A stretch of 64,000 nucleotides of DNA from an uncultured Acidobacteriota bacterium. Its GTDB lineage: Bacteria; Acidobacteriota; JAQAZP01. The position numbers and the translations under genes are program-made. This document shows positions 1 to 64,000 of the stretch, piece by piece (within the stretch, counting starts at the first letter, position 1; every line of letters starts with the position of its first letter). The stretch spans positions 256,001 to 320,000 of the forward strand of contig CAWIIB010000009.1 in the NCBI GenBank assembly GCA_963836075.1, given 5' to 3'. Under the pieces are notes generated by a model. It was not told the origin of the DNA and ran no database searches. It saw only the letters and a program-made list of their open reading frames with translations.

Positions 1-1
1 C

Positions 2-2335
2 GAGGCCTGGCGGATCCAACACCTCCTCGACGCCGAATCACTGTTTCAGCAGATGGTCTCTGCTCCAAACCATATCGACCCCCCACTGTTCAACCTGATC
101 ATCTACCTGCTGGCCCAGGTCCACAACACCGAACTGGTCCTGCGGCTGGCCTCGATCATTCCCGGCGTACTGGCCATCCTGATGGCCTGGCTGGTGGGCC
201 GGCAGCTCTTTGCCGGAAGGTGGCTCCCCCTGTTCAGCGCCTTCCTCGTCGCCTTCTCCCCCTGGATGACCATCTTCTCCAAGGAGTTGAAGCCCTATGC
301 TCTCGGCGTCCTGGTCCACATGACCGTTCTGTACGGGATTCTGCGCTACAGCAGGACCCCCACGGCAAGAGCCACCGCGACATTCACCGGACTGTTGATC
401 CTCGCCCTCTTCTTTTCACCGAACATCGTCTTCGCCTACCCCGGGATCTGCATCGCCATGCTGGCCATGGCCCTGAGGACCGGCACCCGGCGGAGAATAG
501 TCGAGGCGCTCGCCGCCGGCACGGCCCTGCTGGCCGGCTCCGCCCTCTACTACATAGCTTTTCTTCACGGCTCCGTCTACGAGCAGTCCTTCAATCCCCG
601 GACCTCCTTATGGTTCTGCCCGCACGAAACGGTTGCCGCCGCGGTCGGCTGGTTCTTCCGCCGCTACCTGGGGTTCTACTCGAAGATGGCCTTCACCGAC
701 TATTCGCTCTTCGAAGGCGTGGGAGCCTTCCTCGAGATCCTCTATCCGCTGATGGCGCTGGCCGGCGCGGCTCTCGTCCTTTTCTGGAGCCGCCGGCGCT
801 TTCTCCAGCTCTTCTGCCTCTTCCTCATGCCAATCCTGGCCATGGTTCCGTTCAATATTCTCAAACTGTGGCCCTTCGGTCCCCTGCGGATGAACCTCTT
901 CCTGATGGTCTACATCATTTTTCCGCCACTGATCCTGCTCGACCAGATACAGAGGAGCCGTTCCCGGTTTAGTCGATATGTCCCGGTGGGGCTGGCGGCG
1001 GCACTGCTGATGGCCCTGCAGTTCCCCATCCACTTCGGCGACTATTCCAGCAGCCGGGTGACCATGCGCCGATCCGCCGAAGCCGTGATCAACATCATTG
1101 AGTTCAACCCGGCTGATCCGCCGATCCCACTGCTGATCAACAGGCTGGGCGAGCCGTCCTTTACCTACTACAGCCGGCACCACCAAAAGGTGTCCAATCG
1201 TTTCGGCGCATGCGCCGGGGTGTTCGAACCTCGGGTGCTCGCCAGCCGGGACAGCCCCCTCTACACCACGGGGGAGCTGCTGCGGGAATGCCAGAAAAAC
1301 AGGCAGGTGGCCATCTACGTAAGCCAGTACAACGAGCACGACCGGCTTCTTTTCAAAAATGACTTCAGCATCGATCACCACTCATTCGACGCACGCAACG
1401 TCCACTCCTGCATCCTCCACTCGGAGATCGCGGGATACGAGGAGAGCCTGCGGCCCCTTTTCTCGAGCAAACGGTTCACCGGGGACAGCAAGGAGTGGAA
1501 GGTGATCTACCGGTCGCCTCCGCTACCGCTCACCGATCCCCAGCCCGGCGCCCTGGTGATTGTCAACTTCGATCTAACGTTCAAGTCGCGAGGAACTTCA
1601 ATCCAATTCCGGTTCATCGACCAGGACGGCTCGCCGAAACCGTTTGCACCGTCCATCATCCAGAACACCACACCGGGACTTCCACGCCGGATCGAATCGG
1701 CGGTGTACACAAAAATCAAACAGCGGCCAGGAACGGTGAGTCTGGAGATCGCAGCCAGCGGCAGCTACAATTTCCTGCTGAAGAACGTGAATTGCTTCAT
1801 GACCAGGACCGAAACTCCAAAGCCGGCCATCGGCCCCGGCACCTGCCAACTCCGTGCCGGAGACAGGACTCGAGTCCTGGGAGCGCTGACATCACTGGAT
1901 GGCTTCTGGCCTGACGATAAGCACACCTTCGGTTGGACCACGGGCGACACGCTGATCAGATTCGATGACCTGGCCGTATCCCCCGAGGACACGGTGCTGA
2001 TGCTGAAGACCTTTGGCTGGATGCCGCCCGGATGGAGAAACGAGATGAACCGCAACGGGCTTAGGGTCTACCTCAATGGCGACCGGCGGGCCCGTTTTCT
2101 GGGACCGGGAGGGGACCCGGTGCGATACTATTACTTTGAGATCCCGTCCGGAATTCATACCATCAGGACGTTGCGGATCATCTCGAACACCTTCTCGCCC
2201 AGAAAGCTGGGCATCAGTGATGATGCACGGGACCTGGGCATCGACCTGAAGTCTGTACAGTTTCCGGCAATGGCGCAAACGGCCCCCGTCCCGCGCAATG
2301 TTTCCACAGCAGGTGGAGAGAACACTCCATCATAG
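2..2335 (+). CDS. GT-C fold (ArnT/PMT-like) membrane glycosyltransferase, 5' end outside window
   Basis: Frame is open from base 2 (EAWRIQHLL..., matching DEAWRMQRLL of the paralogue). Contains PPLF and SKELKPY motifs, many TM helices and a C-terminal extracytoplasmic region ending DARDLGIDL. Confidence 0.75.
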   Translation, partial: EAWRIQHLLDAESLFQQMVSAPNHIDPPLFNLIIYLLAQVHNTELVLRLASIIPGVLAILMAWLVGRQLFAGRWLPLFSAFLVAFSPWMTIFSKELKPYALGVLVHMTVLYGILRYSRTPTARATATFTGLLILALFFSPNIVFAYPGICIAMLAMALRTGTRRRIVEALAAGTALLAGSALYYIAFLHGSVYEQSFNPRTSLWFCPHETVAAAVGWFFRRYLGFYSKMAFTDYSLFEGVGAFLEILYPLMALAGAALVLFWSRRRFLQLFCLFLMPILAMVPFNILKLWPFGPLRMNLFLMVYIIFPPLILLDQIQRSRSRFSRYVPVGLAAALLMALQFPIHFGDYSSSRVTMRRSAEAVINIIEFNPADPPIPLLINRLGEPSFTYYSRHHQKVSNRFGACAGVFEPRVLASRDSPLYTTGELLRECQKNRQVAIYVSQYNEHDRLLFKNDFSIDHHSFDARNVHSCILHSEIAGYEESLRPLFSSKRFTGDSKEWKVIYRSPPLPLTDPQPGALVIVNFDLTFKSRGTSIQFRFIDQDGSPKPFAPSIIQNTTPGLPRRIESAVYTKIKQRPGTVSLEIAASGSYNFLLKNVNCFMTRTETPKPAIGPGTCQLRAGDRTRVLGALTSLDGFWPDDKHTFGWTTGDTLIRFDDLAVSPEDTVLMLKTFGWMPPGWRNEMNRNGLRVYLNGDRRARFLGPGGDPVRYYYFEIPSGIHTIRTLRIISNTFSPRKLGISDDARDLGIDLKSVQFPAMAQTAPVPRNVSTAGGENTPS

Positions 2336-2382
2336 ACGCCACACACGGTCATCGTGAAGTCAGCGCTGGCCCTGGTAAAGCC

Positions 2383-4818
2383 ATGGAAAACGCCCCAGCG
2401 AAAGACGGCCGTCTGGACCGGCTGGCGCCCCTGCTGCTGCTCCTCGTCTTCATCGTCCTCGGCGCCTGGGCCAGGCTGGTCAACGCCGGCAGCTCGGCGT
2501 CACTCTGGTTCGACGAGGCCTGGCGGATGCAGCGCCTGCTCGACGCCGACTCACCACTTCGCCAGCTCTTCTCCCCGCCGAACAACATCGACCCCCCGCT
2601 GTTCAACCTGGTCATCTACCTGCTGGCCCAGGTCCACAACACCGAACTGGTCCTGCGGCTGGCCTCCATCATTCCCGGCGTACTGGCCATCCTGGCAGCC
2701 TACCTGGTGGGACGGCAACTGTTCGCCGGCAGGTGGACGGCGCTGCTGGCCGCGTTCCTTATCGCCTTCTCGCCCTGGGCCACCATCTTCTCCAAGGAGC
2801 TGAAGCCCTACTCGCTGGGTCTGCTGGTCCACCTGTCGGTCCTCTACGGCGTTCTCTGGTTCCAGCAACGGCTCACCCTTCGCTGGACCGCCGTGCTCGC
2901 CGTGACCCTGCTCCTCTCCCTTTTCTTTTCGCCAAACATCGTCTTCGCCTTCCCCGGCATCTGTATCCTCATGCTCTGGACGGCCTGGGAGAAGAAGGAC
3001 CGGAAGCTGTTCAGAGGGACGCTGGTCGCCGGGACAGTCATGCTGGCCGGATCCATCCTCTACTATGCCCTGCTGCTGCAAGCCCCGGGCGGCGAAGACT
3101 CCTTCGACCCGCTGAAACGCTACTGGCAGGACCACTTCTGCCCGGCAGGGTCGTTCACCGCCACCGTCTCCTGGTTTTTCCAGCGCTACCTGGCGCTCTA
3201 TGACAAGATCTCGTTCGCCAACCACTCCATGTTCGACTGGGCGGGTGATGTCCTCAAATCCCTCTACCCGCTGATGGCGCTGGCCGGCGCACTGATCGTC
3301 CTGCTGCGCAGCCGGCGGCAGTTCTTCAAGCTGTTCTGCCTCTTCCTGCTGCCGGTGCTGGTGATGGTGTCGTTTAACCTCGCCGGCCTCTGGCCCTTCG
3401 GGCCCCTGCGGATGAATCTCTTCCTGTTGGCCTACGTGCTGTTTCCGTCTTTGCTCCTGCTGGACCAGTGCCAGAGAGTTCGGCCCTGGAGGAACAGTTT
3501 TCTTCCGGTGGGTCTGGCGGCGGCGCTGCTGATGGCCCTGCAGTTCCCAACCGATTTTGACGACTTCGCCAGCCGGCGGGTGATACAGCGGGATTCGGCG
3601 GGTGTGCTGACCGGCCTCATCGAATCAGAACTGGAAGAGCAGCCGGCTCCCCTGCTGGTAAGCTGGCCCGGTAAGCCGTCCTTTGTCTACTACACCCGGT
3701 ATCATGAAACGGTGTCCCCGCTCTTCCGGGAAGAGGGGAAGAAGTTCAAGCCGATCATTCTTCGCGAACGGGACAGCCGGCTCTACACCAACGGGATGTT
3801 GCTGCGGACATGCCAGGAGCACCGGCAGGTGGCCACCTACTGCGACCACTACAATAATATCGACCAGCTGCTCTTCCGCAACGATTTCAGTGTCACGCAC
3901 CAGCTGTTCGACGGGGACAAGGTCCGCGCCTGCATCCTGCACTCGGAACTCACCGGCTACGAGGACGTGAAGAAACCGCTCTTTTCGTCGAAATGGTTTT
4001 CCGGGAGGAGCGAAAAGTGGAAGAACCTCTACATCTCCCCGCCGCTGCCGCTGGGCAACCCGCCACCCGGCACCCTGGTGGTGGTCAACTTCGACCTGAA
4101 ATTCAATTCCGACGAAAAGCTGATCCGCTTCCGCTTCTTCGATCAGGACGGCTCGCCGAAAAACCTCGATCACCCCTTCATCGAGAACAAGATCAGCCGT
4201 ATCCCGAGACGGCTCAAGTTGGCGGCACACACCAGGCTCCGGGAGCCGGTGGAAGCGTTCCGGCTGGTGCTGGCGGCCCGCGGCACATACGACTTCGTCA
4301 TCGATAATGTCACCTGGTTCATCACCCGGCCCGCGGAGGAGAGGCCGGCGGTGGCACAAGGCACCTACCGCCCCCGGCCCGGCGACCGGTGGAACGTGTT
4401 CGGGAAGGTGGACACGCTGGAACAGTTCTGGCCCGACGCCGACCAGAGCTACGGCTGGACCATGGGTGACGCGCTGATCCGCTTCGACGACCTGGCGGTG
4501 TCCCCCGAGGACACGGTGCTGATGCTGGAAACCCACGGCTGGATGCCGCCCGGATGGAGAAACGAGATGAACCGCAACGGGCTGCGGGTCTACCTCAATG
4601 GCGACCGGCGGGCCCGATTTCTGGGGCCGGGAAGCGACCCGGTGCGATACTATTACTTTGAGATCCCGTCCGGCATTCATACAATCAGGACGTTACGGAT
4701 CATCTCGAATACCTTCTCGCCCAGCAAGCTGGGCGTCGGTGTCGACGCGCGGGACCTGGGCATCGACCTCAAGTCGGTGCAGTTCCCAATAAAGGCGGAG
4801 ACGGCACCGGCGGCCTGA
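2383..4818 (+). CDS. GT-C fold (ArnT/PMT-like) membrane glycosyltransferase, tandem paralogue
   Basis: SLWFDEAW acidic motif after the first TM, DPPLF, LRLASIIPG, SKELKPY. Colinear with the upstream gene. Confidence 0.8.
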   Translation: MENAPAKDGRLDRLAPLLLLLVFIVLGAWARLVNAGSSASLWFDEAWRMQRLLDADSPLRQLFSPPNNIDPPLFNLVIYLLAQVHNTELVLRLASIIPGVLAILAAYLVGRQLFAGRWTALLAAFLIAFSPWATIFSKELKPYSLGLLVHLSVLYGVLWFQQRLTLRWTAVLAVTLLLSLFFSPNIVFAFPGICILMLWTAWEKKDRKLFRGTLVAGTVMLAGSILYYALLLQAPGGEDSFDPLKRYWQDHFCPAGSFTATVSWFFQRYLALYDKISFANHSMFDWAGDVLKSLYPLMALAGALIVLLRSRRQFFKLFCLFLLPVLVMVSFNLAGLWPFGPLRMNLFLLAYVLFPSLLLLDQCQRVRPWRNSFLPVGLAAALLMALQFPTDFDDFASRRVIQRDSAGVLTGLIESELEEQPAPLLVSWPGKPSFVYYTRYHETVSPLFREEGKKFKPIILRERDSRLYTNGMLLRTCQEHRQVATYCDHYNNIDQLLFRNDFSVTHQLFDGDKVRACILHSELTGYEDVKKPLFSSKWFSGRSEKWKNLYISPPLPLGNPPPGTLVVVNFDLKFNSDEKLIRFRFFDQDGSPKNLDHPFIENKISRIPRRLKLAAHTRLREPVEAFRLVLAARGTYDFVIDNVTWFITRPAEERPAVAQGTYRPRPGDRWNVFGKVDTLEQFWPDADQSYGWTMGDALIRFDDLAVSPEDTVLMLETHGWMPPGWRNEMNRNGLRVYLNGDRRARFLGPGSDPVRYYYFEIPSGIHTIRTLRIISNTFSPSKLGVGVDARDLGIDLKSVQFPIKAETAPAA

Positions 4819-4882
4819 CCGGCACCTGAACACAACAAGGGCGGCGCACGAAACGCCACCCCCTTGATCAACGGACCGTCGT

Positions 4883-5341
4883 TCAGCCGGCGGAAATCTC
4901 CGACGTGCACATGGGACAACGGGAGGCCTTGATGGGGATGGACGAGAAGCACTGCGGGCAGTCCTTCTCGGTGGGCTCGGCCGGGGGCGCCTCGTCCTCT
5001 TTCTTCATGGCGTTGACCCGCTTGACCACCATGAAGACGGCAAAGGCCACCACCAGGAAACTGATGATGGTGTTGATGAAGATACCGTAGTTGATGGTCA
5101 CCGCGCCGGCGGCCTGGGCGTCGGCCAGGGTGGCGTACGGGGCGGCCGCCTCAGCGCCTTCCTTGACCACGCTGAAGAGGTTGGCGAAATCAACCCCGCC
5201 CAGCAGCAGGCCGATGGGCGGCATGATCACGTCGGCCACCAGCGACTTGACGATGGTGCCGAAGGCGGCGCCGATGATGATGCCCACCGCCATGTCCATC
5301 ACGTTTCCCTTGATCGCGAACTCCTTGAACTCTTTCCACAT
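4883..5341 (-). CDS. mscL: Large-conductance mechanosensitive channel with C-terminal CxxC...CxxC
   Basis: [35 protein letters not shown] and [25 protein letters not shown] precedes the ATG at 5341. Confidence 0.95.
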
Positions 5342-5791
5342 CTCGCTCCTCCTCCTGGAATGCGGCAGCCGGGCCGCTGACCCAAGATGCCGGATGAGTG
5401 TATCTTTGCAGGTAACCGCGGCCGGCCCGTGACCGGACGCGGCGATACACAACCAGACAGCCGGGTGGCCGGTAAAGTCACATCGATTTGTTCAGTTCAG
5501 TATTGTCAGGAATGTGCCGCTGCCTGAATCGTAAGAGGGACCGGCCCGGGAGGTCAAGTAGCTTGTTTCAGTCATACTTCACCAGGGTGTTGGTTTTGAT
5601 AGGTATCAGGGTGTGCCTTCTTATGTTTCCTGCAAAACGACCATAAGGTCCTCCTTGACTTTGCCCGATCAGGAATCAATATTAAAGAGAAGATATTCAA
5701 AGGGTAATCAGCATTTCGACCAATCGAATGACTGGCATCAGCGCCGGAATAGTTCCGGCCGAAATGCCACTCGGCCTGTACGGAACTGTCT

Positions 5792-8506
5792 ATGAGGGAT
5801 AAAGAAAAACCAGTTTCCCAGCTCATCGAGGAGCTGGTAAACCTCCGCCAGCGTCTCACCGACATCGAGAACCTGGCCCATCTGGGGAGCTGGTCCTGGT
5901 CGGTGGATTCCGGGGAGGTGGAGTGGGGCGACGAGGTCTACCGCATCTTCGGGGTCGACCGGGAAACCTTCTCCCCGAATATCGACAGGGTGATGTCCCT
6001 CTTCCACCCCGAGGACCGGCAGAAAAACATCGCCGTGATCGAGAATGCCTCCCGGGCTCCCGGCGGATTCACCTTCACCGCACGGATCGTCCGGCCTGAC
6101 GGAGATATCCGCCAGGTCATCTCCGCCGCCGCCGGACACTTCGATCCCGAAGGCACCCTCGAGCGGGTCAGCGGGACCGTGCAGGACATCACCGAACAGA
6201 AACGGGCCGAGTCGGACCTGGCCCGGATCTGCGAGATGTCCCTCGACCTGATCTGTGTGGCCGGCGCCTCCGGCTTTTTCAAGTATGTCAACCCGGCCTG
6301 GCGCCGGGTTCTGGGCTACAACGAATCGGATCTGCTGGCCCAGCGCTTCCACGAGTTCATCCATCCCGACGATCACCCCCGCACCGACGAGGCGGTGAGC
6401 AAGCTGATGGCCGGCCAGAAGACCCAGGGCTTCGAGATGCGCTGGCTGCACAAGAACGGGTCGATCAGGACCATCTCCTGGTCAGCCACCCCGATGGTCA
6501 ACCGCCAGTTGTTCTACTGTATCGGCCGGGATATCACCGACCGGATAAAGGCCGAGCAGAGCCTGCAGGAAAGCGAGAAACGGCTGCGCGGGATCTTCGA
6601 GCAGGCGGCCGTGGGTATGGCGCTGGTTGAAACCGGCAGCGGCCGGGTCAGGTCCCTCAACCAGCGCTACTGTCACATCGTCGGCTACACCGAAGAGGAG
6701 ATGACCTCCAAATCCTTCCAGGAGATCACCCACCCTGATGATCTGCAAAAAGGCCTGGACTGCATGGCCCGGATGCTGATCGGCGAGATCCGCGAGTTCA
6801 GCCTGGAGAAACGCTACCTGCGGCCGGACGGTTCAACCGTGTGGGTCAACCTCACCGTGTCGCCGCTGTGGCGCGAGGGTGAAGAGCCCACCGAGCATAT
6901 CGCGGTGGTGGAGGACATCACCAAACGAAAACGGGCCGAGGAGGAGCTAAAGGAGAGCGAGCACCGCTACGCGCTGGTGGTGGACGGGCTTAACGACGGC
7001 CTGGTGGACTGGAACATCACGGCCAACACGGTCTACTACTCGCAGAAGTGGAAAGAAATGCTCGGTTTCGCCGACCACGAGATCGGCGACTCGCACAAGA
7101 TCTGGGAGGAACGGTTTCACACCGAGGAAGCCGAGCTGGTCTGGAGTGCCATCCAGGAGTATCTGCGGGGAGAGACCACCGAGTTGACCCTCGAGCACCG
7201 GCTGCGGCACCAGGACGGGACGTTCCGCTGGTTCCTCGCCCGGGGGATCTGCGTTCGCGACCGGGAGCAGAACCCGGAGCGGCTGGTGGTCTCCCACTCG
7301 GACATCACCGCGCAGGTGCGGATGCGCCGGGAGAGGGAACGGCTCCAGGAGCAGCTCCAGCAGTCGCAGAAGCTGGAAGCCGTCGGGCGCCTGGCCGGCG
7401 GCGTGGCCCACGATTTCAACAACCTGCTCACCGTGATCCAGGGCTACTCCGAGATGGTCTTCGATTCGCTGGACGCCTCCGACCCGCTGCGCCGGGACAT
7501 GGCCCAGGTGCAGAACGCGGTGGACTCGGCCACCTCGCTGACCCAGCAGCTGCTGGCCTTTTCCCGCCGCCAACTGGTCACCCCCAAGCTGATCGATCTC
7601 AACCGGACGGTGGGCACGGCGGAAAAGATGATCCGCCGCATCATCGGCGAGAACATCGATCTGACCTTCAAACCGGGGGACGACCTCTGGCGGATCAAGA
7701 TCGATCCGGCCCAGGTGGACCAGATCATCATCAACCTGGCGGTGAACGCCCGGGACGCCATGCCGGACACCGGGTCGCTGACCATCAAATCCGGCAATGC
7801 CACGCTCAACGAACCCTGTTGCCACGTCTGCCTCGACCCGCTGGTCGGCGATTACGTCCGGCTGACGGTGACCGACACCGGAACCGGGATGGACAAGGAA
7901 ACGAAGAACATGATCTTCGAACCCTTTTTCACGACCAAGGCCGCGGGCAAGGGGACCGGTCTGGGCCTCTCCACCATCACCGGAATCGTCCACCAGGCCG
8001 AAGGGCACATCAGTGTGGAATCGGTTCCGGGCCAGGGGACCACCTTCATCCTCCACTTCCCCCGGTGCTCGCCGGAGGAGATGGAGGCGGACCCCGAAGC
8101 CTCCGCCGCCACCACCGGCGGCAGCGAAACCTGCCTGATGGTGGAGGACCAGGAGATGGTGCGCGACATCGCCGTGCGCGCGCTGCGCGGCAAGGGATAT
8201 ACCGTGCTGGAGGCCGAGTCGGGAATCAGGGCGCTGGAAGCCGCCGAAAAATATGCCGACGAGATCGACCTGCTGATCACCGACGTTGTGCTGCCGGGGA
8301 TGAACGGCAAGCATCTCTTCGACAGGATCCGCCAGCTCAACCCGGATGTCCGGGTGCTCTTCATCTCCGGGTACGACGATGACTCCATCGCCCACCACGG
8401 CGTTTTCGAACCGGGGATCCACTTCCTGCAGAAGCCCTTCCGCCCCCAGGAACTGGCCCGCAAGGTGCGCAAGATCCTCGACGCCGAACTGCCCCGCACC
8501 GGGTAA
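5792..8506 (+). CDS. Multi-PAS hybrid sensor histidine kinase/response regulator
   Basis: Four PAS/PAC-like repeats, H-box LAGGVAHDFNNLL, N-box NARDAM, G-boxes DTGTGM and GTGLGL, C-terminal receiver (LLITDVVLPGMNG, FLQKPF). Confidence 0.95.
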   Translation: MRDKEKPVSQLIEELVNLRQRLTDIENLAHLGSWSWSVDSGEVEWGDEVYRIFGVDRETFSPNIDRVMSLFHPEDRQKNIAVIENASRAPGGFTFTARIVRPDGDIRQVISAAAGHFDPEGTLERVSGTVQDITEQKRAESDLARICEMSLDLICVAGASGFFKYVNPAWRRVLGYNESDLLAQRFHEFIHPDDHPRTDEAVSKLMAGQKTQGFEMRWLHKNGSIRTISWSATPMVNRQLFYCIGRDITDRIKAEQSLQESEKRLRGIFEQAAVGMALVETGSGRVRSLNQRYCHIVGYTEEEMTSKSFQEITHPDDLQKGLDCMARMLIGEIREFSLEKRYLRPDGSTVWVNLTVSPLWREGEEPTEHIAVVEDITKRKRAEEELKESEHRYALVVDGLNDGLVDWNITANTVYYSQKWKEMLGFADHEIGDSHKIWEERFHTEEAELVWSAIQEYLRGETTELTLEHRLRHQDGTFRWFLARGICVRDREQNPERLVVSHSDITAQVRMRRERERLQEQLQQSQKLEAVGRLAGGVAHDFNNLLTVIQGYSEMVFDSLDASDPLRRDMAQVQNAVDSATSLTQQLLAFSRRQLVTPKLIDLNRTVGTAEKMIRRIIGENIDLTFKPGDDLWRIKIDPAQVDQIIINLAVNARDAMPDTGSLTIKSGNATLNEPCCHVCLDPLVGDYVRLTVTDTGTGMDKETKNMIFEPFFTTKAAGKGTGLGLSTITGIVHQAEGHISVESVPGQGTTFILHFPRCSPEEMEADPEASAATTGGSETCLMVEDQEMVRDIAVRALRGKGYTVLEAESGIRALEAAEKYADEIDLLITDVVLPGMNGKHLFDRIRQLNPDVRVLFISGYDDDSIAHHGVFEPGIHFLQKPFRPQELARKVRKILDAELPRTG

Positions 8507-8713
8507 GGAACGCCTGCAAAAACCGGGGTCAGATACCATTCTTTTGCATGACGCCCCACCGCCGTTGCCAGGAACCGCGCAGCGGGCGACGACGCAACCC
8601 ACATTCGCTATAATCTCAGGGACACGGAGCATCCATGGCAGATCTTCGCACTGCCGGCGAACTGTCCGGCTTACGGTGCCGCCGGGAGGCGCTCATCCAC
8701 CTGAGGGAACATC

Positions 8714-10393
8714 GTGATCAACACCCCGACCAGCGCACTGCAGTGGGGCGCCATCATCACCGGCATGGGGGGCGGCCTGGCCCTCTTCCTCTACGGCATG
8801 CGCAAGATGACCGAGTCGATGCAGATCGCGGCGGGCGGGATGATGAAGAACATGCTGTCCCGGCTCACCGCCAACCGTTTCACCGGCGCGCTGGCCGGGG
8901 CGCTGGTCACCGCGGTGATCCAGTCCTCGTCGGTGACCACCGTGCTGGTGGTGGGCTTTATCAGCGCCGGGCTGCTGGGGTTCACCCAGTCCATCGGCGT
9001 GATCCTCGGGGCCAATGTGGGCACCACCATCACGGCGCAGATCATCGCCTTCAAGGTGACCAAGTACGCGCTGGTGCTCATCGCCGCCGGGTTCCTCGTC
9101 GAACTGACGGCGAAGAACAAGCGGGTGCGGCACTACGGGGCGATGGTGATGGGTCTGGGCCTGATCTTCTTCGGCATGGAGCTGATGAGCCAGGCCACCT
9201 ACCCGCTGCGCAGCTACGAGCCGTTCATCAACCTGATGCAGAGCATGGAGAACCCGCTGCTGGGCATCCTCCTCGGGGCCGTGTTCACCGCCATTGTACA
9301 GAGTTCGTCGGCCACCACCGGGGTGATCATCGTCCTCGCCGGACAGGGATTCGTCTCGCTGGAGACCGGTATCGCCCTGATCTTCGGCGCCAGTATCGGC
9401 ACCTGTGTCACCGCGCTGGCCGCCGCCATCGGCCGGCCCCGCGATGCACTGCGCGCCGCGCTGGCCCACGTGATCTTCAACGTCATCGGCGTGCTGGCCT
9501 GGATCTTCTTCATCCCCCAGTTCGCCGAGCTGGTCCGCTCGTTCTCGCCCGCGGCAGTGGAACTCACCGGCCTGGCCCGCACGGCGGCCGACGCCCCGCG
9601 GCAGATCGCCAACGCCCTGACCCTGTTCAAGGTGGTCAACGCCGGAGTGGCCATCTGGCTCATCGGCCCGCTGGCCTGGCTGGTGATGAAACTGGTGCCC
9701 AGCAGGCCGGAGCCGGAATCGGCGCGGATCAAGCCGAAACACCTCGACCCGTACTTCCTCAGCCAGCCGGACATGGCTATCGATCACGCCAGGCTGGAGC
9801 TGCACCGGCTGGGCCGGCTGGTGCACCGGATGTATGACCAGGCGGTGCCGGCGCTGACCAGCGGGACGGAGGAGGAGCTGTCGGCGGTGCTCGTCCTGGA
9901 CGACGATGCCGACCTGCTGCACGAGGCGATCGTGGAATATCTGGGGCAGCTCTCGCTGCTGGATCTGGCGGCACCCCAGCCGGACCGGATCCACCGGGCC
10001 ATCGCCTCGGCCAACTACCTCGAGCACATCGGCGACGTGATCGAGACCAGCCTGGTCAAGCTGGGGAGGCAGCGGCTGGACCTGGGGTTAAAGCTTGAAC
10101 CCTCGACAGAAGCCGCGCTGGCCCCGGTGGCCCGGGAGACCGGGTTCGCCCTCGACCTGGTGATCAGCGGTCTCAAAGCGAACAGCTCGCTGAGCCCGAA
10201 AATGGTCGCCCGGTCGAAGACCCGTTTTCGCAATGCCGTGGCCCTCTGCCTGGACACGGTGATCGACACCCTGGCCGTGGACAAGGACCGCATGGACGCC
10301 TACCGCCTGGTGAGCGAACTGCTCACCGCCATGGAACGGATCCACGCCCTCTGCCGCCGGATTGCGGCGGTGGGCATGGGGCTGGGGGATTAG
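8714..10393 (+). CDS. Na/Pi cotransporter family protein with PhoU-like C-terminus
   Basis: GGLALFLYGM, TAVIQSSSVTT, GANVGTT, second repeat AIVQSSSATT/GASIGT, LEHIGD in the helical tail. Confidence 0.92.
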   Translation: MINTPTSALQWGAIITGMGGGLALFLYGMRKMTESMQIAAGGMMKNMLSRLTANRFTGALAGALVTAVIQSSSVTTVLVVGFISAGLLGFTQSIGVILGANVGTTITAQIIAFKVTKYALVLIAAGFLVELTAKNKRVRHYGAMVMGLGLIFFGMELMSQATYPLRSYEPFINLMQSMENPLLGILLGAVFTAIVQSSSATTGVIIVLAGQGFVSLETGIALIFGASIGTCVTALAAAIGRPRDALRAALAHVIFNVIGVLAWIFFIPQFAELVRSFSPAAVELTGLARTAADAPRQIANALTLFKVVNAGVAIWLIGPLAWLVMKLVPSRPEPESARIKPKHLDPYFLSQPDMAIDHARLELHRLGRLVHRMYDQAVPALTSGTEEELSAVLVLDDDADLLHEAIVEYLGQLSLLDLAAPQPDRIHRAIASANYLEHIGDVIETSLVKLGRQRLDLGLKLEPSTEAALAPVARETGFALDLVISGLKANSSLSPKMVARSKTRFRNAVALCLDTVIDTLAVDKDRMDAYRLVSELLTAMERIHALCRRIAAVGMGLGD

Positions 10394-10395
10394 CA

Positions 10396-10500
10396 TGTCA
10401 TCGCGAGGAGCCGCAGGCGACGTGGCGATCTCGTGACGACAACCATTTCATTTTCACGAGATTGCCACGTCGACGACTCCGTCGTCTCCTCGCAATGACA
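10396..10500. repeat. Palindromic REP/MITE-like element between convergent genes
   Basis: Terminal arms TGTCATCGCGAGGAG / CTCCTCGCAATGACA and inner arms CGACGTGGCGATCTCGTGA / TCACGAGATTGCCACGTCG. Half copies occur at 53600 and 60233. Confidence 0.85.
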
Positions 10501-10507
10501 GGTGCCC

Positions 10508-12199
10508 CTATGGCGCGTAAGCCTCCACCGTCGCCACGCTGCTGCAGGTGTCGCCGGCCGCCGGGTAGGGCGGCTGGTTGAACGGCGCCGGGGTCACGTC
10601 TTCGGCCACCAGGGTGAAGGTGTTGACCCCCACCAGCGTTACCAGGGCCGGCAGGCTCTGGAACCAGTTCCTGGTGAAGCTGTCTTCGGGCTGGATGTTG
10701 GTGTATCCGGCCCGCCACCCGGGGAATGTGTTCCCGTTGGCCAGCTCCACGTTGAGTTTCGCGGCCATCCGCCGGGTCTGATCGGTGTACAGATTGGTCA
10801 GGCTCACCGTCATACTGACGGTGAAGGGCAGGGTGCCGCTGGCCGGGTTGATCGTATAGTCACACCCCAGGGTGCCGCCGGCACAGAGCGTATCGCCGAG
10901 GGAGAGGTGCACCTCGTAGTTGTCGCTGGTGGTGCCGTTGAACTCGTTCCAGACCGCCACCCAGGTGCCGTCGGCCATGGTGGCCACGTCGGGCCGGTAG
11001 CCGTTCTCACCGTCGGGGAAGCTGATCAGTTCATCGGCGGTGGAACCGCTCCAGGTGGCGCCGCCGTCGGTGGACGTGGAGACCATGATCTCAGTGCTTC
11101 CCCCGCCGATGGGCTCCTCGTCCCAGACCACCGTGACGTTGCCGCACTGGTCGGCGGCGATCTTGGGGTAGAAGGCCGAGTTGTCGCCCGAGCCGGACTC
11201 GTAGCTGATCATCCGTTCGGTGGAGGCGCCGCTCCAGGTTACCCCGCCGTCGGTGGAGTGCGTGTGGTAGGCCTCGTAGTGGTAGGGGGACGCGGTCTCG
11301 TCCGAGGCGTACCAGACCAGGTGGATGTAGTCGTTGGAATCGATGCAGAGCCGCGGCAGGGACGCGATGTTGAACAGCGTGCTCACCGGGGTCTCGGCAC
11401 TGGTGCCGCTCCAGGTTACCCCGCCGTCGGTGGACTTCGTCACATACATCTGGCTGCCCACTCCGGTTCCCAGGTACTTCTTGTAGGAGACCCACAGGGT
11501 GCCGCTGGAATCGACGTCGATGTCGGCGTTGGCGTTGCTGAAACTGTCGCCAAGCCAGGAGATCACCTGGTCGCCGCCGGTGACCGCGCTCCAGGTGGCG
11601 CCGCCGTCGGTGGAGCGGGTGTAGTGGATCTTGGCCGTGGCAGTGGTGGCCTCGGTCTTGTTGTAGACCACGTGGATCGTGTCGTCGAGGTCGGCGATGA
11701 CCGCCGGGTAGTTGCTGGTGGCGTCCTGCAGCGGGTCGCTGATCACCACGTCGGCCGCGGTGCCGCTCCAGCTGGCCCCGCCGTCGGTGGAATAGCTGAG
11801 CATGATCTCGTTCATGCCCGAGGGCTCGGGCTCGTCCTCGCTCCAGACCACGAAGAGGTTGCCCGCGCTGTCGATGGCGATGTCGGAAGTGTCGAAAACG
11901 CCTTCACCGTCGTTGAAGCTGATCAGCGTGTCCGAACTGCTGCAGCTCCAGGTGGCGCCGCCGTCGGTGGAATAACCGTAGTGGATCTCGTCGTAAAAGG
12001 GGTCGTCCTCGGACCAGACCACGTGGATCACGCCGCTGCCGTCCACGGCCAGCCGGACGTAGCTGGCGTATTCGTTGTCGTCGAAGCTGATCTGCTGGTC
12101 GGCGACGGTGCCGGTCCAGGCGGCCTGGGCCGCCGGGGCGGAGACGAGGACGGCCAGGGTCACGGCCGCCAGGAGAGAGAGAAGACGGGTGGTGCGCAT
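10508..12199 (-). CDS. Secreted BNR/Asp-box (sialidase-like beta-propeller) protein
   Basis: Signal peptide MRTTRLLSLLAAVTLAVLVSAPAAQA, six STDGG(A/V)(T/S)WS Asp-boxes, AAGGAG RBS. Confidence 0.85.
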   Translation of the reverse strand: MRTTRLLSLLAAVTLAVLVSAPAAQAAWTGTVADQQISFDDNEYASYVRLAVDGSGVIHVVWSEDDPFYDEIHYGYSTDGGATWSCSSSDTLISFNDGEGVFDTSDIAIDSAGNLFVVWSEDEPEPSGMNEIMLSYSTDGGASWSGTAADVVISDPLQDATSNYPAVIADLDDTIHVVYNKTEATTATAKIHYTRSTDGGATWSAVTGGDQVISWLGDSFSNANADIDVDSSGTLWVSYKKYLGTGVGSQMYVTKSTDGGVTWSGTSAETPVSTLFNIASLPRLCIDSNDYIHLVWYASDETASPYHYEAYHTHSTDGGVTWSGASTERMISYESGSGDNSAFYPKIAADQCGNVTVVWDEEPIGGGSTEIMVSTSTDGGATWSGSTADELISFPDGENGYRPDVATMADGTWVAVWNEFNGTTSDNYEVHLSLGDTLCAGGTLGCDYTINPASGTLPFTVSMTVSLTNLYTDQTRRMAAKLNVELANGNTFPGWRAGYTNIQPEDSFTRNWFQSLPALVTLVGVNTFTLVAEDVTPAPFNQPPYPAAGDTCSSVATVEAYAP

Positions 12200-12405
12200 T
12201 GATGATCTCCTTATGCTGTTTCGTATCTGAAGGGTGTGAGAACAACCTGGTGCAGGTAATTCCTGTATAGATAAACATAGTTCCATCGGAGCAGGCCGTC
12301 AACGAAATATTCGCTTTTCAGACAACTATTCATTGCCTTTTCACCTCGATTCATGGACTATTTCCTTGTACGGTACAGATCAAACCTCAACAGGAGGTGC
12401 TCCCC

Positions 12406-14922
12406 ATGACAAATTCACCGAAATCGACGGTCAGGCCCCGGCTCCCCTTCCCGCTGCTTCTGGCCATGGCCGTGACGATCCTGTTGGCCCTGCCGGCGGC
12501 CGCCGGAACGACACCGGCGGCGAAACAGCTCACCGTCTTCGAAACCATCGACCAAATGGAAGCCAGCGGCGAGATCGAGTGGGACCGGGCGCTGCTCTAC
12601 CGCTGCCAGGCCTACAAGCAGCGGGACAAGCTGCCGCCGGAGCTGGCCGGACTCCCCTACCCCGAAACGTTCGTCTGCCCGCTGGAACTCTTCATCAGAG
12701 CTCGGAAGGAGATGGACCGCTGCAGCCCGGAGATCAGGACACAACTGATGGACCTCCGCTCCCGGCCCGACTCCATCGGATTCGTTCAGTCATCCATCGC
12801 CCCCCTGCGGGTCCACTACGAAACAACCGAACAGATCCCGCTGGCCGAGGAGTTTCTCGGTCATGCCGAGCAGTTTTACCGCTACTTCGTCGACGTGGCC
12901 GGTTTCTACGACACCCCACCCGACGACAACCGCGGCGGCAGCAACGACTACGACATCTACATCGACACTTACAGCTATGCCGGGATCTACCCCGAAGACG
13001 ACTGGGAGGACTCCTGGTGGTCGGACCTCCGTTCCTACACCTTCACCCAGCCCGACGGCCTCATAAACCTGATCTCCACCATCGGCCACGAGCTGAACCA
13101 CGCCCACCAGCTGGCGATGAACTGGGGCTCGGCCACCTGCTTCTTCGAGGCCACCGCCACGATCATGGAGGACTACGCCTACCCCGAGGGGGACTGGATC
13201 AACGACATGCTGCCCCCGTTTATCCAGGGCCGGCCCTACAAGCCCATCGACTGGCACGAGGGCGGGGGCCAGCCCTACCAGTACGCCGCCTTCATTTTTC
13301 CCAAGTTCCTCGTCGAGTATTACAACAACAACGAGATCCCCATGGTGGGCGAGATCTGGCAGGAAATGGTCCAGGAGGGGATATGGGGCGAGCCGGACCA
13401 TCTCGATGCCATCGAGACGGTGATCGCCAGGTACGGGCCGGAGACCTTCGACGAGATGTTCCGCATTTTCACTAACTGGCGCTGGTTCACCGGTGAGCAC
13501 AACGACGGCCAGCACTACGACGAAGCCGACGAATACGTCTCCATCACCCTGGAGGCCGATTACAGCGCCGGGGCTTTCCCGCTCAACGGCGCGGCGGTGG
13601 CCGAGCCGCCGGCCGAGTACGGCAGCAGCTTTGTGCGCTTCGAGGGCGGCGGGCCCGACACCTGCGCCCTGCACTTCGACGGCGATCCGGACAAGGCCTG
13701 GTCGGTGCAGCTGATGCTCTTCCCCGCCGGCGGCGGCGACCCGTCATACGAGATGCTGGAACTGGACGGGGAAGGATTCGGCAGTCATGTGATCAGCGGG
13801 TGGAACGCGATCGACAGCCTGGTGATGTCGACGATCAACCTCGGCGACGGCGACCACGACCCGGAGAGCTTCGACTGGGACCCGTCCCACTACCGCTATG
13901 CCGCGGTCAACGGCGGCCAGCAGGTGCCGAGCATCGTGGCCGGTCCCGGACCGGGGCCCGCCAATCCGGCGCTGGTCCGCGGTTTTCACTCGAACGGGCA
14001 GCCGAACCCCTACGGCGAGTTCACCGCCTACCCCGACCAGTTCTACGGCACCAACCTCGCCTGCGGCGACCCGGACGGCGACGGCGTTGACGAGATCCTC
14101 ACCGGCGGCGGGCCGGGACCGGACATACTTCCGGAGGTGAAACTCTTCGAAGCCAATGGCGAAGAGTTCCCCATCTTTGCTTTCAGCGCCTACGGCACCC
14201 CGGGCTACGGGGTCAACGTGGCCTTCGCCGACCTGGACGGTGACGGCCGGGACGAGATCCTCACCGGGCCGGCATCCACCTACGGCCCCCACGTGCGAGC
14301 CTTCCGCTACCTCGGCGGCGGCCGGGTGGAGGCGATCAACGGGACTTCGTTCATGGCCTACGGCACCCCCCGCTACGGGGTCAACGTGGCCGGGGGCGAT
14401 GTCACCGGTGACGGCCATACGGAGATCGTTACCGGCCCGGGGCCCGGGCCGGCCTACGGCCCACAGGTGCGGGTCTTCGACGGCCAGGGGAACCCGATCT
14501 TCAACAGCTTTTTCGCTTACGGCACCCTGCGCTGGGGGGTAAATGTCTGCTGCGGTGATATCGACGGCGACGGCATGGATGAGATCGTCACCGGCGCCGG
14601 GCCGGGCGCGGTCTTCGGCCCCCACGTCCGCGCCTGGGAATTCGACGGCTCGTCGTCGTTCGTCCCGATCCCGGCGGTGAGCTACTTCGCCTACGGCACC
14701 CTGCGCTATGGCGTGAATGTAACCTGCGGGGACATCGACGACGACGGCATGGACGAGATCGTCACCGGGCCCGGTCCCTCTGCGCTCTTCGGCGCGCACA
14801 TCCGCGGCTGGAACTACGACGGGGACGTGCTCACCCCCATCCCCGACTGCAGCTTCTTCGCCTTCTCCCCGGCCGCACTGCGTCACGGCGCCAAGGTGGC
14901 GGTGGGCCGGTTCCGGGAATAA
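12406..14922 (+). CDS. Secreted zinc metalloprotease (HELNH) with C-terminal FG-GAP repeats
   Basis: Signal peptide, IGHELNHAHQ followed by FFEATA, and repeated GDxDGDGxDEIxTGxGPG motifs. Confidence 0.8.
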   Translation: MTNSPKSTVRPRLPFPLLLAMAVTILLALPAAAGTTPAAKQLTVFETIDQMEASGEIEWDRALLYRCQAYKQRDKLPPELAGLPYPETFVCPLELFIRARKEMDRCSPEIRTQLMDLRSRPDSIGFVQSSIAPLRVHYETTEQIPLAEEFLGHAEQFYRYFVDVAGFYDTPPDDNRGGSNDYDIYIDTYSYAGIYPEDDWEDSWWSDLRSYTFTQPDGLINLISTIGHELNHAHQLAMNWGSATCFFEATATIMEDYAYPEGDWINDMLPPFIQGRPYKPIDWHEGGGQPYQYAAFIFPKFLVEYYNNNEIPMVGEIWQEMVQEGIWGEPDHLDAIETVIARYGPETFDEMFRIFTNWRWFTGEHNDGQHYDEADEYVSITLEADYSAGAFPLNGAAVAEPPAEYGSSFVRFEGGGPDTCALHFDGDPDKAWSVQLMLFPAGGGDPSYEMLELDGEGFGSHVISGWNAIDSLVMSTINLGDGDHDPESFDWDPSHYRYAAVNGGQQVPSIVAGPGPGPANPALVRGFHSNGQPNPYGEFTAYPDQFYGTNLACGDPDGDGVDEILTGGGPGPDILPEVKLFEANGEEFPIFAFSAYGTPGYGVNVAFADLDGDGRDEILTGPASTYGPHVRAFRYLGGGRVEAINGTSFMAYGTPRYGVNVAGGDVTGDGHTEIVTGPGPGPAYGPQVRVFDGQGNPIFNSFFAYGTLRWGVNVCCGDIDGDGMDEIVTGAGPGAVFGPHVRAWEFDGSSSFVPIPAVSYFAYGTLRYGVNVTCGDIDDDGMDEIVTGPGPSALFGAHIRGWNYDGDVLTPIPDCSFFAFSPAALRHGAKVAVGRFRE

Positions 14923-15014
14923 AAACGCCGGGCGACAGGGCAAGACACCTGCCGCCCGGCTCACGCCTGCCCGCCACCCCCCAACAGGACACGGACAGGC
15001 TGGACAGGGTCGGA

Positions 15015-16071
15015 TCAGTCGCCGCCGGACCAGCTCTCAATGACGACGGGATTGGCAAAACTGCAGCCGAGCAGGCAGGTACTGATAGGCGGTGGCGGCC
15101 GCCGCGGCACACGCGGTGCCGAGAGGCGGGTTCCACACGGCGATCAGGGCGCAGATCGATGCGGCGTTGGCAAGCCAGTCATTGCAGCAGGACCGGCAGT
15201 TCTGGCCGGTCCAGGTTTCGTTCCAGCAGTCGTAGTAGTTGTCCCAACCCCATTCGTAACCGCCGCCCGACGGCTGGTTCGATTCCAGGGCCACGATTCC
15301 CAGCGAGAAGGATTCCATCTCGTTCCGCTCAGGCACCGGTGGCGCGGTATCGAAGACCCGCAGAATCGGGTAGTCGAACACAACGGCCAGATCCTGAAAG
15401 GTGAGCGCCCTGACCCAGGCGTTGTCGATCTCTGAAACCGGGGCGTAGGCCACCTGGCTCAGCAACTCCGCCGCATGGGGAGCGAACCGCGCACAGGTCT
15501 CCGAACGCATCCAGGCGAACTTGCGGGCAAAGCCGTATTCACGGTCTTCGCTGATCAGCAGCTGCTCGTCGAGCCAGGTGAAGAAGTGCATCATCCGGTC
15601 GGCGATTGTCTGCCCTGCCTTCTGCGAACCGAGGGGCACACCGTCGCGCCCATTGCCGTAGTAGCGCTGGTACTGCTCGAGGTAGCGCTGGAAGAAGTCG
15701 TCCACCTCCTCCCGCGACTGCAGGAAGTTGATGAAGCTGTATATCTCGCCGCCGGCATGGATGGTGACGTGGATTTCATCCTGCGCTTCGGTCCAGGCAT
15801 AGCTGGCCACAAGAAACTCGCTGTCACCGCTGTCCGTGGGAACCATCAGGTAGAAGCCGCGCAAGGTGTACGGGCCGCCCTGGCGGATGGCCCCGGCAAT
15901 GGTGGAGATCTGTTCGGTCTGATCAGGGTCGGCGAGAAGGTTCAGCTCGGTTTCATAGAGCAGCACCATGTCGGGGAGCACATCGTCGGCCAGTGCGGGC
16001 TGCACCGAGGCCGCCAGCAGCAGGGTGATGCAGAGCAGGGCCACGTTCTGTTTGAAGATGCGGATGTTCAT
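15015..16071 (-). CDS. Secreted protein with Cys-rich hydrophobic C-terminus (bacteriocin-precursor-like), probable 1-bp frameshift near 15080
   Basis: Signal peptide ending ALA. Tail CRSCCNDWLANAASICALIAVWNPPLGTACAAAAATAY. Removing one base gives CLLGCSFANPVVIESWSGGD*. Confidence 0.6.
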
Positions 16072-16101
16072 TGTTCGACTCCTTTACATGTTGTTCGGCT
16101 A

Positions 16102-16542
16102 TCAGAGAGTTTCGTTTTGTCTCACATGTTGAAGCGCCGGCCGAGTTCGTCCCTGCCGGCAGCCGGCCAGGCCGCGGACCAGCGGCGGCAGCGCCGCAGC
16201 GATGAGGAAGGCGCCCACGATCCAGCGGCTGGTCTGAAGCATGAGCGCCGCGGCCCCGCCCACCATGGCGAAGAGCGAGAGGACGGCGGCAATACCGTTC
16301 AGACCGGCACGGGGCCCCAGCGTGTGCTGCCGGAGCCGGCAGAGCGGCCGGGCGGAAGCGAAGGAGAACAGAATGACCAGCATCAGCAACGACAGTTCCT
16401 GCCAGCTGATGAACCGCGCCGGCCAGCGGGCGGACGCCTCCGGCACCAGCACCAGGGCGATGTATGTCGCGGCCAGGAGCGGCACCATGAAAAAGAGATA
16501 GTTCGCCCAATACTGCAGCCGCATGTTCGTCTGTCCGTTCAC
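16102..16542 (-). CDS. Small multi-pass membrane protein
   Basis: About four hydrophobic helices. GGAGGAGG RBS precedes the GTG at 16542. Lies directly upstream of the Cys-rich gene. Confidence 0.65.
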   Translation of the reverse strand: MNGQTNMRLQYWANYLFFMVPLLAATYIALVLVPEASARWPARFISWQELSLLMLVILFSFASARPLCRLRQHTLGPRAGLNGIAAVLSLFAMVGGAAALMLQTSRWIVGAFLIAAALPPLVRGLAGCRQGRTRPALQHVRQNETL

Positions 16543-16869
16543 TTCTGTTCCTCCTCCACTGTTGGGGTTTTGAACTGCCGGGTATCCCCGGAATGGCTTC
16601 AGCAACCTTGAGGGCCGACCCTGTCCACCTCCTTTCCCCGGCCCGGAAGTTTACGATTTAGTATTTCCGTTATGTTTCTTTGCAGAGGTCGTGCCAGGTG
16701 TTGTGCGGTAAGTTGGAGACTGGGCCTGGAGGTCAGCGGGGATACGTAGAATAGCCGACAGGATGTATTGGAGGTGCAGGGATTCGACGTGCCATCATGC
16801 CGGGTGGATCACCAGGCACGGACGTTTCCGGTTTCCGGTCTGTCACTCGGAGTTTCCGCTCGGCAGGAT

Positions 16870-17162
16870 TCACGGCTCACCGACACCCATGGTCTTGATG
16901 AAGATACTGCGCAGGTCTTCAAGGATCGGGAATCGGACGCGAGGGTGTAGTGCCTCTGGTTGCCGATGCGATGGGAACTGAGCAGACCGGCCTTGGCTAA
17001 ATTGGAAAGTTCGCGGGAGACCGTGGCCGAATAGTCGTCGAGCAGTGTGGCCAGGCCGGCAATGTGGAAGGATTGACCAGGATGGGAGAGGAGACAGTGC
17101 AGGATCTTGATCCGCAGGCGTGAAGCAAACAGGCGGCTCAACGTCTCCGGCACTGCCACCAT
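16870..17162 (-). CDS. ArsR-like winged-helix regulator (HTH half of the HTH-nucleotidyltransferase family), frameshift near 16930
   Basis: LFASRLRIKIL...VSRELSNLAKAGLL...GNQRHY. The shifted frame continues PILEDLRSIFIKTMG. Confidence 0.65.
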
Positions 17163-17183
17163 GGCCCCCTCCCTCGGCTAATA

Positions 17184-17219
17184 TAGCCTTATTAGCTATG
17201 ATCGTAGCCTTTTAAGCTA
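17184..17219. promoter_or_regulatory. Tandem operator, TAGC-N7-GCTA x2 with 21-bp period
   Basis: TAGCCTTATTAGCTA and TAGCCTTTTAAGCTA just upstream of the wHTH gene. Confidence 0.65.
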
Positions 17220-17321
17220 CATCCGTCAAGAGGGGGCTGGGGAGTGTGAGTGGCAAGAGGTACGAGGGTACGGGGACCGAGGGAAGGGGCGCCCGGCGAA
17301 TAAACCGGACGCCCCTCCTGG

Positions 17322-17996
17322 TTAGCGATAGGATTCGAGGAAGAGCGCGTTACGAGCAGGAGCGAAGGTCACCCGCCGCTGACGCAGCAGCTCGCCGCCG
17401 ACGAGGATGTCGGCGCCCATGGCCTGGAGGCCCAGGCCGAGCATCCCCGGCATGCCACCGAACTCGAGGTCCACCTGCTCACCGCCGATGTCAGCGGCCA
17501 GCCGGTGCACCGGCGTGTGGAACTCTCCCACAACCGGGTGGTAGTCGTCCCACTCCCCCACTTGGGGGCCGGTGGCCAGCAGCTCGCCGCCGATGTAACT
17601 GAGGGTGGAGCCGGTGTCCACGTATGCCCGCAGGCGCTTCCCGTCCACCTGCACCGGGACAAAGGGTGCGCCCTGGTAGAAGGCGGGGAGCAGCTCCACC
17701 GCCGAGCCCGCTGGTTGGGTGTCGCCCTCGTCAAAGGTGACCGTCATCCGCTGCGCGTCCACCGTGGTGGTGAACTGGTTGATGAAGTCGAGGCCCACCA
17801 GGCCGGCGGCCCAGGCGGGGAGAAAACGCTCGCCCACCATGGAGAGCAGGATGGCTGATGATCTCGCAGTTCGGTTGCAGAGCCGGACATCGGTGCCGAT
17901 GGTTGCCGGCGATCCGGTGTCCATGATGATGTTCCGGCCCTCGATGTCGCAGACCACGATTCCGTCCTTCCAGTGAAAGGGAATAGTCCATTTCAT
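17322..17996 (-). CDS. Double-domain retropepsin-like aspartyl protease
   Basis: Two DTGS motifs (IIMDTGSP, AYVDTGST), each followed by a GLVGLDF/ILVGGEL-type motif. GGAGG RBS. Confidence 0.8.
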   Translation of the reverse strand: MKWTIPFHWKDGIVVCDIEGRNIIMDTGSPATIGTDVRLCNRTARSSAILLSMVGERFLPAWAAGLVGLDFINQFTTTVDAQRMTVTFDEGDTQPAGSAVELLPAFYQGAPFVPVQVDGKRLRAYVDTGSTLSYIGGELLATGPQVGEWDDYHPVVGEFHTPVHRLAADIGGEQVDLEFGGMPGMLGLGLQAMGADILVGGELLRQRRVTFAPARNALFLESYR

Positions 17997-18388
17997 ATTG
18001 CACCTCCGATTCTGTTCAATGAATGCTGATTGCCAATGGCGGAGCGGGTTGCCGCCGACCCCGGAACAGCCTCTCGCGCGATCGCGAGGCTGGCGGCGTC
18101 CTGTCCGCTGACATGACCCACTGACGGCTCTGCCAGGCAAGTTTGTGACAGGACGAAATCAAATCACAACTTGTCAAGTTTGATCAAATTACCTGATGAC
18201 AACATGTTAACCAAGAAGCGTGAATCGGATACAATTAAACTGGATGTTGACATGGATGCCAACAACTTATATAAACATTAAAACCATTATTCTATAATGG
18301 TGTATTTTAACAATTCTAAACAATAAGTTGACAATCGCAGTGTATACTGCCTGCATAATTATCAAAATTGACTCATCAGGGGATCTAC

Positions 18389-18417
18389 TTGACATTGGTG
18401 AGATTCGTCGGTATATT
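18389..18417 (+). promoter_or_regulatory. Sigma70-type promoter
   Basis: TTGACA-N17-TATATT in an AT-rich intergenic region. Confidence 0.55.
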
Positions 18418-18543
18418 CATACACAGATCCGGATGGAAGAAACTGGCCGATCGGTTCGAGAAATCGGCCATGCACATGTGACGCAGGTAGCCAACGTCAG
18501 CCCTGAAGGCGACACGACGGCAGGCGGCAAAGGAGAATGAACG

Positions 18544-19313
18544 ATGGTCATCCTCAGAGAATTTGACGGGGAGCAGCCCGAAGGCTATACATTGCCGAGT
18601 TGGTTGAAGATTACGGGATTCACGGAGAGGCAGATCGCCATTACATCTCGCAGGGGATCGTAGACGGCGCCACTGGCATGGGGCGCAATGCGCGCTACGG
18701 GGAAAAGACCCTGCGCAGACTGAGGCTGATCCGCAAACTGAAGGACCAGAACGTGGAGCCCCTGGGCCGCCCGCTGACCCTGAGGGAGATGAAGAAGCAC
18801 TCTCGACTCGCTCGAAAGAGCCGCAGATCGACTATCTCCTCTCCGGGACGGCCCTGTTCAAACTGATCGACACTGAGGATGGGGATCGAATGCCAGCCCC
18901 GCTGAACGCTCATGATGAGTCGGACGCTCTCGACAATGAATTTGCAGAATATGAAGAAATGCGGTTGCGCCGGAAAGAACCCGGTCTTAATAGTTGTCAA
19001 CCCGAGCGCATCGGCAATCCATCACCGGTTCACGAACGAATCCACGCGTGAAATAAATACTGGATTCACGAGCTTGGTGACTTCGGCAAGCTCCTTCGGC
19101 GGCTGCATGAGATGCTGCAGGAGCTGCGCTGGCGGATGACGCACCCGCGCGATCCCCCCGGAGGGTGACACCTGGGTGCGGGTGAAGTCACCCGACGTCG
19201 AGGTGCACGTCAAGGCACCGCGAACCGCCACCGAAAGGGCGCGCATCCGAACCATTCAGCGCGCCGTGGAAATGCTGATCGAACAGACCCCTGGGCCGTA
19301 TAACCGGTATTGA
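18544..19313 (+). CDS. MerR-type HTH regulator, several frameshifts
   Basis: Pieces in different frames: ITGFTERQI / HYISQGIVDGATGMGRNARYGEKTLRRLRLIRKLK / DTWVRVKSPDVEVHV. Confidence 0.6.
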
Positions 19314-19358
19314 AAGACACGGAACCGACGGCCGCATGTTGAAACGAATAGAGGGGAG

Positions 19359-19985
19359 GTGATTCAAACGAGCGACAATACAAACGACAGAACTCTAATT
19401 CAGAATGTGATTGACCGCGTTGAGGGGGCCAGCGATCTCTTTGTTGAAAAGTTCTCAAAATTCGTTTACTCCATCCTGCACAGGAACCTTGGTATAAAGC
19501 CTGACGTGGCGGACGATCTGCACAACCTGGTCTTCCTTAAGCTGTTCGAAGATGATTGCCGGCGGCTGCGCAACTGGAGAAGAGAAGGGAACTTTGTCAA
19601 CTACTTGGGTACCGTAACGAGAAATCTGGCCAACGACCACTTTTCCAAACTGAAGGTGTGGAGCGAAGTGTCCTTCGAGCGGCGTGATGACGAGGACGAC
19701 ACCGCCTGGGTTATGGACCCGGTGAGCACGGATCCCAGCCCGGAGGAAGTGGCAGCGGCAGCCGAGCAGCGCCGTCTGCTCTACCAGGCGATGGACAAAC
19801 TCTCGAAACGGGACCAGGAAATCATCCGCCTGCGTCATCTCGAGGAGAAGTCCTACAAGCAGATTGCTGAAGAGATGGGTTACACGATAGGCTCGGTTGG
19901 CAGTATAATTTCACGGGTGGAGAAGCGACTGAAGAAAATTCTGGACGAGCTCCTCAGGGATGATGGTCTGGCGCCGGCAATTTAG
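19359..19985 (+). CDS. ECF RNA polymerase sigma-70 factor
   Basis: Region 2 (ADDLHNLVFLKL, FVNYLGTVTRNLANDH) and region 4 (LSKRDQEIIRLRHLEEKSYKQIAEEMG). Confidence 0.9.
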   Translation: MIQTSDNTNDRTLIQNVIDRVEGASDLFVEKFSKFVYSILHRNLGIKPDVADDLHNLVFLKLFEDDCRRLRNWRREGNFVNYLGTVTRNLANDHFSKLKVWSEVSFERRDDEDDTAWVMDPVSTDPSPEEVAAAAEQRRLLYQAMDKLSKRDQEIIRLRHLEEKSYKQIAEEMGYTIGSVGSIISRVEKRLKKILDELLRDDGLAPAI

Positions 19986-20036
19986 CCATCACCCTGTCAG
20001 AATCATCGCCCCCTGCGCGTCCTGTAACCGAGAACC

Positions 20037-20918
20037 ATGAAACACGCAGCACCAGAACAGATCGTCGCTTTCCGCGACGGAGAGAATCTCGATCCCGAAG
20101 TCGCGGGCCACATCAGGAGCTGTCCCCTCTGCCGACGGCAGCTGGGGGAGGCTAGGTGGATGAGAACGCACACCCTGAGCCACATCCTGAAACCGCACGG
20201 CCCGAAACCGACTCACGATGAAATTGCCGCGTACCTCGACGAGGCGCTGGACGAGCGAGAGATGGAGCGGGTCGAAACCCACATTCGGTCCAACGACCAC
20301 TTCCTCGCCGTCTTTGACAAGTTGCTGATATTGAGCATGAAGCTGGAAGCTCCGCTCCCCAGCAAGGAGAGTTTGGAGAAACTTAAGGTACAGTTGCGCG
20401 GCCCCAGGTTCCTCGGCCGGCTGCGGGTCTTTTTCACCGATCGTTTCAAGCAGGTGTTCCATCCGGCCCGGACCAGTGAACCGGCACACGCACGGGCCCT
20501 GAAGATGCTGGCTGAAACGGACAGCCCGCTGCCCTGCATGGATGCGACCGCATATTCCGAGGAAAAACTCTCGGTCTGCGAGGACCGCGCCCTTGCCCCT
20601 CCTCCTCCGCCACCCGGGGCCTCCAATCCGCGGCTGATCGACACCGGCCGCTGGCTGATTCGAGCAGTGACCAGTGGTAGAAAGGGTGAGGCAATCCTCG
20701 AACTGGTGATCGAAGATGCAAAATCAGGCCAGCCGGTGCCCATGATACCGGTACGGCTGGAACCGGGATGGGAAGACCCGGTTCACGCCCGGACCGACGA
20801 AAAGGGTTCTGTCCGCCTCCCCCTGCCCGATGGAGACTCCCGCCTGGAGATCGGTAAAGGACCACAGATGGTCCTTGATATCAACGCCGACCTTGAAGCA
20901 GAACAACACCAGAAATGA
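20037..20918 (+). CDS. Soluble zinc-finger anti-sigma factor-like protein
   Basis: HIRSCPLC (HxxxCxxC), a second degenerate repeat (HIRSNDHF), a beta-rich C-terminus and no TM helix. Adjacent to the ECF sigma gene. Confidence 0.65.
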   Translation: MKHAAPEQIVAFRDGENLDPEVAGHIRSCPLCRRQLGEARWMRTHTLSHILKPHGPKPTHDEIAAYLDEALDEREMERVETHIRSNDHFLAVFDKLLILSMKLEAPLPSKESLEKLKVQLRGPRFLGRLRVFFTDRFKQVFHPARTSEPAHARALKMLAETDSPLPCMDATAYSEEKLSVCEDRALAPPPPPPGASNPRLIDTGRWLIRAVTSGRKGEAILELVIEDAKSGQPVPMIPVRLEPGWEDPVHARTDEKGSVRLPLPDGDSRLEIGKGPQMVLDINADLEAEQHQK

Positions 20919-20924
20919 TGTTTT

Positions 20925-20960
20925 GCGTTGATATACTACGCGATTGCGTGTTATAAACGC
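20925..20960. promoter_or_regulatory. Tandem operator, GCGT...ACGC x2
   Basis: GCGTTGATATACTACGC and GCGTGTTATAAACGC immediately before the ATG at 20963. Confidence 0.55.
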
Positions 20961-20962
20961 GC

Positions 20963-21568
20963 ATGAGCATGTTATCCGTCATCCTTTCCTCGAAGGCCAG
21001 GTCCAGCATTTTCCGTCTGTTATACGGATGCACCACGCCAGAGCTGCACAACCGTGAGATCTTTCGCCGGACCGGTCTCAGCGAGAGCGCCATTCGCCAG
21101 GAACTCGGCAAGCTGACCCAGTTGGGCCTGGTTTTGCGGCGAAACGACGGCAACCGGGTCTGCTACAGGGCCAACCGGAACCATCCGCTGTTCCCGGATC
21201 TGCGGCAGCTGGTCCTGAAAACCAATGGCCTGGTGGATGTGCTGAGGCCCCGGCTGTCCACCGCCGATACCCGGGTGGCCTTTGTCCACGGCCCGCTGGC
21301 CAGGTCGGAAGAAACCGAGAAGAGCGGTATCGACCTGCTGGTGATCGGCCGCATGGGTCTGACTGGCCTGACCCTGCACCTTGCGGGGATATCCGGTCAA
21401 CTGGACCGTGAGATCAGGCCCCAGGTGCTGACCGAAGCCGAATTCAGGATAAAGCAGGCTTCTGACCAGCAGTTCGTCCGCAGCATCCTTAACGGTCCGA
21501 AGATATTCGTTATCGGCGACCAGCGCGAGCTCGATGTGCTGGCGGAGAAGAGCGCCCAACCAGCCTGA
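20963..21568 (+). CDS. wHTH plus degenerate minimal nucleotidyltransferase (MNT antitoxin-like)
   Basis: AIRQELGKLTQLGLV...GNRVCY...HPLFPDLRQLVLKT. AFVHGPLARSEETEKSGIDLLVIG is a decayed GS...DxD motif. Confidence 0.75.
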   Translation: MSMLSVILSSKARSSIFRLLYGCTTPELHNREIFRRTGLSESAIRQELGKLTQLGLVLRRNDGNRVCYRANRNHPLFPDLRQLVLKTNGLVDVLRPRLSTADTRVAFVHGPLARSEETEKSGIDLLVIGRMGLTGLTLHLAGISGQLDREIRPQVLTEAEFRIKQASDQQFVRSILNGPKIFVIGDQRELDVLAEKSAQPA

Positions 21569-21666
21569 AGCCCCCCCTGTCATAAAACCTCTCCCCAGTC
21601 CGTCATGTGCTTATTACACGGAATCTTTGCCGGCAACGGCGCCGGCCAGCCCAAAGGAGAGGCATC

Positions 21667-22692
21667 ATGGCTACTATCAAAAAGACCCTCGACACGGTGG
21701 AGGTTGGCTCCCCCACCACATTCCGCAACCTGACCCTCTACCCGCTGATCCTCAAGGCCAAGGGGGAAAAGCCGGGCTACATGACCCTCGACCAGGGGCT
21801 TGCCGGCAAGTCGGTGAAGATCACCGAGGTCTCCGAGGGGGGCAGCGTGCCCGAGCTGCTGCTGCACAACAACGCCGACAAACCGCTGCTGGTGATCGAC
21901 GGCGAGGAGATGGTGGGCGCCAAGCAGAACCGGGTGATCAACCTCACCGTGATGGTGGATGCCAACACCAGGATCGTCATCCCGGTCTCCTGCGTGGAGG
22001 CCGGCCGCTGGCGCCACACCTCAACCGAGTTCGCCGCCTCGCCCCAGACGATGCACGCCTCGGGTCGAGCGGGAAAGATGGCCGGGGTCACGCGTATGAT
22101 GCATATGTCTGAATCCCGCGCCTCCGACCAGAGCGCGGTGTGGAACGACATCAGCGGTAAGCTGGACCGCATGGCGGCCTACTCCGAGAGCAGCGAGATG
22201 AAGGCGATCTACGACCGGCACCGGACCAGTATCGACGATTTTGTCCGCGCCTTCAGCCCGGTGGAGGGCCAGGCCGGCGCCATCTTCGCCATCGGCGGCA
22301 GGATCGCCGGCCTCGAGCTATTCGACCATCCGGATACGCTGGCCACACTGCTGCCTAAGCTGGTCCGCTCATACGCGCTGGACGCCCTCGACTCCCGCTA
22401 TGCCGGCGGTAACCAGGACGAGCGCAGCGAGGAGGAGAAGGACCTGCAGCTGGAAAGGGCCATGCTGTTCATCGCCTCGGTGGGTCTGGCCGAAGCCACC
22501 AGCCACCCGGCCATCGGCCTGGGCGAAGACATCCGGATCAGCAACAACGCCGTCACCGGCGCTGCGCTCACTGTTGACCAACGGCTGGTGCACCTCAGCG
22601 CCTTCCCCAACGAGGAGCAGGCCGCCACCGACGACCGCGGCCGCCACGGTGGGATGACCAGCGCTTCGATGCGGCGGGGATTCCGGCGGTAG
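21667..22692 (+). CDS. ARPP-1 / DUF6569 family protein
   Basis: ITEVSEGGSVPEL, IDGEEMVGAKQNRVIN, IPVSCVEAGRW, DQSAVW, LPKLVRSYALDA. Confidence 0.85.
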   Translation: MATIKKTLDTVEVGSPTTFRNLTLYPLILKAKGEKPGYMTLDQGLAGKSVKITEVSEGGSVPELLLHNNADKPLLVIDGEEMVGAKQNRVINLTVMVDANTRIVIPVSCVEAGRWRHTSTEFAASPQTMHASGRAGKMAGVTRMMHMSESRASDQSAVWNDISGKLDRMAAYSESSEMKAIYDRHRTSIDDFVRAFSPVEGQAGAIFAIGGRIAGLELFDHPDTLATLLPKLVRSYALDALDSRYAGGNQDERSEEEKDLQLERAMLFIASVGLAEATSHPAIGLGEDIRISNNAVTGAALTVDQRLVHLSAFPNEEQAATDDRGRHGGMTSASMRRGFRR

Positions 22693-22724
22693 AGGTTTAA
22701 TGAGTTAGTGGACGGAGATACGAT

Positions 22725-22756
22725 GGGGCGCCTCCGGGAGGGGGCGCCCCTTTTTT
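22725..22756 (+). terminator. Rho-independent terminator
   Basis: GGGGCGCCTCC-loop-GGGGGCGCCCC followed by TTTTTT. Confidence 0.8.
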
Positions 22757-22844
22757 ATGGATGGGCAGAGCTTTTCTTTCCACCAACCGGCATTGAATGC
22801 ATCCCCAGAACCGATCAATATTATTGTGGAAGGAGGTGAGTGAA

Positions 22845-23169
22845 ATGCCCTACACCGTCTATGTCATCGAGTTGGATCAAAAAGTGTTGACATGAACGCG
22901 GTTTCGGAACCGTAATCCTGGTTATCGTGAGGGCAAGCCCTGTGTGTATGTCGGGTCAACCGCCCATACGCCAGAGAATCGACTCAAACAACACTTGGAT
23001 GGTGTTCAATATCGCTACAATATTTATGCTCGCGATTTTGGTATTCGACTGCGACCAAGGCTTTACAAGAATTACCAGGGATACAGAACCCGGCTAGAGG
23101 CTGAAGAAGCTGAGAAAAGACGAGCTGATTTCTTTGCAGAAACGCGGCTATGCTGTGTGGCAGGGGTGA
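22845..23169 (+). CDS. Small GIY-YIG-like nuclease family protein, frameshifted
   Basis: MPYTVYVIELD...GKPCVYVGSTAHTPENRLKQH...EAEEAE...RGYAVWQG across two frameshifts. AGGAGG RBS. Confidence 0.65.
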
Positions 23170-23483
23170 TTACAGCGCCGGATACACCAACAAAAATGTC
23201 AGTAGTAGCACTCATTGCAATGAGAGCCTACCAAGATTTTCAGACAGCGCGTTGTATAGGAGTTGAAGGCTATCGGAGATTTATTGGCAGGCGGTGCTTT
23301 ATTAAAGCCATCCAAGGATCTGGATCGCTACCATCCTTCTGCAAAGATTTAATCGATTGGCTCTGACTACGTGGAATTGAAAAAACGACTTCCAACAGAT
23401 TGAGGGCAACTCAAGTATACAAGCACTAACGGATAACCCTGACTCCGACGCACCAAGGTAGAGCTCAGGAGATCCACCTCTCA

Positions 23484-24030
23484 TCAGACAGTGAAACGGT
23501 CATGGCTCAGACCAACCCCACCTTCATTCATACGGTAGATCAATGATGAAAATGTTCGGCCTCCCATCACTGTTGTTGCCACGTAAACGAGATGGGTGGT
23601 TCCAGACGGACTAATCTCCATCCGTGGTTCGGTATGATCCACATCTCCCTGGGGACTGGTAAGGATCGTGAAGGGATAAACCCAGAGCCCGCTCTCTTGA
23701 TCAATAGATAGTGGAACAGATCTCCATCCTGCCCGTGGCCACGTTCTCACGACTCCAGACGATTCCGATTTTTCCTGAATTGCAGTGTAGAAAGACATGT
23801 GGTGATGCATCAAGAGTCTTATCCATGGTGATAAACTCGCCGAAGGTTCCACTTCCTCTTCATAAAGATAGATTTCCTGTCCAACATGGGGGCAGGACTC
23901 ACCTCCGTACGAACACACCATACGCGACCACTCGAATCAGTCACACTGTTTGCGGCCAACACAACATCCGCAAAACAGAGAGTAAAAACGCAAAGAACTA
24001 CGAGTGTAAGTGTTCTTGTGTGTTTGCATT
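23484..24030 (-). CDS. Hypothetical, possibly secreted protein, fragmented
   Basis: A signal-like stretch (LTLVVLCVFTLCFADVVLA) lies in a different frame from the beta-rich ORF at 23484-23921. AT-rich. Confidence 0.35.
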
Positions 24031-24046
24031 TTACTCTTCTCCCAGA

Positions 24047-24933
24047 CTAGTACCGCGTGAGTTGATGATATCGATATCGAGTTCCCTCAAGAAACTCCGC
24101 GCTCAAACGCATATCAGCGTTTGAGGCTTTCTTGAAGAATACCTCGGCCACGTCCGGCTGTCCATTCAATTTATAGTGCCGCCCGATCTGATAACAGACA
24201 TCACGGACAATCGCTCGATAGTTATTCTCATATGCAATTTTCAAACATGCGGAAGCATATTCCTTTGCTGCCTCCAAATCATTTCTCTTAAAGCTTGCAT
24301 ACATCAAGGTTTGATAGTTTACGGCCTGATAGATAGAAATCTCCAATCGCTTCACTGATTGAAGGGTCCTTTTTGATCAAGATCAACGCCTTTCTCAATA
24401 TCTCACCGAATGCAATATATGCTTCACCAAAATTGTCATATGTTTCTGAAGGTGCCGTTTTATTCCATAAAGCTGACACAATTCAATTGCATTCACAAAA
24501 CTCTTCGATTGCTTTTTCTAATTGATCCTTGCTATAATATACTCGACCCTTAACCATAGCCAAATACCAAATATTTCGATACGGGGAAATTCTCGTCAAA
24601 TAATGCTTCAGCTTCTTGAATAGTCTCCATCGCCTTCTCGAAATCACGCTGGTTGTATTCAATGAGTGCTCGGTCGAGGTAGGCAAGGGCAACGTAGTAG
24701 TCACTTTCAAAATCATGACCGGCGATATACTCGATCAGATCCAGGGCAGCGGAATAGCTCTCCATCCGGCGATAGACGCACACCAGATCCAGTCCCACCT
24801 CAAGATGGAACTCGGTGAAGTCCTCCGATGAGTTGAACGCCTTGTAGAGCTTGATCTGGGCATCCTGAAACAGGCCCTTCTTGCCCAGCTCAACCCCTTC
24901 CTGGCGAAGGGTCTTCAGTTCTTCATATTTCAT
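24047..24933 (-). CDS. Tetratricopeptide-repeat protein, frameshifted, AT-rich
   Basis: Four consecutive ORF pieces with TPR-like helices (ALAYLDRALIEYNQRDFEKA, KGRVYYSKDQLEKAIEEF, CYQIGRHYKLNGQPDVAEVFFKKA). Confidence 0.65.
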
Positions 24934-25198
24934 TGATGGCTCAGTTGTTTCGGTCAGGCAATCGAATAGAGACACGTGTGGCAGTAACCGCAAGTCGCGA
25001 CAAAAATCCGCCTCACCGATTCCATATCTATGTTTTGATTCAGCCAGATGAAAAATTGAGAGACCTAGTAACTTTCAGCTACCCTATCCATAAAAAATAT
25101 ATACCGTCGTAGCTTTTGTCAAGTCACTGGTTGATAAAATGTTCGTGTTGCCTGGACGTGAGGAGTCACGGCGCGGGTGACCGGTCGGCTGCCTGCTC

Positions 25199-25414
25199 CT
25201 ATTCAACCCCCGCTAAATCGTAGAGCTTCTCCGCATACCGCTCGATGATATCCCGCAGGGCCAGCTTCTCCAGCCACTGGGCCGGGATGCCATTCTCGCC
25301 GTAGAAGGCTCCAGCCAACTGGCCATACACGGCGCCGGTGGTGTCGGCATCGTCACCGAGGTTGACGGCCATGAGGGCGCCGCGAAAGCGGGAAAGAGTG
25401 CGGTCACTCGACAT
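25199..25414 (-). pseudogene. C-terminal fragment of an ADP-ribosylglycohydrolase
   Basis: AVNLGDDADTTGAVYGQLAGAFYG...IPAQWL, with no N-terminal half. Confidence 0.8.
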
Positions 25415-25511
25415 AGTAAAACTATCCTCCCGGCAGTCCTGGAGAGCCCAGATTATCAGGCTACGACCACGATTGTTTTCGTCAGCACATCAACAACTAT
25501 ATCCAGCCTGA

Positions 25512-25853
25512 TTATAGCCGGCCCGTTCGAGCCATCAGCTTCGAAAACGTTATTATCCGCCCAATCGCCCTGTTGTCAGCACCAAGGGTGAGCAGGGAGC
25601 GGATGAGCAGATCGAGGGAAACCGTCGGATCACCGGCTTCCATCTTGGCCACCCGCGACTGGCTGGAGTTCATCAACCCGGCCAGCTCGACCTGGGTCAT
25701 TCTCATCATTTTTCTTCGGTCGCGAAGACTTGTGGCAAGGGCCAGCCGAAGTTCGGTGTAATCCCGTTCGTTCTTTGCCAGGCCGAGGGAGGCCCCAGCC
25801 TCACGATCACCCCGCGCCCCAGTATTTTTCCTCGCCCCCTGGTCCTTGCCCAT
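25512..25853 (-). CDS. XRE/HigA-like HTH antitoxin, orphan
   Basis: MTQVELAGLMNSSQSRVAKMEAGDPTVSLDLLIRSLLTLG. Confidence 0.8.
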   Translation of the reverse strand: MGKDQGARKNTGARGDREAGASLGLAKNERDYTELRLALATSLRDRRKMMRMTQVELAGLMNSSQSRVAKMEAGDPTVSLDLLIRSLLTLGADNRAIGRIITFSKLMARTGRL

Positions 25854-25885
25854 TCACCCTGCCTCCCAAACAGCAAATTTTATTT

Positions 25886-25903
25886 TATGTCATTTCTGAC
25901 ATA
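25886..25903. promoter_or_regulatory. Palindromic operator
   Basis: TATGTCA-TTTC-TGACATA upstream of the HTH gene. Confidence 0.6.
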
Positions 25904-25995
25904 TTTTCAATATTCCATTTCAAACAGGTGACCCTGGCACACGAATCGTGTCCCTGACAGGTCACATGACAAGCTGTTCAGGCAGGAATTACAGG

Positions 25996-26337
25996 CTATT
26001 TGACAGATTCCCAGTCATCCTCGTCAAACTCGATCCAATTGTCATCTGAAACCCAGTCGATGACCGAGCCCCCGCTGATCGGGTAATAGGGGCTGACCAG
26101 CATGTCCATGTTGCCTTCCCGAACGACACGATATTCCTTCACCAGGAATGTCTTGTCCTCGTGGATATCGGTCATTTCGTCATCGAGAGAGGGGACGGGG
26201 ACGAATGGATAGAGCAGCCGCAAGACATCTTCCTTGTACTCATCGGGGATGATGTACTCCTCTACTACCCCTCCCTTCACCTTCAGCGGGCGCGTGGGAA
26301 ACGGCAGTCCCTGTCTCATTCTCTGGTCGGTTCTCAT
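25996..26337 (-). CDS. Hypothetical protein
   Basis: GGAGGTG RBS, plausible acidic protein, operon-like spacing after the DUF1016 gene. Confidence 0.6.
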   Translation of the reverse strand: MRTDQRMRQGLPFPTRPLKVKGGVVEEYIIPDEYKEDVLRLLYPFVPVPSLDDEMTDIHEDKTFLVKEYRVVREGNMDMLVSPYYPISGGSVIDWVSDDNWIEFDEDDWESVK

Positions 26338-26382
26338 CGATCTCACCTCCTGTTTATTCCGCAGATTCCTATTGCCTGGGTC

Positions 26383-27630
26383 TCACCGCCGCTTGCCGCC
26401 AACCGGCCCGAGCGTCTGTTCGATCTCCTCGATGGTGGGCAGGGATGATTTCAGATCTTCGGGCAGGGCCCTGGTCAATTCGTACTCCGAGATGCCGATC
26501 GGTTTCTGGATCCCCCGCAGGGCATACTCGGCGATGAGCTTCTTCCTGTCCTTGCAGAGGATCAGCCCGATGGAAGGGCTGTCGGTGTCGTGCTTCAACT
26601 GGTCGTCCACAACGTTGAGGTAGAAGTTCATCTTCCCTTCATGATCCGGTTTAAACGGGCCGGCCTTGAGCTCGATAACCACGAAGCAGCGCAGCCTCAA
26701 GTGGTAGAAGAGCAGGTCGATATGGAACTCGTCCTCTCCTACGGTGAGCGGAACCTGCCTCCCGACAAAGGAAAAGCCCTTTCCCAGCTCCAGGAGAAAT
26801 CTCTGGAGGTGCCGGATCAGGCCGGCCTCCAGCTCCTTCTCACGAAAGGTGGTGTCTAGGGTCAGAAAGTCAAAGATGTATGGATCTTTCAGTGTCTGGA
26901 GCGCCAGGTCGGACTGGGTTGGGGGCAGGCTCGCCTCGAAGTTGGTGACCGCCTTCCCCTGGCGGAGGTGGGCCGAGTTCTTGATCATCTGCTTTAAGAC
27001 GCTATAGCTCCAGCCTTGGTCAATGATATGCGTCATGTACCAATGCCGGGCGCAAAGGTCTTTAACTGATTGAATCAATAAGATGTTATGGGACCATGAT
27101 AATTTCGCCAACAGTGTTGGCGAAATTGCTGGACGATCTTGGAGATTTTCAGTGGGGGAGGCTGAATTCAACTCACCTTCATCCCCAACGGATCCCTCCT
27201 CCAATTTCGCAAACGGTGTTTGCGGAATTGAGACATTAGAGACAAGTCGTTTTTTATCAATAGCTTGTAATTTCGCCACCAGCGGTGGCGAAATTGGTTC
27301 TCCTCGAGACCCTCCTTGATTTTTCGATTCCTGAAGCTGTCCAACGAATAGAGAGGGATACTCGAGATAAAACTGGAGCATCCTGTCAATATTGCGCTCA
27401 GAAAACCCCTTCAGTCCCGGCAGCTCATTCTTGAGATCCTTCGAAAGCCGGGGGATAACAGAAGTCCCCCACCCCTCCCTCGCCTGCCGCTCGGTAATCA
27501 GCCGGCCGATATCCCAATAAAGGGCCAGCATCTCCCTGTTTGCCGAGAGCGCCGCCCTGGCTTGTGCGCGGCCAATACGGGATTTGATCTCGCTGAGAAG
27601 CGAGGCGTATTGAGTAAGATCGTTGGTCAT
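26383..27630 (-). CDS. DUF1016 / YhcG-like PD-(D/E)XK nuclease
   Basis: LYWDIGRLI, GFSERN, LSWSHN, KDPYIFDFL, LLELGKGFSFVGRQ, IDLLFYHLRLRCFVVIELK. Confidence 0.93.
   Translation of the reverse strand: MTNDLTQYASLLSEIKSRIGRAQARAALSANREMLALYWDIGRLITERQAREGWGTSVIPRLSKDLKNELPGLKGFSERNIDRMLQFYLEYPSLFVGQLQESKNQGGSRGEPISPPLVAKLQAIDKKRLVSNVSIPQTPFAKLEEGSVGDEGELNSASPTENLQDRPAISPTLLAKLSWSHNILLIQSVKDLCARHWYMTHIIDQGWSYSVLKQMIKNSAHLRQGKAVTNFEASLPPTQSDLALQTLKDPYIFDFLTLDTTFREKELEAGLIRHLQRFLLELGKGFSFVGRQVPLTVGEDEFHIDLLFYHLRLRCFVVIELKAGPFKPDHEGKMNFYLNVVDDQLKHDTDSPSIGLILCKDRKKLIAEYALRGIQKPIGISEYELTRALPEDLKSSLPTIEEIEQTLGPVGGKRR
27101..27295. repeat. Three 27-bp coding palindromes AATTTCGC-N11-GCG(A/G)AATT
   Basis: Copies at 27101-27127, 27203-27229 and 27269-27295, inside the DUF1016 linker. 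Confidence 0.8.
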
Positions 27631-27993
27631 TCATCACCCTCCTGGATCGCCGCTGACTACCGTGATTTCCGCCATGGAAACCCCGGTTGCCACAGCCCTG
27701 TTCGAACTGTTGCGTAAAATCAGCCGGTTATCGCAGGTTGCAGATATGACTTTGCAATTGGAATGCCGGATGGACCAGATGAAACTAAAGGTGGGTGGGA
27801 GGTGGAAATGCCAGCCGATATTGCCGCAGACAGTGCATGTAAATCGAAACCCCGATCTGGACTACCGACCAGCGAACCGGGGGCCGGGATGGGCTGGTTC
27901 CAGCAGGTGGTGAAGCTGCCACCGCCGGCGACAGTGGTGCAGCCGGAGCGCCGTTCGGGCAAGGAGGAGGCGGTCACCCGCGGAGAGTGGCCG

Positions 27994-29802
27994 CTATTTC
28001 CGGTTCAAGTCGATCTCCTCGCGGAGCCGGTTGATCCGCGAGACCTGGTGCTGGTCCCCGGCCGCCATGGCCGGGGGCAGTGCCCGTTCCAGGATACGCC
28101 AGGCCTGGGCCGGCGATCCGCCGTAGTAGATGGTGCGCGCGGCCCGGAAGTAGCGGTCCGACGCGGCGATCCCGTTTCCCGCCTCCTCATGGGCCGCACC
28201 CGCCAGCTGGAGCAGCTCGGCCATGGCCAGATAGGACCCCGCTTCTCTCATCTGATCGGCAGCCTGGTCGAACTGCTCGGCGGCCAGGGCCGGCTTCCCC
28301 TCCGCCAGGAAGATACGGCCGTGGATCGCAGGGACCCTGGCTTGCAGAAAACGGGACTCGATCTTCCCGCTCGAAGCGAGACGCGAGTCGAGCCCGCCCC
28401 GGGCCTCGGCGCCGCGACCCAGGTCGCACTGCAGGTCGGCACGGAGCAGGGTGCCATAGAGACGCAGGTCCTTCTCGGACGAATCGACCTGCGGCAACCA
28501 GGTCTGCACCAGGTCCAGCGCCTCTTCCACTGCGCCGCTTTGCCGAATCAACTCGGCTTCCAGAAACCGGGTGCGGACAGCGCTCTCCCCGGCTGCGCTG
28601 AATTCGGTCCGTGCTTCCTGCAGCAGCGCGTTGATCTCTTCCCCATCCCCCGCGGGAAGGAGGAGGACGGCCATGTTGACGGCGGCATGCGCAATCTCCA
28701 GGTTGCTGTTCATCGACCGGGCCTGGTCCAGAGCCAGGGTGAACCGCTCGAGGTGGCGTGAAGCTTCCCGCCCGCGGAACTGTCCCGGATAGAACCAGCG
28801 ATCCTCCTGCACCTTCGGGATGTGCTTGCGGAGCAGCCAGTGCTGCTGGGCCCCCAGAACCAGCTGGTCGATATCCTCGAAAGTCACCTGCGCCTGATAT
28901 GTAAGGGCACCGAAGTCATCGACGAGGGTCGTCACACTGTCGGCCAGTTCCCTGTCGTAGAGCATGGAACCGGCCAGGCCCTCTTCCTGCTCCAGCCCGA
29001 CGGTCACCTCGCCCACAAGCCGGTTCATCCTGTCCAATACGTCCTGCACATCCTGCAGCAGGGCTTCGTCGTTGAGCGCTGATCCAAGCAGTCCCTTTTT
29101 CTGCTCCAGGCTCTCGGCGATCTGGGTGACCAACCGATTGCTTTCATCCAGCGTCTGCCGTGACTGCAGCAGCGCGCCGTCCATGTTCCGCACGATCTGC
29201 TTGACGTCGGAGGCCAGTTCTTCGTCACTGACCATGGATCCGATCATGCCCTCCGACGCATCGATGGAGCCGGCGATCCGGTTCGAGCGCTCGATGAGCT
29301 GCCGGAAGTCCTCGAGGAGCGGCAGCAGCGCTTCCTTGAAGTCGGCGATGAACTGCTGGGCGGTCTCCATGATCTCCTCGTCCTTCTGGCATGTGATCCA
29401 GTCCCCATCACCGACCGGCTCGCCCCGCCCCACCCCGATTTCCACAAAGGCGTCCCCGGTCACACCGAACTTTCTCTTGACGATGGCGATGGATTCGGTG
29501 CTGACGAAAGGCTTGAAACGATTAAGGATGATGAAGGTGGTCTCCAGGTCGCCCGAGTCGTTGGGAACGATCTTGCCCACCCTGCCGGCCACCGTATCCC
29601 GAATGCGGATCTCGTCACCCTCATTCAAACCGAACGAACCATCCTCGGTGTCGAACAGCGTGCGGAGAACAAACCGGCCCTCAAACCAGCCCTGCGCATG
29701 GCCGGCGATGAAAATGCCCACAATCAACAGCAGGATTGCCAGGAGGACGAACCCTCCGGCAAGTTCGCTGGCATACCTCAGCTTGAACGGCATTCCCATC
29801 AT
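27994..29802 (-). CDS. MlaD/MCE protein with helical repeats fused to a TPR-like C-terminus
   Basis: N-terminal TM, GLNEGDEIRIRDTVAGRV MCE motif, three G(M/L)xGSxxxD.EL-type repeats, HWLLR, then TPR-like helices. Confidence 0.8.
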   Translation of the reverse strand: MMGMPFKLRYASELAGGFVLLAILLLIVGIFIAGHAQGWFEGRFVLRTLFDTEDGSFGLNEGDEIRIRDTVAGRVGKIVPNDSGDLETTFIILNRFKPFVSTESIAIVKRKFGVTGDAFVEIGVGRGEPVGDGDWITCQKDEEIMETAQQFIADFKEALLPLLEDFRQLIERSNRIAGSIDASEGMIGSMVSDEELASDVKQIVRNMDGALLQSRQTLDESNRLVTQIAESLEQKKGLLGSALNDEALLQDVQDVLDRMNRLVGEVTVGLEQEEGLAGSMLYDRELADSVTTLVDDFGALTYQAQVTFEDIDQLVLGAQQHWLLRKHIPKVQEDRWFYPGQFRGREASRHLERFTLALDQARSMNSNLEIAHAAVNMAVLLLPAGDGEEINALLQEARTEFSAAGESAVRTRFLEAELIRQSGAVEEALDLVQTWLPQVDSSEKDLRLYGTLLRADLQCDLGRGAEARGGLDSRLASSGKIESRFLQARVPAIHGRIFLAEGKPALAAEQFDQAADQMREAGSYLAMAELLQLAGAAHEEAGNGIAASDRYFRAARTIYYGGSPAQAWRILERALPPAMAAGDQHQVSRINRLREEIDLNRK

Positions 29803-30503
29803 TCAACCTCCGTTATGGGCGCCAGCGTTCCATCGCTCATAATGAACCGCCTGGCGCTTTTCAGCCCGCTGCTCCGCCAGAGGTCGGCCGCGGACGTGAA
29901 CCAGATCGCGGCACTGCCCCGGTCCAGTGCGGATCGAACCCAATCCAGCAGCAGGGTGTGCAGTTCCGTGGGGACACCCCGGACCGGCTGCTGCAGGAGA
30001 ATCAGTTTCGGATCATCGAGCAGCGCGCGAACCCACTGGGCCAGTTGAAGCTCACGCCGGTGAGCCTGGTCCGGCCGCAGAGAGAGACTGTCGAGGATTC
30101 CCGCAGCCGAAGCCAGACGGTGCACCCGTTCCTGGAGCTCCGCCCCGGAGAGGGTCCCGTGGTGCCGTGGCGACAAGGCAATGTTCTCGTAGACACTCAA
30201 GTTGCTCACCCACGCCTGTTCATCGAATACCCGGCCGATACGCCCGCGCACCCTGGACTGCTCCCGTCCGGACATGTCCTCCCAGCACCTTCCCTCGAAA
30301 CGAACCGTCCCGCTGTCCGGACGAATCAGTCCTGCGGCCAGTTCGCACAGCGGGAGGCGGGCACCTCTTCCTTCCGGCCGGATCAGCAGCTGCTCCCCGG
30401 GGCCGACCGCGAAGGACAGGCGGGTGACGGCCGAGAAACGGTGGGACCGCTCCGACCAGCTCACCTCATCGAATTCGACAATCTGCTCCATCGCCTCATC
30501 CAT
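29799..30503 (-). CDS. MlaF-like ABC ATPase homologue with degenerate motifs
   Basis: GLIRPDSGTVRFEG, LSVYENIAL and RALLDDPKLILLQQP are present, but there is no GxxGxGKS/T or LSGG motif. Confidence 0.75.
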   Translation of the reverse strand: MDEAMEQIVEFDEVSWSERSHRFSAVTRLSFAVGPGEQLLIRPEGRGARLPLCELAAGLIRPDSGTVRFEGRCWEDMSGREQSRVRGRIGRVFDEQAWVSNLSVYENIALSPRHHGTLSGAELQERVHRLASAAGILDSLSLRPDQAHRRELQLAQWVRALLDDPKLILLQQPVRGVPTELHTLLLDWVRSALDRGSAAIWFTSAADLWRSSGLKSARRFIMSDGTLAPITEVE

Positions 30504-31284
30504 AGGTCAACAGTGAAACCAGGGCCGAGACCACCACCACGGCCCCGATGGACCGGACCACACCCCGGGTGGCCGCCTTGGGGACCTCGGTGGCGGCATC
30601 GCCAACACCCAGGCCCTCGATGGTGCAGATGGCCCCGGTCAAAAGGCCGGGCACCAGTGTCTTGACCAGGAAGTGGATCATGTCTGTCGGGGCAAGTGCA
30701 CCGAGAACCCGGCTGAGGAACAGGGCCGGGCCACCCTGGGCCGCGGCCAGGAGCAGGCCGGCCAGGTACCCGCTGCCGAGAGAAACGACGGTGAAGATCA
30801 CCGCCAGGCCGAACACCGATACGGCGATGCCGAGCACGCGGGGCATGACGAGATAGACCATCGGGTCGATCCCCTGGGCATCGAGCACTTCGATTTCGCG
30901 CCGCACCCGCATCGACGCCATTTCGGCGGCCACCGCCGACCCGCTGCGCCCGATGACCACCAGGTTGACCAGCAGGGGGCCGATCTCCCGAATGATCACG
31001 ACGACCAGCAGGGGGCTGAACATGTCGGTCTGACCAAACCTGCTGAGCCAGAGCTGGGCCTGGGCCACCACCGATACGCCGGCGGCCACGGCGATGAGCA
31101 GGATCAGGCCCAGCGCTTCGACCCCGGTGAAAAGGATCTGCCGTGAAAACTGCTGGCGCACCGTTCGCGGCCAGCTGCCGGGGCTCAGCGCCAGTATGAG
31201 CGCCCCGCAGATGATGCTGCTCACACGACTCCCGGCGCCCCAGATGCGGAGCGTACGATCGCCGATTCTCTTCAGCACGTTCAT
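30496..31284 (-). CDS. MlaE family ABC permease
   Basis: IREIGPLLVNLVVIGRSGSAVAAEMASM...EIEVLDAQGIDPMVYLVMPR, EVPKAATRGVV. Confidence 0.92.
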   Translation of the reverse strand: MNVLKRIGDRTLRIWGAGSRVSSIICGALILALSPGSWPRTVRQQFSRQILFTGVEALGLILLIAVAAGVSVVAQAQLWLSRFGQTDMFSPLLVVVIIREIGPLLVNLVVIGRSGSAVAAEMASMRVRREIEVLDAQGIDPMVYLVMPRVLGIAVSVFGLAVIFTVVSLGSGYLAGLLLAAAQGGPALFLSRVLGALAPTDMIHFLVKTLVPGLLTGAICTIEGLGVGDAATEVPKAATRGVVRSIGAVVVVSALVSLLTYG

Positions 31285-31377
31285 CAGGGCCTGTCCTCGT
31301 CGGCACACTGTTTCGGGCCGGCACCCGCGGTAAAGACCATCATGTAACCATTCGCTTAGCCAGTGGCCGCACTCACA

Positions 31378-31668
31378 TCACGGGTCAAGCGCTTCGACCA
31401 GGGCCTGTGGATTCTTCTCCGCGATCCTGAGCAGCGCCCGGGCCGGCCCTTCCGGGCTGCGCCGGCCCTGTTCCCGGTTGCCAGGGGTGGCAACACTGAC
31501 AACAATAATGAACGCGAACTCCGGCTGGGACAGCTCCAGCTATTCCAGAATGGCCTTGATGCCAGCAGGACGATAGTTGTACTCGCGTCCTGCCCTGATC
31601 TCGTTTCGCCAGACCTGCCCGGCCTGCCGGACACTGGTCACCAGCTTCTCAACGTCCTGTTTCTTCAT
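31378..31668 (-). pseudogene. Decayed NadS/HigA-like HTH antitoxin
   Basis: MKKQDVEKLVTSVRQAG...IKAILE*LELSQPEF...EQGRRSPEGPARALLRIA with an internal stop. Paralogue at 45450. Confidence 0.75.
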
Positions 31669-31798
31669 CGGAATTCCTCACGTTCCACTCGACTGAGATT
31701 TTTCAACAAACTCACGCCAATGGCGCACCCTGGTCAAGAAGAATGGTGTGCCGAAAGAATGAAATCGAAATATAATGTGCCATTCGGTCACCGTACTC

Positions 31799-31827
31799 TT
31801 GCAATCCACTCTGATCTTTGATATGAT
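31799..31827 (+). promoter_or_regulatory. Sigma70 promoter for RNA leader A
   Basis: TTGCAA-N17-TATGAT with an extended -10 TG. The motif begins about 10 nt downstream. Confidence 0.7.
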
Positions 31828-31836
31828 TATTGGGTT

Positions 31837-31940
31837 GCGCCGATTTGATTTCAGCTTGCGGGCGCCATATAAATCCAGCTAAAGAGATGGGATCAGAATG
31901 TTTACCCGCTTTAGCGCACCAAGCTGAGGCGGGTTTTTTA
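31837..31940 (+). ncRNA. Unnamed structured leader RNA, copy 1, with terminator
   Basis: GCGCCGATTTGA-loop-TCAGCTTGCGGGCGC..ATAAAT..GCTAAAG, then ACCCGCTT...GGCGGGTTTTTT. Confidence 0.75.
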
Positions 31941-31993
31941 TTGCCCGGATTCAGCCTTCAAGGGGAGGACCAGCGGTCTCAACAGCAGAATAA

Positions 31994-32100
31994 GCGCCGA
32001 TTTGATTAATCAGCTTGCGGGCGCTCAAAACATACGGCTAAAGCGAGACTTGAACGTCTATCCAGCCCGCTTTGGCCCGTTCAGCCGGAGCGGGCTTTTT
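31994..32100 (+). ncRNA. Unnamed structured leader RNA, copy 2, with terminator
   Basis: GCGCCGATTTGATTAATCAGCTTGCGGGCGC..GGCTAAAGCG, then AGCCCGCTTTGGC...GCCGGAGCGGGCTTTTT. Confidence 0.75.
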
Positions 32101-32169
32101 CGTGCCCGCCCGGCGGACGGGGCGGCACGGTGCCGTCCCGCAATCAACCACCACAGGGAGGGACGGAAG

Positions 32170-33417
32170 ATGGCGAGAGCAGTTGAACTGGGACTGCCGG
32201 GGTACATGGGATTCGGTCGGCTGGATCACGGGTCGATCAGGATGGAGGGTGAGTGTCTGATCGGCAACTACCTGGCCGGGGAGGATCTGGTCTACGAGGT
32301 GACCGCGGGAGGTGACCAGGCGGCCATCGTTGAGTTCTATGACGGAACGATCATCGGCAGAACCGATGACACGAGCGTCGATGAAGCATTGATGCAGCAC
32401 TTCGGCGATGCCCGTCCCTACGCTCACCCGCGATTCGAGGACCTGTTCTATCGTGTTACCAGAGGGCGGAACATCCAGCTGAAATTCGCCGGTCCCTCCC
32501 GAATCGCGTATCACCCGGCGGGTTCCCTGTTCACCCTCGACCAGCCGATCCTGCCCGATCGGCGGCGAGCAGCGGATGATCTTTCTCGCATGATCACCGA
32601 CAGGGGGGCGGCGGCGCCGCTCAGGGAGTATGCCAGGTATAAGGGCTACCTCTTCCGCACAACGGCAGATCTCGACATCGAGATCGAAGAGATCGAGGTC
32701 CAGCGATATCTCACCCTGCTCGTCGACCTTCCGGATGCGGCCGACCTTCTCTGGAATTCCGGCATCGTTCCTCCGACGAAGGAATGGCGACTGGAAATCG
32801 CCGAAGTCCCCTTCGCCATCTCCGGTGAGATGACCGTGCTGCTGACCGGGCAGGGGAACGAATTCCTCACCTACGCCATCCTCGTCGATGACGGATCGCG
32901 TGAAGTGAACTTCGAGAATACGGCCAATTACTTTCGCCTGGCCTCCGAGCATCTGCTTGCGGAAGTCCAATACGGGCGAATTGACGAAGAGGAGGAAGGA
33001 GAGCAGGAATTCGGTACAGTGCCGGAGGACGAACTGGACCTCGAAGAGTGGGACCTATGCGAAGCCATTATGACTTTCGGCTCATGTGAACTCACACACT
33101 ATTGGGACACGGGCGGTATGGCCGGAGGCGGTGTCTCAAGCATCTACGAATACCAGGGCAAGTATTACCCGATCGTGGACGGAATCGTCCTCGGGCCCTA
33201 CCCGACCCTCGACGATGCCATTGATCAGAGCAACATGCTCGACGTGAACAGCGCGACGAAGGGCCTGCTTTCGTCGGCATTTCCCACGGATGAGCTCGCC
33301 CGTCGCTGTGTCGCCGACCAGGCCGGCATCGAGGCCCGAATCAATGGCCGGCGATACGCCGCCAACACGAGCGGCGATCTGCGATGCGTGGATGGAGACG
33401 AGGAAGATGAAGACTGA
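32170..33417 (+). CDS. Hypothetical acidic protein with C-terminal WD(S/T)GG...GPY domain
   Basis: ATG follows an AGGGAGG RBS. The C-terminal region aligns by eye with the 36128-37057 product. Confidence 0.75.
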   Translation: MARAVELGLPGYMGFGRLDHGSIRMEGECLIGNYLAGEDLVYEVTAGGDQAAIVEFYDGTIIGRTDDTSVDEALMQHFGDARPYAHPRFEDLFYRVTRGRNIQLKFAGPSRIAYHPAGSLFTLDQPILPDRRRAADDLSRMITDRGAAAPLREYARYKGYLFRTTADLDIEIEEIEVQRYLTLLVDLPDAADLLWNSGIVPPTKEWRLEIAEVPFAISGEMTVLLTGQGNEFLTYAILVDDGSREVNFENTANYFRLASEHLLAEVQYGRIDEEEEGEQEFGTVPEDELDLEEWDLCEAIMTFGSCELTHYWDTGGMAGGGVSSIYEYQGKYYPIVDGIVLGPYPTLDDAIDQSNMLDVNSATKGLLSSAFPTDELARRCVADQAGIEARINGRRYAANTSGDLRCVDGDEEDED

Positions 33418-33437
33418 TCATCGAGGGGGAAAGAGAA

Positions 33438-34187
33438 TTGTCGACCGTCCTGCACATCCCCCACAGTTCAAGGGTGATCCCCGCCGACCTGAGGGATCCA
33501 TTCCTGCTTTCCGACGAGGAACTGGCGAAGGAGCTCGCCGTGATGACCGACCACTTCACCGACGAGCTCTTCGCCGGCCCCCCGGCCGCAACAACGGTGG
33601 TCCGGTTCCCGGTGAGCCGGCTGGTGGTCGACCCGGAGCGCTATCTCGATGACGCCCTCGAGCCGATGGCGGCACGAGGGATGGGGGTGGTCTACGAGCG
33701 GACATCCGATGGAAAGCAACTGCGCCCTTCGCCAACGCGGGCAGAGCGCATAACGTTGATCAACCGCTTTTACACGCCGCACCACACGGCCCTGAATTCT
33801 GCCATCGAGAAGGCGCTTGGGGAAAGCAGCGCTTGTCTGCTGCTGGACTGCCATAGCTTCCCGTCGACTCCAATCCCCTGCGATCTGGACCCGATGACAG
33901 ACCGGCCGGATATCTGCCTGGGAACGAGTCCGTCCAATACACCTGGCTGGTTGGTGGAGCAAGCCCAGGAGATTCTGGGATCCTGCGGGCTCACCGTGGA
34001 AACTAATCGGCCGTATTCAGGAGTGCTCGTTCCCGAGAGATTCGCAAACGACAATTCAAAAGTGTATGCACTGATGATCGAAATCAATCGCCGCCTGGTA
34101 CATGGACGAACAATCGGGGGGCAAACTGCATGCCTTCCCGGACGTGGCCGCAACAGTTCAGAGGCTGATTCACAACCTGATGAATGA
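33438..34187 (+). CDS. N-formylglutamate amidohydrolase family protein (3' end may be frameshifted)
   Basis: LHIPHSS, MTDHFTDELF, SRLVVDPER, LLDCHSFPS, RPDICLGT, NRPYSG, MIEINR. Confidence 0.9.
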   Translation: MSTVLHIPHSSRVIPADLRDPFLLSDEELAKELAVMTDHFTDELFAGPPAATTVVRFPVSRLVVDPERYLDDALEPMAARGMGVVYERTSDGKQLRPSPTRAERITLINRFYTPHHTALNSAIEKALGESSACLLLDCHSFPSTPIPCDLDPMTDRPDICLGTSPSNTPGWLVEQAQEILGSCGLTVETNRPYSGVLVPERFANDNSKVYALMIEINRRLVHGRTIGGQTACLPGRGRNSSEADSQPDE

Positions 34188-34286
34188 AACGCGAATCCGC
34201 GATCAGCCGTCGCACATATATAGTGGTTCGAGAGGAAGCGCGGAAGTGGTGTCCTGCGCACCGGGCACCCGGTCCCCCCGATTCAC

Positions 34287-35138
34287 TCACTGGGCTATGC
34301 CATCGTCCTCATCATCCTCAACGTCATCGTAGTCCTCGTCTTCGCTGTCATGCAGTATATCCGCCGCCATGTCGATGGCTTCGGACGCAGCGGAAACGAT
34401 GTCTTCATCATCCGAGTCGAGGAAATCGCCGAGGGCCACCGTGGCCTGCTCCGGGCGGATGGCGGCAGCCGCTTCGATGGCGGCGAGCAGCAGGTCCTTG
34501 TCCATGACTTCGTTGGAGAGGATATCGGTAATCAGCGGCCAGGCGTCGGCCACTGGCCAGCTCCCCGCGGCCTCGGCGGCCTCGATCCGCAGATCCCGGC
34601 TGCCGTTGGCCAGCGACTCGAGGATCTGAACTTCGAAACCGTTGATGTACTGCATACAGAAAACGGCGGTCAGCTTCCAGGCCATATCCTCTTCGGCATA
34701 GGCGGCACGGACCGCGTCCGCATGCCAGTCGCGCGGGGCCCGCACCGAGGCCTCCAGGCAGTGGCGACGGACGATCTGCGGTGCGCTGTCATCGGCGTAC
34801 AGGTCATGGAGCCTCTCCTGGATCAGCTGGAACCTGGTCCAGGAAAACGGCGCGTCCTCGAAATCATCCTCGTCCTCCAGGTCCGCGGCCTCGAGGGGCG
34901 GGCCGAATGCGATCGCCGCCCCGGCGCGCAGCTCCTCCGGCTCGGTTTCCCTGCATAAGATATCGAGGAGGAGGCCGGCGAGCCTGTCGTTGATCACGGT
35001 GTATTCCCCGGCCAGACTCACCGCGATAAGGCGGTCTGCTATATCAGCACGCTTGTCCCGCAGAATATCGTATAAAAACCCGTCGGTATCGGATGGCCAG
35101 TTCCAGGGCCGCGATGCTTGCAGTTGTCTCAGGTTCAT
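34287..35138 (-). CDS. HEAT-repeat-like acidic protein
   Basis: Repeated helical motifs (LRAGAAIAFG, VRRHCLEAS, LRIEAAEAAG, DEDIVSAASEAI). Confidence 0.7.
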   Translation of the reverse strand: MNLRQLQASRPWNWPSDTDGFLYDILRDKRADIADRLIAVSLAGEYTVINDRLAGLLLDILCRETEPEELRAGAAIAFGPPLEAADLEDEDDFEDAPFSWTRFQLIQERLHDLYADDSAPQIVRRHCLEASVRAPRDWHADAVRAAYAEEDMAWKLTAVFCMQYINGFEVQILESLANGSRDLRIEAAEAAGSWPVADAWPLITDILSNEVMDKDLLLAAIEAAAAIRPEQATVALGDFLDSDDEDIVSAASEAIDMAADILHDSEDEDYDDVEDDEDDGIAQ

Positions 35139-35345
35139 CTGGTGCTGCCTCAATTAAGTGCGCTGCCTGTCTTGCAGCGACTCGTGTCCCGGTGCTTGAC
35201 GTGATTGATGACCCATTCGGTGATCGTCCGGTCTCCCCGCCGCTCAGGGCCCGGTCGGTCCCGGCCCGTAAATACGGCAACGCGGAAATGGACAGGAGAA
35301 GATAGCCGAAATCGCTAAGGTTTGCCAGTGGAAAATGCGGCGGGC

Positions 35346-36131
35346 CTATGCCAGCCCGGAGGACCGGTGAAGCCGCTCGGCACAGCGCTCGATGACATCT
35401 GACAATTGGTCGTCGAGATACCCGAAGACCCTCTCCTCGATGCTCCCGGGCACGCCGCCGAAAAAGGCCTCAGCGATCCCCCCGGCGATGCAGGCCACCG
35501 TGTCGCTGTCCCCGCCGAGGGAGACCGCATTGCGGATTGTATCCTCGACGCTCCCCGACAACAGGAAGGCGGTGATCGCCTGGGGCACCGAGCCCGGGCA
35601 GGTGACATCGGGCGGGTAATCCTCCCGGATCCGCTCCAGCGAAAGGTTGAGGCGATAGCCGAACGTCGTGCCGATGTACTCCTGGATCCCGGCTTTCCCG
35701 GAGCCGGTCCGGGCCAGGAAAATTGCGGCAGCCACGGCCTGGGCGCCCTTGATCCCCTCGGGGTGGTTGTGGGTCACCCCGGCGCTCTTTCGCGCTTCAT
35801 CCAGCACTTCCTCGAGCGTATCGAAGGCCCAGCCCACCGGGCTGACCCGCATGGCCGACCCGTTGCCGAGGCTCCCGTAAGGTACCCCCTCGCGGGAGGC
35901 CCCCCAGCGCCTGAACATCGGCCCGTAGCCCCGCTCCGGATAGCGCCGGTAGTAGTCACGGTAGGCGGCAGCGTAATCGCCGCCGCTGAGAATAGCGTCA
36001 GCCGTGGCCACGGTGAGCACCGTGTCGTCGGTGAACCGGCACCCCTCCCCGAACAGCGGGAAGTCGGTGCGGTGGATGTTGTGCAGCTCGTAAATGCTGC
36101 CGATGATGTCACCGGCTATGGCGCCGATCAT
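35346..36131 (-). CDS. ADP-ribosylglycohydrolase (DraG/ARH family)
   Basis: GAIAGDIIGSIYE, FTDDT, GNGSAMRVSP, VTHNHPEG, SLGGDSDTVACIAG. Confidence 0.95.
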   Translation of the reverse strand: MIGAIAGDIIGSIYELHNIHRTDFPLFGEGCRFTDDTVLTVATADAILSGGDYAAAYRDYYRRYPERGYGPMFRRWGASREGVPYGSLGNGSAMRVSPVGWAFDTLEEVLDEARKSAGVTHNHPEGIKGAQAVAAAIFLARTGSGKAGIQEYIGTTFGYRLNLSLERIREDYPPDVTCPGSVPQAITAFLLSGSVEDTIRNAVSLGGDSDTVACIAGGIAEAFFGGVPGSIEERVFGYLDDQLSDVIERCAERLHRSSGLA

Positions 36132-37057
36132 GACTTTCCCCTTTTTAAAGAATCGATGTAATCGATGAGATCATCGTCGTCTTCCTTCCTCACGAAGATG
36201 CCGGGCTTCGTCCAGACGTATGGGATGGAGTTGAACCAGACTTCGTGGCCGAGCCGCTCGTCCTCCCCGTCCCCCTGGTAGTGCTCGAACTCGACTTTCT
36301 CCGCCAGCTCATCGGCATCGTGAAAACCGGACCCGATCTCGCCCGTGGCAGTGGTGACCGTGAGCAGGTCCCCCTCCACCGCTTCGTCCACGGTGTCGTA
36401 AGGCCCGAACAATTCTCCACAGTCACAGCAGGGGTAGTAGAACTTCCCCGCCAACTCGTACACCCACTCGACGCCGGCCCCGGCGCCGGGCCCCCCGCTG
36501 TCCCACTCGTGGCTGAACACGCCCTCGCCCTCTTCGGTGAGGACATCCAGAAAGGTCTCGTAATCGTGGAAGTCCGGATCGTTCTCGAGAAGCTCTTTCA
36601 GTTCATCCCCACTGGGGAAGACCACCGGTTCGTTCCGCCGGCCCTGACGTATGACCCGGTAAAAAGGACCCTCGCCGTCGGCGTTCTTCCCCGTAATGAT
36701 GTCCACGATTTCGTTCGGATCTGGCGGCGGCGGTTCTGGGGCCTGTTTTGGTAGCGGGGCGTACTGCTTGTAGTTTTTGTCCTTCTTCCGGCACTCGGCG
36801 CAGACGATCAGCAGGTTGGCAAAGAGCGAACTCCAGTGACCGACCCGGTTGTCCCTCTCGGAGTAAGAGTTGGATCCCGGACGGTTAACGGTGTGTTCAC
36901 CGCACTGCAGGCACGGGACGCCATGACAGATACAGGCGACACTGACCTCCATCTCCGGGTCCGGTTGGAAGCGATCCGAATGGAGATATCGAGCTTTTGT
37001 CGTGCCATTGAACTCGCCGCACACGTCGCAACGTTCAAATCCTGGTGGAATGCTCAT
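36128..37057 (-). CDS. Hypothetical protein, N-terminal Cys-rich zinc-binding region plus WD(S/T)GG...GPY domain
   Basis: CDVC, CICHGVPCLQC and CAEC. AGGGAGG RBS. Stop overlaps the ARG start (ATGA). Confidence 0.8.
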   Translation of the reverse strand: MSIPPGFERCDVCGEFNGTTKARYLHSDRFQPDPEMEVSVACICHGVPCLQCGEHTVNRPGSNSYSERDNRVGHWSSLFANLLIVCAECRKKDKNYKQYAPLPKQAPEPPPPDPNEIVDIITGKNADGEGPFYRVIRQGRRNEPVVFPSGDELKELLENDPDFHDYETFLDVLTEEGEGVFSHEWDSGGPGAGAGVEWVYELAGKFYYPCCDCGELFGPYDTVDEAVEGDLLTVTTATGEIGSGFHDADELAEKVEFEHYQGDGEDERLGHEVWFNSIPYVWTKPGIFVRKEDDDDLIDYIDSLKRGKS

Positions 37058-37134
37058 CCCAGCCCTCCCTTGATGATTGGGTGAAACTGACGGGACGGAA
37101 CTCTTCCGCCCCGACCGCCGGGAGGGCTCGAAGG

Positions 37135-37231
37135 AGGCCCCGAACCGGCTGGATCAGGGCTAACGCGGGCAGGATTGCTCGCTTTAGCCGCATTTATTGA
37201 GCGCCCGCAATCTGAGTGGTCAAATCGGCGC
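37135..37231 (-). ncRNA. Unnamed structured leader RNA, copy 4 (terminator degenerate)
   Basis: Minus strand GCGCCGATTTGACCACTCAGATTGCGGGCGCTCAATAAATGCGGCTAAAGCG..CCCGCGTTAGC, with no U-tract. Confidence 0.7.
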
Positions 37232-37264
37232 TGTGTTCAATCTGTCGTGCTGATTCAGGGCATG

Positions 37265-37368
37265 AAAAAACCCGCTCCAGCCTGCGGGGCCAAAGCGGGT
37301 TCGAATGCCTATCCGATCGCTTTAGCGTAATTTATAATGCGCCCGCAAGCTGAGAATCAAATCAGCGC
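37265..37368 (-). ncRNA. Unnamed structured leader RNA, copy 3, with terminator
   Basis: Minus strand GCGCTGATTTGATTCTCAGCTTGCGGGCGCATTATAAATTACGCTAAAGCG, then AACCCGCTTTGGCC...GGCTGGAGCGGGTTTTTT. Confidence 0.75.
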
Positions 37369-37378
37369 AACAATATGT

Positions 37379-37407
37379 AATATAACTTCTTACAGTGATT
37401 TTGTCAA
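37379..37407 (-). promoter_or_regulatory. Sigma70 promoter for RNA leader B
   Basis: TTGACA-N17-TATATT on the minus strand, about 10 nt before copy 3. Confidence 0.75.
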
Positions 37408-37431
37408 GTCGACTGGTGAGATAATTTCACT

Positions 37432-37872
37432 TCAGTCGTCCACCGGTCCAGCCGTCGCTGCCCAGGCTCGGATCACCGTGAGATCGTCGGTGGAGAGCCG
37501 GGCTTCGGGGTGGGCCGGCAGGTAGAACCAGAGCGGCATCTCCCCCTCCTCCACCTCCTCCCAGATCTCGTGCATCATCTTGGCCCGTTTCTCGTGGTCC
37601 ATCAGGTCCCAGTTGGAGAAGTTGAGATGCTCGCGGCCCTCCTTGACATCGTTCGCGACGAGCCACGAGACCGGAGCGACCTTCGAATACCACGGCCAGA
37701 CGGTCTCGTTGGAGTGGCAGTCGTAGCAGGCGCGCTGGAAGATGGCCGTCACCTCCACCGGGGCGAACTGCCCGGTCCCGCCCGGGGGATTCGTTCGCCT
37801 GACCGGAATCAGCTGGATCAGGATCAGGATCGCGACCAGTCCGACTGCGGATCGAATGATGATTTTTTTCAC
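37432..37872 (-). CDS. Haem-binding domain (c-type cytochrome) protein
   Basis: RACYDCHSNETVWPWYSKVAPVSW, GREHLNFS, EMPLWFY. Confidence 0.9.
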   Translation of the reverse strand: MKKIIIRSAVGLVAILILIQLIPVRRTNPPGGTGQFAPVEVTAIFQRACYDCHSNETVWPWYSKVAPVSWLVANDVKEGREHLNFSNWDLMDHEKRAKMMHEIWEEVEEGEMPLWFYLPAHPEARLSTDDLTVIRAWAATAGPVDD

Positions 37873-38276
37873 GCGTGGGCCCTCCCTTCCGTGACGCCTC
37901 ACGACCATCGCCGGGCGTATAGGAGAATGATGTCAGATCAAGGTTCGATTATGATTCTGCGTGACCGCAGGTCAACCACAATTCACCCGGGGAGATCCCG
38001 GCTGGCGGCCTCGTCTGCGGCACTCGATGCCGGACAATGCAGAGTGTATATCATGTTCACGATACCGTGAGCCACACTCACCGACTGAAATCCCGGATGC
38101 TCCCCCAGCAGTCACGCACCATTCACAAGCCATTCACTAATTGTTGTATTCGAGAGACTTCTCCCCTCCCTTCAATCAGGGCCCGGGACTCGATTCCATT
38201 GGCACGATCGTTGAAGGAGCAATCAACCAGTGCAGGGCTGCATCCGGTCTTTACACTTCGACAGGAGGGATGACGA

Positions 38277-38576
38277 ATGAGACTGAACAGGAAAAATGTC
38301 GCTGCTTTGCTGCTCGCCGCCATGTTGCTGTTTGTTTTTGCCGCCTGGCCGGGCTCCGGCACGGCAAGCGCGTCGGACACCATCGCCGGCAGCTACACCA
38401 TCACCAAACAGAACGGCCAGCGGGTCACGGTCCAGTGGTCGTGCGGCAACTGCGGGAAGTCGTGCGGCAAGTCGACCCTGACCTGGCCCAGGGAAGGGAC
38501 CACCAGCAGCAGGAGCTTCAGCTGCGGCAAGTGCAAGAAGCGGAACAAGGTGACGATGTATGGGAGGAATTACTAG
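38277..38576 (+). CDS. Small secreted basic Cys-rich protein
   Basis: AGGAGG RBS, signal peptide ending ASA, CGNCGKSC and CGKC. Confidence 0.65.
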   Translation: MRLNRKNVAALLLAAMLLFVFAAWPGSGTASASDTIAGSYTITKQNGQRVTVQWSCGNCGKSCGKSTLTWPREGTTSSRSFSCGKCKKRNKVTMYGRNY

Positions 38577-38648
38577 CAGCACCCGCACCACCCCGGCAGG
38601 TCCAGCCGGTGCCTGGCCCTGGTGGCCCACACGCAGGTGAGGTGATGG

Positions 38649-38987
38649 TCAGGCTCCAATTATTTCGTTCAGGCCTTCGATCGTATTCGTAAGCTCTTCA
38701 GCTGTCGCCCGACCAAGGCGCCGGCCAATGCGCTCGATGGCCAATGTTCTTATCTGACTGATCTTGACCCAGGAACGCTTTGGCAAACCCTTGGATGTCA
38801 GTTCCAAGGTGAGGGGAAACCCGGCACGCGGAGGCTGGCTGGTGAGAGCAACGGCAATGACCGTTCCGGAACGTTCATTGAAAATATCCTGGCTCAGAAT
38901 CAGGACCGGTCGCTTGCCGGCCTGCTCATGTCCTCTGGCCGGATTGAGGTTTGCCCAACGGATATCTCCTCTCAATACTCTGGCCAT
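38649..38987 (-). CDS. mazF: PemK/MazF family toxin
   Basis: [32 protein letters not shown]. Confidence 0.92.
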
Positions 38988-39214
38988 TCACTCAACTCCT
39001 CGGACATGCCCTCTTCGGCCAGTGCTTTTTCAAAGTTCGGATCAAGTTTGGCACACTCAGCAGCAAGACGGTGCCTGCGGAGCCTGTCGAGCTTCTCTGA
39101 TACAGCTAATTGAATGGCTTGACTCCGGTTGTTGAAGATCTGTTCTTTGACCAGGCGATCAAGTTCTTCCAATGTCAACTGGTCAATGGTGATCGCGATT
39201 TTTGTTCTGCCCAT
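38972..39214 (-). CDS. CopG/RHH antitoxin
   Basis: KIAITID...[10 protein letters not shown]...ECAKLDP...WPEY, overlapping the toxin start. Confidence 0.88.
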
Positions 39215-39227
39215 GCCCGCACCTCCT

Positions 39228-39248
39228 GGTATGATAATATGTCATACC
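39228..39248. promoter_or_regulatory. TA operator palindrome
   Basis: GGTATGA-N7-TCATACC just upstream of the antitoxin RBS. Confidence 0.7.
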
Positions 39249-39411
39249 TCGGAGATTGGTCAAGCTTTATCGAGAGTAGAGGGCAGTTCCGACCAGTTTG
39301 GTTTCCGCGTGGAAACCCATGGTGTCAGGGACAGAGTGCCCGAGCCACATGAAACCTGGATCTACCCCAAGTTCAGGGATTTGTGTTGCAACTCGCATGC
39401 CGAAAGGAAGG

Positions 39412-41038
39412 TTACCACCCCAGCACAAACAACCGGTGCTTGGCCCTGGTGGCCCCCACGTAGTAGAGGTGCGGGTCGATGGAGTTGAGGTCGACGTCGA
39501 CCAGGATCACCACATCGGCCTCAAGTCCTTTGAAGCGGTGGATGGTGGAGTAGACGATGCGGTGGAAGCCGGGCTCGTCACCGAGCTTGATCACCCGGAA
39601 GTTGCCCAGCCGGCCCTCGCCGGCAAGGCAGGAGTTCCGCTTGCGGTGGGTGCCGAGGACCGCAACCTGGTGCTCCTTGAGCCCCTCCCCCACCACCAGC
39701 TGGTGGAGCAGCTGCTGGACACGCCCCACCTGCTTTGTCGGGTCGTCGAACCGCTCGACGGTGGGCGGCTCGCCCTCCACCACCTCGCCGGGGGCCGGGT
39801 CGTCGCCGATCAGTTTCCGGGCAAAACTGTTGATCGCCGCGGTGGAGCGGCAGTTGCGGTCGAGGAAGAAGCACTCCTCCTCCGCGAGACACCTGGCGCA
39901 CTCGCCGTAAACCTTCTGGTCCCGGTCAAAGAAGACCGTGCGGGCCCCGCCCCCCTCGGTGATGGCGTCCACCACGATCCACCACTCGTCCTTGAAGTCC
40001 TGCCCTTCGTCGATGACCAGCGACTGGCAGCAGACATCCACCGTGGCCTGGGCCTCGAGGAAGAGGTCGAGGGCCCCGGTGCGGAAAAACTCCGCGTCGG
40101 CCTCACCCTTGCGCGGCCAGGTGAGCCCCGCCTCCTCCACCTTGAGCCGGATGTAGTGGTGGAAGGTGCAGGCCTCGGCCCCGGTCCCCTCCAGCTCGCG
40201 GGCGGCATAAGTGGCCAGCGGGTCGTTGAAGCAGAGGTAGAGGGTCTTGCGGCCCAGCCCCGCCTCCCGCCGCGCCTTCTCGATGGCCAGCACGGTCTTG
40301 CCCGAGCCGGCCCGGCCGCAGATGTAGGCCCGCTCCCGGTCCCCCATGAACTCGATCAGCCGTTTCTGCTCGTCGGTCAGCCGCAGGAAGACTACCTTTT
40401 CGTCACGGATGTCCCAGGAGAGCTTGCGCACGATGTTGAAGGCCGGGTTGAGGATCTCCATCGCCGCCTGCTCGTCCTGCTTTTCGAGCCCGGGCAGCAT
40501 GGGGTATTTGCGCTGCCAGAAGCTGAACACGCCGTCCAGGGCAGCACCGATATCATTGAAGGCCGTGGCATCGATGATGATCTCCCTGCGGCATCCCGGG
40601 CGTCTCCTCGTTGAACGGCACATCGGGGAAGATGACGCAGTGGCCGATGGGCGCGGGGAACCCGCGTGTCGAACCGCCGGTGTTTCTTCAGCTTCGAGAG
40701 GATGGTGAGGGCCGAGGTGCGGGCCTGCTTGCCAGGGTCCTTGATCGAGATGGGTATCGTCGCGCTTGTCGCCGCTGAACCAGCGGCCGCTGCTCATCCC
40801 GCCGGAAGACGACGCCCCCCTTGACCTCGCAGACCAGGATCCCCTTCTCGGGATGAAAGACGAGGAAGTCGATCTCGCCAAGGGGCTGGAAGTCTCCCTT
40901 GGCATTGACCCATTCAAGGGAGTGGAAGACCGTGTAATCGTCGCCGAGCTGGTCTTTGAGGGCGAGGTAGAGCTTCTTCTCGGCGTTGACGATGCCGGCT
41001 TCGATGATCTCGGTTGGGGGAATGAAGGTTGGCATCAT
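39412..41038 (-). CDS. NERD nuclease plus SF1 helicase fusion, frameshifted
   Basis: GEIDFLVFHPEKGILVCEVKGG, GRAGSGKT, VIDEGQD, NCRST, TIHRFKGLE, YVGATRA. Confidence 0.85.
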
Positions 41039-41304
41039 CGGTTTTCCTTCAGGATTCTCGTTCCACCAACGCATTCAGCCAATGCTCGCTCTCGCGTCCT
41101 GGGCGCGCATCAGCAGTCCGCCAGATCTCGGGCTCGCCGAGGCCGGGGACGACCGCCAGGAGGTGCCGCATATCGTTCATCGTCCTCGACCGCCCGTGGC
41201 GCCAGCCCGTCGTCGCCGACTCTCGAGGGATCGCCGCGTCGCGGGCTGCGCCCGCTCCTCGCGATGACCGGAGGGGCGGTCGTGCCCGCGCCAGCCTCCA
41301 AGGC

Positions 41305-42282
41305 CTACGCCGTCAGCGCCCGCACCGCCTTCTTCAGCAGGTTGCGGGCCAGGGCCACCTTGTAGCCGTTCTGCTCCAACGGCTCGGCGCCGGCCAGGGC
41401 CGATTCGGCCAGGGTGTCCAGGTTCTCCGCCGAGATCTTGAACCCGGCCAGCTTCGCCGAAACCGCCTTCTCCAGCCAGGGCACGGGGGCGATGCCGCCG
41501 AAGGCCACCGCGCCGGACATCACCGTGCGGCTCCGGGGGACGAGCACCGCGGCGACGCTGGCCACGGCGAAGTCGAACGACTCCCGCTCACGGATCTTGA
41601 CATAGGCGCTCCTCGTCCCGTTGGCCGGCTCGGGCACCTGGACCGCGGTGACGATCTCGCCCGGCCCGAGGATGGTCTCGCGGGTGAAGTCCTCTTCGGG
41701 CAGGACGAAGAACTCGCGAACCGGCACCTCCCGCTCGCCGTCGCGGCCGGCCACGGTGAGCACGGCATCGAGCGCGGTGAGCGCCACCGCGGTGTCCGAG
41801 GGGTGGACGATGTAGCAGGGTCCGCCGCCGATGACGCAGTGGTAGCGGTTTTCCCCATTCTCTGCAAAGCACTCGGTGCCGCCCTTCTTCAAGCAGTCGA
41901 AATCCCCGCGGAAGTACCAGCAGCGGGGCCGCTGGCAGAGGTTGCCGCCCAGGGTGCCCACGTTGCGCAGCTGGGGCGAAGCGGCCGAGCCGGCGGCCTC
42001 GGCGAGCACAGTCCACTTCTCGCGGATCTCCGGGTGCCTGGCGAGCTCGGCGAGTTTCACCAGCGCCCCGATGCGCAGGCCCTTGCCGGGGAGGAGCTCG
42101 ATCCCGTCCATCCCCTTGATCTTTTTGAGATCGATGAGCCGCCCCGGGGCGACCCTGCCGTCCTTGATCAGGCCGAGCAGGTCGGTGCCGCCGGCGATGA
42201 AGTGCCCTTCGCTCTTTTCGCTGCTGCCCAGGGCCACGGCGTCCTTGACCGTGCCCGGGTGTTCGTAGGTGAATTCGTCCAT
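41305..42282 (-). CDS. Xanthine dehydrogenase family FAD subunit with 4Fe-4S insert (PaoB/YagS-like)
   Basis: IAGGTDL, ASPQLRNVGTLGGNLCQRPRCWYFR, CLKKGGTEC, HPSD. Confidence 0.93.
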   Translation of the reverse strand: MDEFTYEHPGTVKDAVALGSSEKSEGHFIAGGTDLLGLIKDGRVAPGRLIDLKKIKGMDGIELLPGKGLRIGALVKLAELARHPEIREKWTVLAEAAGSAASPQLRNVGTLGGNLCQRPRCWYFRGDFDCLKKGGTECFAENGENRYHCVIGGGPCYIVHPSDTAVALTALDAVLTVAGRDGEREVPVREFFVLPEEDFTRETILGPGEIVTAVQVPEPANGTRSAYVKIRERESFDFAVASVAAVLVPRSRTVMSGAVAFGGIAPVPWLEKAVSAKLAGFKISAENLDTLAESALAGAEPLEQNGYKVALARNLLKKAVRALTA

Positions 42283-42304
42283 CTCTGTCTCCTTCCCTCG
42301 CGGC

Positions 42305-44614
42305 TCAGCTCGATACCGCGGCCAGGGCCTCGAGCACCCGTGCCGGGGTCATCGGCAGGTCCTTCACCCGGACCCCGATGGCGTTGTACACGGCGTTGGC
42401 GATGGCGCCGGCAGTGGGGATGTGCGCCGGTTCCCCGCACCCCTTCACCCCGGTGTTGCTGATCAACGGGTCGGCGTCGCTGACCACGATGACCTCGATC
42501 TCCGGCATGTCCATCATCGTCGGCATCTTGTAGCCGTGGAGGTTGGCGTTGAGCACGCGGCCGCTTCTTCTATCCACCACCTGCTGCTCGCAGAGGGCGT
42601 AGCCCACGCCCTGGATGATGCCGCCGTGCATCTGGTTCTCCATGGTCATGCGGTTCAAGACCAGGCCGATATCGTGGGCCGCGACGACCTTCTTCACCCG
42701 GATGCGTCCGGTCTCGGTGTCCACCTCCACCTCGGCGAACTGTGCGCCGAAGGTATTGATGGCGTAGCCCTCGGGGTTGGCGCCCCGCGCCCCGGTGGTG
42801 ACCAGTGTCTGCTCGCGCAGCTGCTGGAAGATCGCCGGGACCTCCACCGTCTTTGACGAGTCGCTGCGGGAGGTGACGGCGCCGGCGGCGAGTTCGAGGT
42901 CGCCCTCGGGCAGCTCGAGGATCGCCGCACCGGCGGAGATCAGCTTGGCCTTCATCAGCTCGGCCGCCTCCTTCACCGCCGGCGAGACCGACGGCGCGGT
43001 GAGGCTGCCGCCGCTCACCACGCAGTAGGGCCCGGCGGCGGTGTCGCCCACGGTGACACTGATCTTCTCCAGCGGGATGCCCAGCACCTCGGCGACGATC
43101 ATCGCCATGAAGGTCATCGTGCCGGTGCCGATGTCCTGGGTGCCGGCCAGCACCCGGGCGCTGCCGTCGCTGTTCAGCTTGAGGATGCAGCCCGAGGGCG
43201 GGGTGCCGCCGCCCCACCAGATCTGCGAGGCCATGCCCAGGCCGGTCTTCACCGGGCCGGCCCCGCCGCCCGGGGTCTTGCTGCGGCGGTCCCAGCCGAT
43301 GGCCTCGGCGCCCCGGCGGTAGGCCTCGATGAGCCGCTTCGAACTGTAGGGCAGATCGCTCACCTGGTCCTGGTCGGTGTGGTTGAGGACGCGCAGCTCC
43401 ACCGGGTCCATACCCAGCTTCTCCGCCAGGTCGTCGATCAGCGACTCGAGGGCGAAGGTGCCGGGCACGTGCCCCGGCGCCCGCATCGGGCACGCCGGGC
43501 CGGTGTTGCCGTGCACCGAGTACTCCTCGACGCTGACGTTGCCGCACTGGTAAAGCGTTTTCAGCGGCCAGCTGCAGCCGGCGCCGTAGGGGTAGGCCCC
43601 CACCGAGCCGTGGGAGTACATCCGCATCGCCTTCAGTTTCCCGTCCCTGCCCGCCCCGATCTTCAGCTTCTGCACCGAGTCGGGCCGGTTGCCCATGGCC
43701 AGGTTCATCTCCCGCCGGTCCATGGTGATCTTCACCGGGCGGCCGATCCGCCGGGCGAGGATGGCGGCCATCACGCTGTGCTTGCCGCAGGAGAGCTTGC
43801 TGCCGAAGCCGCCGCCCATGTACTTCTTGATCACCCGGACATGGCTCGAGGGGATCTTCAGCTTGCCGGCAATGGTGTCGCGCACCGAGTAGACCGCCTG
43901 GGTCGAGTCCCAGACGGTGAGCCGGTCGCCGTCCCAGTTGGCCACCGACCCGTGGGGCTCGGTGGGGTTGTGCACCGCCACCCGGGTGCTGAAGTCGCCC
44001 TCGACGACGACGTCGGCTTCGGTGAAGCCCTGCTCCACGTCCCCCCGGCTGTAAGGCTGGGAGCGGTTCTCGACGATGTTGCCGTAGTCGTGGAGCTGCG
44101 GCGCCCCCTCCTTCATCGCCTCGGCCGGGTCGGTGACGAAGGGCAGCCGCTCGTAGTCCACCTCGATGGCCCTGGCCGCCTGCTCGGCGACGGCCGCCGT
44201 CTCGGCCACCACGCAGGCCACCTCGTCCCCCTCGTACCTCAGGTGCGGGTCGAAAAGGAAGGTGGTTGCGCCGCGCCAGGGGATCGGTTCCGTGTTCTCG
44301 TGGGTGATGATGTCGAGCACACCCCTTATCCGCCGCGCCCGCGAGACGTCGATCGACCTGACCCGCGCGTGGGGATGGGGGCACCGGAGGACCCGGCCGT
44401 GGGCCATCTGCGGCAAATTGACATCGAAGGTGTACTCTGCCGTCCCGCTGACCTTGTCGTAGCCGTCGATGCGGGGGACCTCGGTGCCGACCACCTTCAG
44501 CTTCTCCCCCGGCTGCCAGGCCGCGGTCTCCCTGACCGACACCTCGGCGAGCTGTTCGGTCATCTCGTCGTCGGCGTAGTATTTCGTTTTGACGATCTTC
44601 TGGTCGCTCATCAC
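42305..44614 (-). CDS. Xanthine dehydrogenase family molybdopterin subunit (PaoC/YagR-like)
   Basis: KVSGTAEY, YMGGGFGSK, MRAPG, QDIGTG, GGIIQGVG, KGCGEP. Confidence 0.95.
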   Translation of the reverse strand: MMSDQKIVKTKYYADDEMTEQLAEVSVRETAAWQPGEKLKVVGTEVPRIDGYDKVSGTAEYTFDVNLPQMAHGRVLRCPHPHARVRSIDVSRARRIRGVLDIITHENTEPIPWRGATTFLFDPHLRYEGDEVACVVAETAAVAEQAARAIEVDYERLPFVTDPAEAMKEGAPQLHDYGNIVENRSQPYSRGDVEQGFTEADVVVEGDFSTRVAVHNPTEPHGSVANWDGDRLTVWDSTQAVYSVRDTIAGKLKIPSSHVRVIKKYMGGGFGSKLSCGKHSVMAAILARRIGRPVKITMDRREMNLAMGNRPDSVQKLKIGAGRDGKLKAMRMYSHGSVGAYPYGAGCSWPLKTLYQCGNVSVEEYSVHGNTGPACPMRAPGHVPGTFALESLIDDLAEKLGMDPVELRVLNHTDQDQVSDLPYSSKRLIEAYRRGAEAIGWDRRSKTPGGGAGPVKTGLGMASQIWWGGGTPPSGCILKLNSDGSARVLAGTQDIGTGTMTFMAMIVAEVLGIPLEKISVTVGDTAAGPYCVVSGGSLTAPSVSPAVKEAAELMKAKLISAGAAILELPEGDLELAAGAVTSRSDSSKTVEVPAIFQQLREQTLVTTGARGANPEGYAINTFGAQFAEVEVDTETGRIRVKKVVAAHDIGLVLNRMTMENQMHGGIIQGVGYALCEQQVVDRRSGRVLNANLHGYKMPTMMDMPEIEVIVVSDADPLISNTGVKGCGEPAHIPTAGAIANAVYNAIGVRVKDLPMTPARVLEALAAVSS

Positions 44615-45225
44615 CTGGCCCTCCCCTTCTGCTCAGCCGCCTTGAGGACCGAGGCCATGATGTTGGGGTAGGCGGCGCAGCGGCAGACCGTGCCGGCCAT
44701 GCCCTCCTTGATCTGCGCCGCCGTGGGGTGGGGGTGGAGGTTGAGCAGCCCCTGGGCCGCCATCACCTGCCCCGGGGTGCAGAAGCCGCACTGCAGGCCG
44801 TCGTGGTCGACAAAGGCCTGCTGGATCGGGTGCAGCTCCTCGCCGTCGAGCAGCCCCTCCACCGTGGTGACCTCCCGCCCCGCGGCGTCGAGGGCCAGCA
44901 GGTGGCAGGAGCAGACCGCCTCGCCGTCGAGGAGCACGGTGCAGGCCCCGCACTCCCCCTGGTTGCAGACCACCTTGGTCCCGGTGAGGCCCAGCTGGTC
45001 GCGCAGCAGTTCGACCAGCGTCTCGGACGGCCTGACCATCAGGGTGTGGCGCTTGCCGTTGACCGTGAGGGCCAGCCGCTCGCTGCCCTCATGCGGCGCG
45101 CTCTGTTTTGCCTCACCCTCGGTCCCCTGCGCGGACAGGGCCTCGGTGACCACCGCCGAACCGACGATGCCCGTGCCCACCTGTTTCATGAATGTCCGGC
45201 GGGGCGGTTCTTTCTTCTCTGCCAT
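44611..45225 (-). CDS. 2Fe-2S subunit with Tat signal (PaoA/YagT-like)
   Basis: RRTFMK twin-arginine motif, CNQGECGACT, QCGFCTPG, CRCAAY. Confidence 0.93.
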   Translation of the reverse strand: MAEKKEPPRRTFMKQVGTGIVGSAVVTEALSAQGTEGEAKQSAPHEGSERLALTVNGKRHTLMVRPSETLVELLRDQLGLTGTKVVCNQGECGACTVLLDGEAVCSCHLLALDAAGREVTTVEGLLDGEELHPIQQAFVDHDGLQCGFCTPGQVMAAQGLLNLHPHPTAAQIKEGMAGTVCRCAAYPNIMASVLKAAEQKGRAR

Positions 45226-45449
45226 GGCCTGCTCCTTTCCGCATCCCCCGCGGTGCACGGCCAAAGAAAGGCACAGCACACCGGGATGGGCCGCCGGTGT
45301 CCGCTGAAGCCGGCCCCCGGGCGCAGCCGAGAGGGATGCCCGGCGGACAAGTGGCGGTCAAATTCACCTGGAGGAGAATCGACATGCTATGGGTGCACTA
45401 TACCAGAAGTGGGAGGGAGAGGGAGGGGGATGGGCAGACAACCTGCGCC

Positions 45450-45749
45450 TCAGGCACCGAGCGCTTCGATCAGCGCTTCCGGTTTCTTCTCGGCGACCCG
45501 CAGCAGGGCACGGGCCGGCCCTTCCGGGCAGCGCCGGCCCTGCTCCCAGTTCCGGAGGGTGGAGACGCTGACCCCGATCATCATCGCGAACTCCGGCTGC
45601 GACTTACCGAGTTTTTTCCTGATCGCCTTGATGTCGGCCGGTTGGTAGTGGAACACGCGCCCCGGCGCCAGCTCCTTCCGCCTGATGCGGCCGGCCTGCC
45701 GGACACTGGACACCAGCTTGTCGAAATCCCGTTTCTTCAGGGGGATCAC
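45450..45749 (-). CDS. NadS/HigA-like HTH antitoxin, orphan (start uncertain)
   Basis: IKAIRKKLGKSQPEFAMMIGVSVSTLRNWEQGRRCPEGPARALL. Confidence 0.8.
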   Translation of the reverse strand: MIPLKKRDFDKLVSSVRQAGRIRRKELAPGRVFHYQPADIKAIRKKLGKSQPEFAMMIGVSVSTLRNWEQGRRCPEGPARALLRVAEKKPEALIEALGA

Positions 45750-45936
45750 CCGGCTTGACACCACGATGACAACGCGAAGTTCCACCCACTTGTTTCGCGG
45801 ACAGGGAATCATCGTCTAATCAAACACTTCCGTTTTGGCCCGCAAGTTGCTTCCCCTTCGATCGACATTTGATCAGGTCGAGGTTGGCCGAACAACAACA
45901 GCTTGACAATATGCATATTTGTGCATATATCTGTGA

Positions 45937-45996
45937 ATGAGATACGTCTGGGACAGCAGCAAGGCGGCTTCGAGCAAACGAGAGCACGGCACTGCC
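45937..45996 (+). pseudogene. N-terminal stub of a BrnT toxin
   Basis: MRYVWDSSKAASSKREHG resembles the BrnT start and is directly followed by the BrnA ATG. TTGACA and an AT-rich operator lie upstream. Confidence 0.65.
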
Positions 45997-46240
45997 ATGA
46001 AGAAACAATGCGACTTCAGCAAGGGCCGGCGCGGCCCGGTGGTTACACCACCTCCCGGCAAGACCCGCATCACCATCAGGATCGATGACGATATCCTCGA
46101 CTGGTTCCGCAGCCGTGTCGACGAAGCCGGCGGCGGCAGCTACCCGGCGATGATCAACCAGGCCCTGCGGGACCACATCAACGGGGACCGCGAAGACCTG
46201 GAGAAGCTGCTGCGCCGGGTGGTCCGGGAGGAAGTCCCAT
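45997..46240 (+). CDS. BrnA antitoxin (stop codon not evident)
   Basis: MKKQCDFSKGRRG...KTRITIRIDDDILDWFR...INQALR...LRRVVREE. Confidence 0.8.
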
Positions 46241-46254
46241 CAGGGTTGACCGGC

Positions 46255-47318
46255 CTACACCCGGTGGAACAGGCCCCGCCAGGCCGGGTCGAGGGGCACA
46301 ACCTCACGGTCTCTGAGCCAGACGTGGGCGCCGGCGTTCTCCGCCTGCCGGTAGGCCCAGCGGGCCACCTGGTGCGAGCCGTCGAGGTTGTGGAGGAGGG
46401 ATCGTGCCTCGAACCGCTGGGCCAGTTCCTGACCCCGGTCCTCGTTGCGTCGCCGCCAGCGCTCGAGGTGCGGCAGGGCGGCCAGCAGGTCGCTCTTCCT
46501 GCCGTTGCAGCCGCGGTGGGCGAGGACGAAGTTGTGCCCCAGGTCGGTGGGATAGCGGGACCAGGGGATGAAGTGGTCCACCTCGGCCCGGCCGCTGATC
46601 GGCCGCCGGCAGTAGAAGCAGTCGCCATGCTGCACGTCCCTGAGGATCGGCACGTACTCGGCCAGCGGGGCCCGCTCCGAGCCGAAGAGGAACTCCGAGA
46701 GGTCCGTGCCGTCGCCGAGGACATCCGCGTTGCCCCTGACCCGCCGGATAAAGCGCAGCCAGGCCCCCTGGACCAGGTTGCGCACCAGGCCGTGGAACCG
46801 CCGGAAGCAGAAGGCCACCCCCGGCTCGAGGGTGATCGTGTGGCCCCGGCCCGTGTTGGGATAGAGGAACGGCTCCACCCCGCCGGCCAGTTCCTGGAGC
46901 CGCCAGAGCGGCATGACCTCGATGTTTCGCGCCACCTGGCGGAGCAGCTGTTCGTACTGGTCCGCGGGCATATCGCCGGATCGGAGCGGGCCGTGTACTG
47001 CTGCTGCGCTTCGGCAACATAGCGGACCACCGCGGCCTGGTGGCCGGTGTTCTGCCGCAAGACAGCGGCCTCACCGGCCCCGGCCGCCGGCACGTAGGGC
47101 CGTGCCTGCCGCCAGTAGTAGTTGATGAACTTCTCCGCGATCTGCCGGGTGTGGAGGGTGAGCGGCTCGCCAGTGTCGTCCCCCAGTTCTACCGAGAGGT
47201 CGGCCAGGGCCAGCAGCAGGGCGAACTTGTAGGTGGCGACGAAAGACCCCTCGTCGAAGATCCGCTGGATGTTGGCCAGGAACCTGACCTGGGCTTCGGG
47301 TGAGGTAGCGTCGGTCAC
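46255..47318 (-). CDS. HNH endonuclease, frameshifted near 46975
   Basis: ATYKFALLLAL N-terminus, CFYC...EVDHFIPWSRY...NFVLAHRGCNGRKSD. GTG start overlaps the HIT stop. Confidence 0.85.
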
Positions 47319-47708
47319 TCGCCTCTGCCGCTCCAGTAGTCGGCCTTGTCGGGGAAGATCCAGCGGATTCCGCCGCGGGGCTCGGGAACGTCCCCGGTGA
47401 ACCGGGGGATCAGGTGCAGGTGGAGGTGCGGCACCGTCTGCCCGGCAGCCTCCCCGTCGTTGATGCCGATGTTGAAGCCGTCGGGGTTCGAGCTCGGCCT
47501 GCAGCCCGTCCCGCGCCTCCCGAAGAAGCTGGAGCATCTCACCCACCTCTTCCGGCGTGGCATCGAAGAAGGACTTGATATGCCGCCGGGGGATGATCAG
47601 CGTGTGTCCGGGCGAGACCGGGAAGCCGTCACGGATGACCACGGCCCGCTCGCTCTCCAGAATGATGCGTTCAGCAAGCAGGCTGCAGAATGGGCAGGGC
47701 GTTTGCAT
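47315..47708 (-). CDS. HIT family hydrolase, frameshifted near 47487
   Basis: CPFC, DGFPVSPGHTLIIPRRH, FNIGINDGEAAGQTVPHLHLHLIPR. Confidence 0.9.
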
Positions 47709-47900
47709 GCGTGTCACCTTGAATGAGTGATCAACGGCGATGATCAGCGGGTGATTGGCCACAAGAATCTGGTTGGATTGTATTACAGTGGGTGGAATCG
47801 GGGAAGGAGGTCAGCAAGATTATTCCACTTATGTCGCGTGGCAGTTTCTAGAGATCGCAGTGTCCATCGAAGAGATTTTGCCTGGGTTTCCTGGCGTGGG

Positions 47901-49393
47901 TCATACGTCCTCTCTGACAACCCAATGGCCGCCCCTGGCAGGACCAAAGCGCTTAATACGGCCTTCGGTCTTCAGCTTAGCCACCTGCAACTCGATGGCT
48001 CTTGCCGTTCTACCAGTGTCCTCAGCTATTTCCAGAATGGTCACTCTCGGATTCGCTCGCATTAGTGCCAGGATTTTCACCGAAGTTTTCACCGAAGTTT
48101 TCACCGAAGTTTTTGCTCGTAATTCTTCCGAAAACGTCTCCGTACGTGCCGGCAAGCGGATCAGAAAATAGCTGCGGTCATCGTCCGATTCGAACTCGGG
48201 TGCCGGCGAGCCGTTCGCTCTCATCACTTTCAGAATCTTCGAGATCCCGGTGGAGCGGCCCTCGGCGAGATCCAGTTCCTTGAGGAACTCTCCGATCCGC
48301 CGATTGCGATAACGGCGACTGACCGCTCTGCCCGCCCGCAGGTCCGCCATCCGGATGGACCGGTCAGGCCCGGGAAAACTCAGCACCACCAGATCATCCG
48401 CAGTGATGCGCACTTCGATCGGCTCGCGGATCTCATAGGATCGGTGGTAGACGGCATTGACAACAGCTTCCTCGATGGCGGCATAGGGAAAATTCCAGAA
48501 ACGCTCGGCCTCGGCCCGGTCAGCGTGTTTGACCACCGTTTGCTTGAGATAGTTGGCCTGGATGTGGCCCAGTGCGTCACGCACGATACGGGCGAGAGGA
48601 CCGGCAAAGGTCTTCTCGTCAAAACGGTCCCCGCCCGGGCCCTCAGGAAACCAGACCACATCGATCTGGGTGGCCGGGAAAAACCGCTCCGGGTGTTCGT
48701 TGAAAAAGAGCAGGCCGACGTTCTTCGGCAAGGCCGACTCGGCAGGACCGCCTACCACGTTCATTTGCCGGCCCAGGGCTTCGCCCGAAAGCCCCCGAAA
48801 CTCATCCGCAAGGTCGCTACCCACCTCGCGCAAAAACTCCTCCATCAATCGCGGTGACAGATCATCGGCCCCGGCGGTCTGGTTGAAGCAGTCGTCAAAG
48901 GGAACCCTGGCCGTGAGGCTGATCAGATCCCGCTCATCGTCGCCTTTCGCCTCGACCGTGCTTGAGTAGCGGCGGATGTAGTGGCGGTAGTCCTTCTTCC
49001 TGGCCAGGACGGACCGCGGGACCTTGTAGGGCCGGTGCTGCCCTCCCGGCGCCCACAGAATAATCAGGTTGCGCCCTTCGAATCGTTCGACACTCAGCAT
49101 GGGGAAATAGGGCGGCTGGATCAGGTTGCAAAACCCGAGGAGCTCCCGCTGGATCCTGTCCAGTTGATTTTCAGGCAAGCCCTTCGGCGGGAAAATGGGC
49201 AGCCCCGATTCGTCACAGTCCTGCCCGATCACCACATAGCCGCCGCCAAGGTTTTCGAGATCGTTGGCAAACGCACAGAGGGTACGCGCAAAACAGGATC
49301 GGGATTCCATCCCGCCTTGTACTCGATCCGCTCGCCTTCGACCTTCCGCTGGCGGAGCAGGCTCTCGATGTTGATCGGGAGCTTGGAGATCAA
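47901..49393 (-). CDS. Schlafen/AlbA_2 + HATPase_c_4 + wHTH protein, frameshift near 49285
   Basis: ERIEYKAGWNP, CAFAND, GGYVVIG, EAVVNAVYHRSY, YRNRRIGEFLKEL, EGRSTGI, GPARGGHW. Confidence 0.85.
48074..48113. repeat. 12-bp tandem repeat x3 (KTSV)
   Basis: TTTTCACCGAAG x3 in the linker before the wHTH. Confidence 0.9.
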
Positions 49394-49628
49394 TTGCTCG
49401 TCTCCTATGGACTCCCTCAGTCACTGACAAGCACGCTTCCTGCCTGGGAACCAAGGTTGTCAGGCTCGCTTTGTTTGCATGGTCTGAAATCATGTACCTA
49501 CAACCACTGCAGGAAGGAAAGGAGCAAAGTGCATGCCAGATGGGGCAGGCGGGAAGACAAACGGATCAAGACGTAGGGAATCCACCGGTGGCCAAATCCT
49601 CAAGGAAGGACCGACTGCCCCCACCTCC

Positions 49629-51557
49629 TCACAACCCCTGAAACCCGCAGTCCTTCAGATACGCGAAGGTCTCCTCGAGCTCCTCGAGCGGCGGCACGAA
49701 GACCACCGTGGCATCCCTCCCGCGGGTCAGGAGCACCCGGTAGGCATTGAGGCGCAGCTGGAACGGGTCGCGCACCTTGGCCTTTTTCAGGTAGCCCCGA
49801 GCTCGATGGTTGGACCACTTGCCGTCGCACCTCTGCAGGTCCGTGCCCCAGGCCAGGAGGACCGCATCCAGCTCGAGTCCCTGAGCGCCGAACTCAGTCA
49901 CCACGGTTTCGAGGTGACGGCAGGACTTTCGGCCGTAGGCCTCCTCCTCATCGCTGTACCAGGGGCCAAACTGAATCCTCTTCGTCGATTGAAAGTCGTT
50001 GGGGATGTCGAAGTTGACCAGATCGCGGTCTTTGGCGGACGCCACCAGCCCGTAACGGGCCTCCTGGTGCTCGGCGTAGCGCTCTCTCAGGTAGTCCTTT
50101 GCCGTGTCGAGGTCGTTGGTGATACGAAGGTGGTAGCCCTGCCGCTCGAGCTCGGTGGCAAACCTCTTGAGATCGCCCGCCACCTCGCCATCCAGGATCC
50201 CCGCAACAAATCGATGCAGATCGGAGGCGAGATGGAAACGGATCTCTGTATCGAGGCTCAAGGAGCCTGAGACTTCATACTTCACTTGACCCCCATCAAA
50301 CAAACTCGCCACTTCAGGCGGCAGATGGACGGCCCAGGCGTCACTGTCCCCGGCCCCCTCGATCGCCAAGCGCCACTGCCCCAAGCCCGCCTCTTCGCCG
50401 ACGTGGATCTCCTGCCCGCTGCCGATGAGGCCGATCACCACACACCACTCGGGGATGCGCCCGGCGAACTCGATGAAATGCTCCGGCTCGGACTTTCCCG
50501 CGCTGAACCCGGGTGTGTTCTTATGCTTCGCCTGCACCTGGTCCGCATCGAATGCGCGCTGGGCCTCGTCGAAGATCAGCACATGCTCGGGCGGGACCAG
50601 GTTCTGCCGCCGGGAGTAGGTCTTGACGTAATCCTTGACCCCGCGGACAAAGGCCTTCCCGCCGCCGCCGGCGCTCTTCAGCTCGTATTGCAGGACCTCC
50701 ACCAGGGGCCCGTTGCCGGACAGGAACACCGCCGGCACGCTGGGATTGCCATTGGCCCGCGGCACGGCCAGGTCGTCGAGGAAGTGGGCATGGGCCACTC
50801 GCAGGCCGACCAGTGTCTTCCCCGCCCCGGGCACCCCGGTGAGTAGAATCAGGTGCCTGGTCTTGCCGGCCGCAGCCTGATGGATGATGCTGGTGATCTC
50901 CGAGACGGCTGGGTCGGTGGCCGCCCGGGCCCGGTGGATCGGCCGCAGGTGCCCATGATGAAACAGCTCGCGTGCCGCCTGCACAAGGGTGGGCAACGGG
51001 CAATAGGCTGATTCCTGGAGAAACTGGCTCGGTGTCAGCGGCGGCCGGTCCGGGTCCTCTTTCAGCTCCCTAATCAGCGCGTCCAGCGCATCGGGCCCGG
51101 CGATCTGCACCCCTGACTGTTCACCGATATAACCCTTGGCCCGCATCGGGACGCAGATCGGTAGCACCGGCCTGACCTGGCAGTCCCGGTGATAGCAGCG
51201 CAGGTCCCTGGCGTAGGCCGACGCCTGATCGATATCCGCCCGGGAGGGCTCGGTTTTCCCCTTCAGCTCGAGGACGACAACGATTCCCTTGGCCAGCAGG
51301 ATAACGTCCGGCCGCCGGGACTCCATAGGCAGTTCATACTCGAGGATGGCCGAGTATCCATCCGCCCCCACATCGAGATGCAAGACTTCGTCCACTTCCC
51401 GCTGGAGGACCGGGATGGAGTCGTCCCAGGCCCGGATCTGGGACAGACCGGCATCACGGACAAAGTCTTCCAGTTTGCCCCGGATGACCTTGGCCGGCGT
51501 TTCCCGAAAGTGCGGGAATGTCGAACCCCAGCCGTATCTGGCTTCTTCTTCAGACAT
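49629..51557 (-). CDS. DUF2075 (Schlafen group 3-like) nuclease-helicase
   Basis: RRPDVILL..VLELKG, TGVPGAGKT, LSGNGPL, IFDEAQRA, QGLELD, NAYRVLLTRGR. Confidence 0.88.
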   Translation of the reverse strand: MSEEEARYGWGSTFPHFRETPAKVIRGKLEDFVRDAGLSQIRAWDDSIPVLQREVDEVLHLDVGADGYSAILEYELPMESRRPDVILLAKGIVVVLELKGKTEPSRADIDQASAYARDLRCYHRDCQVRPVLPICVPMRAKGYIGEQSGVQIAGPDALDALIRELKEDPDRPPLTPSQFLQESAYCPLPTLVQAARELFHHGHLRPIHRARAATDPAVSEITSIIHQAAAGKTRHLILLTGVPGAGKTLVGLRVAHAHFLDDLAVPRANGNPSVPAVFLSGNGPLVEVLQYELKSAGGGGKAFVRGVKDYVKTYSRRQNLVPPEHVLIFDEAQRAFDADQVQAKHKNTPGFSAGKSEPEHFIEFAGRIPEWCVVIGLIGSGQEIHVGEEAGLGQWRLAIEGAGDSDAWAVHLPPEVASLFDGGQVKYEVSGSLSLDTEIRFHLASDLHRFVAGILDGEVAGDLKRFATELERQGYHLRITNDLDTAKDYLRERYAEHQEARYGLVASAKDRDLVNFDIPNDFQSTKRIQFGPWYSDEEEAYGRKSCRHLETVVTEFGAQGLELDAVLLAWGTDLQRCDGKWSNHRARGYLKKAKVRDPFQLRLNAYRVLLTRGRDATVVFVPPLEELEETFAYLKDCGFQGL

Positions 51558-51835
51558 GTGGCCTCGGGAGCACTTAAGGAGAAAGTTATCGGAGATCAGA
51601 AAGCACCCTTTGCCCGTTGGTGATGGCAACAACGCATCTCCCCGGGAGACTTTGGCTGAATTATAAGTCACCACGAGCCACGCTTCCAAGTGGGCTGAGC
51701 GCAGGATGATTAATAATAGAATTCAGGGCAGGTGTCTGGGTTGTCGGCTAAAGCCTTGACTGGCCATAACATTGGAGGCACACAAGTTAGACCTAAATCG
51801 TGTGAGAACAATGTCAATATTTGGCGCAGTTGCAT

Positions 51836-51881
51836 TGAAGCTGAGGGGGATCGAACCCCTGACCTCGTGACTGCCAGTTAC
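51836..51881 (-). mobile_element. 3' fragment of tRNA-Ala(GGC), probable att site
   Basis: Minus strand GTAACTGGCAGTCACGAGGTCAGGGGTTCGATCCCCCTCAGCTTCA gives a GGC anticodon loop, T-arm and 3' acceptor strand, with no D-arm. Confidence 0.75.
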
Positions 51882-53666
51882 AGAGCGATGCTGTCGCCCA
51901 ATATTGTCACCTGCATCTTCGCTCGAGTGATGCCTGTGTAAACAAGTTGTCGAGGGTTTACCAGACGACCTGTTTCTGGAGTCAAAAGAAAAACCCTCTC
52001 AAACTCCGATCCCTGACTTTTATGCACTGTCAACGCCCAAGCCGGCTCATGAGGCGGCAGCTTTGACAACGGTATCCGTCTCAACTCTCCCCCCACAGTC
52101 GGGAAACAAACCTTCACCTGCCCCTCATCAAGCCAGCACACCCCCACATCCCCATTGAACAGGTTGGTCTGGTAGTCGTTCCTGGTCACCATCACTGGCT
52201 GTGCATGGTAGTGCCGTCCCGGCCCGATCATCCGCGATCGTCTAAGCCAGGTCTCGATATACTCATTGAGCTTGATCGAACCCCACTTCCCCACCCTGGT
52301 GGCGGATAGCAGCCTTAGCTCATTGAGCTTCTCTAGGGCCTCCTCCGGTGTCTTGCACTCCAGATATTCCTTGAGGAAGGGGATCACCGGCTCAAGGATA
52401 TCCTCGACTTTTTCAGGAAGATCCCTCCTGGTCACTTCGGGGTAGTCGATCGCTTTCCAGGATTTCCAGGGCTCTTTCCGCATCACCCACCCTGACCGCT
52501 TCGGTGAGCAGGCCGATCCCCGAGTCCTTGCCAAAGCGGTAAGAGTGCTTGAGCCGGATCACCGCATCCCGTAGCGGATCGGCCTTCTCTTCCCACTTCG
52601 ACGTGCTGTCCCGCCAAATTCTGACAGGCCTCGGCAAAGACCGCCCCATACGCTTCATTTTTCTCCGCCTCCCGGCAGATCTCGGCCAGCAGATCGCCGG
52701 CATCCACACTGGGCAGTTGGTATTCATCCCCCAGGATGATGATCCTTCCATTCGGCGGCATGGCCTCAAGAAGGCCGTCCATCAGCAGGAGCCCCACCAT
52801 CGAGGCTTCATCCACCACCAGGATATCCGCATCGAGCTGCCGTTCTTTGTTGAAACGGAAGCTGTCCTTGACCGGGATGTATTCGAGAAGGCGGTGGATT
52901 GTTTTCGCTTCTACGCCAAGCTTTTCGCTTATACCTTCCGGCAACGAGCCACATTGTTTCTCGATAGTCCAGCAGATCGTCCAACTGCTCGCGGATCGAC
53001 TCGGTGAGCCGGTTGGCCGCCTTTCCGGTGGGGGCGGCAAGCGCAACTCTGAGCTTCTCCTCCCGGACCAGCAGCAGGGCCAGGACCCGGGCCACGGTGT
53101 GGGTCTTTCCCGTCCCGGGGCCACCGGTGATCACGCAGAACCGGTGGCGGAGGGCACTGACCGCAGCCACGGCCTGCCAGTTGATGTCGGTCCCTTCTGG
53201 TGGGTGGGCCGAAGAGCTGCTGAATCAGGGGCTTGAGCTTGTCAAAGCCGGTATCGTCTGCCGGCATCTCGAGCCGAGTGCGGATGTTCGCCCAGATGCG
53301 CTGCTCGGCATGGTAGAAGCGGGCGAACTGGAGTTTGCCGGTGCTGGTCAGGACGAGGGGTTCGTCGCCGGTGCCGTCGCCGACCAGGTCGGAGGCGTTG
53401 AGGGTGGCGAGCCACTCGTCCTTGGGCGGGAGGGAGGGTACGGCCTCTTCGGACTCGAGGGGGAGGGGCTGGCCGGCGAACTCGTCGATGAGGGCGTAGC
53501 TGTGGCCCTGCTGGTTGAGGAGTTCGAGGAGGGTGACGGAAAGGGCGATGGTATCTGCGTGTTCAGATTTAGCTCTTGCAGGAGAGCGGCGAGAAAGAGG
53601 AGATTGCTTCAGTCGCTCCGCTCCTCGCAATGAATCGGTGACAGGCACAAAGCTGCCAGTCACCAT
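51878..53666 (-). CDS. recD: Exodeoxyribonuclease V alpha subunit, several frameshifts
   Basis: ITGGPGTGKT, LAAPTGKAA, TIHRLL, VVDEASMV, GDEYQLPSVDAG, LFNGDVG, TVHKSQGSEF, YTGITRA. Confidence 0.88.
53600..53633. repeat. Half copy of the 10396 palindromic element at the recB/recD junction
   Basis: GAGATTGCTTCAGTCGCTCCGCTCCTCGCAATGA. Confidence 0.75.
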
Positions 53667-53683
53667 TTGCCTCAACCAGTGCT

Positions 53684-56600
53684 TCAGGTCGGCCGATCGT
53701 GATACCACCCGTTGTCACCAGTACCTTCAATCCCCCTGACAAAGGCGTAGAAGACACCGCCAAAGTGCTGCTCGTAGTCGTAGCCCTTCACCCTTGACCC
53801 GAGGAACTGGTGCAGGGCCGCGCAGTAGAGGTGGTACTGCAGGATGTAGTGGTGGTCCACCATGGGGCGCCAGAGGCCGTCCTGGTCGTATTCGCCGGGA
53901 GTGTTCCCCAGGTGGTTCGACTTCCAGTCGATGATGTACCAGCGGTCGTCATGCTCGAAGACCAGGTCGACATACCCCTTGAGATAACCGTGGATCGCTC
54001 TGGCGTCGAGACGCTTCCAGTTGATCGGCATACTCGCCGGCAATACGGCCCTCGGCGTTTTTGGCGAAGAGATCGCCCAGGCCGGCCGGCTTCAGCTTGC
54101 TCAAGCGGCAGGTAGAACTCCCACTCGTTGAGACGGCTCTCCACCGGCACCTGGTCAAGGCTGAAGCCGGCGACCGGGCAAAGGCGCCGACGTGACCCGC
54201 TTCACCATCTCCCAGACATCCTGACGGGGGTCCAGCTCACCGAAGTGGCGTGCCGGGTCGAGGAGGTCGTAGCTCTTCAGCATCTGCTCCACCAGTTCAC
54301 CTGTTTTCGGTTCGTTTGCGCTGGTGAAGTCGCAATGCTCGAAGATCCCGTGGAAGCAGTTTCCCGACCGTGCCCCCTTGGCAAAGGCGAAAATGCCCGT
54401 TGGTTCTGCTTCCTCGGTGACCACCAGGTCTGTTGCCGGGTCTTCGTGGTCCGGGGTTTCGCTCGGGGGGACGGCATCCTCGCTGTCCGGCATGAGGATC
54501 ACATCGGGCGAGCCGGCCTGGTACCCGTGCCCCTTGGTCAACGAGCTGAAGCTGGTGACCCGCCAGACGTCGAAGCGGGGGGCGAGGTTGTGCTTCAGCA
54601 CAGAGGCGGACAGTTCCGGTGACTCACCTCCCTGCCCTTTCTGCCAGACAGGGACAGAGTCTTCTGTTTCTTGGAGTTCAACCACCTGCATCAGGCCCGG
54701 GTTGGCTTGTGACAGGCTGTTGATCGCCTCCCCGGCATCGCCGGTGATCAGGCTGGCGGCGTCCTCCATGCTCTGGCCATCCGCCTGTGTCCTCTTCACC
54801 CTCGCCAGCGTCACTGGCCGGGCGCAGCAGGTAGCGCAGGGCCGATTTCCATGAGCCGCCGCTTTCCTGGCCGATATCGCCCCAGACCGCGTAGCAGCGG
54901 TGGATCGCCCTGGTCAGGGCCACGTAGGTCAGCCGGAGCTCCTCGGCCAGCCGTTCGGCCTCGGCCCGGGGGTGGTACTGCTCACGGGCGTCCTTGCCAA
55001 AGGCGTAGACCACCCGGGATTCGTCCTCCTTGTGGTGGACCAGGATCGGCTGCTTCGCATCCACCGGCCTGGAGTCCCAGAGGTCGGTGCAGAAGACGAT
55101 GCCGTACTGCAGGCCCTTGGCCCGGTGGATGGTGGAGATGGTCACCGCGTCGGCCTCGCTCTCCAGGCGCAGCTCGGTCTGCTCGCGCTCCTTGGTCCCC
55201 TCGGCCCGGGTTCTCCGCACCCAGCTGAGGAGGCCGTCCGGGGCGAGGCTGTCCCGGGCCGCCGCCTGGTGCAGGATCTCCACGCAGTGCAGGATGTTGG
55301 TCAGCCGCCGTTCGCCGTCCACCAGCGTGGCCAGCCGGGCCCGCACACCCTGTTTGGCGATCAGCCGCTGGGCCATGGCGGTGAACCCGCAGGCCAGCCA
55401 GGTGTCGCGCATCAGCTCCAGCTCTTCCACCGCCTCTTCCCAGAGCGTGTCGTTCTCGTCCAGGGTGCGGATCTGGGACGCCTTGACGCCCCACAGCTCG
55501 GTGGTCAGGGCGCCGCGCACGGCGGCGTGGTAGCGCGAGTTGAGCACCGCGAACATCACCGTCTCCAGCTCGGCCATCTCGTGGGTCTGGAGGACGCTGT
55601 CGGTGTTGGCGATGATCGCCGGCACACCGGCCTCGCGCAGCCGGCCCTGCAGGTCGGACGCCTGCCAGTTGGCGCTGACCAGGATGGCGATGTCGGGCGG
55701 CCCCACACGGCGGTCCCCGATCTTCAGCTGCTCGTCTGCCGAGGAGGCGCACCACCTCGCGGACCACCGCGGGGTAGATGATCTCCCGGGCGTCTCCCTT
55801 GCTCAGGGGCTTGCCCTTCTCACCCCGGGGGACGGTCCACCAGCTGAAGGGCGGGGTGTCGTCGCCGGTGAGCGGCTTCTCATCCACCTTGCCCGCCGCC
55901 ACCGCGTTCTCGAAGGGGATCTCGGGGTGGACGAAGGGGTCGGGGCCGCGTTCAAAGACCCGGTTCACCGCCTCCACCAGGCCGCTCTCCGAGCGCCAGT
56001 TCCTGGTCAGCGAGAAGAGCTCGTCGGCCTGGCGCTTGGCCTGCAGGTAGGTGAAGATGTCGGCCCCGCGGAAACGGTAGATCGCCTGCTTGGGGTCGCC
56101 GATGAGGAAGAGCGGCTTGCCGGCAAAGGCGGTGCGGAAGATGGCGTACTGGTAGGGGTCGGTGTCCTGGAACTCGTCGATCAGGGCCACTTGGTACTGC
56201 TTGCCGATGGAGTCTTTCAGCTCCTCGGCTTTCTGTTCATCCGCCGGCCGGTTCAGCGCCTCGTCCAGCCGCCGCAGCATGTCGTCGAAGGCGAGGATGT
56301 GACGCCGCCGCTTCTCCTGGTCGAAGGTCAGCCCCACCGTGTCGATGAACTCCCGGGAGAGGCTGAGGAAGACGTCATCGATGGCCTCGGCCAGCCGGTC
56401 GCAGGCCTGGAAGAGGGGGAAGGACGGCGGCGCCTTCTGCTCCTTCTTCCGCTTGTTCATCTTGTCGTGGACTTTTTCCGTGGTGCAGCCCAGCGCCGTC
56501 TCCAGGCCGGTGATCAGGTCACCCCGGCCCAGGGCCTCGAACCCGTCGATCACCTCCTGGCAGCGATTCCGGGGCCAGCGGTGCGTTCTTGTTCCAGGTT

Positions 56601-57344
56601 GTGTCGCTCGAGAAGGCTTCCAGGGCCGCCGCGTCGAAAGATTCGAGGACCTCGTCCACCGCCTGTCTGGAAGTCGGCCAGCGATGCATCCACCGGCCGG
56701 CTCTCCGGCAGCATCTCGGTGTGCGGGTGCCGGCGCCACTTCCTGAAGTGCTCCACCAGCTGCTCCCGCTTCCACTTCCGGGAGACCGACAGGGCGGCCA
56801 GCTGCTTGTCCGCCGCCACCCGGTCGCGCCAGAAGTCGACGGTGGCCAGGTTGATGTAGTGGCTGTCGTCGTCCTCGACATTCTCGGTGTGGAACGGCAT
56901 CCCGCTCTCGAAGGCGTTGGTGGTCAGCACCCGCTGGCAGAAGCTGTGGATGGTGCAGACCGCCAGGTCGTCGCACTGGCGAAGCGCCTCGCGGAGCCTG
57001 GCCAGACCGCTGCCGTCATCCTTCGACTTGAGGTGCAGGATCAGCTCGTCGTCTGTCTCGCCGCCGGCAAAGGCCCGCTCGGCGTCGCTGATCAGCCGCC
57101 TGATTCTGGTCACCAGTTCCGCGGTGGCGGCCCGGGTGAAGGTGACCACGAGGATGTGGGGCAGCTCGATCGGGCCAGTGGGGCCATCCTTGCCTGCCTT
57201 GCCGGCAACGGGGGTGACCCCCTCGAGCAGCAGGCGCAGGACCATCCTGGTCAGGGCATAGGTCTTCCCCGTGCCGGCCCCGGCCTCCACCAGGGTGATG
57301 CCGGGGGAGATGGGGGAGGTTTGGATGTTGAAGGATTCGGTCAT
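53684..57344 (-). CDS. recB: Exodeoxyribonuclease V beta subunit, several frameshifts
   Basis: EAGAGTGKT, VTFTRAAT, TIHSFCQ, IDEFQDTD, GDPKQAIYRFRGAD, TIHRAKGLQY, YVALTRA, GYVDLVF..IIDWKSN, HYILQYHLY. Confidence 0.9.
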
Positions 57345-57353
57345 GTTAGGCCG

Positions 57354-57632
57354 TCACTCGGCCCCTCCTTCGATTGTTACGAGCAGTTCCCGACCTTTCT
57401 CCGTCAGCCGGTATTTCTGCTTGCTGCTTCGGGGCTTGTCGGGGATGGTCATCTCGATAAATTCCGCTTTTAGTAGTGCATTCAATACTTGGTGCCGGAA
57501 CTTGGTACGGTCAGAACGCCCGGTAACGGCCATAAGACTCACTAATGTGCTGTCCTCACGGCATTTATGCAGAATGTCGACTTGGTGCCGACTTAGTGCC
57601 GGCTTGGTGCCGATTTCAGAAGAGTCGGGCAA
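57354..57632 (-). pseudogene. C-terminal wHTH remnant of a Fic/ATPase-associated protein
   Basis: GRSDRTKFRHQVLNALL...EMTIPDKPRSSKQKYRLTEKG. Confidence 0.7.
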
Positions 57633-57885
57633 AACCGCAGGCAGAAAGGTAATAAAGTGGATTTTCCACTGTGGGTTTGTCGTTCCGCCTCTTCACCAAG
57701 TCAAAATAGGATTTCCAAACCTGGAATAGCGTTTCATCAATTTGGATGTGATTGTTTGAGTCTAAACCAGCCTCGACCAGATCGAAGATTGTAAGCAACA
57801 GCAGAGGCTTATGAGGACGCTCATGCTGATGTTGCTTATCGCGTCGAAGATTGTAGAGTTTTTCGAGAACGTCTACGTACTTCAT
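57616..57885 (-). pseudogene. Truncated SBD-like N-terminal domain of an HNH restriction nuclease
   Basis: ERPHKPLLLLTIFDL...NPLYYL..GF, with no HNH domain. Confidence 0.6.
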
Positions 57886-58003
57886 CGTCTATTACTTACC
57901 TCAAAGCCCAATTGCGCTGTTATTGCGTACCAGACTCAACGCCAACTGATATCCACTCGGCATTACACCTATCTGGCACATTCGACTATGAATTTACGAC
58001 AAC

Positions 58004-58937
58004 TTATTCTAATTGCAGCGGTTTAACTCGCGGTCAGATTCTCTGGAAAAAGCTTCTGCTCGCTCCTTCATCCACTCATGCAAGTCAGGCCAAACATGCT
58101 TATTCTTCGAATCACCATCTCGGGATTGAATGATCCGGCAATCCTGTCCATCAGGCAGTTCGTGCCATTCGAGTTCACCCAATACATCTTCTATGGCTTC
58201 TCGATCTTCAATGAGCTTGCCGAAAGCAAGCTTGGCCAGTTTCCCCCGGATATACAGTTCACAACCTAGGCGCTTAACTTGTGTATTGGTTGTAAGACTC
58301 AGGTGAAATTTTGACCGGCCAATGGCAATTGAATACCAATGTTGGGGCCTCGGTGTTCGGAGTCGAAGATCTGTTTCAGAGTTCTCATATATTCCTTAAG
58401 CGCATTCCAGAATCCGTGATGACCGGCTTTGGTAGATGATAAGGATTTGACGTTTGGACCACTCATTACTGATTTTGACCTCGTTAGGGCTGGCAACAAC
58501 ATTGAATCGAGAGGCAGGTCTCGAATCATCAATTTTCCACAATTCAATTTCACAAGCAATGAAGGCCACATCGGCGACGGTCATCTCATTTAGCCAATCT
58601 ACAGCCTGTCGATGCTCATCAGTGACTTCTCTACAAATCCAGATGACAATCCTTGCATCAATTCCCGATGCTAGGTAATAAGTTGCCCGAGATGCTTGTG
58701 ATCGGTTTTGTTAAGCTGATTCTCAATGATGACAGTTCTACCATCATTATCTCGTGCCAGGATGTCGGCCCTAAATGAACCAATCGGGACTTCCGTCCCT
58801 TCCAGTTCCAGATCCAATCCGATCGCATCACCGAGTATTTGAAGATGAGCTTCTTCCGCTAACCATGGAGTAAAATCAGCTTCTTCATTTCTCCATCGAA
58901 TTCTAACGTCAACAGAATCTATCATTCCTAACTCCAT
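58004..58937 (-). CDS. DUF4268 domain protein, frameshifted, AT-rich
   Basis: NEEADFTPWL, GSFRADILA, IIENQLNKTDHKHLGQLIT. Confidence 0.8.
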
Positions 58938-59036
58938 AGGCTACCTCCATATATTCATCATTGAAATTAAATGTATATATCTTAGAGTGGTCAATCAAAA
59001 TCTCTTCATAAATATTGTTGATTGCATTTTCAAACC

Positions 59037-62000
59037 TCATTTAAATCTCCATCCTTGACCCCAGCGCCCCACGCCACAGCTTACGGGCCCAGTGCTCGAA
59101 CTCTTCCTTCTGTTCATCCAGAGCATCCTTGCCCCGGTAACAAAGGATACGTACTGGTCCTCGCGCTCTCCTTTGGCGGCATCGCCCCGATACTGATCTC
59201 CCTTCCAGGCATAGAACGCTTTTGACCAGGGTGAGGACAGGCGGCTGGTGCTCTTTCCCTCCCGCTCGTATTCTTTGATCTTGGCGCGCTGCAGTTCATA
59301 CTCGTAGCTGGTCTTTTCGAAGAGCGGCACCGGCTTCTGCAGCATATGATGCGGGTATCCCTGATGAATGAACTGATAATGCGCTTTGGTTCATGGATGA
59401 TGCCGAACTTCATTTCCTCGTCGGTGCCGATCAGCCGGGTGAATGGACTGGCTTCTGACATTTTCCGCCCAGTTCCTCCTCTTTCGAGACAGGCGCTATA
59501 CGCCAGGTGCGTGAACCACGCCCGGATGATGTCCTTCGGCTTCAAGCTGGCACACCGGAACTGCACCCGCCCCTGGTCGGTGAGGTTCTCGATCCGGCCG
59601 GTGAGCTTCCAGGGGTTCCCTTCGACCTCGCCTTCCAGCGCCACCGTCAGCGGCTCCAGCGGCACGGGCGCCCCAACCTTCTCCACGAACTGCTGCACCT
59701 GGGTGCCCAGCTGGGCGTGATAGGCCCGGCCCAGGTGGTCCGGCGGCAGGTCGCCCCGTGCCTGGAGGATGTCCCACTCGCGCTCCATGTCGGGCTGGGG
59801 CATCGGTTCGCCCGGCCCGCGGCCCGCGGCCAGCCTCAGCCGTTCGCCTGCCAGCCAGTTCTCGAAGGCGTATTTCTCGAGGCCGGCCATCTCCAGCGGC
59901 TCCACGTCCTCCAGCTCGGCCTCTTCCCGGGGCAGGACGATGCCCAGTGTCCTGTTGCAGAAGAACTTGCAGGGGTGGGTCCAGCAGGCGATCAGGTCGT
60001 CGAGGGTCAGGTCGAGACACTGGGCGTTCTCTTCACTGAGCGGAATCGGCTCGGTGAAGAAGGGGACGGCCGCGGGCGGATTCTGGGCCGCGCGGGTGGC
60101 CCGCACACCCTCGGCGGCCTGGCAGTTGTCCCGGGAGTAGCTGAAGAGCTTCCGGTCGCTGCGGTCGAAGTAGGCCGCGTTGAACGGCTGGAGGGGGTGG
60201 AGGGTGGTGATGGCTTCGCGGGGGGTCTCAATGAGATTGCTTCGTCGCTGCGCTCCTCGCAATGACAGATCATCCGCTCGCAATGACATGCTCTGGTCCA
60301 CCACATTCAGCAGCTCATCCACCACCACCGAGGCGGCCCGCTCCTTGTTGTCCTTTTGCGAGCGGCCGACGTAGCGTGATGATCAGCCGCTCGGAGGCGG
60401 CGGCCAGGGTCTCGAGGAAGAGCTGCTTCTGGTCGGCGCGGACAGAGCGGTCGCCGGGCAGCGGCCTGGCCGCCATCAGGTCGAAGGTGGGGGGCCGCTC
60501 CTTGGAGGGGAACGACCCGTCGTCGAGGCCGGCCACGGCGATGACCCTGAACGGGATGGTGCGCATCGGCTTGAGAGCACAGAAGGTCACCGCCCCGCTG
60601 ATGAAGCTGGTGGCTCGCCCCTCCTCGCCCAGGGCCTGCTCCAGGTGGTCGCGGATCACGGCCATGTCCAGCTCGGGGGGCGCTCCACCTGCGGTTTCGC
60701 CTGCCCGGCGCATGCGGTTCAGTTCCTCGCGCACGGTCTGCAGGGCCTGCTCCTCGCCCCCTTCAGGGGCGAAGAAATTCTCCAGCAGGTCGGCGAGCAG
60801 GTCCGCCCATGCGGTGAGCGACCTTGGCTTACCGCATCTCGTCCAGCCGCTGGAACAGGTCAACCACCCAGCAGTCGAAGCGGCCCAGCAGGTCGAGGTG
60901 GCTCATGGTGGCCGTGCCCAGGGGCAGGATGCCGGCCACCAGGTCGTCCCGCGGCCCGGTGATCATGCCCATCAGCAGGCGGTCGAGGCCGGCCCGCCAG
61001 GTGTTGGCCTCGAAGGGGGGCAGGTTGAAGACGTCCTGCTTGAAGGCGCCGTCCACCCCCCAGCGGATGTTGGTCTCCCGCACCCAGTGCCTGATCTGCG
61101 GCAGCTCGCTGCCCAGGATGCCGGCCTTTCTGCCGCACCGAAGGGATCTCCAGCAGGTCGATCACCTCGGTGGCGGTGAGCCGGGCATCGGCCAGGGCCA
61201 GCACCTTGAGCACCCCCTCGGAGAGCGGCTGCTCCTCGCCCCGCTTGCGGTCGGCGATACTGTAGGGGATGTGCGGCGTGCCGTCGTGCTTCACGCCAAA
61301 GACGGCGTCGATATACGGCGCGTAACTCGCGATCTCGGGCGCCATCACCAGGACGTCGCTGGGCTTCAGATCCGGGTTGCTGTCGAAGGCCTCCAGCAGC
61401 AGGTCGCGCAGCACCTCCATCTCGCGGAGCGGCGAGTGGCAGTTGTGGATGGTGAGCGAGCGGTCGCCCGGGTCAAGGGGCAGGGGCAGGGCGGTGTGGG
61501 TTGATGCGGCGCCGCCCTCTGACGGAGCACCACCAAATCCCCCGCGGTCTATGTCATCGATGACATCATCCTGGATCACCTGGAGGAGGGTGCGGGTGCT
61601 TCCCATCTCCCTCTCCCCCCACAACCCACAGCCCGTTGGCCTCTTCCCCCTCTTCCTCCACCGCCCCATGCTTGAGCAGCAGCTCGAGAAACAGATCCCC
61701 CTGCTCACCCATCGAGCCCAGCAGGCGGTTGCCCTCCAGTGAGCCCTCATCCCCCTCGCCCCTCGCCTTCTTCACCCGAGTGGGGCTGAAGCGGTAGACG
61801 GTCACCGGGATGTGCTTGCCCAGGGCGGCCAGCAGCTCGATGAAGATCGGCGGCAGGCTGCTCACCCCGAAGACGCCGAGGCGCCTCGGCATCCCCTCGA
61901 TCTCGTCCGCCGGGCCGTCGAGCTTGTTGATGTGGTCGATCAGGCGGCGGAAGCGGTCGCCCAGGTGCTCCTGGCCCTTGAGGCCGGCGCAGACCCGGCG

Positions 62001-62519
62001 CCAGAGTTTCGACTGCCAGCCGAGGTGGCGGTAGGTGGCGGCGTCGGGGTCGTCGAGGTCCCAGTCGCGGAGCAGCTCGGTGCGGTAGAGCTGGTACTCG
62101 TCGAAGGTGGCGGCGATCTTCGCCGCCAGCTGGTAGCGCTTGCGCAGGTCGTTGTCGGCGAGGTAGGCGCGGATCGGGGCGAACTCGTCGCCGGGGAGGT
62201 TCTTGCCGAGGAGGGCCATCAGCCGCCAGGTCAGCGGCCCGCGGCCAAAGGGGTCGCCCTCCTCGTCCTCGGCGCTGCCCAGCAGCTTTTTCGCCAGCCA
62301 GGCGGCGGCGTTCCTCGGGAAGGGCATGGAGATCGACGCGGCGATCCCCAGCTCTCTGGCCAGCTCGAGGGTGACCCAGCGCTTCATCCCCCCGCTCTGC
62401 ACCACGATCCGCTCGAAGTCGAGCGGGGGCAGGGGGTCGTCGCGCAGCACCCCGGCCATCCGGCCCAGCAGCATGGGCAGGCTGTTGCTGCTCTGGATAA
62501 AGAAACCGGGGCTGGTCAT
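59037..62519 (-). CDS. recC: Exodeoxyribonuclease V gamma subunit, several frameshifts
   Basis: IVVQSGGMKRW, FDEYQLYR, HNCHSPLREMEVL, YAPYIDAVF, NIRWG, LKPMRTIPFRV, HPLQPF. Confidence 0.9.
60233..60288. repeat. Palindromic element inserted in frame within recC
   Basis: GAGATTGCTTCGTCGCTGCGCTCCTCGCAATGACA plus a duplicated CTCGCAATGACA, translated as MSLRADDLSLRGAQRRSNL. Confidence 0.8.
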
Positions 62520-63014
62520 GCCGGGCTCCACGGTGTAGGCCCGCATACCTCACGGCCGCCCGGTGCTGCTGGCGACAATGCGAAAAAACCCTGTGAGACA
62601 TGCAAACCTGTGAATCAGGGAGACGAGATCCGAAGGCGGAAGTCCGTCCACGGAGTGCTTGGTTCCATTATAGGAACGGGATGGCTGCTTGTAAAGGAAA
62701 CTACCGAATCTATCAGCAGATAAATGCCATATTTACTATGAGGTTATGAGGATTCAGGCGCAGACGGCTCACCAGCCGGGACGAAATCGGCGCATGGTGA
62801 TTGTGACCAAAAGTTGCTTTAATTGTCTATTTCTTTTATACAGAAGGTAGATATTTAAGGCAGTTTTCCTTCCCACTCCATTGTCATCAAGAGTGACTGC
62901 CGGGAAAGCCGCCGGATTGACCGGCATGGCGCCGCGTGAGGCGACAGCCTGAAGAGTCTGCAGTGCCCGGCAATGCAGCCCAACAACTGAATTTCGAACA
63001 GGAGTACTTAAAAG

Positions 63015-64000
63015 ATGGGATGTTGTGAGTTGCAGGCGCGGGGACGTTCGGGATTCGGCGTGCGGGTGGTCCATGTGATGATGGCCCTCGCTCTGGTCAT
63101 GGCCGGCGGTGTCGCGGGACAGAGCGCACACGCGCAGTGCAATCCGCAGCAGATGTTCAAGCTCCTGGCCGATGACGGCGCCGACGGCGACTATTTAGGC
63201 AGCGCCGTGGCCATCGACGGGACCACCGCCATCGTCGGTGCCTTCAGTGATGACGACGACTTCAGCTACACCGACATCGGCTCGGCCTATCTCTTTGACG
63301 CAGCCACCGGCGTCCAGCTGTACAAGCTCGTGCCCACCGACGGCGAGATGGACGACCACTTCGGCTGGGCCGTGGACATCAGCGGCAGCAGTGCCATCGT
63401 CGGGGCGTGCGGTGACGATGACAACGGCAGCGCCTCCGGCTCGGTCTATCTCTTTGACGCCACCACCGGCGGCCAGCTGATGAAGCTGCTGCCCGACGAC
63501 GGCGCGGCCAGCGACTACTTCGGCTACTCCGTGGCCATGGACGGCACCACCGCCATCGTCGGGGCGCATCAGGACGACGACAACGGCAGCAACTCCGGCT
63601 CGGCCTATCTCTTCGATGCCACCACCGGGGACCAGATCACCAAACTCCTGCCCGAGGACGGCGCGGCCGGCCACTACTTCGGCCGCTCCGTGGCCATCAG
63701 CGGGACAATCGCCATCGTCGGGGCGGACGGTGCCGACGACAACGGCAGCGACTCCGGCTCGGCCTATCTCTTCGACAGCACCACCGGGGCCCAGCTGGCC
63801 AAGCTCCTGCCGCTGGACGGCGAAGGATACGACTTCTTCGGCTGGTCCGTAGCCATCAGCGGCACCACGGCCATCATCGGGGCCACCGGTGACGACGACA
63901 GCGGCCCCGAATCGGGCGCCGCCTATCTGTTCGACACCGCCAGCGGCGACCAGGTCGCCAAGCTGCTCTCCGATGACGGCTCGACGGACGACCACTTCGG
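63015..64000 (+). CDS. Secreted FG-GAP repeat protein, runs off window
   Basis: Open frame from ATG 63015 (AGGAG RBS), signal ending AHA, repeated KLLPxDG...DxFGxSVAISGxTAIVGA...SGSAYLFD. Confidence 0.88.
   Translation, partial: MGCCELQARGRSGFGVRVVHVMMALALVMAGGVAGQSAHAQCNPQQMFKLLADDGADGDYLGSAVAIDGTTAIVGAFSDDDDFSYTDIGSAYLFDAATGVQLYKLVPTDGEMDDHFGWAVDISGSSAIVGACGDDDNGSASGSVYLFDATTGGQLMKLLPDDGAASDYFGYSVAMDGTTAIVGAHQDDDNGSNSGSAYLFDATTGDQITKLLPEDGAAGHYFGRSVAISGTIAIVGADGADDNGSDSGSAYLFDSTTGAQLAKLLPLDGEGYDFFGWSVAISGTTAIIGATGDDDSGPESGAAYLFDTASGDQVAKLLSDDGSTDDHF

Follow-up and report, generated by a model that had tools for sequence, protein, structure and literature searches.

In the SAM-II riboswitch, or 'metA motif', P1 typically begins a few nucleotides downstream of a promoter and terminators lie beyond P2; the genes controlled are usually those for methionine or SAM supply (Corbino 2005, PMC1273637). 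SAM-II units can also be stacked, with 44 doublets catalogued, some of which carry a terminator after each aptamer (Sherlock 2022, PMC9481103). A tandem described in 2009 likewise places two SAM sensors in series, the first with a terminator (cited through PMC9481103 and PMC6061858). A crystal structure of SAM-V, which is said to bind its ligand in virtually the same way as SAM-II, defines contacts to the adenine, the sulfonium and the amino-acid end of SAM (PMC6061858).

Here we describe two leaders, each very probably consisting of two complete SAM-II (RF00521) riboswitches in series and repressed by SAM, at the head of two convergent accessory operons within a 64,000-nucleotide stretch of DNA (the window) from an uncultured member of the Acidobacteriota. 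Both the RNA class and its tandem arrangement are already known; the unusual part is a cargo without methionine genes.

Four SAM-II aptamers in two leaders

A preliminary description of this DNA reported a repeated RNA motif with two tandem copies on each strand. This was confirmed by a pattern search for GCGCYGATTTGA-N2-8-CAGMTTGCGGGCGC-N8-16-GCTAAAG, which gave exactly four matches in the 64-kb window and none in 100 dinucleotide-preserving shuffles. The same description took the RNA to be unnamed and without a known riboswitch consensus, adding that a strong match to a known Rfam family would remove its novelty, and here it was mistaken: all four copies align to RF00521 (SAM_alpha, SAM-II riboswitch) over the full model, positions 1-79. 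The four elements are copies of the known SAM-II riboswitch, as assigned by sequence and structure. One of them (copy -1) reaches the curated gathering score of 36 bits, the other three lying at 33.5, 30.7 and 29.0 bits, and annotation at the standard gathering threshold would detect one copy in four. A search of the locus with all 4227 Rfam families (E up to 10) gave no match to SAM-V. The remainder of the 6.2-Mb genome contains no clear SAM-II match, only one at 16.3 bits. The elements of the two leaders are as follows (motif cores are ~50 nt each; E-values for the aptamers were computed over 5.8 kb).

31799..31827, + strand: sigma-70-like promoter of the + operon (TTGCAA, 17 nt, TATGAT, with TG)
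31827..31903, + strand: SAM-II aptamer +1 (core 31837-31884; pattern match; RF00521 30.7 bits, E 4.6e-4, model 1-79)
31904..31940, + strand: intrinsic terminator of unit +1 (stem 31904-31934), with a 5' arm, CCCGCUUUAGC, complementary to the GCUAAAG tail
31984..32063, + strand: SAM-II aptamer +2 (core 31994-32043; RF00521 33.5 bits, E 8.1e-5)
32064..32101, + strand: intrinsic terminator of unit +2 (13-bp stem, 32064-32096, plus U-tract)
32104..32169, + strand: conserved GC-rich hairpin inside an anti-SD/SD helix (GCCCGCCC ... GGGAGGG), just 5' of the start codon
37379..37407, - strand: sigma-70-like promoter of the - operon (TTGACA, 17 nt, TATATT, 11/12)
37301..37378, - strand: SAM-II aptamer -1 (core 37368-37320; RF00521 39.2 bits, above the gathering score)
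37265..37300, - strand: intrinsic terminator of unit -1 (stem 37300-37271, or 37288-37271 as scanned; U-tract 37270-37265)
37163..37241, - strand: SAM-II aptamer -2 (core 37231-37182; RF00521 29.0 bits, E 1.4e-3)
37137..37160, - strand: weak hairpin after aptamer -2 lacking a U-tract, a degenerate or non-canonical expression platform
37053..37136, - strand: conserved GC-rich hairpin inside an anti-SD/SD helix (GCCCUCCC ... GGGAGGGC)

The two leaders can be aligned end to end, with a mean column identity of 82%. Within each unit, the letters of an H-type pseudoknot P2, formed by the loop GCUUGC with the 3' tail GCUAAAG and a U-rich third strand, are all present in each of the four copies. We aligned 24 aptamers from this genus and from seven other genomes of the phylum. 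P1 covaries in this alignment: four of its six pairs are changed on both sides (CG, UA and GC types), cells changed on both sides number 32 against 13.5 in shuffles, and the covariation score was equalled by none of 500 shuffles. In register, 86% of P1 cells are paired, against 32-45% in slid registers. All 24 sequences share, without exception, GCUAAA in the tail, UUGC in P2 and AUU in the third strand, where the following U is almost invariant too. As the P2 columns lack any variation, the pseudoknot is supported by conservation and not by covariation.

Ligand-contact positions were transferred from the SAM-V structure, namely the bulged U of GCUAAAG (adenine), a U:A.U triple (sulfonium) and the third A (amino-acid end). 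Mapped in this way, the equivalent nucleotides are unchanged in all four copies. Copy -2 has an A instead of a C before the UU of P2. The equivalent nucleotide in the SAM-V structure is A18, and G049 copies have the same change, including one (G049_HMT) that lies ahead of a methionine gene.

Expression platforms and comparison with described tandems

The preliminary description had placed a sigma70 promoter ~10 nt upstream of the first copy of each pair and a GC stem with a U-tract after three copies. Both promoter-like sites were located at about that distance, and terminators were found after copies +1, +2 and -1; for copy -2, the terminator scan and folds gave a weak stem without a U-tract. 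It had further proposed that the 5' arm of the terminator, being complementary to the conserved GCUAAAG, yields a mutually exclusive antiterminator. This complementarity can be read from the sequence (7 bp in +1, 9 bp with one G-U in +2 and -1, and 8/9 in -2), and the antiterminator pairing is formed in the unconstrained minimum-energy fold of copy -1. The GC-rich anti-SD/SD hairpin is common to both leaders and its + version is also present in the + leader of G001. The SD stays sequestered in thermodynamic folds with the aptamer open as well as closed, so that a translational role for copy -2 is unsupported.

Set beside SAM-II as first described (PMC1273637), these RNAs share the P1 stem, the GAUUUG third strand, GCUUGC, an A-rich L3 and the GCUAAAG tail, together with a promoter shortly before P1 and a terminator after P2 that overlaps the tail, the layout of a genetic OFF switch. 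They differ from the usual SAM-II in that three of the four copies fall slightly under the gathering threshold, the genes downstream are not those of methionine or SAM biosynthesis and the host appears to be an uncultured bacterium outside the alpha-proteobacteria, its nearest protein matches being to KSB1, Melioribacteraceae and Calditrichia MAGs. The preliminary view of a ligand- or protein-sensing tandem cis-regulator survives as regards ligand sensing, the tandem arrangement and the exclusive pairings, all of which belong to SAM-II architecture (PMC1273637, PMC9481103), and fails as regards an unnamed RNA.

Two complete SAM-II units per leader also recall the 'pseudo-cooperative' and 'bi-mechanism' doublets (Sherlock 2022, PMC9481103). 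The + leader resembles doublets with two aptamers, two terminators and one promoter, and the - leader resembles those in which a terminator follows the first aptamer and a non-terminator platform beside an anti-SD follows the second. By contrast, our folds show no dependence of SD access on the second aptamer. Two doublets facing each other on convergent operons also set this locus apart from the doublets in the portion of that report available to us, as do rows of three aptamers in relatives (G001, L050 and L051), SAM-II being described there as doublets only. The 2009 tandem (PMC9481103, PMC6061858) is similar in having SAM sensors in series but here both sensors are SAM-II, without a SAM-V match, and the cargo is neither bhmT nor metY.

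Tandem or triple leaders recur before homologues of gene C (below) in G001 and in the metagenome contigs L049, L050 and L051. Three metagenome contigs share the conserved aptamer cores with G000, G001 and G002. Each first or second copy is 92-98% identical to its counterparts in other genomes and 77-81% identical to its own neighbour. Judged from these identities, selection has evidently kept the paired copies distinct since a time before the species diverged.

Cargo operons and methionine genes

The aptamer pairs head two convergent operons, A-B on the + strand and C-D-E on the - strand.

32170..33417, + strand: gene A, 415 aa, an orphan N-terminal X domain and a C-terminal Y domain
33438..34187, + strand: gene B, 249 aa, FGase-family amidohydrolase (PF05013; Pfam E 3e-50; PDB 2q7s E 5e-11)
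36128..37057, - strand: gene C, 309 aa, a Cys-rich N-terminus, a middle domain and a C-terminal Y domain
35346..36131, - strand: gene D, 261 aa, ADP-ribosylglycohydrolase (PF03747), nearest ARH3 (Pfam E 1.5e-35; PDB ARH3 E 2e-16)
34287..35153, - strand: gene E, 288 aa, HEAT-repeat protein, acidic at the C-terminus (HEAT_2 E 8e-7), probably the final gene of the - operon

Gene A has no match in Pfam, NCBIfam, PADLOC or PHROGs, and the family of gene C comprises seven proteins among 5.8 billion. These two orphans have in common the uncharacterised Y domain of ~125 aa, which is widespread (593 cluster representatives) and was found in only two of 301 genomes of the phylum, a distribution more in keeping with an accessory module than with core metabolism. 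By profile, gene B belongs to the N-formylglutamate amidohydrolase family PF05013 (171.8 bits, cut-off 28.9) but falls far short of the HutG equivalog (52.2 bits, cut-off 278.75). Gene D similarly belongs to the ARH3/DraG/Tri1-type ADP-ribosylglycohydrolases of PF03747 (123.8 bits, curated cut-off 26.2) but scores far under the equivalog cut-offs for DraG (45.6 vs 337 bits) and Tri1 (28.9 vs 490 bits). Aligned to human ARH3 (2foz), it possesses TDDT and GGDSDT stretches, which we take to be metal-site motifs. A HEAT gene is also found at the G001 locus, and a Y+HEAT fusion exists (P0033). Candidate defence genes are found near the locus.

Profile searches of the Pfam and NCBIfam type revealed no recognisable tie between genes A-E and methionine or SAM metabolism. 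Of the five methionine-gene loci of this genome that were checked, those of metH, HMT-MTHFR, an HMT paralogue and two Cys/Met PLP genes, none has the motif. Elsewhere in the phylum we examined 13 aptamer loci, at each of which every aptamer has a terminator whose 5' arm complements the tail. Ten of these precede metH (4), a homocysteine-methyltransferase/MTHFR fusion (4) or a Cys/Met PLP gene (2), an association missing at the present locus; ThrC-like PALP genes (2) and AhpC (1) account for the others. Association with methionine genes is a trait of the usual SAM-II regulon and not of the RNA.

Probable SAM repression, its alternatives and possible roles of the cassettes

The leaders are most likely SAM-repressed OFF switches in series, with SAM binding, the direction of switching and the physiological role inferred and the mechanism taken from the family. 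In each unit, an H-type pseudoknot aptamer would be coupled to a downstream expression platform of its own. At high SAM, the P2 triple helix would enclose the ligand and retain the GCUAAAG tail, allowing the GC stem and U-tract to form and transcription to stop; when SAM is scarce, the free tail would pair with the 5' arm of the stem, CGCUUU(A/G)GC, as an antiterminator and RNA polymerase would read through. With two OFF switches in series the read-through probabilities should multiply, giving a lower leak and a steeper, 'pseudo-cooperative' response. Copy -2, having lost the canonical terminator, may act otherwise or weakly, and the conserved anti-SD/SD helix may damp translation further. Placed behind such switches, the two operons would be turned on only when cellular SAM drops.

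A cargo unrelated to methionine genes would be explained if these were SAM-II-derived aptamers that now sense SAH, decarboxylated SAM or an ADP-ribose-linked nucleotide, a change of ligand for which rare SAM-I variants sensing spermidine offer a precedent (PMC10853860) and with which the scores of three copies below the gathering threshold would agree. We consider this very improbable, however: every position equivalent to a SAM contact is unaltered, practically the same cores control metH (G037) and a Cys/Met PLP enzyme (G050), and the C-to-A change of copy -2 matches A18 of SAM-V and recurs before a methionine gene. The invariant contacts and the near-identical aptamers before metH and the Cys/Met PLP enzyme likewise leave ADP-ribose, NAD+ and nucleotide signals, the ligands suggested in the preliminary description, without support. 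Less probable still is that the aptamers are decayed relics that no longer sense anything, the leaders serving only as constitutive attenuators or insulators. The loss of the terminator from copy -2 and the scores of just 19-21 bits for the middle copies of the triple arrays could be taken in this way, but the positions that contact the ligand do not vary, core conservation extends across genomes and contigs with copy-specific orthology, and a series of two to three strong constitutive terminators would keep the operons silent permanently.

SAM repression by SAM-II is also compatible with the cargo being an unrecognised activity that salvages or spares methionine or SAM, with SAM control as ordinary feedback. 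Candidates would be an FGase-like amidohydrolase that acts on an N-acyl or N-formyl precursor to release an amino acid and an ARH-like enzyme that cleaves a ribosyl conjugate. SAM-II normally lies on methionine and SAM supply genes (PMC1273637, and the phylum loci above), and the family signatures of the hydrolases B and D are intact. Yet known methionine and SAM enzymes find no match among the components, either operon begins with a gene for an orphan, non-enzyme-like protein, the orthologous leader in G002 heads entirely different small proteins and the Y domain is rare in the phylum, and we think such a role unlikely.

More speculatively, and with lower probability than salvage, SAM-II in this genus may have been removed from methionine control to become a tightly closed sensor of SAM collapse with two or three stages, turning on accessory cassettes that are interchangeable: a Y-domain protein with an ADP-ribosylglycohydrolase, a Y-domain protein with an FGase-like amidohydrolase or, in G002, other small proteins. 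These cassettes sit among candidate defence genes. If this were true, SAM collapse through a phage SAM-degrading enzyme or severe starvation would make the array a metabolite alarm for a conflict or dormancy module.

The locus provides clean natural SAM-II doublets, with triplets in relatives, that are suited to tests of sharpening by serial terminators. It also attaches a known signal, low SAM, to unnamed genes encoding the Y domain, an ARH3-like hydrolase and an FGase-like amidohydrolase, and knowledge of the inducing condition offers a practical handle on what these cargo proteins do.

SAM-II aptamers in the two leaders

Written as an IUPAC pattern and searched on both strands, the consensus of the preliminary description matches the window exactly four times and is not matched once in 100 dinucleotide-preserving shuffles. 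Two of the copies belong to the leader of the + operon (genes A and B) and two to that of the convergent - operon (genes C, D and probably E).

Core copies of the repeated element (IUPAC pattern matches)
31837-31884, + strand: copy +1
31994-32043, + strand: copy +2
37368-37320, - strand: copy -1
37231-37182, - strand: copy -2

A consensus scan places promoter-like sites ending at 31827 (+) and 37379 (-), each ~10 nt 5' of the first copy, and terminator-like hairpins with a U-tract 3' of copies +1, +2 and -1; the same scan found none 3' of copy -2. The 5' arm of each terminator is complementary to the GCUAAAG(C/A)G tail, as can be read directly from the sequence, and when unit -1 is folded without constraint this tail/terminator-arm pairing is the minimum-energy structure. 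Both leaders can be aligned from promoter to start codon, with a mean column identity of 82%. Pattern search, scan and folds thus bear out in every detail the tandem four-copy motif, promoters, terminators and tail complementarity first described, and we judge the regulatory logic drawn from them to be correct.

The accompanying claim, of an unnamed RNA, did not survive comparison with Rfam. At gathering thresholds, cmscan of the whole window with Rfam 15 gives a single match, at 37378-37301 (39.2 bits), to the SAM-II riboswitch family RF00521 (SAM_alpha). When the interval 31700-37500 was scanned with reporting by E-value, each of the four copies matched RF00521 over the full model (39.2, 33.5, 30.7 and 29.0 bits; E 2.3e-6 to 1.4e-3), with no further riboswitch family there. 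These matches rule out a new riboswitch class, and the claim of novelty falls by its author's own criterion, a strong hit to a known Rfam family.

An alignment of 24 aptamers brought together the four window copies, six aptamers of two further genomes in the genus and 14 of seven other genomes of the phylum. Covariation, proposed as a check in the preliminary description, was found in P1, where four of the six pairs show compensatory change: 32 cells are doubly changed vs 13.5 in shuffles, none of 500 shuffles reaches the observed score and the pairing collapses once the register is slid. The pseudoknot and third-strand letters are invariant, so that the fold is supported there by conservation only; the AUU of GAUUUG, UUGC and GCUAAA are the same in all 24 sequences and the next U after AUU is nearly so.

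SAM-II binds SAM virtually as SAM-V does, the adenine pairing with the bulged U of the tail, the sulfonium lying against a U:A.U triple and the amino-acid end being bound by the third A (Huang and Lilley 2018, PMC6061858). All of these positions are intact in the four window copies. The one notable substitution is in copy -2, where A replaces C ahead of UU at the position equivalent to A18 in the SAM-V structure; the same change is present in copies from G049, a genome distant within the phylum, and one of those copies (G049_HMT) lies before a methionine gene. In the SAM-II family as described, a promoter lies a few nt upstream of P1 and many members are OFF switches by virtue of a terminator 3' of P2 (Corbino et al. 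2005, PMC1273637), the same layout as in the window leaders. Class match, covariation, intact ligand site, intact terminators and antiterminators and selection on each copy make it highly probable that the four copies are functional, SAM-sensing SAM-II OFF switches in series.

A second Rfam family, RF02424 (Bp2_287, a SIPHT-predicted 'Burkholderia sRNA'), is matched on the antisense strand by all the aptamer-plus-terminator units, with at most 35.8 bits (gathering score 70). The SAM-II core and tail are present in its consensus as their reverse complement, and the family is probably the SAM-II riboswitch and its terminator modelled on the wrong strand.

Antisense matches to RF02424 (Rfam)
31801-31938, - strand: window
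31967-32100, - strand: window
37265-37400, + strand: window
Also in L030 (a contig of G001, a genome of the same genus) and contig L051

Tandem arrangement and leader hairpin

A total of 44 SAM-II doublets have been reported (Sherlock et al. 2022, PMC9481103). Some are 'pseudo-cooperative', each aptamer being followed by a terminator, and others 'bi-mechanism', in which a terminator follows the first aptamer and an RBS platform the second. As these kinds are set out there, the + leader is a pseudo-cooperative doublet. In the - leader, copy -1 is followed by a clear terminator and copy -2 only by a weak stem without a U-tract, then by an anti-SD/SD helix. Control of the Shine-Dalgarno sequence (SD) by the last aptamer of this leader is unsupported by thermodynamic folds, in which GGAGG is unpaired with a probability of 0.03 for the free aptamer and 0.002 for the closed one; because the SD is buried in both states, no platform can be assigned to copy -2.

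A GC-rich hairpin (GGACGGGGCGG...CCGUCCC), located 3' of the last riboswitch unit and ahead of the start codon, is conserved within the helix that pairs CCC(G/U)CCC with the GGGAGGG SD. No Rfam family matches it.

GC-rich hairpin in the anti-SD/SD helix (leader alignment and folds)
32104-32169, + strand: window
37136-37053, - strand: window
2300-2368: L030

Copy -1 shares 92% identity with its counterpart in first position in G002 (same genus) and 86% with that in G001, and copy -2 shares 96-98% with those in second position in G002 and the metagenome contig L049; copies -1 and -2 are only 77% alike. As the copies are closer to their counterparts in other genomes than -1 is to -2, the tandem arrangement, judged from these identities, is old.

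Genes behind the riboswitches

Genes A (32170-33417, +, 415 aa) and C (37057-36128, -, 309 aa) have no family match. Gene B encodes an FGase-family amidohydrolase (PF05013, E 3e-50), gene D an ADP-ribosylglycohydrolase (ARH; PF03747, E 1.5e-35) closest to ARH3 and gene E, 192 nt after gene D, a HEAT-repeat protein. In the ARH3 alignment gene D has TDDT and GGDSDT stretches, which we take to be metal-site motifs. No PADLOC model matched the cargo proteins, save a weak HEAT row. A and C have in common a C-terminal domain of ~125 aa, Y, in which they are 44% identical over 75 residues (E 8e-13) and which has the motif F.H.WDSGGPGAGA ... GP..TL.EA ... V..AT ... INGE.W.

Y domain in the window
36233-36610, - strand: in gene C
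33007-33369, + strand: in gene A

Neither gene C nor Y has a match in Pfam, NCBIfam, PADLOC or PHROGs, or a usable one in the ESM Atlas (best 0.77). Of 5.8 billion clustered proteins, 7 belong to the gene C family, and a search of the genome-contig collection gave no relatives. The whole-protein model of C has a pLDDT of 65, with the N-terminal 109 residues <50; its best Foldseek PDB match (colicin E5 RNase domain, E 0.08, TM 0.31) and best VIA Z (3.6) are below the trusted level.

Y is widespread: a profile search yields 593 cluster representatives with E <= 1e-3, of which 290 have E <= 1e-10, and most are proteins of 120-150 aa. In a sample of 28 representatives, Pfam places no domain over Y in any and two are fused to TPR or HEAT repeats; one family member is labelled TIGR02996 family by its source. 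Searched with the Y-domain alignment, only 2 of 301 phylum genomes sampled contain Y, and none was found in viral contigs. The Y model is confident (pLDDT 84.7) and has no convincing structural neighbour (best Foldseek E 0.21, best VIA Z 4.5); PARP WGR domains align over 78-80 residues with Z 3.1-3.2 and rmsd 4.1-4.3, below the trusted level. The one relative of X, the N-terminal part of A, is encoded in G001 by a gene of its own, 3' of a stand-alone Y gene; a word-indexed search returned A alone, and this homologue was located by hand.

In G001, three aptamers (33.4, 21.4 and 28.0 bits) are followed by a C homologue and an ARH gene and, further on, by a Gp49/HTH pair, a second ARH gene and a HEAT protein; on the convergent side a single aptamer with terminator, hairpin and SD helix precedes the Y and X genes. 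In L049 (C 72% identical) a doublet precedes, in this order, C, ARH, DUF6717 and a DUF1016_N protein, and in contigs L050 and L051 (C 50% identical) an aptamer triplet precedes C and ARH. On the convergent side, L051 has a doublet before an FGase gene, the 337-aa ORF adjoining which is not related to gene A. The middle aptamer of the triplets has 19-21 bits and no terminator of its own; the SAM-II tandems of the 2022 survey are, in the part of its text available to us, doublets only (PMC9481103).

Three SAM-II aptamers in a row before a C homologue
10545-10244, - strand: L030 (G001 C323)
3590-3890, + strand: L050 and L051

In G002 (L031, G002 C185, 2904-4297) the doublet is orthologous to the - leader of the window, 92% and 96% identical copy by copy, and heads two unrelated small proteins of 111 and 251 aa with no family. 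By sequence comparison, the cargo is swapped here behind a conserved leader, replacing C and ARH. SAM-II is absent from three contigs whose Y genes stand alone (40-44% identical).

Distribution and possible functions

The genome to which the window belongs (6.23 Mb in 10 contigs, 94.7% complete) contains only the four window copies and one 16-bit match when searched with RF00521 at E <= 1, and a loose regular expression finds only the four copies. SAM-I (RF00162) and SAM-I/IV (RF01725) have no match in it at E <= 0.01, and no SAM-II motif lies upstream of its five methionine-gene loci found by tblastn (metH, an HMT-MTHFR fusion, an HMT paralogue and two Cys/Met PLP genes). Among 61 related genomes sampled, RF00521 matches at E <= 0.01 occur in 11 and matches above the cut-off in four. 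Within the genus every match is in accessory loci, three on one G001 contig and two on one G002 contig; outside it, 13 loci were inspected, a contig-edge match in G021 being left out.

Genes downstream of SAM-II aptamers outside the genus
metH: 4 of 13 loci
HMT-MTHFR fusion: 4 of 13
Cys/Met PLP enzyme: 2 of 13
ThrC-like PALP: 2 of 13, one behind an SDR gene and one with a doublet
AhpC: 1 of 13

The doublet is that of G049 (L032, G049 C14, 3048-3239); each unit has a terminator, and a 412-aa ThrC-like PALP gene follows.

The two operons are flanked by MlaE and ABC genes on one side and a haem-binding-domain gene on the other. A candidate defence/conflict gene cluster occupies 20963-27630 and 38649-51689 and also holds a GIY-YIG fragment and an HTH.

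Defence-related matches
20963-21568: PDC-M05A (PADLOC)
21607-22692: ARPP-1 (Pfam)
26383-27630: PDC-S02/YhcG nuclease (PADLOC)
38649-38987: MazF (Pfam)
39412-40917: NERD/UvrD-type helicase (PADLOC)
47901-49493: pAgo-like protein (PADLOC)
49629-51689: PDC-S41 (PADLOC)

That the two operons serve an unrecognised methionine or SAM salvage function seems to us improbable. The boldest reading that the context allows, that the operons might form a conflict or dormancy module triggered by low SAM, is more doubtful still, a long shot that is compatible with the tight serial switch, the swappable cargo, the patchy occurrence of Y and the defence-rich surroundings. Literature searches found nothing joining SAM riboswitch and ADP-ribosylglycohydrolase, or riboswitch, defense island and S-adenosylmethionine; one on SAM lyase, phage and riboswitch together found nothing that looked related. 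The RNA itself is a known class in a known arrangement, and what is left over is that a known riboswitch has a regulon both new and odd.

Follow-up and report, generated by a model that had tools for sequence, protein, structure and literature searches.

The two genes studied here, gene A (P0001) and gene C (P0002), lie in a stretch of DNA of 64,000 nucleotides (the window) from the genome of a soil Acidobacteriota bacterium and encode at their C-termini a shared domain of about 120 residues (about 125 in the family as a whole), hereafter the WDSGG domain, which was confirmed to be real, modular, acidic and previously uncatalogued. Each of the two genes is the first open reading frame (ORF) behind a leader with two tandem SAM-II-like aptamers, and the link between the domain and the leader RNA is supported and extends well past the source genome. 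The features of the locus are listed in Table 1.

Table 1. Features of the locus, with positions in the window.
Feature	Position	Strand	Evidence or remark
Sigma-70-like promoter, TTGCAA-17-TATGAT, TG extended	31799..31827	+	Directly before aptamer 1 of gene A
SAM-II-like aptamer 1, gene A leader	31827..31903	+	RF00521 30.7 bits, E 0.0011; below gathering score 36
Terminator-like hairpin, 12 pairs + T run, behind aptamer 1	31904..31934	+	Terminator scan
SAM-II-like aptamer 2, gene A leader	31984..32063	+	RF00521 33.5 bits, E 0.00019
Terminator-like hairpin, 13 pairs + T run, behind aptamer 2	32064..32096	+	Terminator scan
Gene A, 415 aa (P0001)	32170-33417	+	First ORF behind its leader
WDSGG domain of gene A, WDTGG variant	33052..33411	+	Profile match E 1.7e-41; residues 295-414
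FGase-family amidohydrolase ORF	33438-34187	+	PF05013 E 3e-50
HEAT-repeat protein	34287..35153	-	PF13646 E 8e-07; downstream of ARH gene
ADP-ribosylglycohydrolase (ARH) ORF	35346-36131	-	PF03747 E 1.5e-35
Gene C, 309 aa (P0002)	36128-37057	-	First ORF behind its leader
WDSGG domain of gene C	36167..36559	-	Profile match E 1.9e-54; AlphaFold2 pLDDT 91.6, pTM 0.82
SAM-II-like aptamer, proximal, gene C leader	37163..37241	-	RF00521 29.0 bits, E 0.0033
Terminator-like hairpin + T run behind distal gene C aptamer	37271..37288	-	Terminator scan
SAM-II-like aptamer, distal, gene C leader	37301..37378	-	RF00521 39.2 bits vs 36, E 5.6e-06
Sigma-70-like promoter, TTGACA-17-TATATT, 11/12	37379..37407	-	Directly before distal gene C aptamer

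The sequence-only reading had proposed an unrecognised domain common to the two proteins on the basis of peptide strings, all of which are present in the translations of the genes at 32170 and 37057. In a BLASTP comparison with composition-based statistics, residues 308-379 of gene A and 181-254 of gene C were identical at 33 of 75 positions (44%), a significant pairwise similarity (E-value 8e-13). Since every remaining segment had an E-value of at least 11, the N-termini were considered unrelated, as had been proposed, and hhalign gave a probability of 0.15 for the N-terminal module of gene A against the domain profile. This profile matched exactly two sites in the 6.2-Mb genome, which bracket the interval 33073-36530 originally assigned to the shared domain. 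It further retrieved 608 representative clusters at E-values up to 1e-3, 311 up to 1e-10 and seven up to 1e-30, and the domain had no match in Pfam, NCBIfam, PHROGs or PADLOC. Most members are stand-alone proteins (about 111 of the 150 family members listed have at most 170 residues), and nine of the 150 listed contain two matched stretches as a tandem repeat. The expected acidity was also found, with a pI of about 4.1 for each window copy and, among 83 family sequences, a median pI of 4.29, a median net charge of -16 and a pI below 5.5 in 76.

The AlphaFold2 model of the gene C copy is that of an acidic alpha/beta domain and had no match among solved structures. Characteristic of the domain are a helix at the N-terminus, the near-invariant motif W-D-[ST]-G-G-x-G-x-G in the loop of a beta-hairpin, a turn with G-P-[YF], a strand with A-T-x-x-I and, at the end, a hairpin with I-N-G-x-x-W. 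A chance or compositional likeness of two tails that are both acidic and Gly-rich, with no real domain behind it, is refuted by the pairwise E-value, the size of the family (311 representatives at the 1e-10 threshold) and the confident common fold, and we give it practically no credence. The most conserved positions in the 83 sequences were W21 (99%), N112 (96%), G29 (95%), D22 (93%) and P55 (90%), together with the Gly-rich hairpin, and Ser23 was conserved in 83%, with Thr in its place in gene A. This pattern, with W-D-S and Asn near-invariant beside a Gly-rich loop, is as compatible with a catalytic or small-molecule site as with a surface that binds proteins. The domain might accordingly be a small enzyme that works through the W-D-S loop, or else an acceptor or carrier whose loop Ser/Thr is modified, the neighbouring hydrolases then acting as its erasers; the partners described below, all enzymes that take off small groups, are in line with such a role. 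The Ser position nevertheless holds Gly or another residue in some members of the alignment, and no similarity of the domain to any enzyme or carrier family was found by sequence or fold, so that we regard an active or modified component as quite improbable.

The assignment of both genes to leader control agrees with their position as first ORFs behind the aptamers. Only the distal gene C aptamer exceeded the Rfam gathering score; the other three of the four window copies stayed below it, aptamer 1 of gene A retaining the conserved core in an alignment of nine copies. Genome-wide, RF00521 matched these four aptamers and one further site at chance level (E-value 0.97), RF00162 and RF01725 had no match anywhere in the genome, and no SAM-riboswitch match was obtained elsewhere in it, methionine genes included. 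The promoters were called by a consensus scan only, which returned four sites against 1.4 expected. As in known SAM-II (RF00521) and SAM-I/IV (RF01725) regulons, aptamers with a conserved core lie upstream on the same strand before the first gene, and terminator hairpins overlap the 3' strand of the aptamer, which is the usual OFF design. The 5' arm of the hairpin behind aptamer 1 of gene A is complementary to the GCTAAAG strand of the aptamer, as read directly from the alignment. With SAM plentiful, the aptamer would keep the GCUAAAG strand and the following terminator would form, whereas at low SAM this strand would pair with the 5' arm of the terminator and the operons would be transcribed. 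The window leaders differ from these regulons in their tandem aptamers, three of which have a terminator of their own (for the proximal gene C aptamer, no clear T-run terminator came out of the scan). They also differ in their cargo: in place of genes for the biosynthesis or transport of methionine or SAM, they precede the WDSGG domain in a variable island, together with ARH, FGase and HEAT genes.

Gene A begins with an orphan module, which spans roughly residues 1-253 and is followed by an acidic linker and the WDSGG domain. In the sister genome this module is encoded by a gene of its own (L005 2849-3679; 39% identity, E-value 1e-66), and no other homologue was found in a search with it. Gene C has a Cys-rich N-terminal region, a Pro-rich linker and the WDSGG domain; residues 3-88 were 31% identical (E-value 3e-5) to the C-terminus of a separate protein of 239 residues encoded immediately upstream of the domain gene of L037. 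The proposed neighbours were recovered on both sides. Gene A is followed after 20 bases by the FGase-family ORF, which is 44-51% identical to the domain-linked FGase genes or fusions of L055 and L013 and is not a HutG equivalog (TIGR02017 score 52 bits, cut-off 279). Gene C ends in a four-base overlap with the ARH ORF, consistent with the translational coupling that had been noted, and the HEAT-repeat gene lies 192 bases further downstream on the same strand. This ARH scored far below the cut-offs for both DraG and Tri1 equivalogs and falls in one clade with the domain-adjacent ARH genes of L022, L024 and L047. The window also holds an ARPP-1 gene 13 kb away, a YhcG nuclease and an ARH remnant.

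The suggested co-occurrence of homologues with the leader RNA was found as SAM-II-like leaders here and as SAM-I/IV, a class unrelated to SAM-II, in other phyla. Tandem leaders of the same kind precede the domain gene in G001 (the sister genome) and in the metagenome locus L022, and the upstream sequence carries a same-strand SAM-I/IV riboswitch above the gathering score in L011, L016, L037, L055, L056, L058-060, L061, L062 and L079. With near-duplicates removed, a SAM riboswitch was present upstream on the same strand in eight of 58 distinct loci, or in eight of the 40 with at least 500 nt and seven of the 26 with at least 1000 nt of upstream sequence; it was missing in 50 of the 58, many of which have upstream sequence too short to judge. 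None was found in seven further Planctomycetia loci, and no other riboswitch class was found in about 204 kb. A quick tree built from 50 domain rows requires at least four changes of the riboswitch label across well-supported branches. In at least three riboswitch loci (L016, L056, L062) no recognisable enzyme gene was found behind the domain gene, so that the domain can function with no hydrolase encoded beside it.

Partners were counted over the 58 distinct loci from the longest non-overlapping frames, an annotation that may miss genes. The link to ARH and FGase genes recurs elsewhere: ARH is a partner in L022, L024 and L047, and FGase is adjacent in L034 and L055 and fused in L013, L072 and L076, with FGase-domain fusions arising in three lineages. 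Other recurrent partners are PNP_UDP_1 (directly downstream in L037 and L046), Hist_deacetyl (L037, L047), DUF3293 (L009, L026 and, as a fusion, L012), HD_4 (L026, L081), MetK (upstream on the same strand in L057 and L081) and ABC substrate-binding proteins (L060, L066), along with fusions to HEAT (L030, L077) or to TPR and HEAT repeats (P0010, P0061). Conflict-type neighbours comprise type I R-M systems (L007, L008), YgjP, AAA_5, NERD, HNH, Zeta toxin, DUF499, integrase and transposase. The domain thus recurs beside or fused to hydrolases that remove small groups, often in defence islands. No member of the family turned up in phage, plasmid or IMG/VR collections, so that no direct link to phages emerges.

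Several of these neighbours (MetK, PNP_UDP_1, ABC binding proteins) fit plain SAM/methionine metabolism. The domain protein could then serve to salvage SAM, methionine or products of their breakdown, whether as an enzyme, as a subunit or as a carrier, and be an ordinary unannotated member of SAM-riboswitch regulons. In that case the FGase- and HDAC-like amidohydrolases would release methionine from its N-acylated forms, and PNP_UDP_1 would be an MTA/SAH nucleosidase; a MetK and an MTA-nucleosidase-family gene among the neighbours are also a likeness to known SAM regulons. The two unrelated riboswitch classes before the family, and the loci in which the riboswitch seems to have the domain gene as its main or sole cargo (L016, L056, L062), speak for this explanation. 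Against it stands a very patchy distribution: the domain occurred in two of 61 related genomes, the source genome counted, was absent from one of two genomes of the same genus and from all 58 other genomes of the phylum searched, and was present in seven of 201 genomes of the class Planctomycetia. Domains are shuffled and diverge fast between the sister genomes, in which identity falls from 90% (89.6%) for the HEAT protein and 82% for ARH to 49% for gene C and 36-39% for gene A; at the DNA level the leader of gene A keeps 89% identity, and the coding part of gene A has no match. The defence-island and mobile genes nearby, the ARH, HEAT and TPR partners with no obvious role in methionine salvage and the restriction of the riboswitch in the source genome to this island also argue against metabolism, which we consider unlikely.

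The acidic domain could instead block a basic, nucleic-acid-binding, SAM-dependent enzyme, for example in restriction relief when SAM is too low for chromosome methylation, or neutralise a toxin or phage protein. Ocr, ArdA anti-restriction and colicin or barnase immunity proteins are likewise small, very acidic, often stand-alone, sometimes tandem and located near restriction or toxin genes. The extreme acidity of proteins of about 130 residues, the tandem-repeat members and the stand-alone members beside type I R-M systems, YgjP peptidase (L071) and AAA_5 ATPases (L038, L067) agree with such a mimic or inhibitor, and a switch-on at low SAM would be in keeping with a guard against self-restriction. 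The domain is not known to resemble the Ocr, ArdA and immunity proteins in sequence or fold, and it differs from them in its strictly conserved Gly-rich loop and its fusions to hydrolases and HEAT/TPR repeats. We rate this explanation as improbable.

ARG-centric host systems are predicted to counter viral ADP-ribosylation and include alarmone-type HD phosphatases, WYL regulators, REases, chaperones and ARPP (Iyer et al., Viruses 2022, PMC9503650). WDSGG loci similarly have variable, fast-evolving accessory genes, an ARH with no ART or sirtuin among the neighbouring ORFs scanned, alarmone-type HD phosphatases (L026, L081), a WYL regulator (L013), helicases and nucleases of the REase fold (YhcG in L022 and in the window, NERD in L035), the ARPP-1 gene of the window being a further likeness, and small uncharacterised proteins take the chaperone slot. 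They differ in being under SAM riboswitches and not Nudix or WYL repressors, and no phosphatase gene was present among the ORFs scanned around the window locus. FGase, formylglutamate, riboswitch, DUF3293 and S-adenosyl are not mentioned in the text of PMC9503650, and half of the WDSGG partners (FGase, PNP_UDP_1, HDAC-like, MetK) lie outside the system as described there. Since no Pfam model matches the domain, it is probably not among the TY-Chap families of that text.

The small-group erasers and defence-island genes fit the immunity or damage-reversal module that the sequence-only reading had considered. We tentatively favour, at somewhat less than even confidence, a non-catalytic binding partner of variable hydrolases in an accessory damage-reversal system induced by SAM depletion; the ligand, the switching logic, the non-catalytic role and the conflict or repair function are what we infer from the data above. 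Against this reading weigh the conserved loop that would equally suit a catalytic site, the riboswitch loci lacking an enzyme gene, the many family loci with no SAM riboswitch, the neighbours that fit SAM/methionine metabolism, the three window aptamers below the gathering score and the negative searches of phage, plasmid and IMG/VR collections. Two divergent operons would stand behind tandem SAM-II-like OFF riboswitches, one with gene A and the FGase-like amidohydrolase and the other with gene C, the ARH and possibly the HEAT-repeat gene. The WDSGG domain would be the partner that stays the same and would present, mimic or tether a common target for variable hydrolases removing ADP-ribosyl, acyl or formyl groups, nucleobases or pyrophosphate, and the whole would form a fast-evolving damage-reversal system of the ARG-centric type, switched on by SAM depletion. 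The new domain is thus an apparent part of a system turned on at low SAM, and it also lies behind SAM switches in distant bacteria.

Between 31.8 and 37.4 kb the window carries two operons, with gene A (P0001) and a gene of the N-formylglutamate amidohydrolase-like superfamily (FGase) on the forward strand, and gene C (P0002), an ADP-ribosylglycohydrolase (ARH) gene and then a HEAT-repeat gene on the reverse strand. The peptide strings that the sequence-only reading had quoted from genes A and C are both present in the translations, and the domain it had proposed to be shared was recovered by BLASTP as the sole significant segment (residues 308-379 of A against 181-254 of C, 44% identity, E 8e-13), the rest being noise. 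No segment above noise was found between the two N-termini, which are unrelated to each other as had been stated. The proposed gene arrangement was likewise found, with gene C overlapping the ARH gene by four bases and gene A preceding the FGase-family gene by 20 bases. The product of the latter scores 171.8 bits with PF05013 (cut-off 28.9), which places it in the FGase superfamily, and was rejected as a HutG equivalog (TIGR02017, 52.2 bits against 278.75). The ARH was rejected as a DraG equivalog (TIGR02662, 45.6 bits against 337) and as a Tri1 equivalog (NF041672, 28.9 bits against 490), and by these profile scores is placed in the ARH superfamily (PF03747) only. A profile search of the 6.2-Mb genome using the shared domain, here called the WDSGG domain, gave two places only, those in genes A and C, and both copies carry the motifs of the family of its relatives (the W-D-[ST]-G-G...G-x-G hairpin, G-P-[YF] and I-N-G-x-x-W).

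Features of the WDSGG locus and the surrounding island (positions in the window)
Feature	Position	Strand	Details
Sigma-70	19359-19985		co-directional with ARPP-1 string
zf-HC2 anti-sigma-like	20037-20918		co-directional with ARPP-1 string
HTH protein (weak match)	20963-21568		co-directional with ARPP-1 string
ARPP-1	21607-22692		PF20208, E 2.4e-98; end of co-directional string 19359-22692
ARH remnant	25199-25414	-	71-aa ORF
HTH gene	25512-25853		
YhcG (DUF1016) nuclease	26383-27630		
SAM-II-like aptamer (RF00521)	31827-31903	+	30.7 bits
SAM-II-like aptamer (RF00521)	31984-32063	+	33.5 bits
Gene A (P0001)	32170-33417	+	415 aa
WDSGG domain of gene A	33052-33411	+	E 1.7e-41; profile positions 2-127 of 128
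FGase-family gene	33438-34187	+	PF05013, E 3e-50
HEAT-repeat gene	34287-35153	-	PF13646, E 8e-07
ARH gene	35346-36131	-	PF03747, E 1.5e-35
Gene C (P0002)	36128-37057	-	309 aa
WDSGG domain of gene C	36167-36559	-	E 1.7e-41; profile positions 2-127 of 128
SAM-II-like aptamer (RF00521)	37163-37241	-	29.0 bits
SAM-II-like aptamer (RF00521)	37301-37378	-	39.2 bits, above gathering score
MazF/PemK toxin and RHH antitoxin genes	38649-39214	-	

The word-indexed search for the WDSGG domain yielded 8 relatives only; an exhaustive HMMER profile search then covered 1.84 billion representatives and returned 608 of them at E <= 1e-3, 311 at E <= 1e-10 and 7 at E <= 1e-30. Of the 150 members listed, about 111 are at most 170 aa long, so that the stand-alone protein is the usual form of the family, and nine have tandem domains (two matched stretches). 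Within an alignment of 83 sequences the near-invariant positions were Trp21 (99%), Asn112 (96%), Gly29 (95%), Asp22 (93%), Pro55 (90%), Gly13 (90%) and Val16 (90%), and the family pattern reads G..V....WDSGGPGAGAG.E.VY...G.Y......G..GP...L..AL....L..VT.AT..I.....L...EL.........INGE.W.....G. The same 83 sequences are very acidic, with a median pI of 4.29, a median net charge of -16 and a pI below 5.5 in 76 of them. Two rival readings of the domain, as a nucleic-acid-mimic inhibitor and as an enzyme or modified carrier, are both considered improbable.

The claim that the domain is unrecognised held in the curated catalogues and in the structure searches described below. No family was found for P0001 or P0002 at E <= 0.1 in Pfam, NCBIfam and PADLOC, nor in PHROGs at E <= 0.01 for these two proteins and seven stand-alone members, and by such profile comparisons the WDSGG domain is in no curated family among these four. 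Pfam gave no match for 38 of 41 homologues; P0010 and P0061 match only their fused repeats (TPR and HEAT, respectively), and the sub-threshold Filo_glycop match of P0025 (E 0.0078), which overlaps the domain, was taken as chance. A PDB sequence search using the domain returned no relative, its best match (a viral envelope protein, E 0.027) also being taken as chance, and all 40 database relatives of the domain have either no name or the name "hypothetical protein".

The AlphaFold2 model of the domain, constructed from the 83-row alignment, reached a pLDDT of 91.6 and a pTM of 0.82. The order of elements in the model is a helix, a four-stranded meander, a short helix, a strand, a helix, a three-stranded meander and a C-terminal helix, with the WDSGG...G loop placed between strands 1 and 2 of the four-stranded meander. 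Foldseek searches using this model gave a best E of 0.2 against the PDB and of 0.088 against BFVD, and the ESM Atlas fold search gave no usable match; no known fold was thus recognised for the model in these three collections, by which a new fold is not yet proven. Uncontrolled complex predictions that paired the domains of genes C and A scored 0.26 and 0.17, below the mark of 0.32, and speak neither for nor against an association of the two.

The N-terminal parts of genes A and C, which are also unrelated to the domain, are both separable modules. That of gene A exists as a free-standing gene in the sister genome G001 (39% identity, E 1e-66), positioned behind a shorter gene that carries the domain. 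The Cys-rich region of gene C is similar to the C-terminal end of a protein that metagenome locus L037 encodes separately, just upstream of its domain gene (31%, E 3e-5). No homologue of the gene A module was found in the word-indexed database, its AlphaFold2 prediction from a two-sequence alignment was unusable (pLDDT 48.7), and the possibility of a degenerate WDSGG copy was rejected using hhalign against the domain (probability 0.15).

Each of the two operons is preceded by a tandem pair of SAM-II-like aptamers. One of the four copies reaches the gathering score of the RF00521 SAM_alpha model (36 bits) and the other three have E-values of 2e-4 to 3e-3. Promoter-like sites abut the outer aptamers of both leaders, and three of the four aptamers have a terminator hairpin with a T run behind them. 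A near-invariant aptamer core, GCGCCGAUUUGA...CAGCUUGCGGGCGC...GCUAAAGCG, is common to nine copies from three genomes (the window, G001 and L022), and in all nine, read directly, the GCUAAAG(CG) aptamer strand complements the 5' arm of the next terminator, CGCUUUGG or CGCUUUAG. Such an arrangement is typical of OFF switches; both SAM as the ligand and the switching itself are inferred. RF00521 had no match elsewhere in the genome (94.7% complete) other than one at chance level (E 0.97), and RF00162 and RF01725 had none at all; because of this the two window operons are the only SAM-riboswitch cargo found in the genome. Sub-threshold matches to RF02424 (Bp2_287, a Burkholderia sRNA candidate; 21-36 bits against a gathering score of 70) were observed antisense to the SAM-II-like aptamers at 31801-31938 and 31967-32100 on the reverse strand and at 37265-37400 on the forward strand, and the Bp2_287 Rfam model may in part be the reverse complement of a SAM-II-type leader.

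For the analysis of the leader in other genomes, 10 non-self loci from species genomes and 60 from metagenomes were fetched and all scanned with Rfam; all were found by the single peptide pattern WDSGG[PS][GF]AG and are thus a biased sample of the family. SAM-I/IV riboswitches (RF01725) above the gathering score of 41.1 (41.6-74.4 bits) were identified upstream of the domain gene and on its strand in L011 (= L061), L016, L037 (about the same as L079), L055, L056, L058 (= L059 = L060) and L062, and a tandem SAM-II-like pair in L022, which encodes a 73% identical relative of gene C. Besides SAM riboswitches the scan returned tRNAs only. After near-identical loci were collapsed, a SAM riboswitch was present in 8 of 58 distinct loci (8 of the 40 with at least 500 nt upstream, 7 of the 26 with at least 1000 nt) and in none of seven further loci from a sample of 201 Planctomycetia-class genomes. 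The suggested link of homologues to the RNA leader is borne out by these eight loci, and ARH partners also recur. The genes downstream in the riboswitch loci encode an FGase (L055), an ARH (L022), a PNP_UDP_1 protein (L037) and an ABC binding protein (L060), and no recognisable enzyme was found among our own picked ORFs downstream in L011, L016, L056 and L062; the common denominator of the eight is the domain gene.

A quick maximum likelihood tree was inferred from 50 domain rows, the remainder, including the riboswitch-positive L016 and L055, having been dropped by ORF picking and a 70-position filter. Riboswitch-linked rows are found in both major clades of this quick tree, with at least four changes across well-supported branches. 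SAM riboswitches of two classes that are unrelated in structure were recruited ahead of the family in different phyla, which argues strongly that the WDSGG job matters at low SAM. Two further observations concern the vicinity of the domain genes. In L016 (910-1167) and L056 (1723-2070) a small ORF without Pfam match separates the SAM-I/IV riboswitch from the WDSGG gene, the two ORFs being 81% identical over 85 aa. In a genome of the Planctomycetia class (L087, 1969-2030, reverse strand) the 5' end of a WDSGG gene has a match to the Acido-Lenti-1 RNA (RF01687, 37.3 bits; gathering score 37).

Partner genes were determined using Pfam scans of our own ORFs (longest non-overlapping frames) and all-against-all BLAST, and by these comparisons form recurrent clades whose members are related to one another. 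FGases are adjacent to the domain gene in the window, L034 and L055 and fused N-terminally to the domain in L013, L072 and L076; ARHs occur in the window, G001 (two), L022, L024 and L047. Further partners are PNP_UDP_1 (L037, L046), Hist_deacetyl (L037, L047), DUF3293 (L009, L026 together with HD_4, and L012 as a fusion), HD_4 (L026, L081), SAM synthetases upstream on the same strand (L081 and, with a divergent protein, L057), HEAT repeats fused to the domain (L030, L077, P0061) or neighbouring it (window, G001), TPR (P0010) and AAA_5 (L038, L067). A further rival reading, a metabolic salvage role for the WDSGG domain, is unlikely in our estimation. The SAM-synthetase-like gene of L057 (1-1071; E 1e-19 for the C-terminal, 2e-9 for the N-terminal and 5e-5 for the central domain) is located three genes upstream of the WDSGG gene and adjoins a phage-type integrase. 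Defence or mobile neighbours comprise type I R-M (L007, L008), YgjP (L071), NERD and HNH-HIT (L035), DUF499 and Zeta toxin (L014), AAA_15/21 with QueC (L074), an integrase (L057) and a transposase (L029). At three distinct loci (L008 582-685, L048/L049, L067 47-119) stand-alone WDSGG genes have tRNA genes no more than a few hundred bases away, which would fit island insertion sites. An ORF directly upstream of the WDSGG gene in L039 (2-613) resembles a 272-aa window protein without Pfam match (17322-18140, reverse strand).

The distribution of the WDSGG family is patchy. It was found in two of 61 related genomes, this genome counted, and neither in the other genome of the same genus nor in 58 genomes of the same phylum; among Planctomycetia-class genomes 7 of 201 have it, and further genome matches came from Alphaproteobacteria, Burkholderiales, Rhodothermales, Spirochaetaceae and Planctomycetota. 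A tblastn search of plasmids and phages using one sequence as query gave no match, and the six matches of one peptide pattern in IMG/VR included no relative. Between this genome and G001 the island is rearranged, and protein identity ranges from 90% (HEAT protein) and 82% (ARH) to 49% (gene C) and 36-39% (parts of gene A); the gene A leader is 89% identical at the DNA level and the gene A coding region has no DNA match. Around the window locus are ARPP-1 behind a sigma/anti-sigma pair, an ARH remnant followed by an HTH gene and YhcG, a MazF/RHH pair and a UvrD-like helicase. The 71-aa ORF is regarded as an ARH remnant since its match to the ADP-ribosylglycohydrolase model is confined to the final 34 positions; the counterpart site in G001 has a full second ARH (L005 5606-6559) and then an HTH/Gp49 pair. 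The MazF/RHH pair seems to be absent from G001, as the DNA alignment stops at about 38650 and resumes at 39414.

The closest described system to the WDSGG loci is the ADP-ribosylglycohydrolase (ARG)-centric host system, proposed to undo viral ADP-ribosylation (Iyer et al., 2022; PMC9503650). According to this source a Nudix- or WYL-HTH repressor is present in over 42% and a coupled phosphatase in over 55% of ARG-centric systems, these features being frequent and not obligatory. Common to both are an orphan ARG, HD phosphatases of the alarmone type, WYL regulators, REases, helicases, ARPP and small proteins in a "chaperone" slot, ARPP-1 being the "ARG and Rhodanese-Phosphatase-associated protein" of ARG-centric systems. 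The window ARH, as in those systems, is an ARG gene without a linked ART or sirtuin, neither of which was found among the five locus genes and 31 picked ORFs from 17-47 kb. Neither a Nudix- or WYL-HTH repressor nor a coupled phosphatase was found among the scanned ORFs of the window locus, where, unlike in ARG-centric systems, riboswitches take the place of the regulator; other WDSGG loci do have such features (a WYL regulator in L013, HD_4 in L026 and L081). Riboswitches, FGase, DUF3293 and S-adenosyl compounds receive no mention in the text of PMC9503650, and to what has been described for ARG-centric systems the WDSGG family adds a constant component and a control logic that are both new. 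We therefore tentatively consider the WDSGG domain, at somewhat less than an even chance, to be an acidic module that binds without catalysing and acts as partner of small-group hydrolases, within an accessory system for damage reversal that SAM depletion would induce.

It is also conceivable, and in our view distinctly unlikely, that the SAM riboswitch is a sensor of infection or attack, gating a rescue cassette around a new protein fold. Phage SAM lyases, whose depletion of SAM is documented (PMC7877911; a bioRxiv preprint on phage T3 and BREX), MetK inhibitors or SAM-collapsing toxins would lower SAM, whereupon the RNA switches would derepress the cassette. This would consist of WDSGG proteins together with ARH, FGase-like, HDAC-like, HD and MTA-nucleosidase-like erasers, and elsewhere of spare MetK paralogues, and the WDSGG domain would bind the attacked target or the attacker. 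In the open-access literature searched, no paper was found that ties SAM riboswitches to defence genes, nothing was found on DUF3293, and neither a SAM-II riboswitch with an ADP-ribosylglycohydrolase nor a SAM riboswitch with an N-formylglutamate amidohydrolase was found together.

The WDSGG family is a sizeable one, with at least 608 clusters at 50% identity and unnamed in any database, and it is tied to a clear physiological signal, SAM. In annotation, it offers a way into hundreds of genes now called "hypothetical" and into one specific clade of FGase-like and ARH enzymes. The partners of the family do not come from methionine biosynthesis: some erase ADP-ribosyl, acyl, nucleobase or pyrophosphate groups, others are spare copies of SAM synthetase or repeat scaffolds, and most lie in variable islands of defence type. 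Provided that the link holds, the reach of SAM riboswitches extends beyond methionine metabolism, and it becomes a testable idea that cells read SAM depletion as an alarm. Should the switch indeed sense attack, immune or repair genes would be gated by a metabolite riboswitch.
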